40,648 nucleotides of DNA. Source: Pyrinomonadaceae bacterium. GTDB taxonomy: Bacteria > Acidobacteriota > Blastocatellia > Pyrinomonadales > Pyrinomonadaceae. The translations under genes were made by a program, and so were the position numbers. Position 1 is the first letter of the stretch. Every line of letters starts with the position of its first letter. Below are positions 1-40,648 of the stretch, piece by piece. The notes beneath the pieces are model-generated. The model ran no database searches. It saw only the letters and a program-made list of their open reading frames with translations, and was not told the origin of the DNA. The stretch is taken from positions 1 to 40,648 of the forward strand of contig JBKKAS010000027.1 of the NCBI GenBank assembly GCA_046714595.1. The letters are read 5' to 3'.

Positions 1-950
1 CAGCACTTTGCCCGAACCGGATGCCGGGTTCGCCGAATTTCATCGACGCGATGATCGTCACGAATCCGAATAATCACGAGTTATCGGCAAAGACATTGTT
101 GGCTTATCCGGGGTCGACGACTTCGAACATCCCGGCCTGCGCGGGCTGCACCGGAACAGCCATCACGACCTACGCAACGAATGCGCTGAATCAGGCTCTG
201 GATAATATATACAACCACCCGAACGTCGCGCCGTTTGTCAGCAAGTTTTTGATTCAGCAGTTCGTGACCGGTGATCCGACACCGGCATACGTCGGCCGGA
301 TCGCGACGGTCTTTAACGCCAACCGAACGAATCCTGCTCAGATGAAGGAAGTGGTTAAGGCTATCCTGCTCGACCCAGAGGCCCGTGGCGATTTCAAGAC
401 TGAACCGCGCTACGGAAAGCTGCGAGAGCCGGTAATGCTTTTAGCGAACATCGCCCGGCATTTCGATGCAAGATCGGCCGACCGTTCCGCGTTGAGCGAC
501 GGCGTGGTTACAACTGAAACCAGCGCGATTGGACAGATCGCATTTATGTCGCCGTCGGTCTTCAATTTCTACGCGCCGGATTACATCGTCCCGGGCACCA
601 CGCTGAACGGACCCGAGTTTGGGCTTTACACGACAGGGACGGCCGTGTCGCGAGTTAATTTCATCAACACGCTCGTTTTTAATCGCATCGAGCCGAATGT
701 GGAACGACGTGTGACGCTCGGCACTTCGATCAGCCTGGCCGAGATGCAGGCGCACGCTGAAGCCGGTCCGTCCGGGGACCAGTTGATGGATGCCCTGAAT
801 TTGAAAATGATGCACGGCGCGATGACGTCGCAGATGCGAAGCACGATCCAGAATGCGGTGTTGACCGTACCGGCATCAGATCCGTTGCTTCGCGCAAAAC
901 GGGCCGTTTATTTGGTAGCGACATCGTCGCAATATCAGGTACAGAGGTAG
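1..950 (+). CDS. DUF1800 domain-containing protein (5'-partial, continues upstream of the window)
   Basis: The reading frame is open from nt 3 to the TAG at 948-950; the track starts at the first Met, nt 21. The segment 'NHPNVAPFVSKFLIQQFV..VKAILLDPEA..KLREPV' fits my recollection of DUF1800. It ends 17 nt upstream of a DUF1501 gene, which is the classic DUF1800/DUF1501 pair. Confidence 0.75.
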   Translation, partial: ALCPNRMPGSPNFIDAMIVTNPNNHELSAKTLLAYPGSTTSNIPACAGCTGTAITTYATNALNQALDNIYNHPNVAPFVSKFLIQQFVTGDPTPAYVGRIATVFNANRTNPAQMKEVVKAILLDPEARGDFKTEPRYGKLREPVMLLANIARHFDARSADRSALSDGVVTTETSAIGQIAFMSPSVFNFYAPDYIVPGTTLNGPEFGLYTTGTAVSRVNFINTLVFNRIEPNVERRVTLGTSISLAEMQAHAEAGPSGDQLMDALNLKMMHGAMTSQMRSTIQNAVLTVPASDPLLRAKRAVYLVATSSQYQVQR

Positions 951-967
951 ATTGTTATCACGCGAGT

Positions 968-2443
968 ATGAAACAAAACAGACGGGAGTTTTTAGTTAGA
1001 TCGGGTTCCGCCTTGAGCATGACCGCGCTTGCTTCGCAGTTCCGCCATTTCGGTTTGATGAGCGCGATGGCGCAGAAGCCGGATGAACCTGGCAGTTCAA
1101 GCGTGCCTAGCGATTACCGCGCTCTGGTGTGCATTTTTATGCTCGGCGGCAACGACGGAAATAACAGCGTTATCCCGCTTCACTCGGATGCAAATGTTAG
1201 CGGTTACGCGGCGTATCACGCATTACGAAACGTGTACGGGCTGGCGATACCGCAAAACGTCCTTTTGCCGTTCAACGTGCCGCGAATGAACAATCTGGTT
1301 TACGGGATACATCCGGCGTTTGGCGTGGGACCTAACAGCCGCGGGATCTACGAGCTTTGGGGTCAGAACAAGATGGCGGTCGTAATGAACGTCGGAACGC
1401 TCGCGAAGCCGACAACGAAGGCCCAGATGTACGACTTCACACATCCCAAGCCGTACAATCTCTATTCGCATTCGGACCAGGCAGCGCAGCATCAAACGGG
1501 CCGCAGCGACAAACAAATATTTTCAGGATGGGGTGGCCGGCTTTCCGATCAACGAACGGCGCCCGACAACCCCGGGGCGCTTATTCCGATGATCACGTCC
1601 ATCGCCGGTGCCCAGCTTTTTACCGCTGGTCAGACGACGCTTCCGCTTGCGATCGTCGGAGCGCCGACCGGGCTCAACCTGGTTTTGAATCCGCAAGGCT
1701 ACGATTCGACGCCAGATTCGCAAGCCCAGCTCGCAGCATTCAACGCTTTACGCTCGCAGGATCTCAGCACCGAAATTATCGCGGCCGCAAGTCACGTAAC
1801 CGATCAGGCAATAACGGCCAACAATAGTTTGCAAACCTTTCAGGAGGTGACGGTACCGTTTCCGCCATCGAATATCGGCAATCAACTCAAGCAGGTCGCG
1901 CGTCTCATCAAGAAGCGAAATGATGTCAACGTAAAGCGCCAGATATTCTTCTGTGAGATCGGCGGGTTTGACACTCACACTCAGCAGCTTCCGAATCAGA
2001 ATATTCTGATCTCGCAGATGAGCCAGGCGATGCGTTCGTTTTACGATGAAATGGTCGTCCAGGGTTTGGAGGACAAGGTCACCCAGTTCACGATGTCGGA
2101 TTTTTCAAGAACGATGAACCCGGCGGGCAGCGGGGCCGGAGTCGGTTCGGACCACGCCTGGGGAAATTACCATTTCGTAGTTGGCGGCGGCATCACGGGA
2201 GCAAATTTTTACGGCCTCAACGCCTCGAACGGAACACCGTTTCCGGTGCTCGCGCTCGCGGGTCCCGACGATGCAGAGATCGGCTCGGGTGCGCGCGGCC
2301 GCTGGATCCCGACCGCGTCCGTCGAACAATACGCGGCGACTCTCGCCCGCTGGTTCGGTCTGCCGGATGCAAATCTCCCCGACGTATTTCCGAATATCGT
2401 GAACTTTTCCAACACTAATCTGGGATTTATGGGGCCGGCTTAA
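968..2443 (+). CDS. DUF1501 domain-containing protein (Tat-exported, sulfatase-like fold)
   Basis: 491-aa ORF with a twin-arginine-type N-terminus 'NRREFLVRSGSALSMTALAS'. It carries motifs typical of DUF1501 as I recall them: 'GGNDGNN', 'GGFDTH', 'SDFSRT', 'GSDHAWGN'. Confidence 0.85.
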   Translation: MKQNRREFLVRSGSALSMTALASQFRHFGLMSAMAQKPDEPGSSSVPSDYRALVCIFMLGGNDGNNSVIPLHSDANVSGYAAYHALRNVYGLAIPQNVLLPFNVPRMNNLVYGIHPAFGVGPNSRGIYELWGQNKMAVVMNVGTLAKPTTKAQMYDFTHPKPYNLYSHSDQAAQHQTGRSDKQIFSGWGGRLSDQRTAPDNPGALIPMITSIAGAQLFTAGQTTLPLAIVGAPTGLNLVLNPQGYDSTPDSQAQLAAFNALRSQDLSTEIIAAASHVTDQAITANNSLQTFQEVTVPFPPSNIGNQLKQVARLIKKRNDVNVKRQIFFCEIGGFDTHTQQLPNQNILISQMSQAMRSFYDEMVVQGLEDKVTQFTMSDFSRTMNPAGSGAGVGSDHAWGNYHFVVGGGITGANFYGLNASNGTPFPVLALAGPDDAEIGSGARGRWIPTASVEQYAATLARWFGLPDANLPDVFPNIVNFSNTNLGFMGPA

Positions 2444-2444
2444 G

Positions 2445-2582
2445 GAGAAGGGGAGAACGGGAGACGGAAGACCGGAGACCGGAGACGGGAACGCCTGAAT
2501 ATCCGGTACTACCGTCCGGTCGCAAGGGACGACGGCATGACTGATCTCTCCCCGTCTCACCGTCTCCCCTTCTCCCCTTCTC
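2445..2582. repeat. 138-nt imperfect inverted repeat of purine-rich GGAGA(A/C) words and their complement; possible bidirectional terminator between convergent genes
   Basis: Left arm 2445-2468 'gagaaggggagaacgggagacgga' pairs with right arm 2559-2582 'accgtctccccttctccccttctc', 22 of 23 consecutive positions paired. Inner pairing 'gagacggg' (2482-2489) with 'cccgtctc' (2551-2558). The arms are 7-8 nt periodic. The right arm overlaps the stop codon of the minus-strand kinase (2581-2583). No U-tract. Confidence 0.7.
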
Positions 2583-4860
2583 ACTCTCGCTTAGCGAGGC
2601 TCGCGATCGCTTCCGCCAACTCATCGATGTCGACCGGTTTTGCTAAGTGTACTTGAAACCCCGCTGAGATCGCGTTTTCGCTGTCCTCGTCCCGCGCCAT
2701 CGCGGTCAGTGCGATAGCCGGGATATCGAAGCCTTGCTCAGGTTCGAGAGCGCGCACCTTCCGGATAAGAGAATAGCCGTCTTCGCCCGGCATATTGATG
2801 TCTGTGAGTAAGATGTCCGGCCGCCAGTCGCGAAGAGTTTGCATCGCGTCGGCGACGCACGACGAGGTCTTAACTTCGGCTCCGGACATTTCCAACGAAA
2901 ACCGCAGAAGGTTGCAGGCGTCATTGTCGTCGTCGACTATCGAGATCCGTAATCCATTAAGTTTCCGGTCTAATGCCGTAACTGAACGATGACCGTTCAA
3001 CCGTTTCGTAACTGCATTCCCCTCGCTTACTACGGCCAGGGTGATCGGCAATAGGATCGAAAAGACCGCACCCATCCCGTGGCCGTCACTCGCAACAGAC
3101 ACTTGTCCGCCGTGAAGCTCGGCCAGATGGCGGACGATAGCCAGTCCGAGTCCAACGCCGTGATGCGTTCTGGTGCTGGAACTGTCGGCCTGCCGAAACC
3201 GGTCAAACACGAGCGGTAAAAAATCGGACCCTATCCCGCTGCCCGTATCCCGGACGACGATTTGAACACTGTTGCCGACACGTTCGTACGCAACCTCGAC
3301 CTTACCCTCATCCGGCGTGAACTTCACCGCATTGGTCAGCAAGTTCCATATCATCTGCTGCAGACGTTGCGGGTCGCATGTGATGGTCGAGACATCCGAT
3401 TCAAACCGGGTTTCGAAGGAGATCGATTTTGCCTCGGCCGCAGGTCGGACAACATCGATCGCCGCGAGGATGGTCCGAGTGACGTCGGTCGGCGAAAGAT
3501 TTAAATGCAGATTTCCGGTTATAAGTCGCGATGTGTCGAGCAGGTCGTCAATTAGTTGTGACTGGGATCGCGCGTTCCGGTAGATCGTGTCGAGCGCATT
3601 GCGCTGCTCATCCGGGTTCAACTTCCCGGTGTTAAGTATCTGGCCCCAGCCCAGTATCGAATTGAGCGGGGTGCGAAGCTCGTGCGATACGGTGGCGAGA
3701 AATTCGTCTTTCAGGCGGCTTGCCGTTTCTGCCTGCTGGCGAAGAGATTTTTCGCGAACCAATAGGCCTTCCCGTTCGGCCTCGATCCGCTTTCTTTGGA
3801 CAAATTGTCCTATCTCGCTCCCGATCGCCTCAAGCATGTTTATCAAACTCGTATCGTTCAACAGGGGGAAGCGCGTAAAGAACTCGATCACACCATAGAA
3901 ATCGTCCGCGATCTTGATCGGAAATCCGACCGCGTTATTCAAACCTGCCGCCTTTGCGAACTTTGCCCGAGGAAATTTTTTTCCTTGATACGCCTCGGCC
4001 AGCGAAATCGGACGATTCATCTCCCAGACATGTCCGGGGAGCCCGATGCCTCGCGGAAAGTTTTGCGTCAGGCTTGCCTCCCGCATTCGATACAGAGCTT
4101 GTGTGGTCTCGGACATCTCAATGTACTTGCAAGTCAATTCAGTGCCCATGTCGTTGAGCAGCCATAAGGCGCTGATGCCGGCACCCATATGATCGCAAAA
4201 TGAGCGAAGGATCTCGGGCGCGGCAGTCTCCAGGCTGTCCGCATAGGCGACCGTGCGAGTGATCGAATGCTCGATCGCCAGCCGGGCTTCCGACTCTTTT
4301 CTTACGTCGAGCTCGCCTGCGAGTCTTTTATTTGCCTCTTCAAGCTCCGATGTTCTGACACCGACGCGCTCCTCCAGATCGAGATTTGCCAAGTCAAGAT
4401 CGACGTTGGCTTGTTCCAGCAGTCTCGACTGCCGGAGTATCTCCTGATTCAGTCGAAAAAGTTTTGTAAAGAAACGAACCTTGGATTTAAGAATCTCCGG
4501 GGTGAAGGGCTTGGTCAGATAATCTACAGCACCGAGCGCGTAACCTTTGAATACGTACTGCTCATCGACACTAGTCGCCGAGACGAATATTATCGGCGTG
4601 TGCTGAGTTCGTTCGCGTTCGCGGATAAGCTCGGCCAACTCGAAGCCGTTAAGCCCCGGCATCTGGACGTCAAGCAGGATGAGGGCAACATCCTCAACCA
4701 GCAAAAACTTGAGCGCCTCGCGGGCCGATGCCGCACAGACGAGGTTCTGGTTGAGATCCGCGAGGATCGTCTCCATCACCAAAAGATTCTCGGGTCTGTC
4801 GTCGACAAGGAGGACGTTTACGGGCGCCTCTGCCGACGTTCTTTCCGATTCTTGCAACAT
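2581..4860 (-). CDS. Hybrid sensor histidine kinase, REC-coiled coil-GAF-HisKA-HATPase_c-REC
   Basis: 759 aa. N-terminal receiver ('VLLVDD..LLDVQMPG..TKP'), a coiled-coil linker and a GAF-like region. H-box '[15 protein letters not shown]'; ATPase boxes 'VRDTGSGI' and 'GVGLGLAIV'. C-terminal receiver ('ISIVDDD..LLTDINMPGEDG..AKP'). It lies 26 nt downstream of the poly-HAMP kinase on the same strand. Confidence 0.9.
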   Translation of the reverse strand: MLQESERTSAEAPVNVLLVDDRPENLLVMETILADLNQNLVCAASAREALKFLLVEDVALILLDVQMPGLNGFELAELIRERERTQHTPIIFVSATSVDEQYVFKGYALGAVDYLTKPFTPEILKSKVRFFTKLFRLNQEILRQSRLLEQANVDLDLANLDLEERVGVRTSELEEANKRLAGELDVRKESEARLAIEHSITRTVAYADSLETAAPEILRSFCDHMGAGISALWLLNDMGTELTCKYIEMSETTQALYRMREASLTQNFPRGIGLPGHVWEMNRPISLAEAYQGKKFPRAKFAKAAGLNNAVGFPIKIADDFYGVIEFFTRFPLLNDTSLINMLEAIGSEIGQFVQRKRIEAEREGLLVREKSLRQQAETASRLKDEFLATVSHELRTPLNSILGWGQILNTGKLNPDEQRNALDTIYRNARSQSQLIDDLLDTSRLITGNLHLNLSPTDVTRTILAAIDVVRPAAEAKSISFETRFESDVSTITCDPQRLQQMIWNLLTNAVKFTPDEGKVEVAYERVGNSVQIVVRDTGSGIGSDFLPLVFDRFRQADSSSTRTHHGVGLGLAIVRHLAELHGGQVSVASDGHGMGAVFSILLPITLAVVSEGNAVTKRLNGHRSVTALDRKLNGLRISIVDDDNDACNLLRFSLEMSGAEVKTSSCVADAMQTLRDWRPDILLTDINMPGEDGYSLIRKVRALEPEQGFDIPAIALTAMARDEDSENAISAGFQVHLAKPVDIDELAEAIASLAKRE

Positions 4861-4886
4861 TCTCTTCCCTCTAGTTCTTTCGAGTT

Positions 4887-7800
4887 TTAATTGTCGAGCC
4901 AGATCCGAAGCAGCGACATGAGCTGTTCTGTTTCAACCGGCTTGGTTATATAGTCTGATGCCCCTGCTTCCAGACATTTCTGCCGGTCGCCCTTCATGGC
5001 CTTCGCCGTTACCGCGATGATGGGCACTGACTTGAATTTTCCTATCTTTCGTATCGCCTGCATCGCTTCGAATCCGTCCATCCCCGGCATCATGATGTCC
5101 ATCAGCACGCCGTTAATACCCGGAGTCTTCTGCAGCATCTCGATACCGTCTCTACCGTTCTCAGCGTACACGACCTGCATCTGCTGACGCTCGAGTGCAC
5201 TGGTCAGAGCAAAGATGTTGCGGATGTCGTCGTCGACGATGAGGACCTTTTTACCCTCGAGCCGCGGGTCGGTGACGTTCACATGCTTCACCATGTTCTT
5301 TTGCGCGTCCGTGAGGTCGGCTAGATCACGATGGAGAAAGAGCGCCGTCGCGTCGATCAGGCGCTCGATCGAGTCGGCGTCCTTGATGATGATCGTCTCG
5401 GCCAGCTTCTTGATGCGGGACGTTTCACGTTTCGAAAGGTCTTTGCCGGTGTGAACGATAACCGGAATTTCAGGATCGCCGGAAAGCTCCTTGATCTTTC
5501 CGATCAGATCGCTCCATTCGACATCGGGCAACATGAGATCGACGATCGCGCAGTCAAAGCGTTCAGCGTTGAGAGCGTTCAGCGCCTCGTCGCCGGTTCC
5601 GACCGCGGTGATCGAAAGGTCTTTGCCCAAGAGCAATTCTGACATACTAGCGCGAAGTGTCTCATCGTCCTCGACAAGCAGCAGTTTCTTCACCGGCCGT
5701 TCGGCAAAGCTCTTCAGTTGCTGAATGCCGTCGACCAGCCTTTCCCGGTTGGTCGGTTTCGTCTGGTAGCCGAAAGCTCCAAGCCGCAGAACCCGTTTCA
5801 TGTCCTCGATAAGCGAAATTATCTGGACCGGAATATGGCGCGTCGACGGATCATGTTTCAGACGATCGAGCACTGCATAGCCGTGCATGCCCGGCAGCGT
5901 CAGATCGAGCGTGATCGCATTCGGCCGGTACTTACGGGCGGTCATCAACGCGTCTTCGCCGTGCTGCGAGACGAGACATTTGAACCCGGCTTCGTGGGCA
6001 ATGTCGATCAGGATACGCGCGAACACCGCGTCGTCCTCGATGATAAGAATGACGCTATCACCAGCTTGTAGATGTGAACGGTCGTCGCTGATGATTATCT
6101 GCACACGCGGTGGCGACTCTTCATCGATTGGCCGGGCAAGCGAGATCAGCCTCGGCTTCGACGGGACGTCTCCTTCGATCAGCCCCTCCTCCGCATTCTC
6201 TTCCTGCGGATTCAACGAAACCGTGTCGTAACTCTCAGGCAGGTAAAACGTGAAAGTGCTTCCGCTGCCGGGCCGGCTTTCAAGTGTGATCTCGCCGCCA
6301 AGCAGACGCGCGATCTCGCGGCTGATCGAAAGACCGAGCCCGGTCCCGCCGTACTTACGGCTCGTCGTACCGTCCTCTTGTTGGAACGCCTCGAAAATGA
6401 GCTGCTGTTTATCTTCCGAGATTCCGATGCCAGTATCACGGACGCGGAAGGCGATCACCGATGACGCACGATTGAGACTGTTGTTGTCGTAGCTCCAACC
6501 GCTGTCCGCAACGTCGACCTCGACCGTCACCTGTCCCTGCTGCGTGAATTTGAACGCGTTCGACAAAAGATTCTTCAGAACTTGTCGCAGGCGCTTGGCG
6601 TCTGTCTGTAAGCTCTGCGGCAGGCGCTCGTTCAGATCGATGATCAACTGCAGACCCTTGTCATTCGCGATCTGGCTGAAGGTTCGTTCCGTGTCAGCCC
6701 GCAGATCGCTGAACATTACTTCGCCGATCTCGACCCCCATCGCTCCGGATTCGATCTTCGTCAGATCAAGAATTTCATTGATCAGGGCAAGCAGGTCGGC
6801 ACCGGACGAGTGGATCGTCTCGGCGAACTCTACCTGCTTTTCGTTCAGATTCGTATCCGCATTGTCCGACAGCATCTTGGACAGGATCAGCATCGAGTTC
6901 AGCGGCGTGCGAAGCTCGTGCGACATGTTCGCGAGAAACTCGGATTTATACTTCGAATTTAGTGCGAGCTGTTTCGCCTTATCTTCGAGCGCCGTGCGGG
7001 CGAGTTCGATCTGACGATTCTTCTGTTCCACCTCGCTCTTCTGTTCTGACAGAAGCTTGGCCTTTTCTTCAAGCTCCTGGTTCGTCTGCTGCAGCTCTTC
7101 CTGCTGCTGCTTGAGGAGCTCTTCGGATGTCTGCAGCGACTGCGCCTGAAGCTCAAGGCGTCGATTCGTTTCCTGCAACTCCGCCTGTCCGAGCTGCAGT
7201 TCCTGAGCAAGCGACTGCGACTGTTTGAGCAGCTCCTCAGTTCTCATGTTCGCCTCGATCGTGTTGATAACGATACCGATCGATTCGGTCAACTGGTCGA
7301 GGAAGCCGAAGTGAATTTCGTTGAACGGCGTGAATGACGCAAGTTCGATCACAGCCTTTACCTGTCCTTCGAAAAGCACTGGCAGGACAACAATATTGGT
7401 TGGTGGGGCCTCGCCAAGTCCTGAGTTGATCTTTACGTATTCCGGCGGTGCGTTATTGATGATAATTCTCTGTTTCTCAAAAGCGCATTGCCCGACGATG
7501 CTTTCGCCAAGCCGGAATTCGTTTGCGACAGATTTGCGCTTTCTGTACGCGTAGCTGGCGAGAAGTTTGAGTACCGGCTCTTCCTGTGACGCGTCGGCGA
7601 TGTAGAAGACACCGTGCTGCATCTCGACGAGCGGAGCCATTTCCGACAAGATCAGCCGAGCAACCGTGAGCAGATCACGCTGCCCTTGCAGCAAGCGGGT
7701 GAACTTTGCGAGATTTGTTTTCAGCCAATCCTGCTCGGTATTCTTCCGGGTCGTTTCGCGAAGATTGCCGATCATCTCGTTAACGTTGTCTTTGAGAAAG

Positions 7801-9941
7801 GCGACTTCGCCCGAAGCATCCACCGTGATCGATCGCGTAAGATCGCCCTTGGTCACGGCGGTCGCCACGTCGGCCATTGCACGCACCTGATTCGTCAGGT
7901 TTGCCGCGAGTTGGTTCACGTTGTCGGTAAGATCGCGCCACGTTCCGGATGCACCGGGTACGTTCGCCTGGCCGCCGAGCTCGCCTTCGATACCGACCTC
8001 GCGGGCAACGGTCGTCACCTGATCGGCGAATGTTGCGAGCGTGTCGATCATCGCGTTGATCGTGTCGGCAAGCTCGGCGATCTCGCCGAGAGCCTCGACC
8101 TCGAGTTTACGATTCAGGTTTCCGTTAGCGACGGCCGTCACGACGCGTGCGATACCGCGTACCTGCGTCGTAAGGTTCGACGCCATGAAGTTCACATTGT
8201 CGGTCAGATCCTTCCACGTTCCCGACACGCCCTTAACCTGCGCCTGTCCGCCGAGCTTTCCTTCGGTACCGACCTCGCGGGCAACGCGCGTCACCTCGGA
8301 CGCAAACGAGTTGAGCTGATCGACCATCGTATTGATCGTGATCTTGAGCTCGAGAATTTCACCCTGCACGTCGACGGTAATCTTCTTAGAAAGGTCACCG
8401 TTCGCCACGGCCGTTGTGACCGTCGCGATGTTACGCACTTGCGACGTCAGGTTCGACGCCATAAAGTTCACGTTGTCGGTAAGATCTTTCCACGTTCCCG
8501 AAACACCACGAACGACCGCCTGTCCTCCAAGGATTCCTTCAGTACACACATCACGCGCAACGCGCGTAACTTCCGACGCGAACGACGACAGTTGGTCCAC
8601 CATCGTGTTGATCGTATTCTTGAGTTCGAGAATTTCACCCTTAACGTCCACCGTGATCTTCTTCGACAAGTCGCCGTTGGCCACGGCGGTCGTCACGTCG
8701 GCGATGTTACGCACCTGCGATGTAAGGTTCGACGCCATGAAGTTCACGTTATCCGTCAGATCTTTCCATGTTCCCGATACACCTAGCACCTCGGCCTGTC
8801 CGCCAAGCTTTCCTTCCGTACCGACCTCGCGGGCCACACGCGTTACCTCCGAGGCGAACGACGACAACTGATCCACCATCGTGTTGATCGTGTCTTTCAG
8901 CTCGAGAATTTCGCCCTGCACATCCACCGTGATCTTTTTAGACAAGTCGCCGTTCGCCACGGCGGTCGTCACGGCGGCAATATTTCGCACCTGACCGGTA
9001 AGGTTCGACGCCATGAAGTTCACGTTGTCGGTAAGATCCTTCCACACACCGCCAACGCCCTTGACCTCGGCCTGGCCGCCGAGCTTTCCTTCGGTACCGA
9101 CCTCGCGCGCCACACGGGTAACCTCGGATGCGAACGAATTGAGCTGATCCACCATTGTGTTCAGCGTGTCTTTAAGCTCAAGAATTTCGCCGCGCACCTG
9201 CACGGTGATCTTTTTCGACAAGTCACCGTTCGCAACGGATGTCGCGACCTCGGCGATGTTACGCACCTGCGCCGTCAGGTTGCTGGTCATGAGGTTTACG
9301 TTGTCAGTCAGATCTTTCCAGACACCGGCAACGCCCTCGACCTCGGCTTCGCCGCCGAGCTTTCCTTCGGTCCCGACCTCGCGCGCAACGCGCGTAACCT
9401 CGGACGCGAAAGAGTTGAGCTGGTCGACCATTGTGTTGAGCGTATTTTTTAGCTCAAGAATTTCTCCGCGCACATCCACCGTGATCTTTTTCGACAGATC
9501 GCCGTTTGCCACAGACGTTGCCACGTCGGCGATGTTTCTCACCTGACCGGTGAGGTTGCTAGTCATGAGATTTACGTTGTCGGTCAGGTCTTTCCACACG
9601 CCGGCAACGCCCTTAACGTCAGCCTGTCCGCCGAGCTTTCCTTCGGTTCCCACCTCACGAGCAACGCGTGTAACTTCCGATGCAAATGACGACAATTGAT
9701 CCACCATCGTGTTGATGGTGTCTTTCAGTTCGAGGATCTCGCCGCGAACGTTAACGGTGATCTTTTTCGAGAGGTCGCCATTCGCCACGGCGGTCGTAAC
9801 TTCAGCGATGTTGCGAACCTGACCGGTGAGGTTGTTCGCCATCAGGTTCACGTTGTCGGTCAAGTCTTTCCATGTTCCCGACACGCCCTTAACTTCAGCC
9901 TGGCCGCCGAGCTTTCCTTCGGTACCGACCTCGCGAGCCAC
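4887..9941 (-). CDS. Poly-HAMP hybrid histidine kinase, C-terminal 1684-aa part (HAMP repeats-GAF-coiled coil-HisKA-HATPase_c-REC-REC-REC). Probably one gene with 9963..10778, interrupted by an in-frame TAG
   Basis: Eight 92-aa repeats of the type '[60 protein letters not shown]...[16 protein letters not shown]'. These are followed by a GAF-like region, a long Q/E-rich coiled coil and the H-box '[15 protein letters not shown]'. ATPase boxes are 'VRDTGIGI' and 'GGTGLGLSI'. Three receiver domains follow ('LIIEDD..LDLTLPG', 'LLVEDD..VDLMLPD', '[16 protein letters not shown]'). The track start is a GTG inside repeat sequence ('VAREVG'), so it is probably not a genuine N-terminus. Confidence 0.85.
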
Positions 9942-10238
9942 ACGCGTAAGTTCGGACGCGAACTAGGAAAGCTGGTCGACCATTGTGTTGATCGTGTTTT
10001 TGAGTTCGAGGATCTCGCCCTTAACGTCGACGGTGATCTTTTTCGAAAGGTCGCCGTTTGCTACGGCCGTTGTCACTTCGGCGATGTTGCGGACCTGGCC
10101 GGTGAGGTTGTTGGCCATCAGGTTTACGTTGTCGGTAAGGTCCTTCCACGTTCCCGATACACCCTTGACCTGAGCCTGTCCGCCGAGCTTTCCTTCGGTA
10201 CCCACTTCACGGGCGACGCGGGTTACCTCGGAAGCGAA
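8031..10238 (-). repeat. Tandem array of eight 276-bp (92-codon) coding repeats; more divergent units flank it on both sides
   Basis: Unit boundaries taken at 'FASE': 10238, 9962, 9686, 9410, 9134, 8858, 8582, 8306 and 8030. The period is exactly 276 nt. The first two units are nearly identical at protein level. A divergent unit ('[20 protein letters not shown]..') follows to about 7755. Confidence 0.9.
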
Positions 10239-10778
10239 AGCTCCAAGCTGCGTCACCATCGTGTTCACGGTCCTACCGGTCTTCAGGAATTCGCCCTTGA
10301 GCGGACGGTCATCTATTTCCAGATTAAAATTCTGAGAAAGATCACCTTGCGCCACGGCACCGATGACGCGGGCGACCTCCGTCGTCGGCTGCGCTAGATC
10401 GGTGATAAGAGTGTTTACGGAATTTATGCACGAGGCCCATCCACCCGATGGGTTTGTCAGGGTCGCACGCTGCGCGATCTTACCTTCCTTACCCACGACC
10501 TCGCTGATTCGGCCGAGCTCGGCGCACAAGTTATCATTTTTCTCGATGACCTCGTTCAGCGCGTCGTAAATTTGTCCCGTCACTCCTTCAGCTCTCGTCG
10601 GAATCCGTCTGGAAAAGTCGCCGTTTTTTACGGCCGACAAAACGGTCAACAAAAGCTCGTGATCGAGGTAATCGGATTTGGAGTGTCCGTTGATTCGGCG
10701 GTTTTCCCCGTTCTTCGGGCCAGAACTTCCGCCGCGCTTCTTGGTGCGCGCGGCCTTGCCCGCTGTCAGAGCAGCCAT
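9963..10778 (-). CDS. Poly-HAMP kinase N-terminal fragment (271 aa), ending at an in-frame TAG that replaces a repeat-consensus Ser codon
   Basis: ATG at 10778 is preceded by GGAG (rc 'ggagaaaataaaATG'). There is no TM segment. The protein has degenerate HAMP-like segments, then a full 92-aa repeat that stops at '..NTMVDQLS*', where every other repeat reads 'DQLSSFASE'. It is in the same frame as 4887..9941, with 7 sense codons in between. Confidence 0.8.
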
Positions 10779-10946
10779 TTTATTTTCTCCTGTCTTGTTA
10801 ACCGCTCGTCAGCATCGCTCGTGTAGGCGCGGCGTCGGGCGCAGTATGGGTTTCTCGAACTAGTGGGCTCTTCAATTATAGGGACACCCGAATTGTTTTT
10901 CCAGCATAATTTGCCACTATCTTCTGCCTGCGAGGGTTAAAATACA

Positions 10947-10962
10947 TGGCACGGCAAATGCT
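10947..10962 (+). promoter_or_regulatory. Candidate sigma54 (-24/-12) promoter for the zinc-ribbon membrane protein gene
   Basis: 'TGGCACGgcaaATGCT' against the consensus TGGCACG-N4-TTGCW. The GG and GC dinucleotides are correctly spaced, with one mismatch (A for T at the first T of TTGC). It lies 42 nt upstream of the ATG at 11004, with an AGGAGG Shine-Dalgarno at 10987-10992. Confidence 0.45.
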
Positions 10963-11003
10963 TTTGCGGTTGTAGTTACAAGATTTAGGAGGAATTCACA
11001 ATT

Positions 11004-11849
11004 ATGTCGATGATCTACTGTCCTGAATGCGGACACGAAATCTCAGGTGCGGCTGTCGCGTGCCCCAACTGCGGGCGTCCATTGTCTGCTGCACGGCCGG
11101 TGATCGAGCGAACCCCCATCGTGGCGGTGCCGAGACAAAGCGATGGCGTTCCGAATTGGATATTCATTCCGCTCGGTATTATCGGCGCCGTGTTGCTGAT
11201 CGTCTTTTTCGTTGTTATGAGTCGAAATAGCGACGACTCGAATCTCAACGTGAACGTCTCTGCTTCGAGGCGTGGCTCGACGGATGTGAATCGGGGCGAG
11301 ACCTCCACATCCACAACAACGATTCCTTCTACTTCGTCGATTCCTCCTGGTTCGTCCGATACACAAACGGTTACCGTTCCCGGAACACAAACCGGTGTGA
11401 CAACAGCACCGCCCGTGACAGGCAGCGTTATGATCGACGCAAAGATCGCGGGTCGAACGGGAACTCCGCAACCGGTGAAACAAGAGAAGTTTTATCTTCT
11501 TGACAAGGATGTCGAAAGTATTTTGTCAGAGGCCGGATTGCAACCGATCGAAGGACAGAGCCTGCTGAACAGTTTTGGACTTTCGGTGCTTTACCCGGAC
11601 AGGTATGACGATTTCAATCGGAATGCGCTTCGGGCGATCAAGGGCCATATTAAGTACGCCGGCACTACAGACGGTTCGGGAAAAGCCGAACTCGGCGGTG
11701 TCCAACCTGACAATTATTATCTTTTCGGAGTGACAAAGTCCGGGCGCGGATTCGCGATATGGAGCTCGCCGGTTTCGGTAAATGCCGGGCAGAATGCCCT
11801 AAACCTGGCGCCGCAGCGTTTGACGGAAATGGAGATCGCCCCTTCGTAG
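11004..11849 (+). CDS. Zinc-ribbon domain membrane protein (N-in zinc ribbon, one TM, Ser/Thr-rich linker, extracytoplasmic domain)
   Basis: 'YCPECGHEISGAAVACPNCGRPL' is a CxxC..CxxC zinc ribbon. TM segment 'WIFIPLGIIGAVLLIVFFVVM'. An S/T/P-rich linker is followed by a roughly 140-aa C-terminal domain of unknown family. Strong SD (aggagg). Confidence 0.75.
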   Translation: MSMIYCPECGHEISGAAVACPNCGRPLSAARPVIERTPIVAVPRQSDGVPNWIFIPLGIIGAVLLIVFFVVMSRNSDDSNLNVNVSASRRGSTDVNRGETSTSTTTIPSTSSIPPGSSDTQTVTVPGTQTGVTTAPPVTGSVMIDAKIAGRTGTPQPVKQEKFYLLDKDVESILSEAGLQPIEGQSLLNSFGLSVLYPDRYDDFNRNALRAIKGHIKYAGTTDGSGKAELGGVQPDNYYLFGVTKSGRGFAIWSSPVSVNAGQNALNLAPQRLTEMEIAPS

Positions 11850-11875
11850 ACGTCAGAGGATCTCATTACAAAAAG

Positions 11876-11907
11876 AAAAACGGTAAGCCTGTGCTTGCCG
11901 TTTTTTT
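11876..11907. terminator. Bidirectional rho-independent terminator
   Basis: 'aaaaa CGGTAAGC ctgt GCTTGCCG ttttttt': an 8-bp stem (one G-U pair) and a 4-nt loop. A T7 tract follows and an A5 tract precedes. It sits between convergent genes. Confidence 0.8.
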
Positions 11908-11942
11908 GGTTGGTCAGGGCCATCGATTACCTTCACCGGAGT

Positions 11943-12650
11943 TCACCCGCCGGCTTCCTTCGTGCCAATTCTCTCGATCTCCTCGCGGAGTTTAGGTATG
12001 GCATTGTTGGCAGCGTCCGCCTGTTCCAGTCTTGCGAGCGTGGCCGACGCGTTCTGCTTATCCGCTTTTTTTGTGTACGCGACCGTCAGATTTTGCAGCG
12101 CCTGTATGTGATTCGCATCGACCTCGAGAACCCGTTTGAATTCCTGTATAGCACGATCATAATCCGGGCCATCGCGAAATATGAACGTCAATCCCAGATC
12201 AGTGCGGACGTTCAGGTCTTCCGGCTTTTTGGTCAACGCCCTGGTGTATGTCATTTCCGCATCCTCGTATTTGGCGGCGTCGAACATCGCGTTTCCGAGA
12301 TTGACCAGCACATCGTAATTGTCCGGCTGCAGCTCATTAGCTTTCTTTAGAAACTCTACCGCACCGTCGAACCGCTGTATCTGGTAATAAAGCTCGGCGG
12401 CTTTCATCTGTGCATCGAAATCGCTTGGATTCTGTTTGGCCTTTTCGATCGCGGCCTGGACCTCGGGTATCGCTCCACCTCCACCACTACCCGGAACCGC
12501 CGGATGGCCCGAGGGAAGCGCCGCTGTCTGCTGCATTCCTTGCGGCGTCGGCACTGCGGATCCCTGATTGACAGAGTTGGCGAAAAAGAACCCGATGATA
12601 AAACCCAGTAGAAGACCGACGACTACAAACAAAGTATTTTCTTTTGACAT
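11943..12650 (-). CDS. Membrane-anchored TPR repeat protein (possible CcmI/NrfG-like apocytochrome chaperone; speculative)
   Basis: I prefer the ATG at 12650 ('MSKENTLFVVVGLLLGFIIGFFFAN..'), which gives an N-terminal TM helix and starts 8 nt after the stop of the upstream ccsA-like ORF. The track's 289-aa version adds an implausible Arg-rich extension that overlaps that ORF. The C-terminal part shows TPR-like periodicity ('AELYYQIQRFDGAVEFLKKANELQPDN..'). Confidence 0.75.
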   Translation of the reverse strand: MSKENTLFVVVGLLLGFIIGFFFANSVNQGSAVPTPQGMQQTAALPSGHPAVPGSGGGGAIPEVQAAIEKAKQNPSDFDAQMKAAELYYQIQRFDGAVEFLKKANELQPDNYDVLVNLGNAMFDAAKYEDAEMTYTRALTKKPEDLNVRTDLGLTFIFRDGPDYDRAIQEFKRVLEVDANHIQALQNLTVAYTKKADKQNASATLARLEQADAANNAIPKLREEIERIGTKEAGG

Positions 12651-12658
12651 AGTTCTTC

Positions 12659-13370
12659 TTAAGCGTAGGAGTGCAGGCCAGGCAAGAGATAGCTTACTCC
12701 CAGATAGGTGAATATCACGAATAGAAAAGCGACGATGGCGAAATAGGCGGAGTGTCGTCCCTTCCATCCGTACGCAATCCGCGAGTGTAGAAATCCGGCG
12801 TATGTAAGCCACGCGACCAGCGCTGCGAGTACCAGAATTAGCCCGGCAAGCGGTAACGAGAGTGCCGCGATCAGCCTGAAATGTTCGCGACGCATTATCA
12901 GCAGCGTCGTGATCCCCGCTCCAAACGCAAAAGCAAGGCTCAGGTCATACAGATTCGCGAACGGGACATAGCGAAATGCCCACGGCATATCCGCAGCACT
13001 GCGTCCCTGGCCGATAAATATATCGAGCTCGCGATCGTACGCCGCAACCCATCTGACGAGCCAGCTCGACCGATTGAAGAAAAACTCCAAGCGTCGCGGC
13101 CCACAGACCCAGACGTTCGGCCAGTCGAAACGGAGCGTAGAAATTTGTGAGATAAAAAACCGCCGCGATCAAGTACGATGCGAGCCCGAGCATCATCAGA
13201 GCGCTATCAGAAATAAACCGGTCGCCACCGAAACTGATGCGCCCCGCAACAAGCAGAAGCGATCCACCAACCGCAATCACCGCCGGCAGAAACGAGCCGA
13301 GTGTCGCGAGCGGGGTGTCTCGTCTCTCACTTGCTAGTACCAACGGCTGTTCGAGGACTTCCTGATTCAT
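12659..13370 (-). pseudogene. ccsA/resC-like cytochrome c biogenesis (System II) gene, frameshifted and apparently lacking the Trp-rich WWD motif
   Basis: Two overlapping ORFs (12945..13370 and 12659..13090) in different frames. Removing one base from the A5 run at 13080-13084 joins them into '..LGLWAATLGVFFNRSSWLVRWVAAY..'. The C-terminus 'WLTYAGFLHSRIAYGWKGRHSAYFAIVAFLFVIFTYLGVSYLLPGLHSYA' matches the conserved CcsA end. 'PFANLYDLSLAFAFG' matches the 'P.sNlYEsl.f' segment. No 'WG.YW.WDPKE'-type motif is present in any frame. Confidence 0.6.
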
Positions 13371-13623
13371 GATGTCTGCGCGCAGGAGTCACAACCCGGG
13401 GCAGTATTTTTTCTTCGAGGGTGGACATTATTTATGTGCGGAAAAGCTGTCGACCAGAGGTCGTAGGAGTCGTGTGCAACAAGCTTTCGCGGCGGTAACA
13501 CGTTTTCGGCCTGGATAACACACCGTAAACGCAGCCGCGGTTTTAACGGAGTAGACGTGTGAAATAACCCGTATTAAGGTTCGGATGTTTTCATTAAACT
13601 TAGCAGGAGGCGTCGGATCTTCA

Positions 13624-13639
13624 TGTGACGGCTGTCACA
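13624..13639. promoter_or_regulatory. Perfect CRP-type palindrome TGTGA-N6-TCACA upstream of the plus-strand cytochrome operon
   Basis: 'TGTGAcggctgTCACA', centred at 13631.5 and ending 61 nt before the ATG at 13700. The hexamer 'TATCAT' at 13661-13666 is placed as a -10 box for a class-II (-41.5) arrangement. Confidence 0.6.
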
Positions 13640-13699
13640 CTCCATCGCCGGATACTGGAATATCATTAAGTAATAAACTGGAAAAGGCCTCACACGTCA

Positions 13700-14866
13700 A
13701 TGCTAAAACGCTCGGCCACCACGAACATGATGGTCCGGGCATCGGTCGTAGCTCTTTTCTCCTTTCTTGCGACGATATTTCTTTTTTATTCCGATGATCT
13801 GGTAGTCAGCGTTTTGTCTCAAGCTCGTGCCCGGCGCGCGCCAAAATACTCGGAATTTCCGCACGACTCGAAGGCTCATCAGCTAGCTTGCTCTTCCTGT
13901 CACAATTTCCCGTCAGCCAACTGGAATACGGTTCGGGCTGCGCCGGCAGCGATTCCCGACATCACCGATTACCCGAAACACGAGTCTTGCTTGAACTGTC
14001 ATCGGCAGCAGTTCTTCCGCGGGGCCAGGCCGGCGATCTGCTCGATCTGCCACACGAATCCGAGTCCACGCGACAGCGCGCGCCACCCTTTTCCAAATCC
14101 GAGAGAGATCTTTGACGCATCGCCGAAGGGCAAGCAGGCAGTTTCGGATTTTGAAATTAGCTTTCCGCATGCCAAGCACATCGACATCGTAACGGCGGCA
14201 GGTGCTACGCGTTCGACATTTCGAAACGCTTCTTTTTCTACGGGACGTATGGCTGAGGAGAGCTGCTCGGTTTGTCACACGACAGTCCATCCGCAGGGGT
14301 CCTCGACCGAAGAGTATGTGACCAACCCGCCGGCGACACTTGGCGATGGCTTCTGGCTCAAGAAAGGCACGTTCAAATCGGTGCCCCTCGGCCACACCGC
14401 ATGTTTCACCTGTCATTCACAGGATTCGGGTATCGCCCCGCCGCCGTCCGACTGCGCGACGTGTCACAAGATCAAACAAGCGGCACCCGCCGCCGACTTC
14501 GATGCGAAACTTGCCGCCCGGATCGGCGTGATGGACCGCATCACCCTGGATGCCTGGCGGAAACGGGATTCCTCCGGGACCTTTCGACATGAATTTCCTA
14601 GCCACACCGAGCTAAGCTGCGACACCTGTCACAACGTTCAGACGATGAACACCCTTGACGCGAAGACGAAGCGCGTCGGCGTCGCGTCGTGCAGCATGTG
14701 CCACGTTACGGCGACCGTAGACGATGGAGGTGCGATGAATTTCGAAGTTCAGTCGCGCAAAGCCAACGCAGCTTTCCAGTGCACTAAATGCCATGTGGTT
14801 TTCGGCTCGAATCCGATACCTCCGTCGCATATTCAAGCGATTATTGAGAGCGGTGGTAAACCGTAA
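13700..14866 (+). CDS. Nonahaem c-type cytochrome, three c7/c3-type trihaem modules, N-terminal signal/anchor
   Basis: Nine CXXCH motifs: CSSCH, CLNCH, CSICH, CSVCH, CFTCH, CATCH, CDTCH, CSMCH, CTKCH. 'F.H..H....C..CH' signatures recur ('FPHDSKAHQLACSSCH', 'FRHEFPSHTELSCDTCH'), as in Geobacter PpcA-type c7. Hydrophobic N-terminus 'VVALFSFLATIFLF'. An alternative start at 13727 is possible. Confidence 0.9.
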   Translation: MLKRSATTNMMVRASVVALFSFLATIFLFYSDDLVVSVLSQARARRAPKYSEFPHDSKAHQLACSSCHNFPSANWNTVRAAPAAIPDITDYPKHESCLNCHRQQFFRGARPAICSICHTNPSPRDSARHPFPNPREIFDASPKGKQAVSDFEISFPHAKHIDIVTAAGATRSTFRNASFSTGRMAEESCSVCHTTVHPQGSSTEEYVTNPPATLGDGFWLKKGTFKSVPLGHTACFTCHSQDSGIAPPPSDCATCHKIKQAAPAADFDAKLAARIGVMDRITLDAWRKRDSSGTFRHEFPSHTELSCDTCHNVQTMNTLDAKTKRVGVASCSMCHVTATVDDGGAMNFEVQSRKANAAFQCTKCHVVFGSNPIPPSHIQAIIESGGKP

Positions 14867-14867
14867 A

Positions 14868-15731
14868 ATGATAACCGGTGCCAAAAACAATCCTGATTCG
14901 GATCTGCGTCCTCGACGGGATACCGGGGTTGTTGCGCTCGGTGCCCTGTTTCTCGTGTTCTGCCTGATCGTCCTGGCTTATGCCGCTGAACCCCCGGAGA
15001 TAACGGGCCACGAGCTGCCGCCGCCGAACGAAATGCCGACTCAGGATTTTTCGCGATTCCGCCATGACACGGCGCAACATAACAGAATGCCGTGCCTCGT
15101 TTGCCATGTCAGAAGCGACAAGAGCACGTCGCCGAAAATGCCCGGGCACATTCCATGTTCGTCATGTCACGCGCAAGAGTTCGCGGCGGGTAATCAACAT
15201 CCCATCTGCTCCATCTGTCATACTGCGACCGATGTAAAGAAATTTCCGCCGCTCCGGAGTTTCAATGCCGTCTTCGACCACGGACGGCACCTGCGGCAAA
15301 CGAACTGCGCGACATGTCATAAGCCGACGAGGCGTGGTGTAGCGCTGTCGATACCATCGCGGGTGAATGCTCACACGACGTGTTTTCAGTGTCATGGTCC
15401 GCAAACTATGGTGGGCGGCAAGAATATAGGGTCGTGCTCGACGTGTCACCAGCCCGGGCGACTTGTGCGAACCGCGGAATCTGCACGCGCGTTCGCGGTC
15501 AACTTCAGCCATACGGAACATTCGCGAAAAGGGCTAAGGTGCTCGGAATGTCACACAGTTCGCTCGGGAATGCGGCGCGGGGCGCAGGTCACGTCGCCGT
15601 TAGCATCGATGCACTTTGCTCGCGCCGGTACCACCAGTTGCGCGGCGTGTCATAACAATCGACGCGCATTTGGCGGAAACGATTTTTCGGATTGTAGAAA
15701 ATGTCACGAGGGAAGAACGTTCAAGTTTTGA
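14868..15731 (+). CDS. Nonahaem c-type cytochrome, three c7/c3-type trihaem modules (paralogue of the upstream gene)
   Basis: Nine CXXCH motifs: CLVCH, CSSCH, CSICH, CATCH, CFQCH, CSTCH, CSECH, CAACH, CRKCH. Signatures 'FRHDTAQHNRMPCLVCH', 'FDHGRHLRQTNCATCH' and 'FSHTEHSRKGLRCSECH'. TM/signal segment 'VVALGALFLVFCLIVLAYA'. I place the start at ATG 14868, 1 nt after the upstream stop; the track's 14793 start overlaps the previous gene. Confidence 0.9.
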   Translation: MITGAKNNPDSDLRPRRDTGVVALGALFLVFCLIVLAYAAEPPEITGHELPPPNEMPTQDFSRFRHDTAQHNRMPCLVCHVRSDKSTSPKMPGHIPCSSCHAQEFAAGNQHPICSICHTATDVKKFPPLRSFNAVFDHGRHLRQTNCATCHKPTRRGVALSIPSRVNAHTTCFQCHGPQTMVGGKNIGSCSTCHQPGRLVRTAESARAFAVNFSHTEHSRKGLRCSECHTVRSGMRRGAQVTSPLASMHFARAGTTSCAACHNNRRAFGGNDFSDCRKCHEGRTFKF

Positions 15732-15910
15732 GGCTATGATCGCGAATAAGTTCACGACCATGTTGTATTTTCTCGCACCCGTCGCACCGGGAGTAGAGGC
15801 GGGTTCGGTGGTTTCGCGGGTAAATAAGCGGTTTTGCCAACTCGAACGAGTGGGCATGATGGTTGCACAAGCAACAGTGACAGATCATCACGGGTCAGAC
15901 GCCCGCTGTC

Positions 15911-16255
15911 ATGCTTATGACTATCAATCGTATAAAACTACTCGCGACTATCGCCTTCGTGCTGCCGATGGCAGCATTTTCTGTTTTTCGAACAACACCG
16001 GCCGCTGCGATCACGTTGGCATTGGACGATCCTGCAGCCGCATACAAAACAAAATGCGCAATGTGCCACAGTCCGAAAGCAGAAAAGTTTTATGATCCTG
16101 CCATGTCGCAGGACCAGCAGATAGAGGCCGTCCTGAAGGGCAAGAAAGGTGAGAAACCCCCTCACATGCCCGCGTTCGAGCCGAAAGGTATGACGGCAGA
16201 AGAGGCGAAGGCGCTGGTTGAGTATATGCAAGGATTGAGAAAGCCGGCGCCGTGA
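15911..16255 (+). CDS. Monohaem class-I cytochrome c (small periplasmic carrier; same position in the parts list as MtoD)
   Basis: 114 aa with a signal peptide ('LLATIAFVLPMAAFSVF..AAA'), a single 'CAMCH', and a downstream 'PPHMPAF' that offers a candidate Met sixth ligand. Confidence 0.85.
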   Translation: MLMTINRIKLLATIAFVLPMAAFSVFRTTPAAAITLALDDPAAAYKTKCAMCHSPKAEKFYDPAMSQDQQIEAVLKGKKGEKPPHMPAFEPKGMTAEEAKALVEYMQGLRKPAP

Positions 16256-16419
16256 TGATCTGACAACTCTGCAGCAGGCAGTGAGGTCAGCATCGCCTTT
16301 GGGCAGCTTCGCGCAACGACCGATCGGTCTTGCAAAAAGCTAACCATTGGCGGTGCTGAACCGCATTCTAAAAACGCGGTCAGTGTCGGATCGGGACTCT
16401 CATCGGCTTGGAGACAATT

Positions 16420-18042
16420 ATGAGCGAAGAAACCGGGAAGACCGCGGACGATCGATCCAGCGAAACAGTTTTGCAGACGCACGGCTTGCTGCGCAATTAC
16501 GTAAGCTTTCTCGGCATCGCGCTCGCTGCGGCGAGCCTGACGAGTATTGCGCTTCTGGTTTTGATCGAGCTATCCTCGGGCGACGACAATCCGTATACAG
16601 TCCTTGTCACATACATTCTTCTGCCGGCGGTGCTCGCGTTCGGCTTATTTCTTGTCTTCGCCGGTATGCTGCTGGAAAGGCGGCGCCGACGTAAGGATCC
16701 CGATGGGCACATCACACCGTATCCGATACTGGATCTGAATGATCCGTCACGCCGCCGGACGGTCATCGTCTTTCTTTGCCTCTCGTTTGTATTTCTTTTT
16801 CTCAGCGCTTTTGGCAGCTACCGGGCATACGAATATACCGAGTCGGTCGCCTTCTGCGGAACGCAGTGTCACGCTGTGATGAAGCCTGAGTTCGTCGCGT
16901 ACAATGCATCGCCACACGCCCGCGTGAGCTGCGTCGAATGCCACGTCGGTCACGGACCGGAATGGTACGTCCGCTCGAAGCTCAACGGGATGCACCAACT
17001 GTACGCCGTGACATTCAACACATACGATCGCCCGATCAAGACGCCGCTGCACAATATGCGTCCGGCGGATCAGACCTGTGCGAAATGTCATTGGCCGGAA
17101 AAATTTCACGGCGACCAGCTCAAGGTTTTCAATCATTTCGGATTTGACGAAGTAAGCTCGCTTAATCAAACCCGAATGCTGATCAAGGTCGGCGGCGGCA
17201 GCCCGGATTCGGGTGAGGTCGGCGGTGTCCACTGGCACATGAATGTCGCCAATGAGATCACGTACATCGCGACGGACGAGAAAAGACAGGATATTCCGTG
17301 GGTAAGGTTGAAGGATCGTGACGGCAGGATCACAGAGTACGTTTCCAAGGGCGCGTCGCTGACGAAGCAGCAGATCGAACAATCCCCTCAGCGAAAGATG
17401 GATTGCATCGACTGTCACAACCGCCCGGCGCATATTTATCTTTCGCCAAATGAAGCGGTAGACCGCTCGCTGACGGCCGGTAAGCTTGATGTGTCACTTC
17501 CCTACATAAAGGCCCGTGCGGTCGATGTCCTGTCCGCGCCGTACACAACAACTGAAGAGGCTCTCGCGGCGATCGAGAAAGGGTTGACGGACTTTTATCG
17601 AACGACGTACCCCGAGATTTTCACCACTAAGACGGGATCGATAACGGGTGCCGTCGCTGAAGTAAAACAGATCTATCAGACCAACTTCTTCCCGGAAATG
17701 AAGACCGACTGGCGGGCCCACATCAACAACATCGGCCACTACAACGCCCAGGGATGCTTCCGATGCCACGACGGCCAGCATGTCAGTCCCGAGGGCAAGA
17801 TGATCCGCAATGACTGTAGCATCTGCCATACGACGATCGACCAGACATTCGGCGGCAAGACGTTCCAGGCCGCGAGCCGGACGTTCCAGCATCCTGTAAA
17901 TCTTGGCGACAAAAATACCTGGCAGTGCGCCGCCTGCCATAAAGGTGACCGGCCGTTCAAACATCCGTTGAATCTCGGCAACATCTCGCAGTTTCAATGT
18001 AGCGAATGCCATACGGGTGGCTTTGAGAAGGTGAAGTTTTGA
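16420..18042 (+). CDS. Membrane-anchored multihaem cytochrome with NapC/NirT-like N-terminal module (putative quinol dehydrogenase), 7 CXXCH + 1 CX3CH
   Basis: Three predicted TM helices come first. Then 'FCGTQCHAVMKPEFVAYNASPHARVSCVECHVGHG....DQTCAKCH', which follows the NapC/NirT layout. Further motifs: CIDCH, CFRCH, CSICH, CAACH, CSECH. I prefer ATG 16420 (GGAG 7 nt upstream) over the TTG at 16408. Confidence 0.85.
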   Translation: MSEETGKTADDRSSETVLQTHGLLRNYVSFLGIALAAASLTSIALLVLIELSSGDDNPYTVLVTYILLPAVLAFGLFLVFAGMLLERRRRRKDPDGHITPYPILDLNDPSRRRTVIVFLCLSFVFLFLSAFGSYRAYEYTESVAFCGTQCHAVMKPEFVAYNASPHARVSCVECHVGHGPEWYVRSKLNGMHQLYAVTFNTYDRPIKTPLHNMRPADQTCAKCHWPEKFHGDQLKVFNHFGFDEVSSLNQTRMLIKVGGGSPDSGEVGGVHWHMNVANEITYIATDEKRQDIPWVRLKDRDGRITEYVSKGASLTKQQIEQSPQRKMDCIDCHNRPAHIYLSPNEAVDRSLTAGKLDVSLPYIKARAVDVLSAPYTTTEEALAAIEKGLTDFYRTTYPEIFTTKTGSITGAVAEVKQIYQTNFFPEMKTDWRAHINNIGHYNAQGCFRCHDGQHVSPEGKMIRNDCSICHTTIDQTFGGKTFQAASRTFQHPVNLGDKNTWQCAACHKGDRPFKHPLNLGNISQFQCSECHTGGFEKVKF

Positions 18043-18061
18043 TTTGATGTAGAGCGGCGAC

Positions 18062-18093
18062 AAAAAAAACGGCCGGATCATCCGGCCGTTTTC
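18062..18093. terminator. Bidirectional rho-independent terminator between the two convergent cytochrome operons
   Basis: 'aaaaaaaa CGGCCGGA tca TCCGGCCG tttt': a GC-rich 8-9 bp stem and 3-nt loop, flanked by an A8 tract and a T4 tract. Confidence 0.85.
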
Positions 18094-18119
18094 GCAAAGG
18101 GTGCGCGTCTTATCGCTCT

Positions 18120-20180
18120 CTAACGATCAACCGCGGCCTTGCCGAAATAGATTCGCAGCGAAGTATATGGTAGGTGGGCGTTGTAATTCTGTGGATTACC
18201 TAAGCGTTCCTTGTAATCGTAGTACTGGTATCCGAGATTCCAGTCGATATTACTCGTTAGTTTTATAGCGAGCCTAACCTCGGGCGATTGAAAGCGCATC
18301 GGGTACGAAGTGATTATGTCTTGCGCCCGCGTTGACACACGGCCACCCTGGCCGCGGTCGTCGTTTATCCGGTAACTCGCGAAAACCGAAACCCGTTTGA
18401 CCGGTCTGGCGTGGATATCGAAGAAGAAACTGCTGTCACGCACAAAGTACTGGCTGATCCCGGCAAGCCGGGCACCTGCGACGGGGACGATGATGTCCGT
18501 TACCGCGTTGAGGTGCTGGAAGGTATAGCCACCGCTGAGAGTGATCTCGGGTGCGGGTGTCCAGTCGACGCTGGCTGCAAAAGTTCGGCTGCGTGTTTCG
18601 GAGGTGAAGTTGACGGCTGGCATCTCGACCGAGCGCGACGGATTATCGTTACTGCGGCTTATGAACGACGCATTGATCGAAAACGTCTTTATATTCGCTC
18701 GCGTACGAAACCGGAAATTAGTGAAATCGTAATTCGCGAGCCGGGTGAAAACGTTATCCGCCTTTCCGTGTTCGGCATCGAAGAAGATCACCCAATTATT
18801 TACCGGCTTTGCCTTGAAGCCGGCGATAAGCCCGTGGGTTTGGTTGGCGAACTCTTCCGAGATGATGGTCGTGATCGGGGTCGGACTTACATTCCTGTTC
18901 GAACCCTCGATCTGCACTTTCCTATCGGTGAATCTGTAGCCGATGTTGAACCCGAACCGGTTGTTGACCTGGTAGTCCGCCTCGATCAAGTTCGTCGCTC
19001 TGCGATACGCCGTGACGCGGTGAGCGAGCGTGCTGGTCAACACAGTCGGCAGGCCAGTACCTGCAGCATTCCTTCGTCTTAGCTCTTCATAAAAAGCATT
19101 TCCGCCGCTGATATTGAACTGGTCGAACGTAAACGTGTTCGAGATCCTAAACTTCTCCGTCACCCGGAACGTCATGCCGAGATCGCCGCGCGTTTGCGGA
19201 CGTTTCGCCTGACCCGAGATCGCAAACAAGTCGAGGTCTACCTGGTTATTTGAATTATCCCGGCCCGTGATCCGTTCGCTGAGGTTAAATTCGGTCGACG
19301 TCTGCGAATGGATCAAACGTGCGGTGAAGTCCAGTTTGCTTGCGAATGTTCGCTGCGCGTGAAACTGCACAAAATTCGTTGTGCCCTCGATTGGATTTCG
19401 CCGCTCGAAAGTAAACAGCCTCGGATTGTTCGTCGGATTGTTTCCGAGATTAATGCCGTCGATGAAATAGCTCGTTCGCTCATTGAATTTACGAAAGCCG
19501 TAATTCAAACCCAAATTGAAGCCGTACGCTTTGCCCTCGACACCCGCGCGGAAATCGTCTGACCTGGAATCGACATTCGACAAGATGCCGAACTCGTCGC
19601 CGTATGCGCGCGTCGTAAAACCGCCGTCGCCGCCGGTTCGGTTGAAGGAGTAACCCAAGCGAAATCTCAACGATTCGCGTTCGGGGAAGATACTAAGATC
19701 AAAATCGCCAAAGCCGTGATCGGTATTGGCATTATGCTGATTCAGCGCGTGATTGGTGAGATTGTTGAAATACTTCACGCGACGGATATTCGAATCGAAC
19801 CGATAGAACCCTCTGCGCTCGAGATTGAATCGAAACATGCCGCTCGGGTCACCGCCCCAGCCGCTTGTTGTCACCAGGGCGGAATCAAAAAAGTTTCCAT
19901 GCCCTTCTTTGTTCTCGATCAGGAAGCTTGAATCGAACACGCGAAAGCCGGGCCGGTAGTTCAAATCGCTGCGGTACTTGTTGTCGCTGCCATTTACGTG
20001 CACGCCGCGCAAGCCGAGCTCGATCGTGGATGTGATCTCGGCTCCGCTTGATGACGTGCTGGTGCTAGATGGCGTCGGGGATGGAGTTGGTGATTGCGCC
20101 GACGACGTTTGCGGCAGCATCGTACAGATTACGAAGATCAAAGCCGTAAACAGAATGTATCTATCGCGAGCGCAATTCAT
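18120..20180 (-). CDS. Outer-membrane beta-barrel protein, MtrB/PioB-family-like (porin partner of the decahaem cytochrome)
   Basis: Start chosen at ATG 20180 ('MNCARDRYILFTALIFVICTMLPQTSSAQS', signal peptide). It is preceded by GGAG and lies 16 nt after the stop of the upstream decahaem gene; the track's 20231 start overlaps that gene. A PT/S-rich linker is followed by about 620 aa rich in Y/F/N/G/R/D with an alternating pattern. The N-terminal 'IELGLRGVHVNGSDNKYRSDLNYRPGF' resembles the start of the MtrB/PioB family. At 686 aa it is close in size to MtrB (about 700 aa). Confidence 0.65.
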   Translation of the reverse strand: MNCARDRYILFTALIFVICTMLPQTSSAQSPTPSPTPSSTSTSSSGAEITSTIELGLRGVHVNGSDNKYRSDLNYRPGFRVFDSSFLIENKEGHGNFFDSALVTTSGWGGDPSGMFRFNLERRGFYRFDSNIRRVKYFNNLTNHALNQHNANTDHGFGDFDLSIFPERESLRFRLGYSFNRTGGDGGFTTRAYGDEFGILSNVDSRSDDFRAGVEGKAYGFNLGLNYGFRKFNERTSYFIDGINLGNNPTNNPRLFTFERRNPIEGTTNFVQFHAQRTFASKLDFTARLIHSQTSTEFNLSERITGRDNSNNQVDLDLFAISGQAKRPQTRGDLGMTFRVTEKFRISNTFTFDQFNISGGNAFYEELRRRNAAGTGLPTVLTSTLAHRVTAYRRATNLIEADYQVNNRFGFNIGYRFTDRKVQIEGSNRNVSPTPITTIISEEFANQTHGLIAGFKAKPVNNWVIFFDAEHGKADNVFTRLANYDFTNFRFRTRANIKTFSINASFISRSNDNPSRSVEMPAVNFTSETRSRTFAASVDWTPAPEITLSGGYTFQHLNAVTDIIVPVAGARLAGISQYFVRDSSFFFDIHARPVKRVSVFASYRINDDRGQGGRVSTRAQDIITSYPMRFQSPEVRLAIKLTSNIDWNLGYQYYDYKERLGNPQNYNAHLPYTSLRIYFGKAAVDR

Positions 20181-20196
20181 TTCTTCTCCGTTCACA

Positions 20197-21216
20197 CTAT
20201 CTGAAAAATACCGGGCTAGAGTTCGACCCATGGATCGCGGAATGGCATATCGTGCAATTTTGATATCTCAGCACGGCTTGGTTGTGGAACGACGGCGTGT
20301 CGGGGGCAAACTGATCGGTAATGCTGCTGTGACACTCCAGGCATAGCTGTCGTACCGAGCTTCGCTTCAACATTTTCGGATTAGCGGAGCCATGCGGCGT
20401 GTGACAGGCAGAACATCCCTCGACCTTCAACGGGGCGTGTTCAAAAACGAATGGGCCCTGTTTGTTGCTGTGACATTTCACGCAGGATGCGTCGGCGCCG
20501 ACAGCGAGCTTGACCTGTTTCTGTTCGAAACCGCCATGCGGGTTATGGCAATCGCTGCAGTTCATCGCGCCTTCAAGGACTTTATGGTGAAACGGTTTGG
20601 TGAATTGGGCTTTCGTTTCCGTGTGACACGACATGCAGAGCTGGGGCTCGTTCGAACGGAGCATCGCGCGGGTCGCCTGGCCCGGCTTCTGCGCCGCAAC
20701 ATCACCGACAAACGTGATCGAACCCGCTTTCAACGTGCCGTGATCCGGCCCGTGCGCGGTATGGCACTCGGTACAGCCGACGTTGTTACGCCAATGCTCG
20801 CCGCGTCGAAAATTGTTGTGATTCTCTTTACCTGCGTGACATGCCAAACACGTCTCGGCCGCTGCCTTTGAATCGAGGCGTTTGAATGAAATTATTTTAG
20901 TCTTATCGCCGGCCGACTCGACGTGCGCTTTGCCGGGTCCGTGACACGATTCGCATCCGACGACCTTTCCTTTCCACGACGCGACCGTGTGCAGCTTGCC
21001 GTGTTTTGTTCCTTCAAAGCTTTTGAACTGGGGTTCGTGGCAGGCGGCGCAGGTCTCAGTGCCAACGTAGTTGTCGTCTAACGTTCCGGATGTTAGGGCG
21101 ATTTGGCCGGCGCTGTTTGCGCGTTCGGACACGGTGCCAAGGGCCAGCCATACCGCTAACGAAAGTGAAATGATCGAGAGCAAACCGAGCTTGATATGTT
21201 TGTTGGAAAACGGCAT
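20197..21216 (-). CDS. Periplasmic decahaem c-type cytochrome, MtrA/DmsE/PioA/MtoA family
   Basis: 339 aa with a signal peptide and exactly ten CXXCH: CAACH, CESCH, CLACH, CTECH, CMSCH, CSDCH, CVKCH, CSACH, CLECH, CTICH. The blocks 'CSDCHNPHGG', 'FEHAPLKVEGCSACHTPHGS', 'QLCLECHS' and the C-terminal 'CHSAIHGSN' match my recollection of Shewanella MtrA (333 aa). Confidence 0.88.
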   Translation of the reverse strand: MPFSNKHIKLGLLSIISLSLAVWLALGTVSERANSAGQIALTSGTLDDNYVGTETCAACHEPQFKSFEGTKHGKLHTVASWKGKVVGCESCHGPGKAHVESAGDKTKIISFKRLDSKAAAETCLACHAGKENHNNFRRGEHWRNNVGCTECHTAHGPDHGTLKAGSITFVGDVAAQKPGQATRAMLRSNEPQLCMSCHTETKAQFTKPFHHKVLEGAMNCSDCHNPHGGFEQKQVKLAVGADASCVKCHSNKQGPFVFEHAPLKVEGCSACHTPHGSANPKMLKRSSVRQLCLECHSSITDQFAPDTPSFHNQAVLRYQNCTICHSAIHGSNSSPVFFR

Positions 21217-21308
21217 GGTTCCCTTCGTTCTGGCGGAATCTCACCGGTAAGCCGAAGGCTTCGGGTGACTCAGGTAACAATATCTTACGCCCGTCGAGCA
21301 GGCTCGTA

Positions 21309-21324
21309 TGTGTTATACGTCACA
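21309..21324. promoter_or_regulatory. CRP-type box TGTGT-N6-TCACA upstream of the mtrA-like/mtrB-like operon
   Basis: 'TGTGTtatacgTCACA', one mismatch from TGTGA-N6-TCACA. It lies 93-108 nt upstream of the ATG at 21216 (minus strand), between the regulator gene and the decahaem gene. Confidence 0.5.
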
Positions 21325-21371
21325 TATAGAAAATAGAGCATTGCTCGAAGACGCAGAGAGGCGGATTGACA

Positions 21372-22106
21372 TCATCCGTGTCCATTTCCGTGCTTTGCTC
21401 CGATCGCCGCCTTTAGTCGGGCTCGATCAGGAATGCATAGCTCGGTTTTTGAAAATGTTATCAGTTGACGATCCTTGAAGTCCTTAAAAAGGCGGGTCAC
21501 GGTCTCACGGCTGGAACCGATCATTTCCCCGATCTCGCCGTGTGTATGCGTCGGCGAAATTCTAACCAAGTCCCCGTTCGGCGAACGCTCACACCACTGG
21601 AGAAGTAGCCGGGCGAGCTTATCACCTGCCGACGCGGAAAGCCCCAGTGAGCAGATCTGCAGATGCGCTTTATGATAGTTACTGCTCAGCTGTTTCAAGG
21701 CGTTTAGTGCCGCTTCGTGATGTGTTCTGACAAAATCAAGGAAGCTGCTTTTGTTGATGAAGCTAACGCGGCAAGAGTCCGACGCCTGCGCCGTTTTTTC
21801 ATGCGGCACATCCGAGATAACGGCACTCAGCCCGAGGACCTCGCCTGGTTCGGCGATACGAAGAATGATCGTTTTACCTTCTTCCGAATAGGTGGATAAT
21901 TTGACGCGACCGTCGCACAGCAAGTACACGCCGTGTGGTGGTTGGCCTTCCATAAAAATGGTCGAGCCACGAGGAAACACGTGCGATACCTTCAGCGATT
22001 GTAGTTCCGCAAAGGCAGGCTCTGGCAGGTTGCAAAAAAACGTTTCGCGACGTATTTTGCAGTCCGCGCATGTTCCCGGAATTCTAAGGGGTTCCGAGAT
22101 CTTCAT
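21372..22106 (-). CDS. Crp/Fnr-family transcriptional regulator with FNR-like Cys set and CRP-like recognition helix
   Basis: 244 aa. The N-terminal 'C13ADC16KIRRETFFC25' plus 'ASDSC112RVSF' parallels E. coli FNR Cys20/23/29/122. A cNMP-binding-like beta-roll is present ('FMEGQPPHGVYLLCDGRVKL'). The HTH 'IGEMIGSSRETVTRLFKDF' parallels CRP 'IGQIVGCSRETVGRILKML'. Confidence 0.85.
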   Translation of the reverse strand: MKISEPLRIPGTCADCKIRRETFFCNLPEPAFAELQSLKVSHVFPRGSTIFMEGQPPHGVYLLCDGRVKLSTYSEEGKTIILRIAEPGEVLGLSAVISDVPHEKTAQASDSCRVSFINKSSFLDFVRTHHEAALNALKQLSSNYHKAHLQICSLGLSASAGDKLARLLLQWCERSPNGDLVRISPTHTHGEIGEMIGSSRETVTRLFKDFKDRQLITFSKTELCIPDRARLKAAIGAKHGNGHG

Positions 22107-22475
22107 TTAAACTCACTCTTTAAACTCACTTTTCAGAAACGCCAAGCTAACCAAATCGCCTTTACACTTAGCGCTGGATAGATGGATGAGGTGATCGGCG
22201 TTCACCGTAGGGCCCGCCAACCTACAGAGATGGGCTTTTATGGCTGTAGGAACTATTGTCACGGTCCCAGCACTGGAACGGCGAAGTGTAGTTGTAACGC
22301 GGCATGGTGCGATCGAAATCTAATTACGAAAAAAGTTGGGGCGCGTCGCTTACTCCATTTCCTTAAGAATACCGTTCCGCATGCGAGGCCGTCAGTGCGC
22401 TTTCGCACAGAACGACTTAGTGAATTCTTTCAAATTCTTCTGACGAAGACTCCTTGCTCTTCAGTTTGAACGCGC

Positions 22476-23966
22476 GTGACGACCAATTCATTGCGCGGTG
22501 GTATCGAATCGGATATATTCATGAGCAATACCCGTCGTCCCCGCTCGCCGGAGAAGTTCAAGCTAATGAAAAGCTCGACCTCGAAGATCCTTATAGTCGA
22601 TGATGAATCCGGCGTCCGGTTTGTGCTGAGCGAAGCCCTGCGCTCGTGGGGCTACGAATCGATCCAGGCGGGCAGCGTTGCTGAGGCGGTGACCTTGTTC
22701 GGGGAAGAACGTCCCACGGTGGCACTTCTCGACATCGATCTTCCTGACGGTTCAGGCCTGGACATTCTGAACAAGATCAAAGAACTGCAGCCGGCAACAG
22801 TCGTCATAATGATAACGGGAAATGTAAATGTTCCGAATCTTATGACCGCACTCAAAGGGGGAGCTCACGATTTCATTGGCAAGCCAATCCATCTGGAGGA
22901 GCTTCGCATAACATTGCGGAACGCGCTCGAGACCCGCGAGTTACGTCGTGAAGTGCGACATCTAAGAGACGAACGGGCACATCAATTCAGTCTTGAACAG
23001 ATACTCGGTGAATCTGCACCGATGAAAAAAGCGGTCGAGCTCACGCGGCGCGTCGCCCGCTCTGATGTCACGGCGATCCTGCTTCAGGGAGAAACGGGAA
23101 CGGGCAAGGATTTGTTTGCCCGGGCCATTCACCAGGCTTCCGACCGGGCTAATGCGCCGTATCTGGCGATCAACTGTGCCGCACTGCCGGCAACACTTAT
23201 CGAATCGGAATTGTTCGGTTACGAAAAAGGCGCGTTCACCGATGCGAAGCAAAAGAAAGAAGGATTGTTCGAGCAAGCACAGGGGGGAACGATCTTCCTG
23301 GACGAGATCGGAGAGATGGAACTTAGCCTTCAGGCGAAGCTTCTTCGCGTTTTGGAAGAAGGTGTGTTTCGCCGAGTCGGAGGTTTAAAAGATCTGCCGC
23401 TCGATGTGCGTATCGTTGCGGCATCGAACCAGAATTTGAAAAAGGCGAGCGAGAACGGAACCTTCAGGCTCGACTTGTTCTTCCGCCTGTCGGTAATCCA
23501 GATCGACATTCCGCCCCTTCGCGAGCGCGGTAACGACATCCTGATCCTTGCGCAGCACTACATCGACAAAGTAAATCTGAAACGCGGCGTCCGACAGTTA
23601 AAAGGACTTGGTCCAGACGTCGCTTCGATCTTTAAAGGTTATAGATGGACCGGAAACGTACGCGAGCTGAGGAACGTGATCGAGCGCGCCTCGATACTCG
23701 AGGACGGTGAGTTCGTCACTGCAGCTCATTTACCCGCCGATATGATCGGAGCTACCACCGGCGGACCGAACGGCCGGTCAGGGGTCGTACTTCCCCCGGA
23801 GGGCATTCCGCTCGAGACGGTTGAGGTCGACCTCGCGCGACAAGCGTTAGCCAGAACGGGAGGCAATCTGACGCGAGCTGCAAAGCTCCTTGATATCTCG
23901 CGCGATCAACTCCGGTACAAGCTCAAGAAAGCCGGAGACCTGGGTGCCGATCCCGAGATAGTGTGA
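22476..23966 (+). CDS. Sigma54-dependent response regulator (NtrC family: REC-AAA+-Fis HTH)
   Basis: REC domain ('[23 protein letters not shown]'). AAA+ domain with Walker A 'GETGTGKD', 'GAFTDA' in place of GAFTGA, and Walker B '[11 protein letters not shown]'. C-terminal HTH '[23 protein letters not shown]'. The track start is a GTG; ATG 22521 or ATG 22566 ('[13 protein letters not shown]') are plausible alternative starts. Confidence 0.9.
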
Positions 23967-23977
23967 TCTAACTGAAT

Positions 23978-25918
23978 ATGCTGCCCGCACGCCAGAGTAA
24001 TACCGAAGCATCCACGGATCAGCCCCGCGGACAAACTTTAAAAGAACTATCCGACATTAAGTTCGCGCTCGACGAGGCGGCAATAGTCGCTCGGACAGAC
24101 GAGCGCGGGATAATAACTTACGTTAACGACAAGTTCTGCGATATATCCAAGTACAGTCGCGAAGAGCTTGTCGGACAAGACCACCGCATCATCAATTCCG
24201 GCTATCATTCCGAAGACTTCATCCGGGACATCTGGACGACCATAGCCAGCGGCAAAACGTGGCATGGCGAACTTCGTAACCGGGCAAAAGACGATTCGAT
24301 TTACTGGGTATACACGACGATCGTTCCATTCCTGGACGAACGCGGCAAGCCGTTCCAATACATTGCCATTCGCTTTGACATCACCGAGCGTAAACTCGCC
24401 GAAGAGCGCATCCGACAGCAGGCATCGCTTCTCGACAACGCGCAGGACGCGATCCTCGTCTGCGACCCAAATTACCAGATCCTGTATTGGAACAAGGGCG
24501 CCGAGCGCATCTATGGCTGGCAGCTGGACGAGGTATTAGGCAGGAACATTTGCGATGTTTTGTTTGGGGGTGACAGACGCCCGATCGAAGAGGCGCACAG
24601 TGCCTTACAAGACGCCGGCGAACTAAAGTCGGAGGCTCGACATAGGACGAAAAGCGGAAGAAAACTGATCGTGGAAAGTCGTTGGACACTCGGGGCCAAC
24701 GGGCAGGAAAAGCCTGATCATGTTCTCATGATCAACACCGATGTAACCGAACAGAAACGAGCCGAGGAGCACCTGCTTCGGGCACAGCGGATGGAATCAA
24801 TTGGCACACTTGCCGGAGGCATTGCACACGATCTGAACAATATTCTCTCGCCCATTGTGATGTCGGTCGAAATGCTTCGGTTAAAGTACGGCGACGCAGA
24901 GACACAAAGATGGCTTTCGCTGATCGGCGAAAACGCCGAACGAGGCGCGGACCTGATAAAGCAGGTGCTGACATTTGCCCGCGGCCTCGAGGGTGAACGC
25001 ATACCTGTTCAGGTAAAGCATATCGTCAAGGATCTGGTCAGCGTCCTCCAGGAAACGCTGCCGAAATCGATCACACTAAAGTACGATGTCGGCACGCCGT
25101 GGCTTATCCCGGCCGATCCGTCTCAGATCCATCAGGTTCTGATGAATGCATGCCTGAATGCTCGTGACGCCATGCCGAACGGCGGCTCGCTGCGGATCGG
25201 GGTAGAAAATGTGCGCGTCGACGAGAGCTATGTTCGCATGAATCCCGAAGCGAATTTGGGCGGTTATGTTCAGCTCATCATTGAAGACACGGGTACAGGA
25301 ATGTCGCAGGAAACGGTCAAGCGAATTTTCGATCCGTTCTTTACTTCAAAGGCCCTCGGACACGGAACAGGACTCGGTCTTTCGACGGCCCTGACCATAG
25401 TGAAAAGTCATAGCGGATTCATAAGCGTCTATAGCGAGCCGGGTCGCGGAACTCGGTTTTCGATCAATCTTCCGGCGATGGAGGATCAGGTCGAGCCACC
25501 GGCGGTGGAAGCGGTTTCCCAATATCCGAGAGGACACGGCGAATTGATCCTCTTAGTCGATGACGAAATAAACATCATTCAGATCACGACCGCTACGCTG
25601 GAACTTTTTGGCTATCGAACGGTTTCGGCCGCTGATGGTACGAAAGGCCTGGCCGCTTACGCCCGGCAGCAGGACGAGATAGATCTCGTCATAACCGACA
25701 TGTCGATGCCGGACATGGACGGTCCGTCAATGATAAAAGAGCTCCGGAGGATCGACCCCGGAATCAACATTATCGGCATGAGCGGCCTTATGAATACCGA
25801 GCAAGCGGCGGAACTCGAACGCTTTGGCGTCAGCGCGTTTCTTACGAAGCCCTTCACTGCGGAAAAGCTCCTGACCGCCATCTCCAATGCCTTGGCGACT
25901 GATACCGCCGCACTTTAA
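23978..25918 (+). CDS. PAS/PAC-PAS hybrid sensor histidine kinase with C-terminal receiver
   Basis: Two PAS-like regions ('IITYVNDKFCDISKYSREELVGQDHRIINS', 'ILYWNKGAERIYGWQLDEVLGRN'). H-box 'GGIAHDLNNILSPI'; ATPase boxes 'IEDTGTGM' and 'GTGLGLS'. Receiver 'ILLVDDE..VITDMSMPDMDG..TKP'. It starts 11 nt after the response regulator gene. Confidence 0.9.
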   Translation: MLPARQSNTEASTDQPRGQTLKELSDIKFALDEAAIVARTDERGIITYVNDKFCDISKYSREELVGQDHRIINSGYHSEDFIRDIWTTIASGKTWHGELRNRAKDDSIYWVYTTIVPFLDERGKPFQYIAIRFDITERKLAEERIRQQASLLDNAQDAILVCDPNYQILYWNKGAERIYGWQLDEVLGRNICDVLFGGDRRPIEEAHSALQDAGELKSEARHRTKSGRKLIVESRWTLGANGQEKPDHVLMINTDVTEQKRAEEHLLRAQRMESIGTLAGGIAHDLNNILSPIVMSVEMLRLKYGDAETQRWLSLIGENAERGADLIKQVLTFARGLEGERIPVQVKHIVKDLVSVLQETLPKSITLKYDVGTPWLIPADPSQIHQVLMNACLNARDAMPNGGSLRIGVENVRVDESYVRMNPEANLGGYVQLIIEDTGTGMSQETVKRIFDPFFTSKALGHGTGLGLSTALTIVKSHSGFISVYSEPGRGTRFSINLPAMEDQVEPPAVEAVSQYPRGHGELILLVDDEINIIQITTATLELFGYRTVSAADGTKGLAAYARQQDEIDLVITDMSMPDMDGPSMIKELRRIDPGINIIGMSGLMNTEQAAELERFGVSAFLTKPFTAEKLLTAISNALATDTAAL

Positions 25919-25925
25919 ACATTAA

Positions 25926-25957
25926 AAAGGCTGCCGGAGGAAGATTCGGCAGCCTTT
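25926..25957. terminator. Stem-loop terminator between convergent genes
   Basis: 'AAAGGCTGCCG gaggaagatt CGGCAGCCTTT gttt': an 11-bp perfect stem and 10-nt loop, with a short T tract after it and an A tract before it. Confidence 0.7.
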
Positions 25958-25990
25958 GTTTCGCAAACAGCTTGGCAAGTTTGCCTTCTG

Positions 25991-26869
25991 TTATTTGCAC
26001 CAATTGCCGGTCTTTTGCAGACAAGTGAATTGCCACGCAAAAGCCTGCTCGGTCGGAAGCGGTGTTCCGTCAATGGTCGCATGCCAGAGATAGGCATCCT
26101 GTGCGATCACACCGTTTGTCGGATCGGAGATCGTCGGGGCGATCGCATACTGTTCTACAACACCTTTCGGCGGTACAGTACTGATGAGCTCGAACTTCAT
26201 CATCACCCTGAGATCTTCGATGGTATTCATGATCGGGGTGTCGTCCGCGGACATTCCATTCTTCTTCTCCATATACGCCATCAATTCGGCTCCGTCTTCC
26301 GTGAAAGCTTTTTCCGTGAAGGTCACGAAAACGATCTCACGAAGACCCAGCGGATTGATATCCATCTGCTGATCGCTCGGCATCGGCGCGTCACTTGCTA
26401 TCAACGCCGCTTGTCGTGTGGTCGCATAAGTCCGAGAGTCTCGCAGCTTGGAATGAGGGAATACGTATAGCTGGAATAGCTTTGCAGCTTCCCTAGCTCG
26501 TGCGCCGGGTTTGCCGTCGATAAATGCGTAGTCCGAGAACTCTCCAAGCGGGTACCAGAAAAGTATCTCGCCATCCGCGCCGTAGGCAGGCATCGTCGCG
26601 ATGACCCGTACGTTCGAGTGGATTGGATTACTGGAATTGCCGAATATCGAGAGCCCGTCCGAACCAGTACGACGGTCAAGTATCGCCTTGACGGCGATCC
26701 CGTTCGCCTCGAAATACTCATTCGAATAATCGTGGGGGTTCATCGCCGTGTCTTCCCACAGTGGTCCAATGGGGCCGACAGCCTTTTGGGCCGAAACCGA
26801 CCCAGTAGAAACTAGAAGTATTAATCCGAATACTATTGTCCAAAAGGATGCGCTGGCAGTTCTGTTCAT
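25991..26869 (-). CDS. Secreted hypothetical protein
   Basis: 292 aa with signal peptide 'FWTIVFGLILLVSTGSVSAQ' and a C-terminal Cys pair 'CLQKTGNWCK'. I recognise no family. Confidence 0.7.
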   Translation of the reverse strand: MNRTASASFWTIVFGLILLVSTGSVSAQKAVGPIGPLWEDTAMNPHDYSNEYFEANGIAVKAILDRRTGSDGLSIFGNSSNPIHSNVRVIATMPAYGADGEILFWYPLGEFSDYAFIDGKPGARAREAAKLFQLYVFPHSKLRDSRTYATTRQAALIASDAPMPSDQQMDINPLGLREIVFVTFTEKAFTEDGAELMAYMEKKNGMSADDTPIMNTIEDLRVMMKFELISTVPPKGVVEQYAIAPTISDPTNGVIAQDAYLWHATIDGTPLPTEQAFAWQFTCLQKTGNWCK

Positions 26870-27251
26870 TTTCTTGCACTCCTGTCTTATTCTTATTCCC
26901 GTGTTCGAAGTTTGAGCGGAGTCGTGAAATGCCTCATGCCGCTCCTTCTCTTTTTTGGCATTTCACACTAGACCAGTCTCAACTTTGGTTCCACGATCGA
27001 TTCTTCGTGAGACATAGGTAGTTGTTCAAGAATGTTCGGCTCCGTAGTTTGCACGCGTGAGGATTGCGTGGCTTTTTTCGCGATTCGTGGATTTCCTCGC
27101 AGCGCATAGTGAAGTGCTGAGAGTGGGATTTGGATCGATTTTCCGGCGATCGCTCATCTTGGGACACCGCAAACCCCGGGGCACAACTGTTGCCGAACAG
27201 AATGGTAGATCCACGCGCATATTTTGAGCGCCGGATGAATTCTACGGAGGC

Positions 27252-28382
27252 TTGATGTCAAAAATACTCATTTTAGGTGGCGGATTCGGTGGCTTGGTAA
27301 CGGCGGAACGGCTCGCAGCGATGCTTGATGGCTCTCACCAGATCACCCTGGTTGCGCCGAATCAGAATTTTACTTTTTATCCGGCGCTGGTCCAGCTGGC
27401 TTTGGGCGAGTGTCAGCCGGCAGACGTTACGTTCGGACTTCGGGAGAAACTCAGGGACCTCGGCGTACGATTTGTTGAGGGCGAGCTGATAAGGATCGAC
27501 GCCGCACGACAGACGGCCGAGATCGCGGGCGACGATTTCAATGGCGACATTACATATGACTATGTAGTGCTCGCCCCGGGGCGTCGACTTGCTACCGAGA
27601 AGATCCCCGGTTTCTTTGAGCACGCCTCTCACTTACTCGGAATCAGTGCGGCAACCCGATTTGGCGAAAAGGTACGCGCCTTTCGCAAGGGAACAATTGT
27701 CGTCGGCAGCTGTCCCGATGCTCGCCTTCCAGTCCCGGTTTGCGAGACTGCGTTTGCGCTGGCAAGGTGGTTCAAGACAGAGGTTGACGACGGCAGTGTC
27801 CGCATTAAGGTGGTCTTTCCTGAGTCGCTCGAGTCGGCGTTCGGCGGGGCGCTGCTGCACAAGGAGCTGGAATCCGCGTTTGACCGCCACCACATTACGG
27901 TCCATTACGACATACCGATCACGGAGGTCGAGCCGAATGCGGTCATCTCATCGAAAGGCCACAAGATAATTTACGATCTGCTAATGCTGGTTCCGCCCTT
28001 TCGCGGACAAGCGATACTTAGCGATCTCGGGATCACAGATGAATCGGACTACATCAAGGTCGATGGGCAGATGCGCGTCCGCGGTCTCGCAAACGCGTAC
28101 GCCGTCGGTGACGCGGTAGCTTTTTCCGGGCCGAAGTTCGCGCACATGGCCGTCCGCCAAGCCGAGGTCGCGGCAAAAAATATCGCGGCTGCACTTAAAG
28201 GCACCGAGCCCGACACCGAGTATTATCACGAGATCGCCGCTATCATCGACGCCGGCGGCTCAGACTCGATCTTTCTGCATTACGGTATCTGGGACGATGT
28301 CACATACCATCTACATCAAGGTCGTCTTTGGAGTTGGGCAAAAGGCGTTCACGATAAAGTGTGGCAGGCGAGACATGCCTAA
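27252..28382 (+). CDS. FAD-dependent pyridine nucleotide-disulfide oxidoreductase, sulfide:quinone oxidoreductase/NDH-2-like
   Basis: The N-terminal Rossmann motif 'KILILGGGFGGL', 'YDYVVLAPG', the 'C..ARLPVPVCETAF' region and the C-terminal 'AVGDAV' FAD motif fit the layout of the SQR/NDH-2 family. GGAGG lies upstream. Confidence 0.7.
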   Translation: MMSKILILGGGFGGLVTAERLAAMLDGSHQITLVAPNQNFTFYPALVQLALGECQPADVTFGLREKLRDLGVRFVEGELIRIDAARQTAEIAGDDFNGDITYDYVVLAPGRRLATEKIPGFFEHASHLLGISAATRFGEKVRAFRKGTIVVGSCPDARLPVPVCETAFALARWFKTEVDDGSVRIKVVFPESLESAFGGALLHKELESAFDRHHITVHYDIPITEVEPNAVISSKGHKIIYDLLMLVPPFRGQAILSDLGITDESDYIKVDGQMRVRGLANAYAVGDAVAFSGPKFAHMAVRQAEVAAKNIAAALKGTEPDTEYYHEIAAIIDAGGSDSIFLHYGIWDDVTYHLHQGRLWSWAKGVHDKVWQARHA

Positions 28383-28520
28383 AATACCGATCCACGACCG
28401 GAGAAATTTATGCAAGTTTCGACACTTCAATCGCTTCTCCTTTGGTGCACGATAATTAACTACATTTTGCTGGTCGTATGATTTGCAGCTTTTCTATTGG
28501 CTCAACAACAAGCGGGCTTC

Positions 28521-29519
28521 TCACGTGCTAATGATCTCCCTTCGAATCGCAAGTGTCAGTTCCGGGACAATGGCAATTCCGGTTAAAGAGTTGATTACCT
28601 TTAGCACGACTCTCGCTGACTTTTTCAGTGTCTTCAGATTGTCAGGATTGGTCGTATGAAACCACAGATCAATACGATCGCGAACACCGTTCATTGTCGG
28701 TGCAAGCATAACCGCTCTGCTCTTGGAATCGCGCAAACCTTTTCTTATTTCACTGACCGTTGCCCCGCGAATACCTGCGCGAAGAAGTGATTCCCACGAA
28801 TCGCTTGCGCTGACGCGACGCGAGAACTTTCGCGCAGCTTTGAGGGTCAAACCATCAGGGAGATAGTTGATGAGCGGCAAAGATGTGGTGTGAAGCTCAA
28901 GCGGAAAATAGCGATGTGGCGTCTGGTCGAGGAAAAGTATTCCCTTGTCATTCAGTAACGACCACAGTTGGGGCAGCACTGCCTTTCGCTCGCTTGGTAA
29001 AAGGTGTTCGTAAACTGCGCTCAAAACGATCAGATCGAAGGTCCCCAACTCCTCCGGAAGTTCAGTTCCGGACGGCGACTGAAACAGACGCACGTTTTTG
29101 AATCTATAATGCTCAAGCCGCGCCCGCGCAACCCTTAACAAGTCTCGTTCAAGTTCGATGCCGACGATCTCACTTTCCGGAAATAGCCTGGCCAGCCACA
29201 TCGTCGACGCGCCGCTTCCGCAACCGAAATCCAGGATCCGCTTTCCAGCGATATCCTCAAATCGGAAATAGGAGCTCATATCGTTCTCAAGATGCTTCAG
29301 AACATAATCGCGATCTTCGTCCCGAGCGATCTCGTCGCATAACCAGGCGGGGCCTTTTGCATCGAGAACTGTACTTATGAGTTCAGTCGGGTAGGTGGTT
29401 TTGCACGTCAAAAGCGGCGAGAAGATAGTCGGGTCGTGCAACTGAACGTCGATCTTATTTCGCCCGGTTTCCAGCATAGAAATAATTACTCGCCCTTCCG
29501 GATGTTGAAGTGTGGTCAT
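28521..29519 (-). CDS. Class I SAM-dependent methyltransferase
   Basis: Motif I 'ILDFGCGSGAS', motif II region 'IVGIELE', and 'FDLIVLSAVYEHL'. Confidence 0.85.
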   Translation of the reverse strand: MTTLQHPEGRVIISMLETGRNKIDVQLHDPTIFSPLLTCKTTYPTELISTVLDAKGPAWLCDEIARDEDRDYVLKHLENDMSSYFRFEDIAGKRILDFGCGSGASTMWLARLFPESEIVGIELERDLLRVARARLEHYRFKNVRLFQSPSGTELPEELGTFDLIVLSAVYEHLLPSERKAVLPQLWSLLNDKGILFLDQTPHRYFPLELHTTSLPLINYLPDGLTLKAARKFSRRVSASDSWESLLRAGIRGATVSEIRKGLRDSKSRAVMLAPTMNGVRDRIDLWFHTTNPDNLKTLKKSARVVLKVINSLTGIAIVPELTLAIRREIIST

Positions 29520-29628
29520 TACTGGTCAGATGATACACGACCCGCACACGGGGTTTGGCTCGTCACTGGCACACCGAAAGAAGAAAGGGCACCTAATACG
29601 GTACCCAAACTCATTGATCGATAAAATT

Positions 29629-29704
29629 TGGTGGAGACGAGGGGGATCGAACCCCTGACCTCTGCAATGCCATTGCAGCGCTCTCCCAGCTGAGCTACGT
29701 CCCC
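29629..29704 (-). tRNA. tRNA-Ala: tRNA-Ala (anticodon GGC), CCA encoded
   Basis: The reverse complement reads GGGGACGTAGCTCAGCTGGGAGAGCGCTGCAATGGCATTGCAGAGGTCAGGGGTTCGATCCCCCTCGTCTCCACCA. It folds as a cloverleaf with a 7-bp acceptor stem including G3:U70 (the Ala identity pair). The anticodon stem is CTGCA/TGCAG with loop AT-GGC-AT, and the T-loop is TTCGATC. Confidence 0.95.
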
Positions 29705-29710
29705 AAAAGC

Positions 29711-29795
29711 AATTACGAATTATAAATTACGAGTTAGGAATTAACAATCAAGGGCATCTCCTCGGTCGTAATTCGTAACTCGTAATTCGTAATTT
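29711..29795. repeat. Inverted repeat built from CGTAATT-type heptamer words; terminator-like hairpin between the enoyl-CoA hydratase gene and the tRNA
   Basis: Left 29726-29743 'attacgagttaggaatta' pairs with right 29769-29786 'taattcgtaactcgtaat' at 17/18 positions. The right arm is 'cgtaatt cgtaact cgtaatt cgtaatt', with a 7-nt period. The periodicity allows alternative pairing registers. On the minus strand it is followed by 'ttgctttt'. Confidence 0.7.
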
Positions 29796-29799
29796 AACT

Positions 29800-30582
29800 T
29801 TACCTGCCGTTGAAAACGGGTTTACGCTTCTCGAGAAAAGCCGAGACGCCTTCCTGCTTGTCCTCGGTCGAAAAACAGATCGCGAAAAGATCCACCTCGC
29901 GGCGGAGACCCTCGTCGAGGTTCGACCGCGAGGCAAACTTGACCGCCTCTTTGCAGAGCTGCAATGCGATCGGCGCCTTCTTAGCGATCTTCGCGGCAAG
30001 CTCCATCGTCTTCGATTCAAGTTCGCCAGCCGGATAAACATGATTGACGAGACCGAACCTGAATGCAGTTTCGGCGTCGATCATATCGCCTGTCAAGATG
30101 ATCTCCATCGCGCGACCTTCGCCTATCAGCCGAGTCAGCCGCTGGGTTCCACCGCCGCCCGGCATGATGCCAAGATTTATCTCAGGCTGCGAGAATCGGG
30201 CCGTTTCACTGCAGACTCGTAGATCGCACGCGAGAGCGAGCTCGTTGCCGCCGCCAAGGCAAAATCCATTGACCATCGCGATGGTCGGTTTCGGAAACGA
30301 GTCGATGGTGTTAAAGAATGTCTTTTCGTGAAATAAGTTCCGCTGTGTCACCGGGGTTTGACCGGCGAATTCGCCGATGTCTGCACCCGCGATAAACGAC
30401 TTCTCCCCCGAACCGGTGATGACCAGAACCCTAATCGACGCGTCACGACGAAGATCGTCTAATGCGGCAACGCCGTCGGTATGAACCTGCTTGTTGAGCG
30501 CGTTCAACTTGTCCGGGCGATTGATGGTCAGAACCGCAACGCCATCGTCACGTTTTTCAACTGTAATTGTTTCGTAGCTCAT
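29800..30582 (-). CDS. Enoyl-CoA hydratase/isomerase family protein (crotonase)
   Basis: 260 aa with 'VAVLTINRPDKLNAL', 'FIAGADI', 'PTIAMVNGFCLGGGNELALACD' and 'GIMPGGGGTQRL': canonical crotonase-fold motifs. Confidence 0.9.
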   Translation of the reverse strand: MSYETITVEKRDDGVAVLTINRPDKLNALNKQVHTDGVAALDDLRRDASIRVLVITGSGEKSFIAGADIGEFAGQTPVTQRNLFHEKTFFNTIDSFPKPTIAMVNGFCLGGGNELALACDLRVCSETARFSQPEINLGIMPGGGGTQRLTRLIGEGRAMEIILTGDMIDAETAFRFGLVNHVYPAGELESKTMELAAKIAKKAPIALQLCKEAVKFASRSNLDEGLRREVDLFAICFSTEDKQEGVSAFLEKRKPVFNGR

Positions 30583-30800
30583 AAAGTCTCGTCCTTCGCC
30601 GCAAAAGCGGCGAGGAGATAATAGCCAGAGGCGGAGCCTCTGGGAACTTCTGGGAAAGGAACGCCGCGGTGGGACCGCGGCAGATCTCGCGCGGTTCCAC
30701 CGCGCAGAATTGCTGTGACAACGTATTCCAGACGTTTCACGTCTGGCTAGTATCTGGCGGCAGCTTCACGGCCGAATCACAATTCCGGAGTCTGAAGCCT

Positions 30801-31175
30801 CTACTCGTCGATTCCCTCGACGACGTTGTCGTCGGCGATCCACGCGACGAACAGACGCAGCCAGTTATCTTTTGATTCGATTATCGAGACACCTACGCGC
30901 GACGTTCCGTAGTTTGACGCTCCAATACGAGCGACCTTCGCCTTCACCTCGACTGGAACACCGTCCGGGCGATGCGAGCGAATGTACAGCGTGTCACCCT
31001 CGCTTATTTTTTGATTTAGCTGGAACAGCGCACCGAGGGTTGAGATGTCGTCCGTCTCGGTCGGCTCACTCCAGGCCGCGCCGTCGTCAGCACGTCCCGA
31101 TACAACTATCGGAAGCCGCAGGGCCATCCGGAGTGCGAAGCGTTTTTCCTCAAACTGAGGCTGCATACTAGGCAT
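30801..31175 (-). CDS. Stand-alone PilZ domain protein (putative c-di-GMP receptor)
   Basis: 124 aa. 'EKRFALRMALR' contains RxxxR, and 'TDDISTLGA' fits D/NxSxxG. Confidence 0.7.
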   Translation of the reverse strand: MPSMQPQFEEKRFALRMALRLPIVVSGRADDGAAWSEPTETDDISTLGALFQLNQKISEGDTLYIRSHRPDGVPVEVKAKVARIGASNYGTSRVGVSIIESKDNWLRLFVAWIADDNVVEGIDE

Positions 31176-31404
31176 CTGGCGCGTTTAACAAAAAAAGGGA
31201 TCGGTTCGAGCAAAACCAGTTTAACACTTCAGCGCTAAAGATTTCCATTGTAGATCTCGCAAAAGAATCTCGATGGCGATTCGGGTGCGGGAGAAATCAA
31301 CTTCCGGCTTTGTATTCGACTTACTTACGACGCGATAGTTATACTACACACATAGCGTTTAGTTCAAACTTTACGGGCTTTTGGAGAGCAGCAGGACCAT
31401 ATAA

Positions 31405-32415
31405 ATGTCGAAGACAAGTATCAAGCGGAAAGTGATGATTCTCGGGTCAGGGCCGGCAGGTCTTACGGCGGCCATCTACGCGTCGCGGGCGCAGCTTGAG
31501 CCGCTGGTGATCGACGGCCCACAACCCGGTGGACAGTTGACGATCACGACCGACGTCGAGAATTATCCGGGCTTTGCCGAAGGCATAATGGGACCGGCGT
31601 TGATGGAAGAGTTTCGCGAGCAGGCGGTGCGTTTCGGGACCGAGATACTAAATGTTTGGATCGACAAAGTTGACCTGTCGCAGCGTCCCTTCACGCTTTA
31701 CGGAAAGGAAAGTGAGGACAGCGAAGAGATCACAACCGAGATCAAAGCTGACACGCTGATCATCGCGACCGGAGCCTCGGCCAAATGGCTAGGAGTTCCC
31801 GGCGAAGCGCCCGCGCCCGACGGTCTCGGGGGTAACGGAGTCTCGGCCTGTGCGACTTGTGACGGATTTTTCTTTCGCGATAAGCCGATCGTCGTTGTCG
31901 GGGGCGGCGACACGGCGATGGAAGAGGCATTGTTTCTGACCCGCTTCGCGTCCAACGTAACACTGGTCCACCGTCGGGACGAATTTCGCGCGTCAAAGAT
32001 CATGCAGGACCGCGTGCTGGCTCACGATAAGATCGATGTTCTGTGGAACACCGAGCTTAAGGGAATCCTGGGATCGAAAAACACCGGAGTCGAAAGCGTC
32101 ACGCTCTTTAATAGCAAAGCGAACGAAACATCCAATTTCCCGACGCAGGGTGTTTTCGTAGCGATCGGACACAAACCGAATACCGATCTGTTCAAAGGCG
32201 TTCTTGAAATGGACGAAGTTGGTTACCTGAAGACGGAAGGCCGGACAATGAAAACGAACATCCCGGGCGTTTTCGCATGCGGCGACGCGCAGGATTCCTA
32301 TTATCGTCAGGCGGTCACGGCCGCCGGTACCGGTTGCATGGCCGCGATCGACGCCGAACGATTTTTAGTCGAACATGTCGTTGAAGTTGAAAAGAACACG
32401 GCGACGAACTGGTGA
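31405..32415 (+). CDS. trxB: Thioredoxin-disulfide reductase
   Basis: 'ILGSGPAGLTAAIYASRA', the redox-active 'CATCDG', the NADPH-binding 'VVGGGDTAMEEALFLT..VTLVHRRDEFRA' and the C-terminal 'GVFACGD'. Confidence 0.92.
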   Translation: MSKTSIKRKVMILGSGPAGLTAAIYASRAQLEPLVIDGPQPGGQLTITTDVENYPGFAEGIMGPALMEEFREQAVRFGTEILNVWIDKVDLSQRPFTLYGKESEDSEEITTEIKADTLIIATGASAKWLGVPGEAPAPDGLGGNGVSACATCDGFFFRDKPIVVVGGGDTAMEEALFLTRFASNVTLVHRRDEFRASKIMQDRVLAHDKIDVLWNTELKGILGSKNTGVESVTLFNSKANETSNFPTQGVFVAIGHKPNTDLFKGVLEMDEVGYLKTEGRTMKTNIPGVFACGDAQDSYYRQAVTAAGTGCMAAIDAERFLVEHVVEVEKNTATNW

Positions 32416-32416
32416 C

Positions 32417-32503
32417 AAACGGTAAGTTGTAAACGGTAAGCGGTAAGTTGCTAACCAGACAATTGTATTCCCCCCGACTCATTTACCGTTTACCGTTTAC
32501 CAC
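32417..32503. repeat. Inverted repeat built from GGTAAAC-type heptamer words; terminator-like hairpin after trxB
   Basis: Left 32429-32447 'gtaaacggtaagcggtaag' pairs with right 32482-32500 '(t)ttaccgtttaccgtttac': 19 bp including two G-U pairs. Both arms are 7-nt periodic. 'tatttta' follows. It ends 9 nt before the next start codon. Confidence 0.7.
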
Positions 32504-32511
32504 TATTTTAT

Positions 32512-32838
32512 ATGCCCATCTACGAGTACAAATGTAAGGAGTGTGGAGAGCACTTCGAAAGACGACAAACCGTCAACGAAGGACCGCTGACTCTATGCGA
32601 AAAATGTGGGGGCGCTCTTGAAAAGCAGTGGTCGCTCTCCGGATTCCAGTTCAAGGGCGCCGGTTGGTACGTGACCGACTATGCAGCGAAGGGTTCAGGC
32701 AAGGACTCAAAGCCAGCTTCGGAGAAGAGTGAAAAAGGATCGGCCAGCGAATCAACCGATAGCTCGGGTGCTGCATCAAAGGTAACGAGTGAGCCCACAC
32801 CGGCCCCAAAGAAGGAAAGCGGATCGAAGAAAGAATGA
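32512..32838 (+). CDS. FmdB-family zinc-ribbon protein with Ser/Lys/Glu-rich tail
   Basis: 'MPIYEYKCKECGEHFE....CEKCGG' is the typical FmdB/CxxC_CxxC_SSSS N-terminus. The stop overlaps the next start (ATGA). Confidence 0.85.
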   Translation: MPIYEYKCKECGEHFERRQTVNEGPLTLCEKCGGALEKQWSLSGFQFKGAGWYVTDYAAKGSGKDSKPASEKSEKGSASESTDSSGAASKVTSEPTPAPKKESGSKKE

Positions 32839-33740
32839 AATTGTCGGCTAAAACGATCTTATGGTTAGCCATTACCGTGCTGAGCGCGGCGATATTAGCG
32901 CCTTCACAATCGCGTCACAGCGCTAAGGGCGGCGATCTCGACGGCACGCTTCTCAGCGTGACAGCATGGCGGACAGACGGCAAAACCGACGGGATCAAGA
33001 TAGAAAATCTCTTTCTTTACGAGAACGGCTTCGAGCAAAAGATACGAAACTTTAGCTACGATCCGTCACCTTCGCGCATTCTGCTTCTGGTGGATAATTC
33101 CCAAACCTTGCCCGGCGACGTCGAACGGCTGAGAAAGGCGACGATGGAGTTTGCCTACGAGATATTCGACGGAGATCAGCTCTTCGTTATCGCTTATGAC
33201 GAGAAAGCCGAGATCGTGCAGGAATGGACCGACGACGCGAAAAAGATGGAAACGTCGCTCGCGACGTTCAGAAAGAAAGGCAGGCCTCTTTTGTTTGACG
33301 CGCTCGACTCGGCCGTCACTGAGGTCCTCACGCCGCTGATGCCCGGGACACGAAAAACCGCCATCGTACTTATCGGCGACGGCGTAGATCGCGGCAGCAA
33401 GATCAGCTTTGACAAGATCCTCGCCCGCCTGCAGAACGACAATGTGACCGTCTATGCGCTCAAGTTACCGGATCGCACCGGCGGCGCTTTTCGTCGCGAT
33501 CGGCCTAAGGCCTCGGCCGTGCTGGCTCAGCTTACCGACGGTACAGGCGGAAGAGTTTTCCCTGTCGAGGAAGCACAAACAGCGGCAAAATCGATCTGCG
33601 ACGAGCTCCGCCGAAATCGATATCTGCTTTCGTACATTCCGGTGAACATGTCGAGTTATGACATCCGTCGCGTCTATCTAACCGCCGACGAAGGTATCAA
33701 TATCCGCACTAAGACCGCCCAGCCACCGAACGTTAAGTAA
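32835..33740 (+). CDS. Secreted VWA domain protein (acidobacterial VWFA-related type)
   Basis: Signal peptide 'ILWLAITVLSAAILAPSQS'. The MIDAS-like 'LLLVDNSQT' and 'AIVLIGDGVDRGS' resemble the VWFA-related family that is abundant in Acidobacteria. Confidence 0.75.
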   Translation: MKLSAKTILWLAITVLSAAILAPSQSRHSAKGGDLDGTLLSVTAWRTDGKTDGIKIENLFLYENGFEQKIRNFSYDPSPSRILLLVDNSQTLPGDVERLRKATMEFAYEIFDGDQLFVIAYDEKAEIVQEWTDDAKKMETSLATFRKKGRPLLFDALDSAVTEVLTPLMPGTRKTAIVLIGDGVDRGSKISFDKILARLQNDNVTVYALKLPDRTGGAFRRDRPKASAVLAQLTDGTGGRVFPVEEAQTAAKSICDELRRNRYLLSYIPVNMSSYDIRRVYLTADEGINIRTKTAQPPNVK

Positions 33741-33838
33741 CTAAAAGCTAATAGCTAAAAACTAAAAGTGGTTTGAAAGCGCTAGCTTTGAGCGCCCGCT
33801 TTGTTCAGTTCTAACTTTTAGTTATTAGTTATTAGTTA
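33738..33838. repeat. AT-rich inverted repeat built from CTAAAAG / TAGTTAT heptamer words between convergent genes
   Basis: Left arm 33745-33769 pairs with right arm 33814-33837. A 10-bp perfect core ('aactaaaagt'/'acttttagtt') is followed, after one mismatch, by 13 more pairs (two G-U). The arms overlap both stop codons (33738-33740 and 33836-33838). The loop is about 44 nt. Confidence 0.7.
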
Positions 33839-34681
33839 AACCGCCACCGGTGCCGGGATCCTGGCGTGGGACTGATAATTCTCCAATTTCAAATTCTCAA
33901 ATTTGAAATTCAATAGACCTTCCAGTCCCTTCAAACGATCGGCATTCGAAAACTCTAATTTCGGCAGCGGCAGCGGTTCGCGTGACAAGAGCTCATTCAC
34001 CTGGTCGAGATGGTTCAAGTAGATATGCACGTCGCCAAACGTGTGAATAAACTCACCGACTTCCAGATCACAAACGTGAGCGATGAGGTGCGTCAAAAGC
34101 GCATAGCTACTGATATTGAAGGGTACGCCGAGAAACGCGTCGGCGGAGCGCTGATAGAGTTGGCAGTGGAGTGTGCGGCCATTGTCGACCTTGAACTGAA
34201 ACAACGTGTGGCAAGGCGGCAGCGCGACATCGTCGCAAGTCTCCGGGTTCCAACCCGTGACTATCAATCGACGTGAGTTTGGGTTCGTCTCGATCTCTTT
34301 TACCAACCGCGCGATCTGATCGACACCATTGGTCTTCGGATAATCTCCGCCGAACGATCGCCACAGGTAACCGTAGATCGGCCCAAGGTCGCCGGCCGGT
34401 CGTCCGAATCTCGCGGTCTGCTCCGCAGTCGCCCACTCGGCCCAGATGTCGACGCCGCGAGCCTGAAGATCGGCGTCGCTCGTCGATCCGCTCAGGAACC
34501 AGAACAGCTCCTCGGCAACCCATCGGAACGGCACACGCTTGGTCGTCACGATCGGGAATCCTTCCCGCAGATCGAACCGCGTTTGATATCCGAAGGCCGA
34601 GATCGTGCCGACACCGGTCCGGTCTTCGTGCCGAGTTCCGGTTTCAAGAATGTGTTTGAGAAGGTTGTGGTACTGATTCAT
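33836..34681 (-). CDS. thyA: Thymidylate synthase (ThyA type)
   Basis: 'HEDRTGVGT', 'FPIVTTKRV', the active-site 'LPPCHTLFQF', 'YQRSADAFLGVPFNI' and 'GDVHIYLNH'. Confidence 0.95.
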   Translation of the reverse strand: MNQYHNLLKHILETGTRHEDRTGVGTISAFGYQTRFDLREGFPIVTTKRVPFRWVAEELFWFLSGSTSDADLQARGVDIWAEWATAEQTARFGRPAGDLGPIYGYLWRSFGGDYPKTNGVDQIARLVKEIETNPNSRRLIVTGWNPETCDDVALPPCHTLFQFKVDNGRTLHCQLYQRSADAFLGVPFNISSYALLTHLIAHVCDLEVGEFIHTFGDVHIYLNHLDQVNELLSREPLPLPKLEFSNADRLKGLEGLLNFKFENLKLENYQSHARIPAPVAV

Positions 34682-34692
34682 GAAAAGTTAAC

Positions 34693-35544
34693 TTACGGCT
34701 TTTTAGGCGAAAAGATGGGCGGGAGGTCGAGTAGTTCTTTCCCGTCATTTACAAAGTCGGCAAACGGATCGTCCATCGCCAACGCGATCGGACCCGAGCC
34801 CGGTAACCAAATCGCTCTCGCGATGGTTACCAGATCAGAAAACTTGCGGTCGCTCATCGGCATCACGATAGTGACAGACTTTTCTATTTCGTTAGTTCCT
34901 TCGCGGAAAATGGCATTAACCTCACGTTCTCTAAAAACCTCCTTCAGACGGTTGGTAACCGGAACAGTGTTAGAAAGGCTTCCGGCAGGCCCATTATTCA
35001 GCGACAATTTACCGTCAGCAGCAACGGTAACGACCAGCCAGAGTGGATTCGGTTTTACATCGGTTTTAGGCTCCGGCAGATCCCACGGAACCGTAAGAAA
35101 CACTTCGTCCCCGCTCGGCATACCGGTGGGGATAGCTACACTTATTTCGGTGCGGCCGCGTCGAAATAGCGTGATCGGGTTCCAGAGATCGAGCATCGTG
35201 ACGTTGGGTCCGGCCTCGACAACGACCTTCGGAAAAACATTATTAGGCTGATGGAAAGCGTCTGCTCCGGTCGGGAGGTCCGTTATCAGCGAGCCTAATG
35301 CAGATGCCTCGATATGGCCGCCCTGATCCGGAGAAATAATGGAGACTAAGTACTTCGGCCCGTCGGTTATCTTTAGGTTGATCTGATAATCTGGAATCCG
35401 CTTTGCGGCTGCAGGTTTACTAACCGGTGTTCGCTTTGGCGCCGCTCCGCCGGACGGTTTTTGCGGCAGGGTTTTACTGCAGCCTAAAAGGAGAACAAAC
35501 AGCGCCAGGAACGAATATCGAATGTTCATGTTTATAGGGGTCAT
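34693..35544 (-). CDS. Lipoprotein of unknown function (possible ExbD/TolR-like fold in the C-terminal half; weak)
   Basis: Lipobox 'LLLGC' after a hydrophobic N-terminus. An alternative start at 35529 gives 'MNIRYSFLALFVLLLGC'. It ends 11 nt upstream of thyA on the same strand. Confidence 0.7.
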   Translation of the reverse strand: MTPINMNIRYSFLALFVLLLGCSKTLPQKPSGGAAPKRTPVSKPAAAKRIPDYQINLKITDGPKYLVSIISPDQGGHIEASALGSLITDLPTGADAFHQPNNVFPKVVVEAGPNVTMLDLWNPITLFRRGRTEISVAIPTGMPSGDEVFLTVPWDLPEPKTDVKPNPLWLVVTVAADGKLSLNNGPAGSLSNTVPVTNRLKEVFREREVNAIFREGTNEIEKSVTIVMPMSDRKFSDLVTIARAIWLPGSGPIALAMDDPFADFVNDGKELLDLPPIFSPKKP

Positions 35545-35605
35545 GGTGAATTTACTTCATCGACCAATTGTCGCTTTTTGCACTGAAGGTTAACATAATC
35601 CACTT

Positions 35606-36088
35606 ATGACGCCGAAACTCGAGGTAAGTTTTAACAGCCCGCAGTGCGGGTGGATGTCGATCGGCTTTGATGACGGTGCGAGCGAGTTTCACACGACGAC
35701 CGCACACGCGCCGCACGAATTTGCCCTGCCGGAATTGATGCGAATACTGACGGCCCTGACGGACGCGAGTTCTCCGCAAAACGAATATCTGCTGAAATGG
35801 AACCGCGACCCGGAAGAGGTTGATTTTCGGTTTGTCCGGGAGAACGGGGCCCTGCTGCTCGAGATCTACCAGTACCCGACCGACGAACGACATTCGGCCG
35901 AACGCGAACTCGTTTTCTCGCACGACAGCACGATCGACGAAGTCGTTGCGGCCTTTGCCGAGACGTTCGATCAGCTTTACGAAGACCGCGATACGGATGA
36001 GTTTGAATTTAACTGGCGCCAGCCGTTTCCGTTTGGAGAATACGAAGAATTCAAAGCCGTTGTTAAAATGCAGGTCAAAGCTCCGTAG
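35606..36088 (+). CDS. Hypothetical acidic cytoplasmic protein
   Basis: The 160-aa ORF has a protein-like composition. The overlapping minus-strand ORF 35552..36145 is R/K/F-rich and looks like antisense noise. The stop codon lies inside the first copy of a 15-nt repeat. Confidence 0.65.
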   Translation: MTPKLEVSFNSPQCGWMSIGFDDGASEFHTTTAHAPHEFALPELMRILTALTDASSPQNEYLLKWNRDPEEVDFRFVRENGALLLEIYQYPTDERHSAERELVFSHDSTIDEVVAAFAETFDQLYEDRDTDEFEFNWRQPFPFGEYEEFKAVVKMQVKAP

Positions 36089-36216
36089 GAGCGAAATGTT
36101 TGTAGCATGGCGGCCGAGGTTTATTAAGCTCCGTAGGAGCGGCACCGATGTCGCTCCTACGGAGCTCGATTAGGTTAGGAGGCACGGTTCTACAAACATA
36201 TCGCTCCTACGGAGCT
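36079..36216. repeat. 138-nt nested double hairpin made of four copies (two direct, two inverted) of the 15-mer AGCTCCGTAGGAGCG
   Basis: Copies at 36079-36093 and 36127-36141 (direct), and at 36152-36166 and 36202-36216 (inverted). The inner hairpin has a 15-bp stem and 10-nt loop. The outer stem, 36079-36105 with 36190-36216, pairs at 26/27 positions. Confidence 0.85.
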
Positions 36217-36251
36217 TCTTCGATATAATTGAACCGATTGCTAAATGCGAA

Positions 36252-36716
36252 ATGAACCGTGATGAAATCAAAACCGTCATAGCGGGCTTTTTCGAAGCGA
36301 TCGAAGGAAATGGTTCGGCCAACGAACGAATACCCAAGCTGGAGCTGGCTCTTGATCGCTTAGCTCTCGCCGTTCATTTTGCAGATTATACGTTCGACGA
36401 GGGTGATTACCCGGACGCTATTATCCGCGAATACACGGATGTCCGCGACGTTGTCTCCCGGAACTTTCCCGATCTCGGTTTCTACAATACTGCGTTGGAT
36501 ATATCGAACAAGGTCGGGGAAACATCGTCGGGCATCGGTGATGCGATAGATGACATTTGCGATATCGCTAAGGATTTGGAAATAGTGCGATGGTGCTGGG
36601 AGAACACAAGTGTTGGTGATGCACTATGGCATTTCAAGGAAAGCTTCGACGGGCACTGGGGAAAGCACCTACGAGACTTGCAACTCTATCTACATGCGAC
36701 GCAATTTGATTTGTAG
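36252..36716 (+). CDS. Hypothetical protein (possibly DUF5063-like)
   Basis: 154-aa acidic protein. The C-terminal 'ALWHFKESFDGHWGKHLRDLQLYLH' reminds me of the DUF5063 'HWG.H' motif, but the assignment is uncertain. Confidence 0.6.
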   Translation: MNRDEIKTVIAGFFEAIEGNGSANERIPKLELALDRLALAVHFADYTFDEGDYPDAIIREYTDVRDVVSRNFPDLGFYNTALDISNKVGETSSGIGDAIDDICDIAKDLEIVRWCWENTSVGDALWHFKESFDGHWGKHLRDLQLYLHATQFDL

Positions 36717-36729
36717 GGCTTGATCATTC

Positions 36730-37725
36730 ATGAAAGAGAGATTACTAGACATGCTTGCATGCCCCACATGCGGGGGCGATATTTTGCTGGCGTACGCCGG
36801 CCACTACGAAGACAAAGAGATCATCGACGCCGTGCTGACGTGCAAGAAATGCTCGCGCGAATACAAGGTCGTACGCGGCGTTCCGCGTTTTGCAGATCTG
36901 GGAAAGATCGATGAGGACAAGGCTGAGACGGCTGAGAACTTCGGCTGGCAATGGACGCATTTCACGCAAGAAGATCCGAAATATAATGAGCAGTTTCTCG
37001 GTTGGCTGCAGCCGGTGAAACCGGATTTCTTCGCGGGCAAGATCGTGCTCGAGGGCGGGTGCGGCAAGGGCCGGCACACGAAACTCGCGGCCGAGTGGGG
37101 TGCGAAAGAAGTTATCGGAATAGATCTCGGTGACGGCGTCGAATCCGCATTCGCGCTTACACGTCACCTGCCGAACGTGCACATCGTGCAATGCGACATA
37201 TTCAAATTACCGTTCAAGAAAGTTTTCGACTATGCGTTCAGCGTCGGCGTGCTGCATCACACGCCCGATCCGAAAAAGGCATTTCTCTCGCTGGCCTCAA
37301 AAGTTAAAAAAGGCGGAAACATCTCTGCGTGGGTCTACGGGGCGGAAAACAATGAGTGGATCACGAAGTACGTCGATCCGGTCCGCGAAAGCTTCACATC
37401 GAAGATCAGCCAGCCGATGCTCTATCAACTTTCGAAACTTCCGACGCTGAGCCTTTTCCTGACGACTAAGCTCGTCTATCGTCCCGCGAACATCGCAGCA
37501 AAGCCGATCGCCAACAAGCTCTTTTACAACGACTATCTGAATCACATCGGCACATTCGGTTGGCGCGAGCAGCATAATATCGTCTTCGATCATCTCGTCG
37601 CACCGACCGCGTTTTATATTTCTAAAGCTGAGTTCGAAACCTGGTGGCGTGACGTCAAGGCCGAAGACGTCGAGATCATCTGGCATAATCGGAATAGCTG
37701 GTGTGGGTTTGGAAAGATAGTTTGA
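36730..37725 (+). CDS. Trm112-like zinc-ribbon + class I SAM-dependent methyltransferase fusion
   Basis: The N-terminal 'LLDMLACPTCGG....LTCKKCSREYKVVRGVPRF' is Trm112/UPF0434-like. It is followed by motif I 'VLEGGCGKGRH' and 'AFSVGVLHHTPDP'. Confidence 0.8.
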   Translation: MKERLLDMLACPTCGGDILLAYAGHYEDKEIIDAVLTCKKCSREYKVVRGVPRFADLGKIDEDKAETAENFGWQWTHFTQEDPKYNEQFLGWLQPVKPDFFAGKIVLEGGCGKGRHTKLAAEWGAKEVIGIDLGDGVESAFALTRHLPNVHIVQCDIFKLPFKKVFDYAFSVGVLHHTPDPKKAFLSLASKVKKGGNISAWVYGAENNEWITKYVDPVRESFTSKISQPMLYQLSKLPTLSLFLTTKLVYRPANIAAKPIANKLFYNDYLNHIGTFGWREQHNIVFDHLVAPTAFYISKAEFETWWRDVKAEDVEIIWHNRNSWCGFGKIV

Positions 37726-37822
37726 ACCGCCGAGACGCTGAGGCGCCGAGACATTTTTTCGGTAGATCCCAACTCCCGCTACTCAGCCTCATCATTCTCG
37801 GCGTCTTTGCGTCTCGGCGGTT
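37725..37822. repeat. Long GC-rich inverted repeat (words GCCGAGAC / GTCTCGGC), 26 of 27 positions paired, 43-nt loop
   Basis: 37725-37752 'aaccgccgagacgctgaggcgccgagac' pairs with 37796-37822 'tctcggcgtctttgcgtctcggcggtt'. A 14-bp perfect stem is followed by one mismatch and 12 more pairs (two G-U). It starts at the last base of the upstream stop codon and ends 8 nt before the next ATG. Confidence 0.8.
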
Positions 37823-37830
37823 GAATAATC

Positions 37831-38481
37831 ATGAAGTTCGATAGGGGCATCACGAAAAAGTACCGGCATTCGATCGAACAAGCTTTCGACGTAATGCTCG
37901 AGAAGGGCAACGACTCTCACCGTGAGGTCGCCGAGTTAATACTCGATTCGGAGATGCTCGTCCGCGTCGGACCCGTGAGTCAGATCAATGCATCGGGCGT
38001 GACCGGACTGATCGATAACGGCGACACAAACGATCGCATCGAGGATGAACGACTCAGTCTTCGGGAGGCCTTTGACGAGATCTACATCGCGATCGCGGAA
38101 GAGACGATCGATACCGGCGGACAGCGTGGATGCGAAGGGACGTTCGTGCATGAAGGCCGGCACGCATTCGATTTCGCCCGGACGATCGAGAGTTTTTCGG
38201 ATGTCGATGTTAATCCGCTCAGCCTGTTCGACCCGACGCTTTACGACCTCGAATGGGAAGCGCATAAGACGTCCGGCGAATACATGCTCCGGGTCGCGCT
38301 TGATGAATATATAGAGGAAGGCTTACAACTGTTGATACTTGGCCGAGCATCTGAAGGCGGTTGCTTTCTAAACGAAGAAGGAATCAGATGTCGGCTGCGT
38401 GATAATTACGGTCTCACCGTCGACCAGAACCCCGGAGCCCGGGCGAGCGAGCTACTCGGACTGCGGGCCCGCTGGAATTGA
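37831..38481 (+). CDS. Hypothetical protein with HExxH motif (possible metallopeptidase-like)
   Basis: 216 aa with 'TFVHEGRHAFDF' (H-E-x-x-H). No signal peptide is evident. Confidence 0.6.
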   Translation: MKFDRGITKKYRHSIEQAFDVMLEKGNDSHREVAELILDSEMLVRVGPVSQINASGVTGLIDNGDTNDRIEDERLSLREAFDEIYIAIAEETIDTGGQRGCEGTFVHEGRHAFDFARTIESFSDVDVNPLSLFDPTLYDLEWEAHKTSGEYMLRVALDEYIEEGLQLLILGRASEGGCFLNEEGIRCRLRDNYGLTVDQNPGARASELLGLRARWN

Positions 38482-38484
38482 ATT

Positions 38485-40239
38485 ATGTTAAAGCTTACCT
38501 CACCACTGATCACACTTTTCCTGGCGACCGCGTTTGCGCTGGCGCAACCGCCGCCTCAGAGCGCGGCCGACCTTTTCCGCCGCGGTGTCGAGTTTCTTAA
38601 GACTCAGAAGTTCGAAGAAGCCCTCACTGCGTTTCAAGCGGCCGCAAAACTGGAGCCGCGCTCGTCGCCGACGCAGGGCAACATCGGCGCGAGCCTGATG
38701 GCCCTGAACCGGCCCACCGAGGCAATCGCCGCATTTCGAGAGGCTGCCAAACTTGCTCCCACCGACGGTACTTTTCAAACGGCGCTCTGCCGGGCACTTG
38801 TCGCAACAAAGAAGTACGATGAAGCAGTCAAAGCTTGCGAGGAAGGTGTGCGCTTAAATCCTGCCTCTGCGAGCGCCCACGCTGCCCTCATCGAAGCGAT
38901 GGATCTTGCCGGACGACCCGACGCCGACTTGATGCGGTTGATCAATGCCGCCCTCACAAATTTTAGAGATAGCGAGGAGGTTCTGGTTGCATCCGCGGAG
39001 TACGCGTCGTTCCAAAGGAATCGCCAACTTGCCGTTGAACTTTGGGAGCAACTCGCGCGGCGTCGGCCAAACTCGGCCTACTACCTCGGACGCTTCTCCG
39101 AGGCTTGCGTTGATGTCGAACGTGAAGCTGAAGCACTGACCGCTGCCCGCCGCGCGCTCGAAATCGAACCGGACAATCCCTACGCTCATTACGCTATGGG
39201 GCGGATCTTTCTTGAGCTCGGCCAACACGGCGACGCGTCAAAAGCCTTAAATATCGCGCGGAGCAGAAAAGACCGTCTCGCGTACGTTCAGTATTACTAC
39301 GGCGTAAGTGAGAGCCGGGCGGGGCGAGCACAGAGCTCGATCGAAGCGTTTAGAGTCGCAATTCAAGAAAATCGCGACGACTTTTACCCACATCTCGCGC
39401 TTGGCCAAGAACTTATCGGCAGTGCACAGTACGAGGACGCAGTTATTCCCCTAAGAAGGGCGGTCGCGCTCGATCCGAAGGACCTCGAGGCAAAGGTGGC
39501 TCTTGGGCTCGCGCTTGGTGAGTCAGCCCAATATGCAGAGGGTATCAAGGTATTGGAAGAGGCAGAACGTGCAAAGCCCGGTAACGAGATCGTTGCGATG
39601 TTCCTCCGAGTGGCTAGGTCACGGCAGGAATGGGTTCCAAAGATCGATGAAATGAAGGCTTGGGCGAAGGCTAACCCGAAACACCTCAACATCCGCATCA
39701 ACCTGATAGAGACTCTCTCTTTTGCACGGCGCATCGCCGAAGCAGATCCCTACCTGCAAGAAGCTCTTGCCCTCCAACCTAAGGACATCCGCGAATACGT
39801 GCGAATAGCCGTCGCTTACACGACTGCCGGCGACACGGAAAGAGCTCTTTCGATCTTGCGCAAGTCGTTCGAGTTGGGTGAGGACCCGGCAACCTATCTG
39901 AACCTGGCCGGCATACTCTCGCGAAAAGGGCGGGCGGACGAAGCCTCTGCCGCGTACGCAAAGGTAATCGAACTCAAGCCCGACGCAGCCCAGACGATGA
40001 AGCTATACGCCGACCATCTGCGCGACAATGGCAAACGTAGAGAGGCGTTGGAAATGTACCGGCGATCGCTTTCGATGATCCCTACTTTCGGACCAACGCT
40101 GGCATCAGCGGCCATACTCTCAGCTAAGCTGGATGATCCGGACGCGGCGAAAACGTACCTGGCAACTTTGAAAACGGTCGATCCGGAACTGGCGGCCAAA
40201 GTCGAAGGGGTTTTAGTGTTGTTGAGATATCTTAAATAG
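38485..40239 (+). CDS. Secreted TPR repeat protein
   Basis: 584 aa with signal peptide 'LITLFLATAFALAQ'. TPR-type 34-aa periodicity runs throughout ('EEALTAFQAAAKLEPRS', 'AIAAFREAAKLAPTD', 'AARRALEIEPDNPYAHYAMG..'). It starts 3 nt after the upstream stop. Confidence 0.85.
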   Translation: MLKLTSPLITLFLATAFALAQPPPQSAADLFRRGVEFLKTQKFEEALTAFQAAAKLEPRSSPTQGNIGASLMALNRPTEAIAAFREAAKLAPTDGTFQTALCRALVATKKYDEAVKACEEGVRLNPASASAHAALIEAMDLAGRPDADLMRLINAALTNFRDSEEVLVASAEYASFQRNRQLAVELWEQLARRRPNSAYYLGRFSEACVDVEREAEALTAARRALEIEPDNPYAHYAMGRIFLELGQHGDASKALNIARSRKDRLAYVQYYYGVSESRAGRAQSSIEAFRVAIQENRDDFYPHLALGQELIGSAQYEDAVIPLRRAVALDPKDLEAKVALGLALGESAQYAEGIKVLEEAERAKPGNEIVAMFLRVARSRQEWVPKIDEMKAWAKANPKHLNIRINLIETLSFARRIAEADPYLQEALALQPKDIREYVRIAVAYTTAGDTERALSILRKSFELGEDPATYLNLAGILSRKGRADEASAAYAKVIELKPDAAQTMKLYADHLRDNGKRREALEMYRRSLSMIPTFGPTLASAAILSAKLDDPDAAKTYLATLKTVDPELAAKVEGVLVLLRYLK

Positions 40240-40251
40240 CCTGACCATTAG

Positions 40252-40648
40252 ATGAATAACACTCTTCCGCAAGAAATGCAGCAGCACACATACGCGATCA
40301 TGGATCGCGTCGAGGACAAACATTGGTGGTTCGTCGGCCGGCGGGCGATCCTCGAAACGTTTCTTAAGCAGATAATCCAAAATCCAAAATCTAAAATCCA
40401 AAATCCGAAGATCCTTGATGTTGGCTGTGGCACCGGCGCAAATCTCGAGATGCTCGCACAGTTTGGCGAGGCCGAGGGCGTCGATGTGTCGGATGACGCA
40501 CTCGAGTTCTGCCGACGGAAAGGTTTGAAAGTCCAGAAAGGACTCGCTGAGACACTCCCGTACCCGGACGAGACGTTTGACGTCACGACTGCTCTCGATG
40601 TCGTCGAGCATCTCGATGACGACATCGCCGGGTTGAAGGAAATGTTTC
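40252..40648 (+). CDS. Class I SAM-dependent methyltransferase (3'-partial, runs off the window; absent from the supplied ORF track)
   Basis: My translation from ATG 40252 is 'MNNTLPQEMQQHTYAIMDRVEDKHWWFVGRRAILETFLKQIIQNPKSKIQNPKILDVGCGTGANLEMLAQFGEAEGVDVSDDALEFCRRKGLKVQKGLAETLPYPDETFDVTTALDVVEHLDDDIAGLKEMF'. It contains motif I 'ILDVGCGTG' and the Methyltransf_11-like 'FDVTTALDVVEHL'. There is no stop before the window end. Confidence 0.85.
   Translation, partial: MNNTLPQEMQQHTYAIMDRVEDKHWWFVGRRAILETFLKQIIQNPKSKIQNPKILDVGCGTGANLEMLAQFGEAEGVDVSDDALEFCRRKGLKVQKGLAETLPYPDETFDVTTALDVVEHLDDDIAGLKEMF
40372..40406 (+). repeat. Five tandem heptanucleotides (ATAATCC AAAATCC AAAATCT AAAATCC AAAATCC) inside the methyltransferase CDS
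   Basis: Read directly from the sequence. The repeat encodes 'IIQNPKSKIQNPK', just upstream of SAM-binding motif I. Confidence 0.9.

Follow-up and report, generated by a model that had tools for sequence, protein, structure and literature searches.

A six-gene cluster in a Pyrinomonadaceae genome, which belongs to the Acidobacteriota as a first-pass annotation of this DNA had supposed, probably encodes a trans-envelope multihaem conduit that is characteristic of the Blastocatellia, works most probably in the outward direction and appears to stand under Crp/Fnr and sigma-54 control. Electron transfer from menaquinol to the cell exterior under oxygen limitation would be its most likely function. 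The window, i.e. the whole stretch of 40,648 nucleotides that was analysed (contig JBKKAS010000027.1), contains five c-type cytochrome genes (A, B, C, D and F), which carry 36 CXXCH motifs and one CX3CH motif distributed as 9, 9, 1, 7+1 and 10, and one barrel gene (E); this recount agrees with the inventory reported earlier. Outside A-F, among open reading frames of at least 60 aa in the window, CXXCH was found only in a 99-aa frame and in two overlapping or antisense frames, with one motif each, and an MtrC-like gene is absent from the window, as had been noted.

The core of the proposed conduit is formed by the two minus-strand genes. Gene F (20197..21216) encodes a 339-aa cytochrome with ten CXXCH motifs and is a true member of the DmsE/MtrA/MtoA decahaem family, since it scores 238.3 bits against TIGR03508 (cutoff 192.2) and matches MtrA (PDB 6r2q_A) at 1.1e-32, as expected from its first description as MtrA-like. 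Gene E (18120..20180, in an ORF extending to 20231) starts at ATG 20180 behind GGAGAAGAA and was found where a 686-aa barrel gene had been placed; the product has exactly this length and a signal peptide, lacks CXXCH and has no Cys in its mature part. The earlier proposal that this outer-membrane beta-barrel is MtrB/PioB-like is upheld by structure and not by direct sequence comparison: MtrB/PioB HMMs, profile searches against solved MtrB and Pfam gave no match, identity to MtrB is about 12%, and a GSU2204 model is matched weakly (4e-6), whereas the AlphaFold (AF2) model (pLDDT 82, about 26-28 strands) is closest to solved MtrB, with 6r2q_B as the top Foldseek match (E 4e-15, TM 0.61/0.65) vs TM 0.35-0.44 for TonB-dependent receptors. 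Some distant relatives of E do match the MtrB_PioB and GSU2204 models, and homology of E to MtrB is thus suggested by its predicted fold together with such transitive matches.

The lack of a direct HMM match for E, and the resemblance of gene D to NrfH over a limited region, could also be taken to mean that no conduit spans the envelope, the cytochromes forming a periplasmic redox or detoxification chain (e.g. for nitrite, sulfite or metalloids) beside an unrelated large porin that is adjacent by chance. This is highly improbable, because motif counts, family searches and inspection of neighbouring genes revealed neither a CXXCK catalytic haem nor a reductase gene, MtrB is the best structural match of the barrel, whose relatives are recognized by MtrB-type models, and the decahaem-barrel pair is invariant, with F directly upstream of E in all 69 related loci compared, which bears out the order first read from the minus strand.

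The plus-strand genes supply the remaining cytochromes. Gene D (16408..18042, probably starting at ATG 16420 behind GGAG, to give 540 aa) has three hydrophobic segments preceding its first haem, one CX3CH motif (CGTQCH) and seven CXXCH motifs. It matches the Pfam NapC/NirT N-terminal region (1.2e-11) and NrfH (2j7a, 3e-7), the latter likeness spanning about 110 residues, and its haem motifs at 150, 175, 224, 333, 450, 470, 507 and 531 are collinear with those of Geobacter sulfurreducens ImcH, GSU3259 (132, 156, 205, 311, 428, 448 and 486), with transmembrane helices in corresponding places; motif and helix spacing is likewise collinear with OLE50779.1. Three transmembrane helices, the CX3CH motif and the haem spacing identify D, from its sequence, as an ImcH-family quinol oxidase and not CymA. 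A CymA-type or extended NapC/NirT identity, as initially put forward, was rejected, with TIGR02161 giving 18.5 bits vs a cutoff of 310.6. It has been shown that ImcH is a menaquinol oxidase serving extracellular acceptors, with the trihaem c7 protein PpcA as recipient of its electrons (PMC4251993; 10.1101/2023.05.03.539133), and this transfer fits the pairing of imcH with poly-c7 genes seen here.

Gene A (13700..14866, plus strand) encodes a 388-aa nonahaem cytochrome with c7/c3-type repeats (Pfam Cytochrome_C7, 2.4e-14), nine CXXCH motifs and, at its N-terminus, a hydrophobic anchor or signal; it gave no match to PDB sequences and is a distant paralogue of gene B. The latter (14868..15731, plus strand, ORF 14793-15731) most likely starts at ATG 14868, one base past the stop of A, and its 287-aa product has nine CXXCH motifs in three trihaem modules, scoring 51.8 bits on TIGR04257 (cutoff 40) and 2.4e-17 against the Geobacter poly-c7 cytochrome GSU1996 (3ov0). 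The poly-c7 character originally assigned to both proteins holds, and their membrane anchoring is uncertain for B, which has a signal peptide and a signal-peptidase-like AYA|A site. The 114-aa product of gene C (15911..16255, plus strand) is a monohaem class-I cytochrome c (Pfam Cytochrome_CBB3, 5.6e-11); it carries one CXXCH and a signal peptide. It is conserved in the cluster, with up to three tandem copies in loci L021, L026 and L042; the MtoD role once envisaged for it was dropped, as this generic class-I cytochrome has no detectable relationship to MtoD in comparisons with PDB. Of the Mto/Mtr/Pio-like parts list first drawn up, the decahaem and, by structure, the barrel are retained; the CymA-type and MtoD roles are not.

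The four plus-strand cytochrome genes had been regarded as a single operon; they probably form two transcription units, A-B and C-D. Between the convergent genes D and E lies the bidirectional intrinsic terminator already proposed (18066..18092), a hairpin with a 12-bp stem (AAAACGGCCGGA-TCA-TCCGGCCGTTTT), flanked by an A-run and, at the opposite end, by a T-run, and with folding z of -3.9 (plus) and -5.7 (minus). Upstream of A is a CRP-type palindrome of the TGTGA-N6-TCACA type, TGTGACGGCTGTCACA (13624..13639, plus strand), followed after 22 nt by a -10-like TATCAT (13661-13666) in class II geometry; a second box with one mismatch, TGTGACGTATAACACA (21309..21324, minus strand), precedes F, with a -10-like TAAGAT (21287-21282) again 22 nt away. 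The cluster ends first given, 13624 and 21324, are the exact edges of these two palindromes. The window contains four matches to such boxes vs 0.8 expected, and a box with at most one mismatch is found upstream of A orthologues in 39 of 41 related loci and of F orthologues in 72 of 76. A Crp/Fnr-family regulator with an SRETVTR recognition helix (21372..22106, minus strand) is likely the activator at both boxes. In 63 of 69 loci its gene lies no more than 3 kb upstream of the barrel gene and on the same strand, and the regulator's residues Cys13, 16, 25, 64 and 112 are invariant in 58 orthologues.

Gene C is preceded by a sigma-54-type promoter, GGGCATGATGGTTGCA (15852..15867, plus strand), which keeps the -24 GG and -12 GC, ends 44 nt before the gene and is conserved in 36 of 57 regions preceding C orthologues vs 1 of 52 preceding imcH. 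Candidate controllers of this promoter are an NtrC-type sigma-54 activator (22476-23966, plus strand) and a PAS hybrid histidine kinase (23978-25918, plus strand), which are linked to the cluster, on either side, in many relatives. The conserved box in both outer promoters beside a Cys-rich regulator, and the sigma-54 promoter before the monohaem-imcH pair, are new findings of this work, as is the decay of resB/ccsB described below.

The barrel is present in 212 species genomes and the cluster order is conserved across Blastocatellia MAGs; all 80 related loci listed derive from MAGs. Among loci with enough flanking sequence, 34 of 46 contain A, B, C and D, and imcH is convergent in 37; at the same position, relatives have additional genes for CbcL-like and bc-type quinol oxidoreductases. 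The cluster genes are under purifying selection, with dN/dS of 0.06-0.16 in the six genes wherever an estimate of dS was possible. The neighbouring resB/ccsB genes for System II cytochrome c maturation (12662..13428, minus strand), which are intact in relatives, survive as remnants in this window alone: about 22 codons are left of resB, and ccsB is frameshifted by a +1 T near 13078 and has lost aa 183-482, with them the WWD haem-handling motif. Conduit function in this genome thus needs another maturation system, of which the window shows none, and the cluster could be a relic, silent or decaying for want of holo-cytochromes. This is improbable, given that none of the six conduit genes is disrupted or has lost a haem motif, that their dN/dS is low, and that total loss of cytochrome c maturation would disable aerobic respiration too, which makes a further system elsewhere likely. 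A sequencing error could account for the frameshift, where a T-run is one T too long, but fits the two large deletions less easily.

In the outward reading, D would oxidize menaquinol at the inner membrane and pass electrons to the c7-type modules of A and B, possibly with C, which would reduce F; threaded through E, F would then release electrons at the cell surface, under low oxygen, to Fe(III)/Mn(IV), humics or further redox-active acceptors. The Cys-cluster regulator would act at the class II boxes before A-B and F-E, and the linked NtrC-type two-component system would drive C-D. Conversely, F and E may draw electrons from Fe(II), Mn(II), reduced humics or minerals outside the cell and deliver them through A/B and C to a terminal oxidase, like MtoAB-MtoD or PioAB, with ImcH serving only a side branch or reverse flow. 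Cultured Blastocatellia are aerobes, gene C is conserved, and the mature barrel, being free of Cys, lacks the CXXC motif that Shewanella MtrB carries, all of which would suit inward flow. By analogy, an MtrAB core without MtrC plus a class-I monohaem cytochrome also resembles the Fe(II)-oxidizing MtoAB and PioAB pattern (PMC8805035; PMC10654088). An MtrC-like partner could sit elsewhere in the genome, as in Desulfobacterota (PMC12133095). Inward flow is nevertheless unlikely: ImcH homologues had up to 2018 been reported from no organisms other than Fe(III) reducers and are to date linked solely with quinol oxidation in such organisms (PMC6295460), with no counter-example found in the literature; reverse electron flow is mainly an autotroph need and the window holds no signs of autotrophy; C has no detectable MtoD similarity; and CbcL and CbcBA, the Geobacter counterparts of the genes added in relatives, function in the reduction of acceptors. 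A regulator of the FNR type suits microaerobic oxidation and anaerobic reduction equally well.

The first-pass annotation knew of no characterized arrangement of this kind; each part belongs to a known family, and imcH next to an mtrAB-like pair was not found in a 2018 survey (PMC6295460). Other Acidobacteriota clusters, namely Bryobacterales MtrCAB 'Group 5' (PMC8805035), Holophaga porin-cytochromes (PMC7399161) and peat EET1/EET2 (10.64898/2026.05.27.727921), share the phylum and a syntenic set of multihaem cytochromes with an outer-membrane barrel, but belong to Terriglobia or Holophagae and have extracellular cytochromes among their components, and none has been described with imcH alongside, with a Crp/Fnr operator pair or in Blastocatellia. 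With Shewanella MtrCAB-CymA (6R2Q) the cluster probably shares the cytochrome-in-barrel core, in contrast to which MtrC/OmcA, CymA and STC/FccA-type periplasmic carriers are absent here and the barrel is highly divergent. The Mto (Sideroxydans lithotrophicus) and Pio (Rhodopseudomonas palustris) systems likewise pair a large barrel gene with a decahaem that belongs to this family, without MtrC, and have a monohaem class-I cytochrome within the cluster; they differ in that the quinone-pool protein here is ImcH-type (three helices, eight haems) instead of CymA or MtoC, two nonahaem poly-c7 proteins are extra, the barrel is beyond the reach of MtrB/PioB HMMs, and the host is of a heterotrophic lineage with a likely outward direction. 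In Geobacter sulfurreducens imcH is monocistronic and away from any conduit, and the conduits (Omb/Oma/Omc, Ext) include surface cytochromes. The OmcK (GSU2203)-GSU2204 pair recalls F and E, although F remains under the GSU2203 model cutoff (219 vs 325 bits) and E, unlike the GSU2204 family, has no CXXCH. D nevertheless corresponds to Geobacter ImcH and B to the periplasmic c7 protein GSU1996, and the CbcL-like and bc-type genes added in relatives have their counterparts in CbcL and CbcBA of this organism.

The cluster comprises two nonahaem cytochrome genes (A, 13700-14866, and B, 14868-15731), a monohaem cytochrome c gene (C, 15911-16255) and a three-helix multihaem cytochrome gene (D, 16408-18042) on the plus strand, with a barrel gene (E, 18120-20180) and a decahaem cytochrome gene (F, 20197-21216) facing them on the minus strand. 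Translation gives 9, 9, 1, 7 and 10 CXXCH motifs for the five cytochromes and a single CX3CH (CGTQCH), located in D, which reproduces the 36 + 1 motifs counted in the first-pass annotation, while E carries no haem motif. In the rest of the 40.6-kb window, CXXCH was encountered only once in a 99-aa ORF and in two overlapping or antisense ORFs, and such scarcity indicates that the concentration of haem motifs in the cluster is not an effect of composition. The CXXCK motif is absent from all six proteins, and a Nrf-type nitrite reductase (NrfHA) was excluded because no protein with a CXXCK catalytic haem lies beside the NrfH-like gene. The most likely start of B is ATG 14868, one base past the stop codon of A, and that of D is ATG 16420, with GGAG ahead of it. 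Barrel E begins at ATG 20180, preceded by GGAGAAGAA and separated from F by a 16-nt gap, in agreement with the 686 aa previously assigned to it. The bidirectional terminator proposed to be shared by the convergent genes D and E can likewise be recognized as a 12-bp GC-rich hairpin at 18066-18092, flanked by runs of A and of T on opposite sides, and with z-scores against shuffled sequence of -3.9 and -5.7 on the two strands.

The outer-membrane core of the cluster appears to be of the Mtr type. The description of F as an MtrA-like decahaem stands, given that this protein scores 238.3 bits with TIGR03508 (DmsE/MtrA/MtoA; cutoff 192.2), contains ten CXXCH motifs within 339 aa, has a hydrophobic N-terminal segment and matches solved MtrA among PDB sequences (6r2q_A, E 1.1e-32; this chain is the MtrA of 6R2Q, though the PDB title list mislabels it). 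E adjoins F, and the pair is adjacent in 69/69 related loci from other genomes, with the decahaem gene directly ahead of the barrel gene. The suggestion that E is an MtrB/PioB-like barrel is borne out by its fold and not by the family HMMs, as E has no Pfam (PF11854) or TIGR03509 match at E<=0.01 and only a weak NCBIfam match to the GSU2204 family (4e-6), and neither E alone (phmmer) nor the E profiles A1 and A2 (45 and 65 sequences) retrieved MtrB among PDB sequences. A confident AlphaFold model of E built from 45 homologues (pLDDT 82, pTM 0.69) is all-beta, with approximately 26-28 strands by DSSP. Its closest Foldseek counterpart in the set of solved structures is MtrB (6r2q_B, E 4e-15, TM 0.61/0.65), followed at a clear distance by 22-strand TonB-dependent receptors at TM 0.35-0.44. 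Searching 1.84 billion representatives with a profile recovered 1456 relatives of E; among a distant set of 64 full-length proteins (19-30% identity, all matching the A1 profile at E<=1.4e-42), PF11854 matched four (best 5.6e-10), TIGR03509 two and the GSU2204 model 19, and a rescan of 20 distant relatives for PF11854 gave one marginal match only. According to a recent review, the GSU2204 family consists of MtrB/PioB-type barrels (PMC13188914), and GSU2203, the neighbour of GSU2204 in Geobacter, is the decahaem OmcK (PMC4070692). From the modelled fold and these transitive matches it was concluded that E probably belongs to the MtrB/PioB/GSU2204 barrel superfamily, on a deep branch that is missed by current family HMMs.

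On the inner-membrane side, D had been regarded as a NapC/NirT-like protein in the role of CymA, an assignment that does not hold (18.5 bits vs a cutoff of 310.6 for TIGR02161 and 18.9 vs 349 for NapC). An identity as CymA or another tetrahaem NapC/NirT protein was rejected, since D has three TM helices and eight haem motifs rather than one helix and four haems. It has been established that ImcH proteins possess three TM helices, a CX3CH immediately after the third and five to nine further CXXCH motifs, together with NapC/NirT similarity over the third helix and the first haems (PMC4251993; PMC6295460). D fits this description, with CGTQCH at residue 150 followed by seven CXXCH, and homology to NapC/NirT in PF03264 (residues 114-221, 1.2e-11) and to NrfH (2j7a, 3e-7). 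Its helices, predicted by hydropathy at 35-53, 65-83 and 118-136, compare with 13-35, 45-67 and 100-122 in GSU3259, the ImcH of G. sulfurreducens, and its haem spacing of 24/25, 49, 109, 117, 20 and 37 (+24) is collinear with the 24, 49, 106, 117, 20 and 38 of that protein and identical to that of the Acidobacteria homologue OLE50779.1, already catalogued as an ImcH (Table S3 in PMC6295460). Judging from haem spacing and helix positions relative to GSU3259, D is thus an ImcH-family protein. In Geobacter, ImcH oxidises menaquinol in electron transfer towards extracellular acceptors and passes electrons to the trihaem c7 PpcA (PMC4251993; preprint 10.1101/2023.05.03.539133).

The nonahaem proteins A and B, both presented as poly-c7 cytochromes in the first-pass annotation, conform to this description to different degrees. 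B passes the trihaem-domain model TIGR04257 (51.8 bits, cutoff 40) and matches the Geobacter dodecahaem poly-c7 GSU1996 (3ov0) over three stretches (2.4e-17), whereas A is a looser member of the group and a distant paralogue of B, with Pfam matches confined to c7/c3 families (c7, 2.4e-14), a TIGR04257 score below cutoff and no match among PDB sequences. The MtoD role attributed to C was abandoned, as no relationship to MtoD could be detected for this protein, a generic class-I monohaem c; its sole PDB match at E<=0.1 was a bc1 cytochrome c subunit, and a solved MtoD structure is present in that database. The lack of an MtrC in the cluster was confirmed, with no further multihaem ORF in the 40.6-kb window and no MtrC-like surface cytochrome between barrel and imcH in the related loci inspected. 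In Desulfobacterota the MtrC-type partner is encoded elsewhere (PMC12133095), and by analogy such a partner may reside elsewhere in the genome that harbours this cluster.

The regulatory sequences of the cluster suggest that its expression is coordinated. A perfect CRP-type palindrome (TGTGACGGCTGTCACA, 13624-13639) lies 61 nt ahead of A and a CRP-type box with one mismatch (21309-21324) lies ahead of F, these two sites sitting exactly at the ends of the interval originally delimited for the conduit. At both sites a -10-like hexamer (TATCAT and TAAGAT, respectively) begins 22 nt past the box, a spacing that corresponds to the geometry of class II CRP/FNR-dependent promoters. TGTGA-N6-TCACA with at most one mismatch occurs four times in the window vs 0.8 expected, and in related loci a box of this kind is found upstream of the decahaem gene in 72/76 cases and upstream of A in 39/41. 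The third copy (14618-14633, plus strand, one mismatch), in the 3' end of A and 250 nt ahead of B, could be an internal promoter or a chance occurrence, and the fourth, at 34042, was taken as chance, being inside thyA. The operator is termed CRP-type rather than an FNR box because the canonical FNR box (TTGAT-N4-ATCAA) did not turn up ahead of the two operons, its two-mismatch matches being located only inside genes. Next to F is encoded a Crp/Fnr-family regulator (21372-22106, minus strand) in which Cys13, Cys16, Cys25 and Cys64 are kept in practically every one of 58 orthologues, as is Cys112 in 54 of them, and whose conserved recognition helix, SRETVTR, resembles the RE..R motif of CRP; we infer from these residues a predicted FNR-like redox or oxygen sensor, with a putative Fe-S cluster, that would read a CRP-like site.

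A second level of control may act within the plus-strand genes. A sigma-54-type promoter, TGGCAC-N5-TTGCW, precedes the monohaem gene by 60-83 nt in 36/57 related regions and, as a control, is present upstream of imcH in 1/52 only; its counterpart in the window, GGGCATGATGGTTGCA (15852-15867, plus strand), occupies the 179-nt gap between B and C. Thus, the plus strand, previously read as a single operon, is probably organized as two transcription units. Since the two outer transcription units share one operator, the co-expression on which the original proposal depended would be expected. An NtrC-type activator (22476-23966, plus strand) and a PAS hybrid kinase (23978-25918, plus strand) adjoin the regulator in the window and, in many relatives, lie on one flank of the cluster or the other. 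Further genes of the window include a 1684-aa hybrid histidine kinase (4887-9941, minus strand) with eight HAMP repeats, a GAF domain and three receiver domains, a 271-aa HAMP protein preceding it (9963-10778, minus strand) that may be its split N-terminus, another GAF hybrid kinase at 2581-4860 and, at the left edge, a DUF1800/DUF1501 gene pair (21-2443, plus strand) unrelated to the cluster.

When one genome was scanned for each GTDB species, the barrel was found in 212 genomes. The best 80 of these are all MAGs, which are labelled Pyrinomonadaceae, Chloracidobacterium sp., Blastocatellaceae/Blastocatellia or unclassified Acidobacteriota except for one each under Acidisarcina sp., Actinomycetota and unclassified bacterium; no cultured isolate appears among the names of cluster members. 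The gene order in relatives is Crp/Fnr regulator, decahaem and barrel, then the convergent imcH, monohaem c, B and A, beyond which lie resB, ccsB and a TPR protein gene. The regulator is encoded no more than 3 kb upstream of the barrel and on the same strand in 63/69 related loci, and among the 46 loci with sufficient flank 34 carry the complete set of four plus-strand genes and 37 have imcH in convergent orientation. For the six genes against the two closest relatives, dN/dS ranges from 0.06 to 0.16 where dS is estimable. In some relatives the gap between barrel and imcH holds a gene for a 640-680-aa protein that joins nine haems to a cytochrome b561-type membrane domain (CbcL architecture); in others it holds a bc-type module made up of a cytochrome b/b6 gene and a nine-haem cytochrome. 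Inserts of one or other type, both absent from the window, were recorded in related loci (L024, 12287-14230; L023, 11960-14409; L019, L021, L036, L040, L052, L065, L075 and L080), indicating that the locus combines an Mtr-type outer-membrane core with quinone-pool modules of the Geobacter type. Some related loci also display tandem decahaem-barrel duplicates or a second, more divergent decahaem right after the regulator (L012, 556-7415; L078, 8934-15803; L019, 5405-6379; L068, 966-1943), and two or three tandem copies of the monohaem class-I c downstream of imcH (L021, L026 and L042).

The window departs from its relatives in the genes for System II cytochrome c maturation. Relatives possess intact resB (500-590 aa) and ccsB (538 aa) genes between A and the TPR gene, and the window retains degraded versions of both (12662-13428, minus strand). 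Of resB the first ~22 codons remain, and ccsB has an additional T in a T-run near 13078 that shifts the frame, as well as an in-frame loss of residues 183-482 including the WWD haem-handling motif WGRYWGWD. In total, ~2.4 kb present in every related locus is absent here; the six conduit genes are intact all the same. Either a second maturation system exists elsewhere in the genome or the cluster is newly orphaned.

Geobacter ImcH feeds the c7 protein PpcA, and imcH is here clustered with two poly-c7 genes. The simplest chain would run from menaquinol through D and A/B to F in E. In such a scheme D would take electrons from menaquinol and pass them to A/B, with C as a possible branch, and A/B would deliver them to F inside E and thence to an extracellular acceptor. 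Outward electron flow is somewhat favoured: D is assigned to the ImcH family, relatives add CbcL-like and bc-type genes, the regulator resembles an oxygen sensor and the window shows no sign of autotrophy. Inward or bidirectional flow seems unlikely; in its favour are the two-component core without MtrC and the conserved class-I cytochrome c, both typical of Mto/Pio systems. The literature searched contained no instance of ImcH in an iron oxidiser. Blastocatellia, which abound in soil, are considered aerobic oligotrophs. On the reading of outward flow, it is conceivable, if short of probable, that they share an oxygen- and signal-regulated hybrid wire (ImcH to poly-c7 to an MtrAB-like core, with no surface cytochrome) by which extracellular iron, manganese or humic matter could be respired in anoxic soil microsites, and which, owing to a deep-branching MtrB-like barrel subfamily missed by HMMs and iron-gene pipelines, is undercounted in soil surveys.

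If functional, this cluster would mean that an entire class of soil Acidobacteria with a wide distribution (212 species-level genomes) has an anaerobic respiration linked to minerals or humics, and that a quinol oxidase of the ImcH type can feed an outer-membrane core of the MtrAB type. It would also define a barrel subfamily that the MtrB/PioB models of Pfam and NCBIfam do not detect, and gene-based inventories of soil extracellular electron transfer would have to be revised accordingly. The conserved operator pair and the sigma-54 promoter offer concrete handles on when the pathway is switched on, and the relevance of these observations is mainly to soil biogeochemistry and annotation pipelines. 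In the literature searched there was no description of this Blastocatellia cluster, of an imcH-mtrAB-like linkage or of the shared operator. A 2018 survey stated that imcH linked to an mtrAB-like pair was not found (PMC6295460), and the linkage was probably missed because the barrel escapes HMMs. All parts of the cluster belong to known families, and in other Acidobacteriota porin-cytochrome clusters are known from Holophaga (PMC7399161), from Bryobacterales as MtrCAB (PMC8805035) and from Terriglobia in peat (preprint 10.64898/2026.05.27.727921).

Follow-up and report, generated by a model that had tools for sequence, protein, structure and literature searches.

A CRP/FNR-superfamily regulator with a candidate four-cysteine sensor site and CRP-type boxes upstream of multihaem cytochrome operons in Acidobacteriota

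The window analysed here, a whole stretch of 40,648 nucleotides from a Pyrinomonadaceae bacterium, encodes a regulator of the CRP/FNR superfamily that probably represents a new subfamily with a candidate Cys4 sensor of the Fe-S type. We regard as reasonably probable, taken as a whole, a mechanism in which a Cys4 sensor is combined with CRP-type class II activation of the two cytochrome operons of the window. A dimer of the regulator would bind TGTGA(C)-N4-(G)TCACA boxes through R200, E201, and R205. These boxes would be centred at -41.5 in promoters with a -10 element but lacking a -35 element, i.e., in the class II arrangement, and from there the regulator would turn on the adjacent decahaem-porin operon and the multihaem operon at 13700. 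Its activity would be set not by cAMP but by a four-cysteine metal site made of a loop with C13, C16, and C25 and of C64 in a hairpin. This site would most likely be an O2- or redox-labile Fe-S cluster, and the cytochrome operons would therefore be expressed when oxygen is scarce. Activation, the presence of an Fe-S cluster on the cysteines, and O2 as the signal are what we infer from the sequence comparisons presented below.

The regulator and its place in the superfamily

The regulator gene (positions 21372–22106, minus strand) codes for 244 residues, arranged as an N-terminal cysteine loop, a beta-roll, a dimerisation helix, and a CRP-type HTH. The protein belongs to the CRP/FNR superfamily both by its Pfam domains, all of which pass their cut-offs (cNMP_binding PF00027, 1.1e-19; HTH_Crp_2 PF13545, 2.2e-16; PF00325, 8e-9), and by the CRP fold of its AF2 model, which has a mean pLDDT of 82.5 and low confidence in the first 20 residues (pLDDT 42–56). 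None of the NCBIfam equivalogs reaches its cut-off with this protein. The Fnr model NF008365 gives 48.2 bits for a cut-off of 228, and the CRP model NF008732 gives 61.6 bits for a cut-off of 266. The best matches among NCBIfam models and PDB sequences are CRPs, and the FNR of A. fischeri appears in the PDB search (E = 5e-10) after some 34 sequences of CRP, NtcA, and DNR. The AF2 model matches CRP, GlxR, Clr, and NtcA in Foldseek at E ~1e-17, and A. fischeri FNR is not in the top 50. The regulator is closer to M. tuberculosis CRP, GlxR, and NtcA than to FNR, in sequence and in fold. Several sources label its homologues 'cyclic AMP receptor protein'.

Regulators of this type are common in soil Acidobacteria. 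The comparative set used in this work consists of 80 acidobacterial loci encoding relatives of the regulator, for a total of 1.46 Mb. Among the remote representatives of the family, the cluster members are metagenomic proteins only. Searches of the literature on FNR, TGTGA boxes, and multihaem regulation in acidobacteria gave nothing on this family, which is also not covered by a CRP/FNR family survey or by the RedB paper.

Cysteines of the candidate sensor site

Three N-terminal cysteines form the motif C13-x2-C16-x8-C25 (22032–22070, minus strand), which we propose as a metal- or cluster-binding loop. Their codons, at 22068–22070, 22059–22061, and 22032–22034, respectively, were verified. 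The proposed fourth ligand is Cys64 (21915–21917, minus strand), which lies in the β4-β5 hairpin and aligns with R72 of FNR. Each of these four cysteines is present in 75/75 genome homologues having 44–54% identity to the regulator, and the third cysteine follows the CxxC at the x8 distance in 69/76. Covariation was counted in a wider sample of 50%-clustered representatives, reaching down to 27% identity, of which 92 have the triad and 41 lack it. C64 closely follows the triad, as it is found in 89 of the former and in 17 of the latter (97% vs 41%; Fisher p = 1.6e-12). For its placement in space, the AR1 surface of FNR may serve as a reference.

Four invariant cysteines suit a mononuclear site equally well. 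An alternative that we find unlikely, but that deserves serious attention, is that the Cys4 site is something other than an O2-labile Fe-S cluster: a structural or regulatory Zn(Cys)4 site or a rubredoxin-like Fe(Cys)4 site, a switch based on thiol-disulfide chemistry (oxidation of the CprK, FLP, or FixK2 type), or a centre that senses NO. With DNA binding and targets unchanged, the regulator would in that case respond to redox state, to the availability of metals, or to nitrosative stress instead of O2. Disulfides could arise at two lineage-variable positions of the dimerisation helix, C152 (24/75) and the column of FNR R140 (Cys in 49/75). Elsewhere in the superfamily, outside FNR, NO or redox is sensed by haem, Fe-S, or thiol chemistry (PMC5701242, PMC12937710), and the main target of the regulator is an iron-related electron conduit. 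Against this alternative, the CxxC of the regulator aligns with the cluster-binding CxxC of FNR. The genes linked to boxes in relatives point in the same direction. Besides the cytochrome operons, they code for PFOR (pyruvate:ferredoxin oxidoreductase), a radical-SAM/SPASM enzyme, Usp proteins, and a small cytochrome c, of which PFOR, radical-SAM, and Usp are classical anaerobic or hypoxic functions; the predicted targets fit an anaerobic or hypoxic regulon. Among the box-linked downstream genes of the 80 loci, which fall into 42 clusters (only the largest named by Pfam), there was no hcp or NO-detoxification gene, and no hcp was found among the scanned ORFs of the window.

A different alternative retains the cluster but changes its ligands. 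The regulator would be a true FNR-type [4Fe-4S] sensor using C13, C16, C25, and C112, O2 would destroy the cluster and monomerise the protein in the manner of E. coli FNR, and only its recognition helix would have been exchanged for one of the CRP type. The original prediction had drawn the parallel between these four cysteines and those of FNR, and all four are where it placed them, with verified codons (21771–21773, minus strand, for Cys112); C64 and C152 went unmentioned. C13 and C16 do align with C20 and C23 of FNR, and the column of FNR C29 is occupied by T, H, or R in the regulator family. C112 is found in 110/120 of the closest homologues and is paired with FNR C122 in one MAFFT run, and a one-residue deletion at CRP E72 is common to FNR and the regulator. 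However, the equivalence of C112 and FNR C122 does not hold. In the iterative alignment C112 pairs with Cys93 of CRP, which is not a ligand, and FNR C122 pairs with S115, a position with Asn in 71/75 homologues. Moreover, C112 is conserved in only 61/75 genome homologues, being replaced in 14/75, and shows no covariation with the triad (50/92 with it, 23/41 without it; 54% vs 56%, p = 1.0). It is probably not a ligand, and the resulting ligand hypothesis is specific: C13, C16, C25, and C64, not C112.

The dimer switch of FNR also seems to be missing. In FNR the metastable dimer depends on a D130-R140 salt bridge and on D154 at the coiled-coil interface, and O2 no longer causes monomerisation of a D154A variant (PMC4672761). 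By alignment, these residues correspond to L123, A133, and A147 of the regulator, so that the position of D154 is occupied by precisely the residue of the FNR variant, and one should not presume that O2 monomerises the regulator as it does FNR. The whole family follows this trend, as the three columns have L in 67/75, C or A in 70/75, and A in 73/75 homologues, respectively. With, in addition, an Fnr model score far below its cut-off and FNR structures ranking below CRP, GlxR, and NtcA, we consider the FNR-type sensor improbable and retain the Cys4 site that includes C64.

Recognition helix, boxes, and target operons

The recognition helix S199-R200-E201-T-V-T-R205 (21492–21512, minus strand; codons verified) has the R-E-x3-R pattern of CRP and not the pattern of FNR, in agreement with the original prediction. 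R200, E201, and R205 align with R180, E181, and R185 of CRP and are present in 75/75 genome homologues and in at least 119/120 of the closest homologues. FNR has V at the R200 column, and the E209-x2-S212-R213 helix pattern of FNR is absent from the regulator. The role of R180, E181, and R185 in DNA specificity is an established rule (PMC1274295). The regulator therefore has the residues expected for the DNA-binding mode of CRP, and its predicted link to the box comes from comparative genomics.

Two boxes are found in the window. Box 1, TGTGTTATACGTCACA, is located at 21309–21324 (minus strand, where it reads TGTGACGTATAACACA) and departs from TGTGA-N6-TCACA by one mismatch, which falls in the core (ACACA instead of TCACA). 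Its PWM score of 13.7 bits is also attained in ~2/20 shuffles. Box 2, TGTGACGGCTGTCACA, at 13624–13639 on the plus strand, is a perfect palindrome scoring 19.0 bits. That the best palindromes of the locus are these two, of the TGTGA and not of the TTGAT type, had been predicted, and both were found as described; there is no TTGAT-N4-ATCAA in the window, even with one mismatch. The two boxes are the only TGTG-N8-CACA matches in its 40.6 kb (expectation 0.39, with two or more in 6/100 shuffles); judged from the window alone, they are only weakly above chance. They become convincing because they are intergenic, because they are conserved in orthologous promoters, and because the motif is enriched in the entire family.

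Both boxes precede cytochrome genes. Downstream of box 1 is a gene for a DmsE/MtrA-family decahaem c-type cytochrome of 339 aa (20197–21216, minus strand; TIGR03508 and Pfam). The presence of this decahaem gene had been anticipated correctly, as one counts 10 CxxCH motifs in the protein, which scores 238 bits with NCBIfam TIGR03508 (DmsE-family decahaem), above the curated cut-off of 192. The succession of regulator, box, and decahaem gene is found in 34 loci. The next gene (18120–20231, minus strand) overlaps the end of the decahaem gene and codes for a 703-aa protein that is presumably the outer-membrane porin partner, although it is MtrB-like by position only. This protein has no Pfam domain and a weak match to the GSU2204 family (25.8 bits), and its gene is kept downstream of the decahaem gene in relatives. 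Box 2 lies upstream of a multihaem c-type cytochrome operon (13700–18042, plus strand), identified by Pfam, NCBIfam, and CxxCH counts. Its multihaem genes, all on the plus strand, are at 13700–14866 (9 CxxCH), at 14793–15731 (9 CxxCH), and at 16408–18042 (7 CxxCH, with a NapC/NrfH-like N-terminus).

When 1024 palindromes are compared in the 80 loci, TGTGA-N6-TCACA comes first, with 89 copies against a mean of 2.1, and the next unrelated palindrome has 23 copies. The FNR-type TTGAT-N4-ATCAA occurs only twice in the same 1.46 Mb. Among the perfect boxes, 65/89 are within ~2.5 kb of the regulator gene. Boxes are found between genes much more frequently than expected by chance, also at a distance from the regulator: of those more than 3 kb away from it, 15/24 are intergenic, where intergenic regions make up ~10% of the sequence (p = 8e-10). 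These distributions support a tight association between the regulator family and TGTGA-N6-TCACA boxes, and we infer that the boxes are read by the regulator itself and not by another CRP-like factor.

The geometry of the promoters is also conserved. In each case a -10-like hexamer begins 29.5 bp away from the box centre, TAAGAT for box 1 (21282–21287, minus strand; predicted TSS ~21275) and TATCAT for box 2 (13661–13666, plus strand; predicted TSS ~13673). Both boxes are thus centred 41.5 bp upstream of the predicted transcript starts, which is the arrangement of class II CRP/FNR-dependent promoters. Across the boxes of the family, TAnnnT peaks at this same distance of +29.5 (26/173, corrected p ~2.5e-21). 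Among orthologous decahaem promoters, those of three loci (L083, L084, and L087) have perfect boxes at the position of box 1, TAAGAT and its spacing are invariant in four promoters, and footprint alignments show conservation of the box, TAAGAT, and the RBS only. Similarly, a perfect box precedes the orthologous multihaem cytochrome in six further loci, and the gap of 21 nt between box 2 and its hexamer is kept in 6/7 orthologous promoters. A consensus scan of the two intergenic regions gave no complete -35/-10 sigma-70 promoter, and no relevant intrinsic terminators were found around the regulator gene. A box placed over the -35 region could in principle repress instead of activating.

Of the redox switch first proposed for both operons, FNR-like in sensing and CRP-like in DNA specificity, the boxes and the helix have stood up, and the C112 ligand has not.

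Control of the cytochrome operons by a neighbouring sigma-54 activator was also considered and was rejected, as neither promoter region has a -24/-12 element. Candidate elements occur only at 10947 and 27179, and matches to the pattern are no more frequent than expected (26 found vs 34 expected). Upstream of the regulator gene of the window (22107–22475) there is no autoregulatory box of at least 9 bits; in two other loci (L084 and L085) the regulator is preceded by a box with one mismatch.

The codons of CxxCH motifs can mimic the box (TGT-GNN-NNN-TGT-CAC-A), as they do at 14618 within a cytochrome gene and at 7047 in L084. Box 2 itself can be read as C-D-x-C-H (TGT-GAC-NNN-TGT-CAC-A) within a 70-aa ORF. 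Given these look-alikes, the mismatch in box 1, and the 6/100 shuffles of the window with two TGTG-N8-CACA, one may ask whether the palindromes arise by chance, are by-products of CxxCH codons, or are read by some other CRP-type factor, in which case the position of the regulator would tell nothing about control. We hold this to be very improbable. Inside genes the by-product explanation is true, but it fails for the two intergenic boxes: their counterparts in orthologous promoters differ in the central bases, do not encode CxxCH, and still occupy the same place at the same distance from the -10 hexamer. Furthermore, the motif outranks all other palindromes in the 80 loci, clusters by the regulator gene, and has an intergenic bias, and there is no second CRP-family gene in the 40.6-kb window.

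As for cAMP, the residues that contact it in CRP are lost in the regulator, where a deletion removes E72 and the positions of R82, S83, T127, and S128 hold H, E, A, and H, respectively. Across the family the same four positions have H or Y, E, A, and H, C, or Y. Sensing of cAMP by the regulator is therefore excluded. That it would be an ordinary cAMP receptor protein (a CRP orthologue), subjecting the cytochrome operons to carbon or energy control, is scarcely credible, since a helix and a box of the E. coli CRP type, CRPs as best NCBIfam and PDB matches, and homologues named after CRP are set against a CRP model score of less than a quarter of the cut-off, the loss of the cAMP contacts, and a conserved N-terminal cysteine loop that CRP lacks.

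Relation to known systems and wider reading

The FNR proteins of E. coli and A. fischeri (PDB 5E44/8QTO) resemble the regulator in superfamily, domain order, and an N-terminal extension with a CxxC followed by a third cysteine. They share with it the E72 deletion, the lack of cAMP ligands, the class II (-41.5) placement, and an anaerobic-flavoured regulon. The differences concern both sensing and DNA reading: the third cysteine comes x5 after the CxxC in FNR and x8 in the regulator, the fourth conserved cysteine is C122 in FNR and C64 (the position of FNR R72) in the regulator, D130, R140, and D154 are present in one and absent from the other, the helix is E-x2-S-R versus R-E-x3-R, and the boxes are TTGAT-N4-ATCAA versus TGTGA-N6-TCACA. 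A longer spacing between CxxC and third cysteine than in E. coli FNR is also found in rhizobial FnrN, which retains its Fe-S site. FnrN keeps the E-x2-S-R helix, TTGAT-type boxes, and the central cysteine, and the regulator family has none of these three. FnrN has four conserved cysteines (PMC3590769).

The Fnr of Bacillus and Paenibacillus is a [4Fe-4S] O2 sensor with the motif TGTGA-N6-TCACA, and its cluster site is C-terminal, made of C227, C230, and C235 plus D141 (bioRxiv 10.1101/2020.01.03.894683). It thus provides a precedent for an Fe-S sensor with a CRP-type box. It also stays dimeric after loss of the cluster (PMC12937710), and such persistence of the dimer may apply to the regulator, because the switch residues of FNR are missing from it. 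The C-terminal cysteine cluster of the Bacillus protein has no counterpart in the regulator, whose candidate ligands lie near the N-terminus and within the beta-roll. The last 40 residues of the regulator contain a single cysteine, C224, at a position where the wider family has L, V, I, or F.

The CRP of E. coli, the CRP of M. tuberculosis (Rv3676), and the GlxR of Corynebacterium are the best matches of the regulator in sequence and fold, and they share with it the R180/E181/R185 contact triad and the type of box. The regulator differs from them in having lost the cAMP residues and gained the N-terminal cysteine loop. HcpR1 and HcpR2 of Desulfovibrio also fall outside FNR within the superfamily and belong to anaerobes. 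TGTGA-N6-TCACA is the site bound by HcpR1, and in the model proposed for HcpR2 an Fe-S protein loses activity on contact with NO (PMC5701242), the motif of the HcpR2 branch being GTAAC-N4-GTTAC (PMC1274295). HcpR1, however, is thought to use haem, and HcpRs are defined by a linkage to hcp and nitrosative stress that is unseen among the box-linked genes of the regulator.

Since Bacillus Fnr already combines an Fe-S sensor with CRP-type DNA reading, this pairing will not surprise the specialist. The value of the present case therefore lies in a new subfamily, an altered set of ligands, and an ecological target, and not in a new principle. A 2026 structural review recognises two cluster-binding architectures in the CRP/FNR family (PMC12937710), to which the Cys4 hypothesis, if true, adds a third. 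This third design may consist of an N-terminal C-x2-C-x8-C and a cysteine in the β4-β5 hairpin, without the monomer-dimer switch of FNR.

In Acidobacteriota as a whole, the family seems to govern a regulon for hypoxia or redox, with an MtrAB-like decahaem-porin electron conduit as its core target. Acidobacteriota are among the most abundant bacteria in soils, and to our knowledge almost nothing is known of their respiratory regulation. The triplet of regulator, motif, and targets ties a probable O2 or redox sensor to cytochrome operons of the extracellular-electron-transfer type, and the consensus box TGTGAC-N4-GTCACA at -41.5 can be used to predict regulons in acidobacterial genomes and MAGs. 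We propose only tentatively, as possible but short of probable, the joint reading of a third Cys4-metal sensor design, CRP-type reading of DNA, a hypoxia/redox MtrAB-like regulon, and a system of paired boxes with a truncated paralogue. The paired boxes lie exactly 22 bp apart and are found in many lineages. Many lineages also have a truncated, sensor-only paralogue of the regulator that is itself under the control of a box and could act as a heterodimerising feedback inhibitor.

The regulator and its family

The interval contains a single ORF (21372–22106, minus strand) coding for a 244-aa protein with the Pfam domains cNMP_binding, HTH_Crp_2, and Crp. It reaches no curated NCBIfam family cut-off, scoring 61.6 bits for CRP (cut-off 266), 48.2 for Fnr (cut-off 228), 56.9 for FtrB, and 56.2 for NtcA. 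In its AF2 model (mean pLDDT 82.5), confidence is good over the beta-roll, the dimer helix, and the HTH but not over residues 1–20; Foldseek ranks Mtb CRP, GlxR, Clr, and NtcA at the top, and FNR is absent from the top 50. By membership tests, the regulator is outside FNR, CRP, Bacillus Fnr, and HcpR.

A word-indexed search returned 7247 homologues at E < 1e-10, the closest 120 having 51–90% identity and the named ones among these being Acidobacteriota or Pyrinomonadaceae. In a scan with one genome per GTDB species, we found 542 relatives. The best 80 loci, used hereafter, are nearly all from Acidobacteriota, including Pyrinomonadaceae, Chloracidobacterium, Aridibacter, Terriglobales, Ca. Sulfotelmatobacter, Ca. 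Korobacteraceae, and Ca. Acidoferrales. The subfamily is phylum-wide and uncharacterised, and a literature search found no paper on it.

DNA specificity, promoters, and predicted targets

The CRP-type recognition helix of the original prediction is borne out. S-R-E-T-V-T-R occupies residues 199–205, and in alignments with E. coli FNR and CRP (from NC_000913.3) the DNA-contact residues match CRP R180, E181, and R185, which are kept in 120, 120, and 119 of the closest 120 homologues and are invariant in the genome homologues (75/75). These positions, and the correlation of residues 180/181 with the contacted bases, are established (PMC1274295).

Both predicted palindromes exist and are of TGTGA type, the window having no TTGAT-N4-ATCAA even at one mismatch. 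Box 2 (13624–13639, plus strand) is a perfect, intergenic TGTGA-N6-TCACA upstream of a three-gene multihaem c-type cytochrome cluster (13700–18042, plus strand). Box 1 (21309–21324, minus strand), also intergenic, departs by one T-to-A change (ACACA for TCACA) and lies 48 bp past the regulator stop codon. It precedes, as predicted, a gene with ten CxxCH motifs (20197–21216, minus strand) directly downstream of the regulator on the same strand; this gene passes the DmsE-family decahaem model TIGR03508 (238 bits, cut-off 192). An overlapping 703-aa ORF follows, to which Pfam and NCBIfam scans assign no family. The 40.6-kb window has exactly two TGTG-N8-CACA sites where chance predicts 0.39; 6 of 100 shuffles reach two, and about 2 of 20 match the score of box 1 on the family PWM (13.7 bits). 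Seen within the window alone, the palindromes stand out only modestly.

All 5-mer inverted repeats spaced by 6 bp were counted across the 80 loci (1.46 Mb), with no motif assumed beforehand. The top word is TGTGA-N6-TCACA with 89 copies (mean of the 1024 words 2.1, next unrelated word 23); TTGAT-N4-ATCAA has two. With a 4-bp gap, GTGAC-N4-GTCAC leads (79), hence the consensus TGTGAC-N4-GTCACA. Of the 80 loci, 63 have at least one perfect box; the regulator gene is no more than about 2.5 kb away for 65 of the 89 boxes, most of which come right after its stop codon. ORF calls were deliberately generous, counting 90% of the sequence as coding; under them, 57 of 90 perfect boxes fall in intergenic sequence, as do 15 of the 24 that are >3 kb from the regulator (p = 8e-10). 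The enrichment upstream of genes on which the original prediction had staked itself is thus found, as far as the 80-locus data reach.

Genes downstream of intergenic boxes in these loci, taken as the predicted regulon, code for DmsE/MtrA-like decahaem cytochromes (48 boxes in 34 loci), a truncated regulator paralogue (39 boxes in 30 loci), a radical-SAM/SPASM enzyme (8), pyruvate:ferredoxin oxidoreductase (4), and the 13700-type multihaem cytochrome (7 loci), and also for a DHOD-B-type Fe-S flavoprotein subunit, Usp proteins, and a small cytochrome c. The set matches typical low-oxygen physiology. The predicted DNA recognition and targets are well supported and very probably correct.

Each window promoter has a −10-like hexamer beginning exactly 29.5 bp from the centre of its box: TAAGAT (21287–21282, minus strand) for box 1 and TATCAT (13661–13666, plus strand) for box 2. 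With this spacing the boxes are centred at −41.5, where CRP and FNR sit at class II promoters. TAnnnT peaks at the same +29.5 offset in 26 of 173 non-redundant box-to-gene alignments (background 1.6 per offset, corrected p about 2.5e-21), with a second peak 22 bp beyond. When the regulator–decahaem intergenic region is aligned with those of loci L083, L084, and L087 (regulators 90, 72, and 70% identical), three elements alone are conserved: the box, an invariantly spaced TAAGAT, and the ribosome-binding site; the box is perfect in these three loci, versus one mismatch in the window. A perfect box also precedes the orthologue of the 13700 cytochrome in six other loci, and the 21-nt box–hexamer gap is kept in 6 of 7 such promoters, window included. 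A consensus scan of the coding strand of both box regions found no promoter with −35 and −10 together, nor does either region have a sigma-54 element, which fits activator-dependent promoters. The predicted mode is like that of a class II CRP/FNR activator.

Boxes are frequently paired, with 85 pairs 22 bp apart centre to centre (e.g., L009 10737/10759, L016 4312/4334, L038 11699/11721) and at most 6 at any other spacing of 11–80 bp; this pairing also accounts for the 49 TCACA-N6-TGTGA counts. In pairs, the −10 signal is 29.5 bp from the proximal box, so that the two boxes are centred at −41.5 and −63.5. The window's own boxes are unpaired. The codons TGT-GAC-NNN-TGT-CAC-A of the haem-binding motif C-D-x-C-H resemble the consensus TGTGAC-NNN-TGTCACA, hence look-alike boxes inside multihaem cytochrome coding sequences (window 14618–14633; L084 7047). 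A 70-aa ORF (13585–13797), probably spurious, runs through the perfect intergenic box 2 and translates it as C-D-G-C-H.

Cysteines and signal

The predicted cysteines C13, C16, C25, and C112 are all in the ORF, together with C64, C152, C172, and C224. C13, C16, C25, and C64 are found in every one of the 75 full-length genome homologues, compared with 61 for C112 and 24 for C152. Covariation was analysed on 50%-identity-clustered representatives of an exhaustive HMMER search, down to 27% identity. C64 occurs in 89 of 92 representatives with the C13-x2-C16-x8-C25 triad and in 17 of 41 without the full triad (Fisher test, p = 1.6e-12), C112 in 50 and 23, respectively (p = 1.0). The iterative alignment matches C112 to Cys93 of CRP, a cysteine that binds no metal, and FNR C122 to S115, where the family has Asn. 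Hence C112 is probably not the fourth ligand, and the likely metal site, as judged from sequence, is C13, C16, C25, and C64.

C64 pairs with FNR R72 on the beta4–beta5 hairpin. In FNR, the 71–75 loop forms one surface patch, AR1, with the 116–121 and 181–191 loops. The FNR cluster loop (residues 17–29) contacts the 180–190 loop (2026 structural review, PMC12937710). If both hold, C64 would lie near the place of FNR's cluster. The relay residues FNR D130, R140, and D154 are missing, corresponding to L123, A133, and A147, and D154A keeps E. coli FNR dimeric in air (PMC4672761). If a cluster exists, FNR-style monomerisation is therefore probably not the signal route. The FNR-style details of the original prediction, C112 as ligand and the implied mechanism, are probably wrong. 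Its Fe-S/O2 part is plausible and slightly favoured, the alternatives being Zn, thiol, and NO. As for cAMP, it was rejected as ligand: CRP E72 has no counterpart, a deletion shared with FNR, and H/Y stands in place of R82, E of S83, A of T127, and H/C/Y of S128.

Two Fe-S architectures are recognised in the family, N-terminal in Gram-negative FNR and C-terminal in Bacillus Fnr (PMC12937710). TGTGA-N6-TCACA is bound by Bacillus/Paenibacillus Fnr (bioRxiv 10.1101/2020.01.03.894683) and by Desulfovibrio HcpR1, HcpR2 being modelled as an Fe-S protein (PMC5701242). Given these precedents, an Fe-S sensor with a CRP-type box is not new in principle and would not surprise a CRP/FNR specialist. What is new is the subfamily, its probable ligand set, which unlike FNR's combines the N-terminal triad with a Cys of the beta-roll hairpin, its lack of the FNR dimer switch, and its conserved link to an MtrAB-like decahaem–porin operon in Acidobacteriota. 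The regulator is possibly a third cluster-binding architecture, and a clean, testable way into respiratory regulation of abundant soil bacteria.

Lineage-specific extra cysteines lie on or beside the dimerisation helix and could be disulfide or secondary redox sites. The FNR-R140 column is Cys in 49 of 75 family members (Ala, A133, in the window), and C152 (codon 21651–21653) is Cys in 118 of 120 of the window's clade and Arg in 50 of 75 of the wider family.

Gene neighbourhood

The truncated paralogue (~150–210 aa) is directly downstream of the regulator in 37 of the 80 loci (e.g., L025 10886–11395, L006 10830–11351, L009 10824–11276); the window has none. It spans regulator residues ~9–156 (Cys loop, beta-roll, dimerisation helix), without the DNA-binding domain, and TGTGA boxes precede its gene too. 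C-x2-C-x8-C and C64 are kept in Terriglobales copies and lost in Blastocatellia ones. It could be a heterodimerising feedback inhibitor.

The order HK, sigma-54 RR, (Usp), regulator, decahaem, porin-like gene is kept in the closest relatives, where one or two universal-stress-protein genes separate the sigma-54 regulator from the CRP-family gene (L083 6551–8502, L084 4278–5183, L087 8064–9988); in L084 and L085, a one-mismatch box lies between Usp gene and regulator. The window has solely a 369-bp gap there (22107–22475) and no palindromic box upstream of the regulator. A direct repeat, TTTAAACTCACT, occurs twice at 22107–22135, abutting the start codon; the minus strand reads AGTGAGTTTAAA twice, then ATG.

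Sigma-54-like −24/−12 elements, a pattern not enriched overall in the window, precede a zinc-ribbon protein gene (11004–11849; TGGCACGGCAAATGC, 10947–10961, plus strand) and a pyridine-nucleotide-disulfide oxidoreductase gene (27252–28382; GGGCACAACTGTTGC, 27179–27193, plus strand), possible targets of the conserved sigma-54 activator/PAS kinase pair (22476–25918). Signalling genes are packed densely around the window cytochrome genes: a 1684-aa hybrid histidine kinase (eight HAMP, one GAF, and three receiver domains) is adjoined by a second GAF hybrid kinase (hybrid-kinase genes at 4887–9941 and 2581–4860, both minus strand) and a HAMP-only protein (9963–10778).
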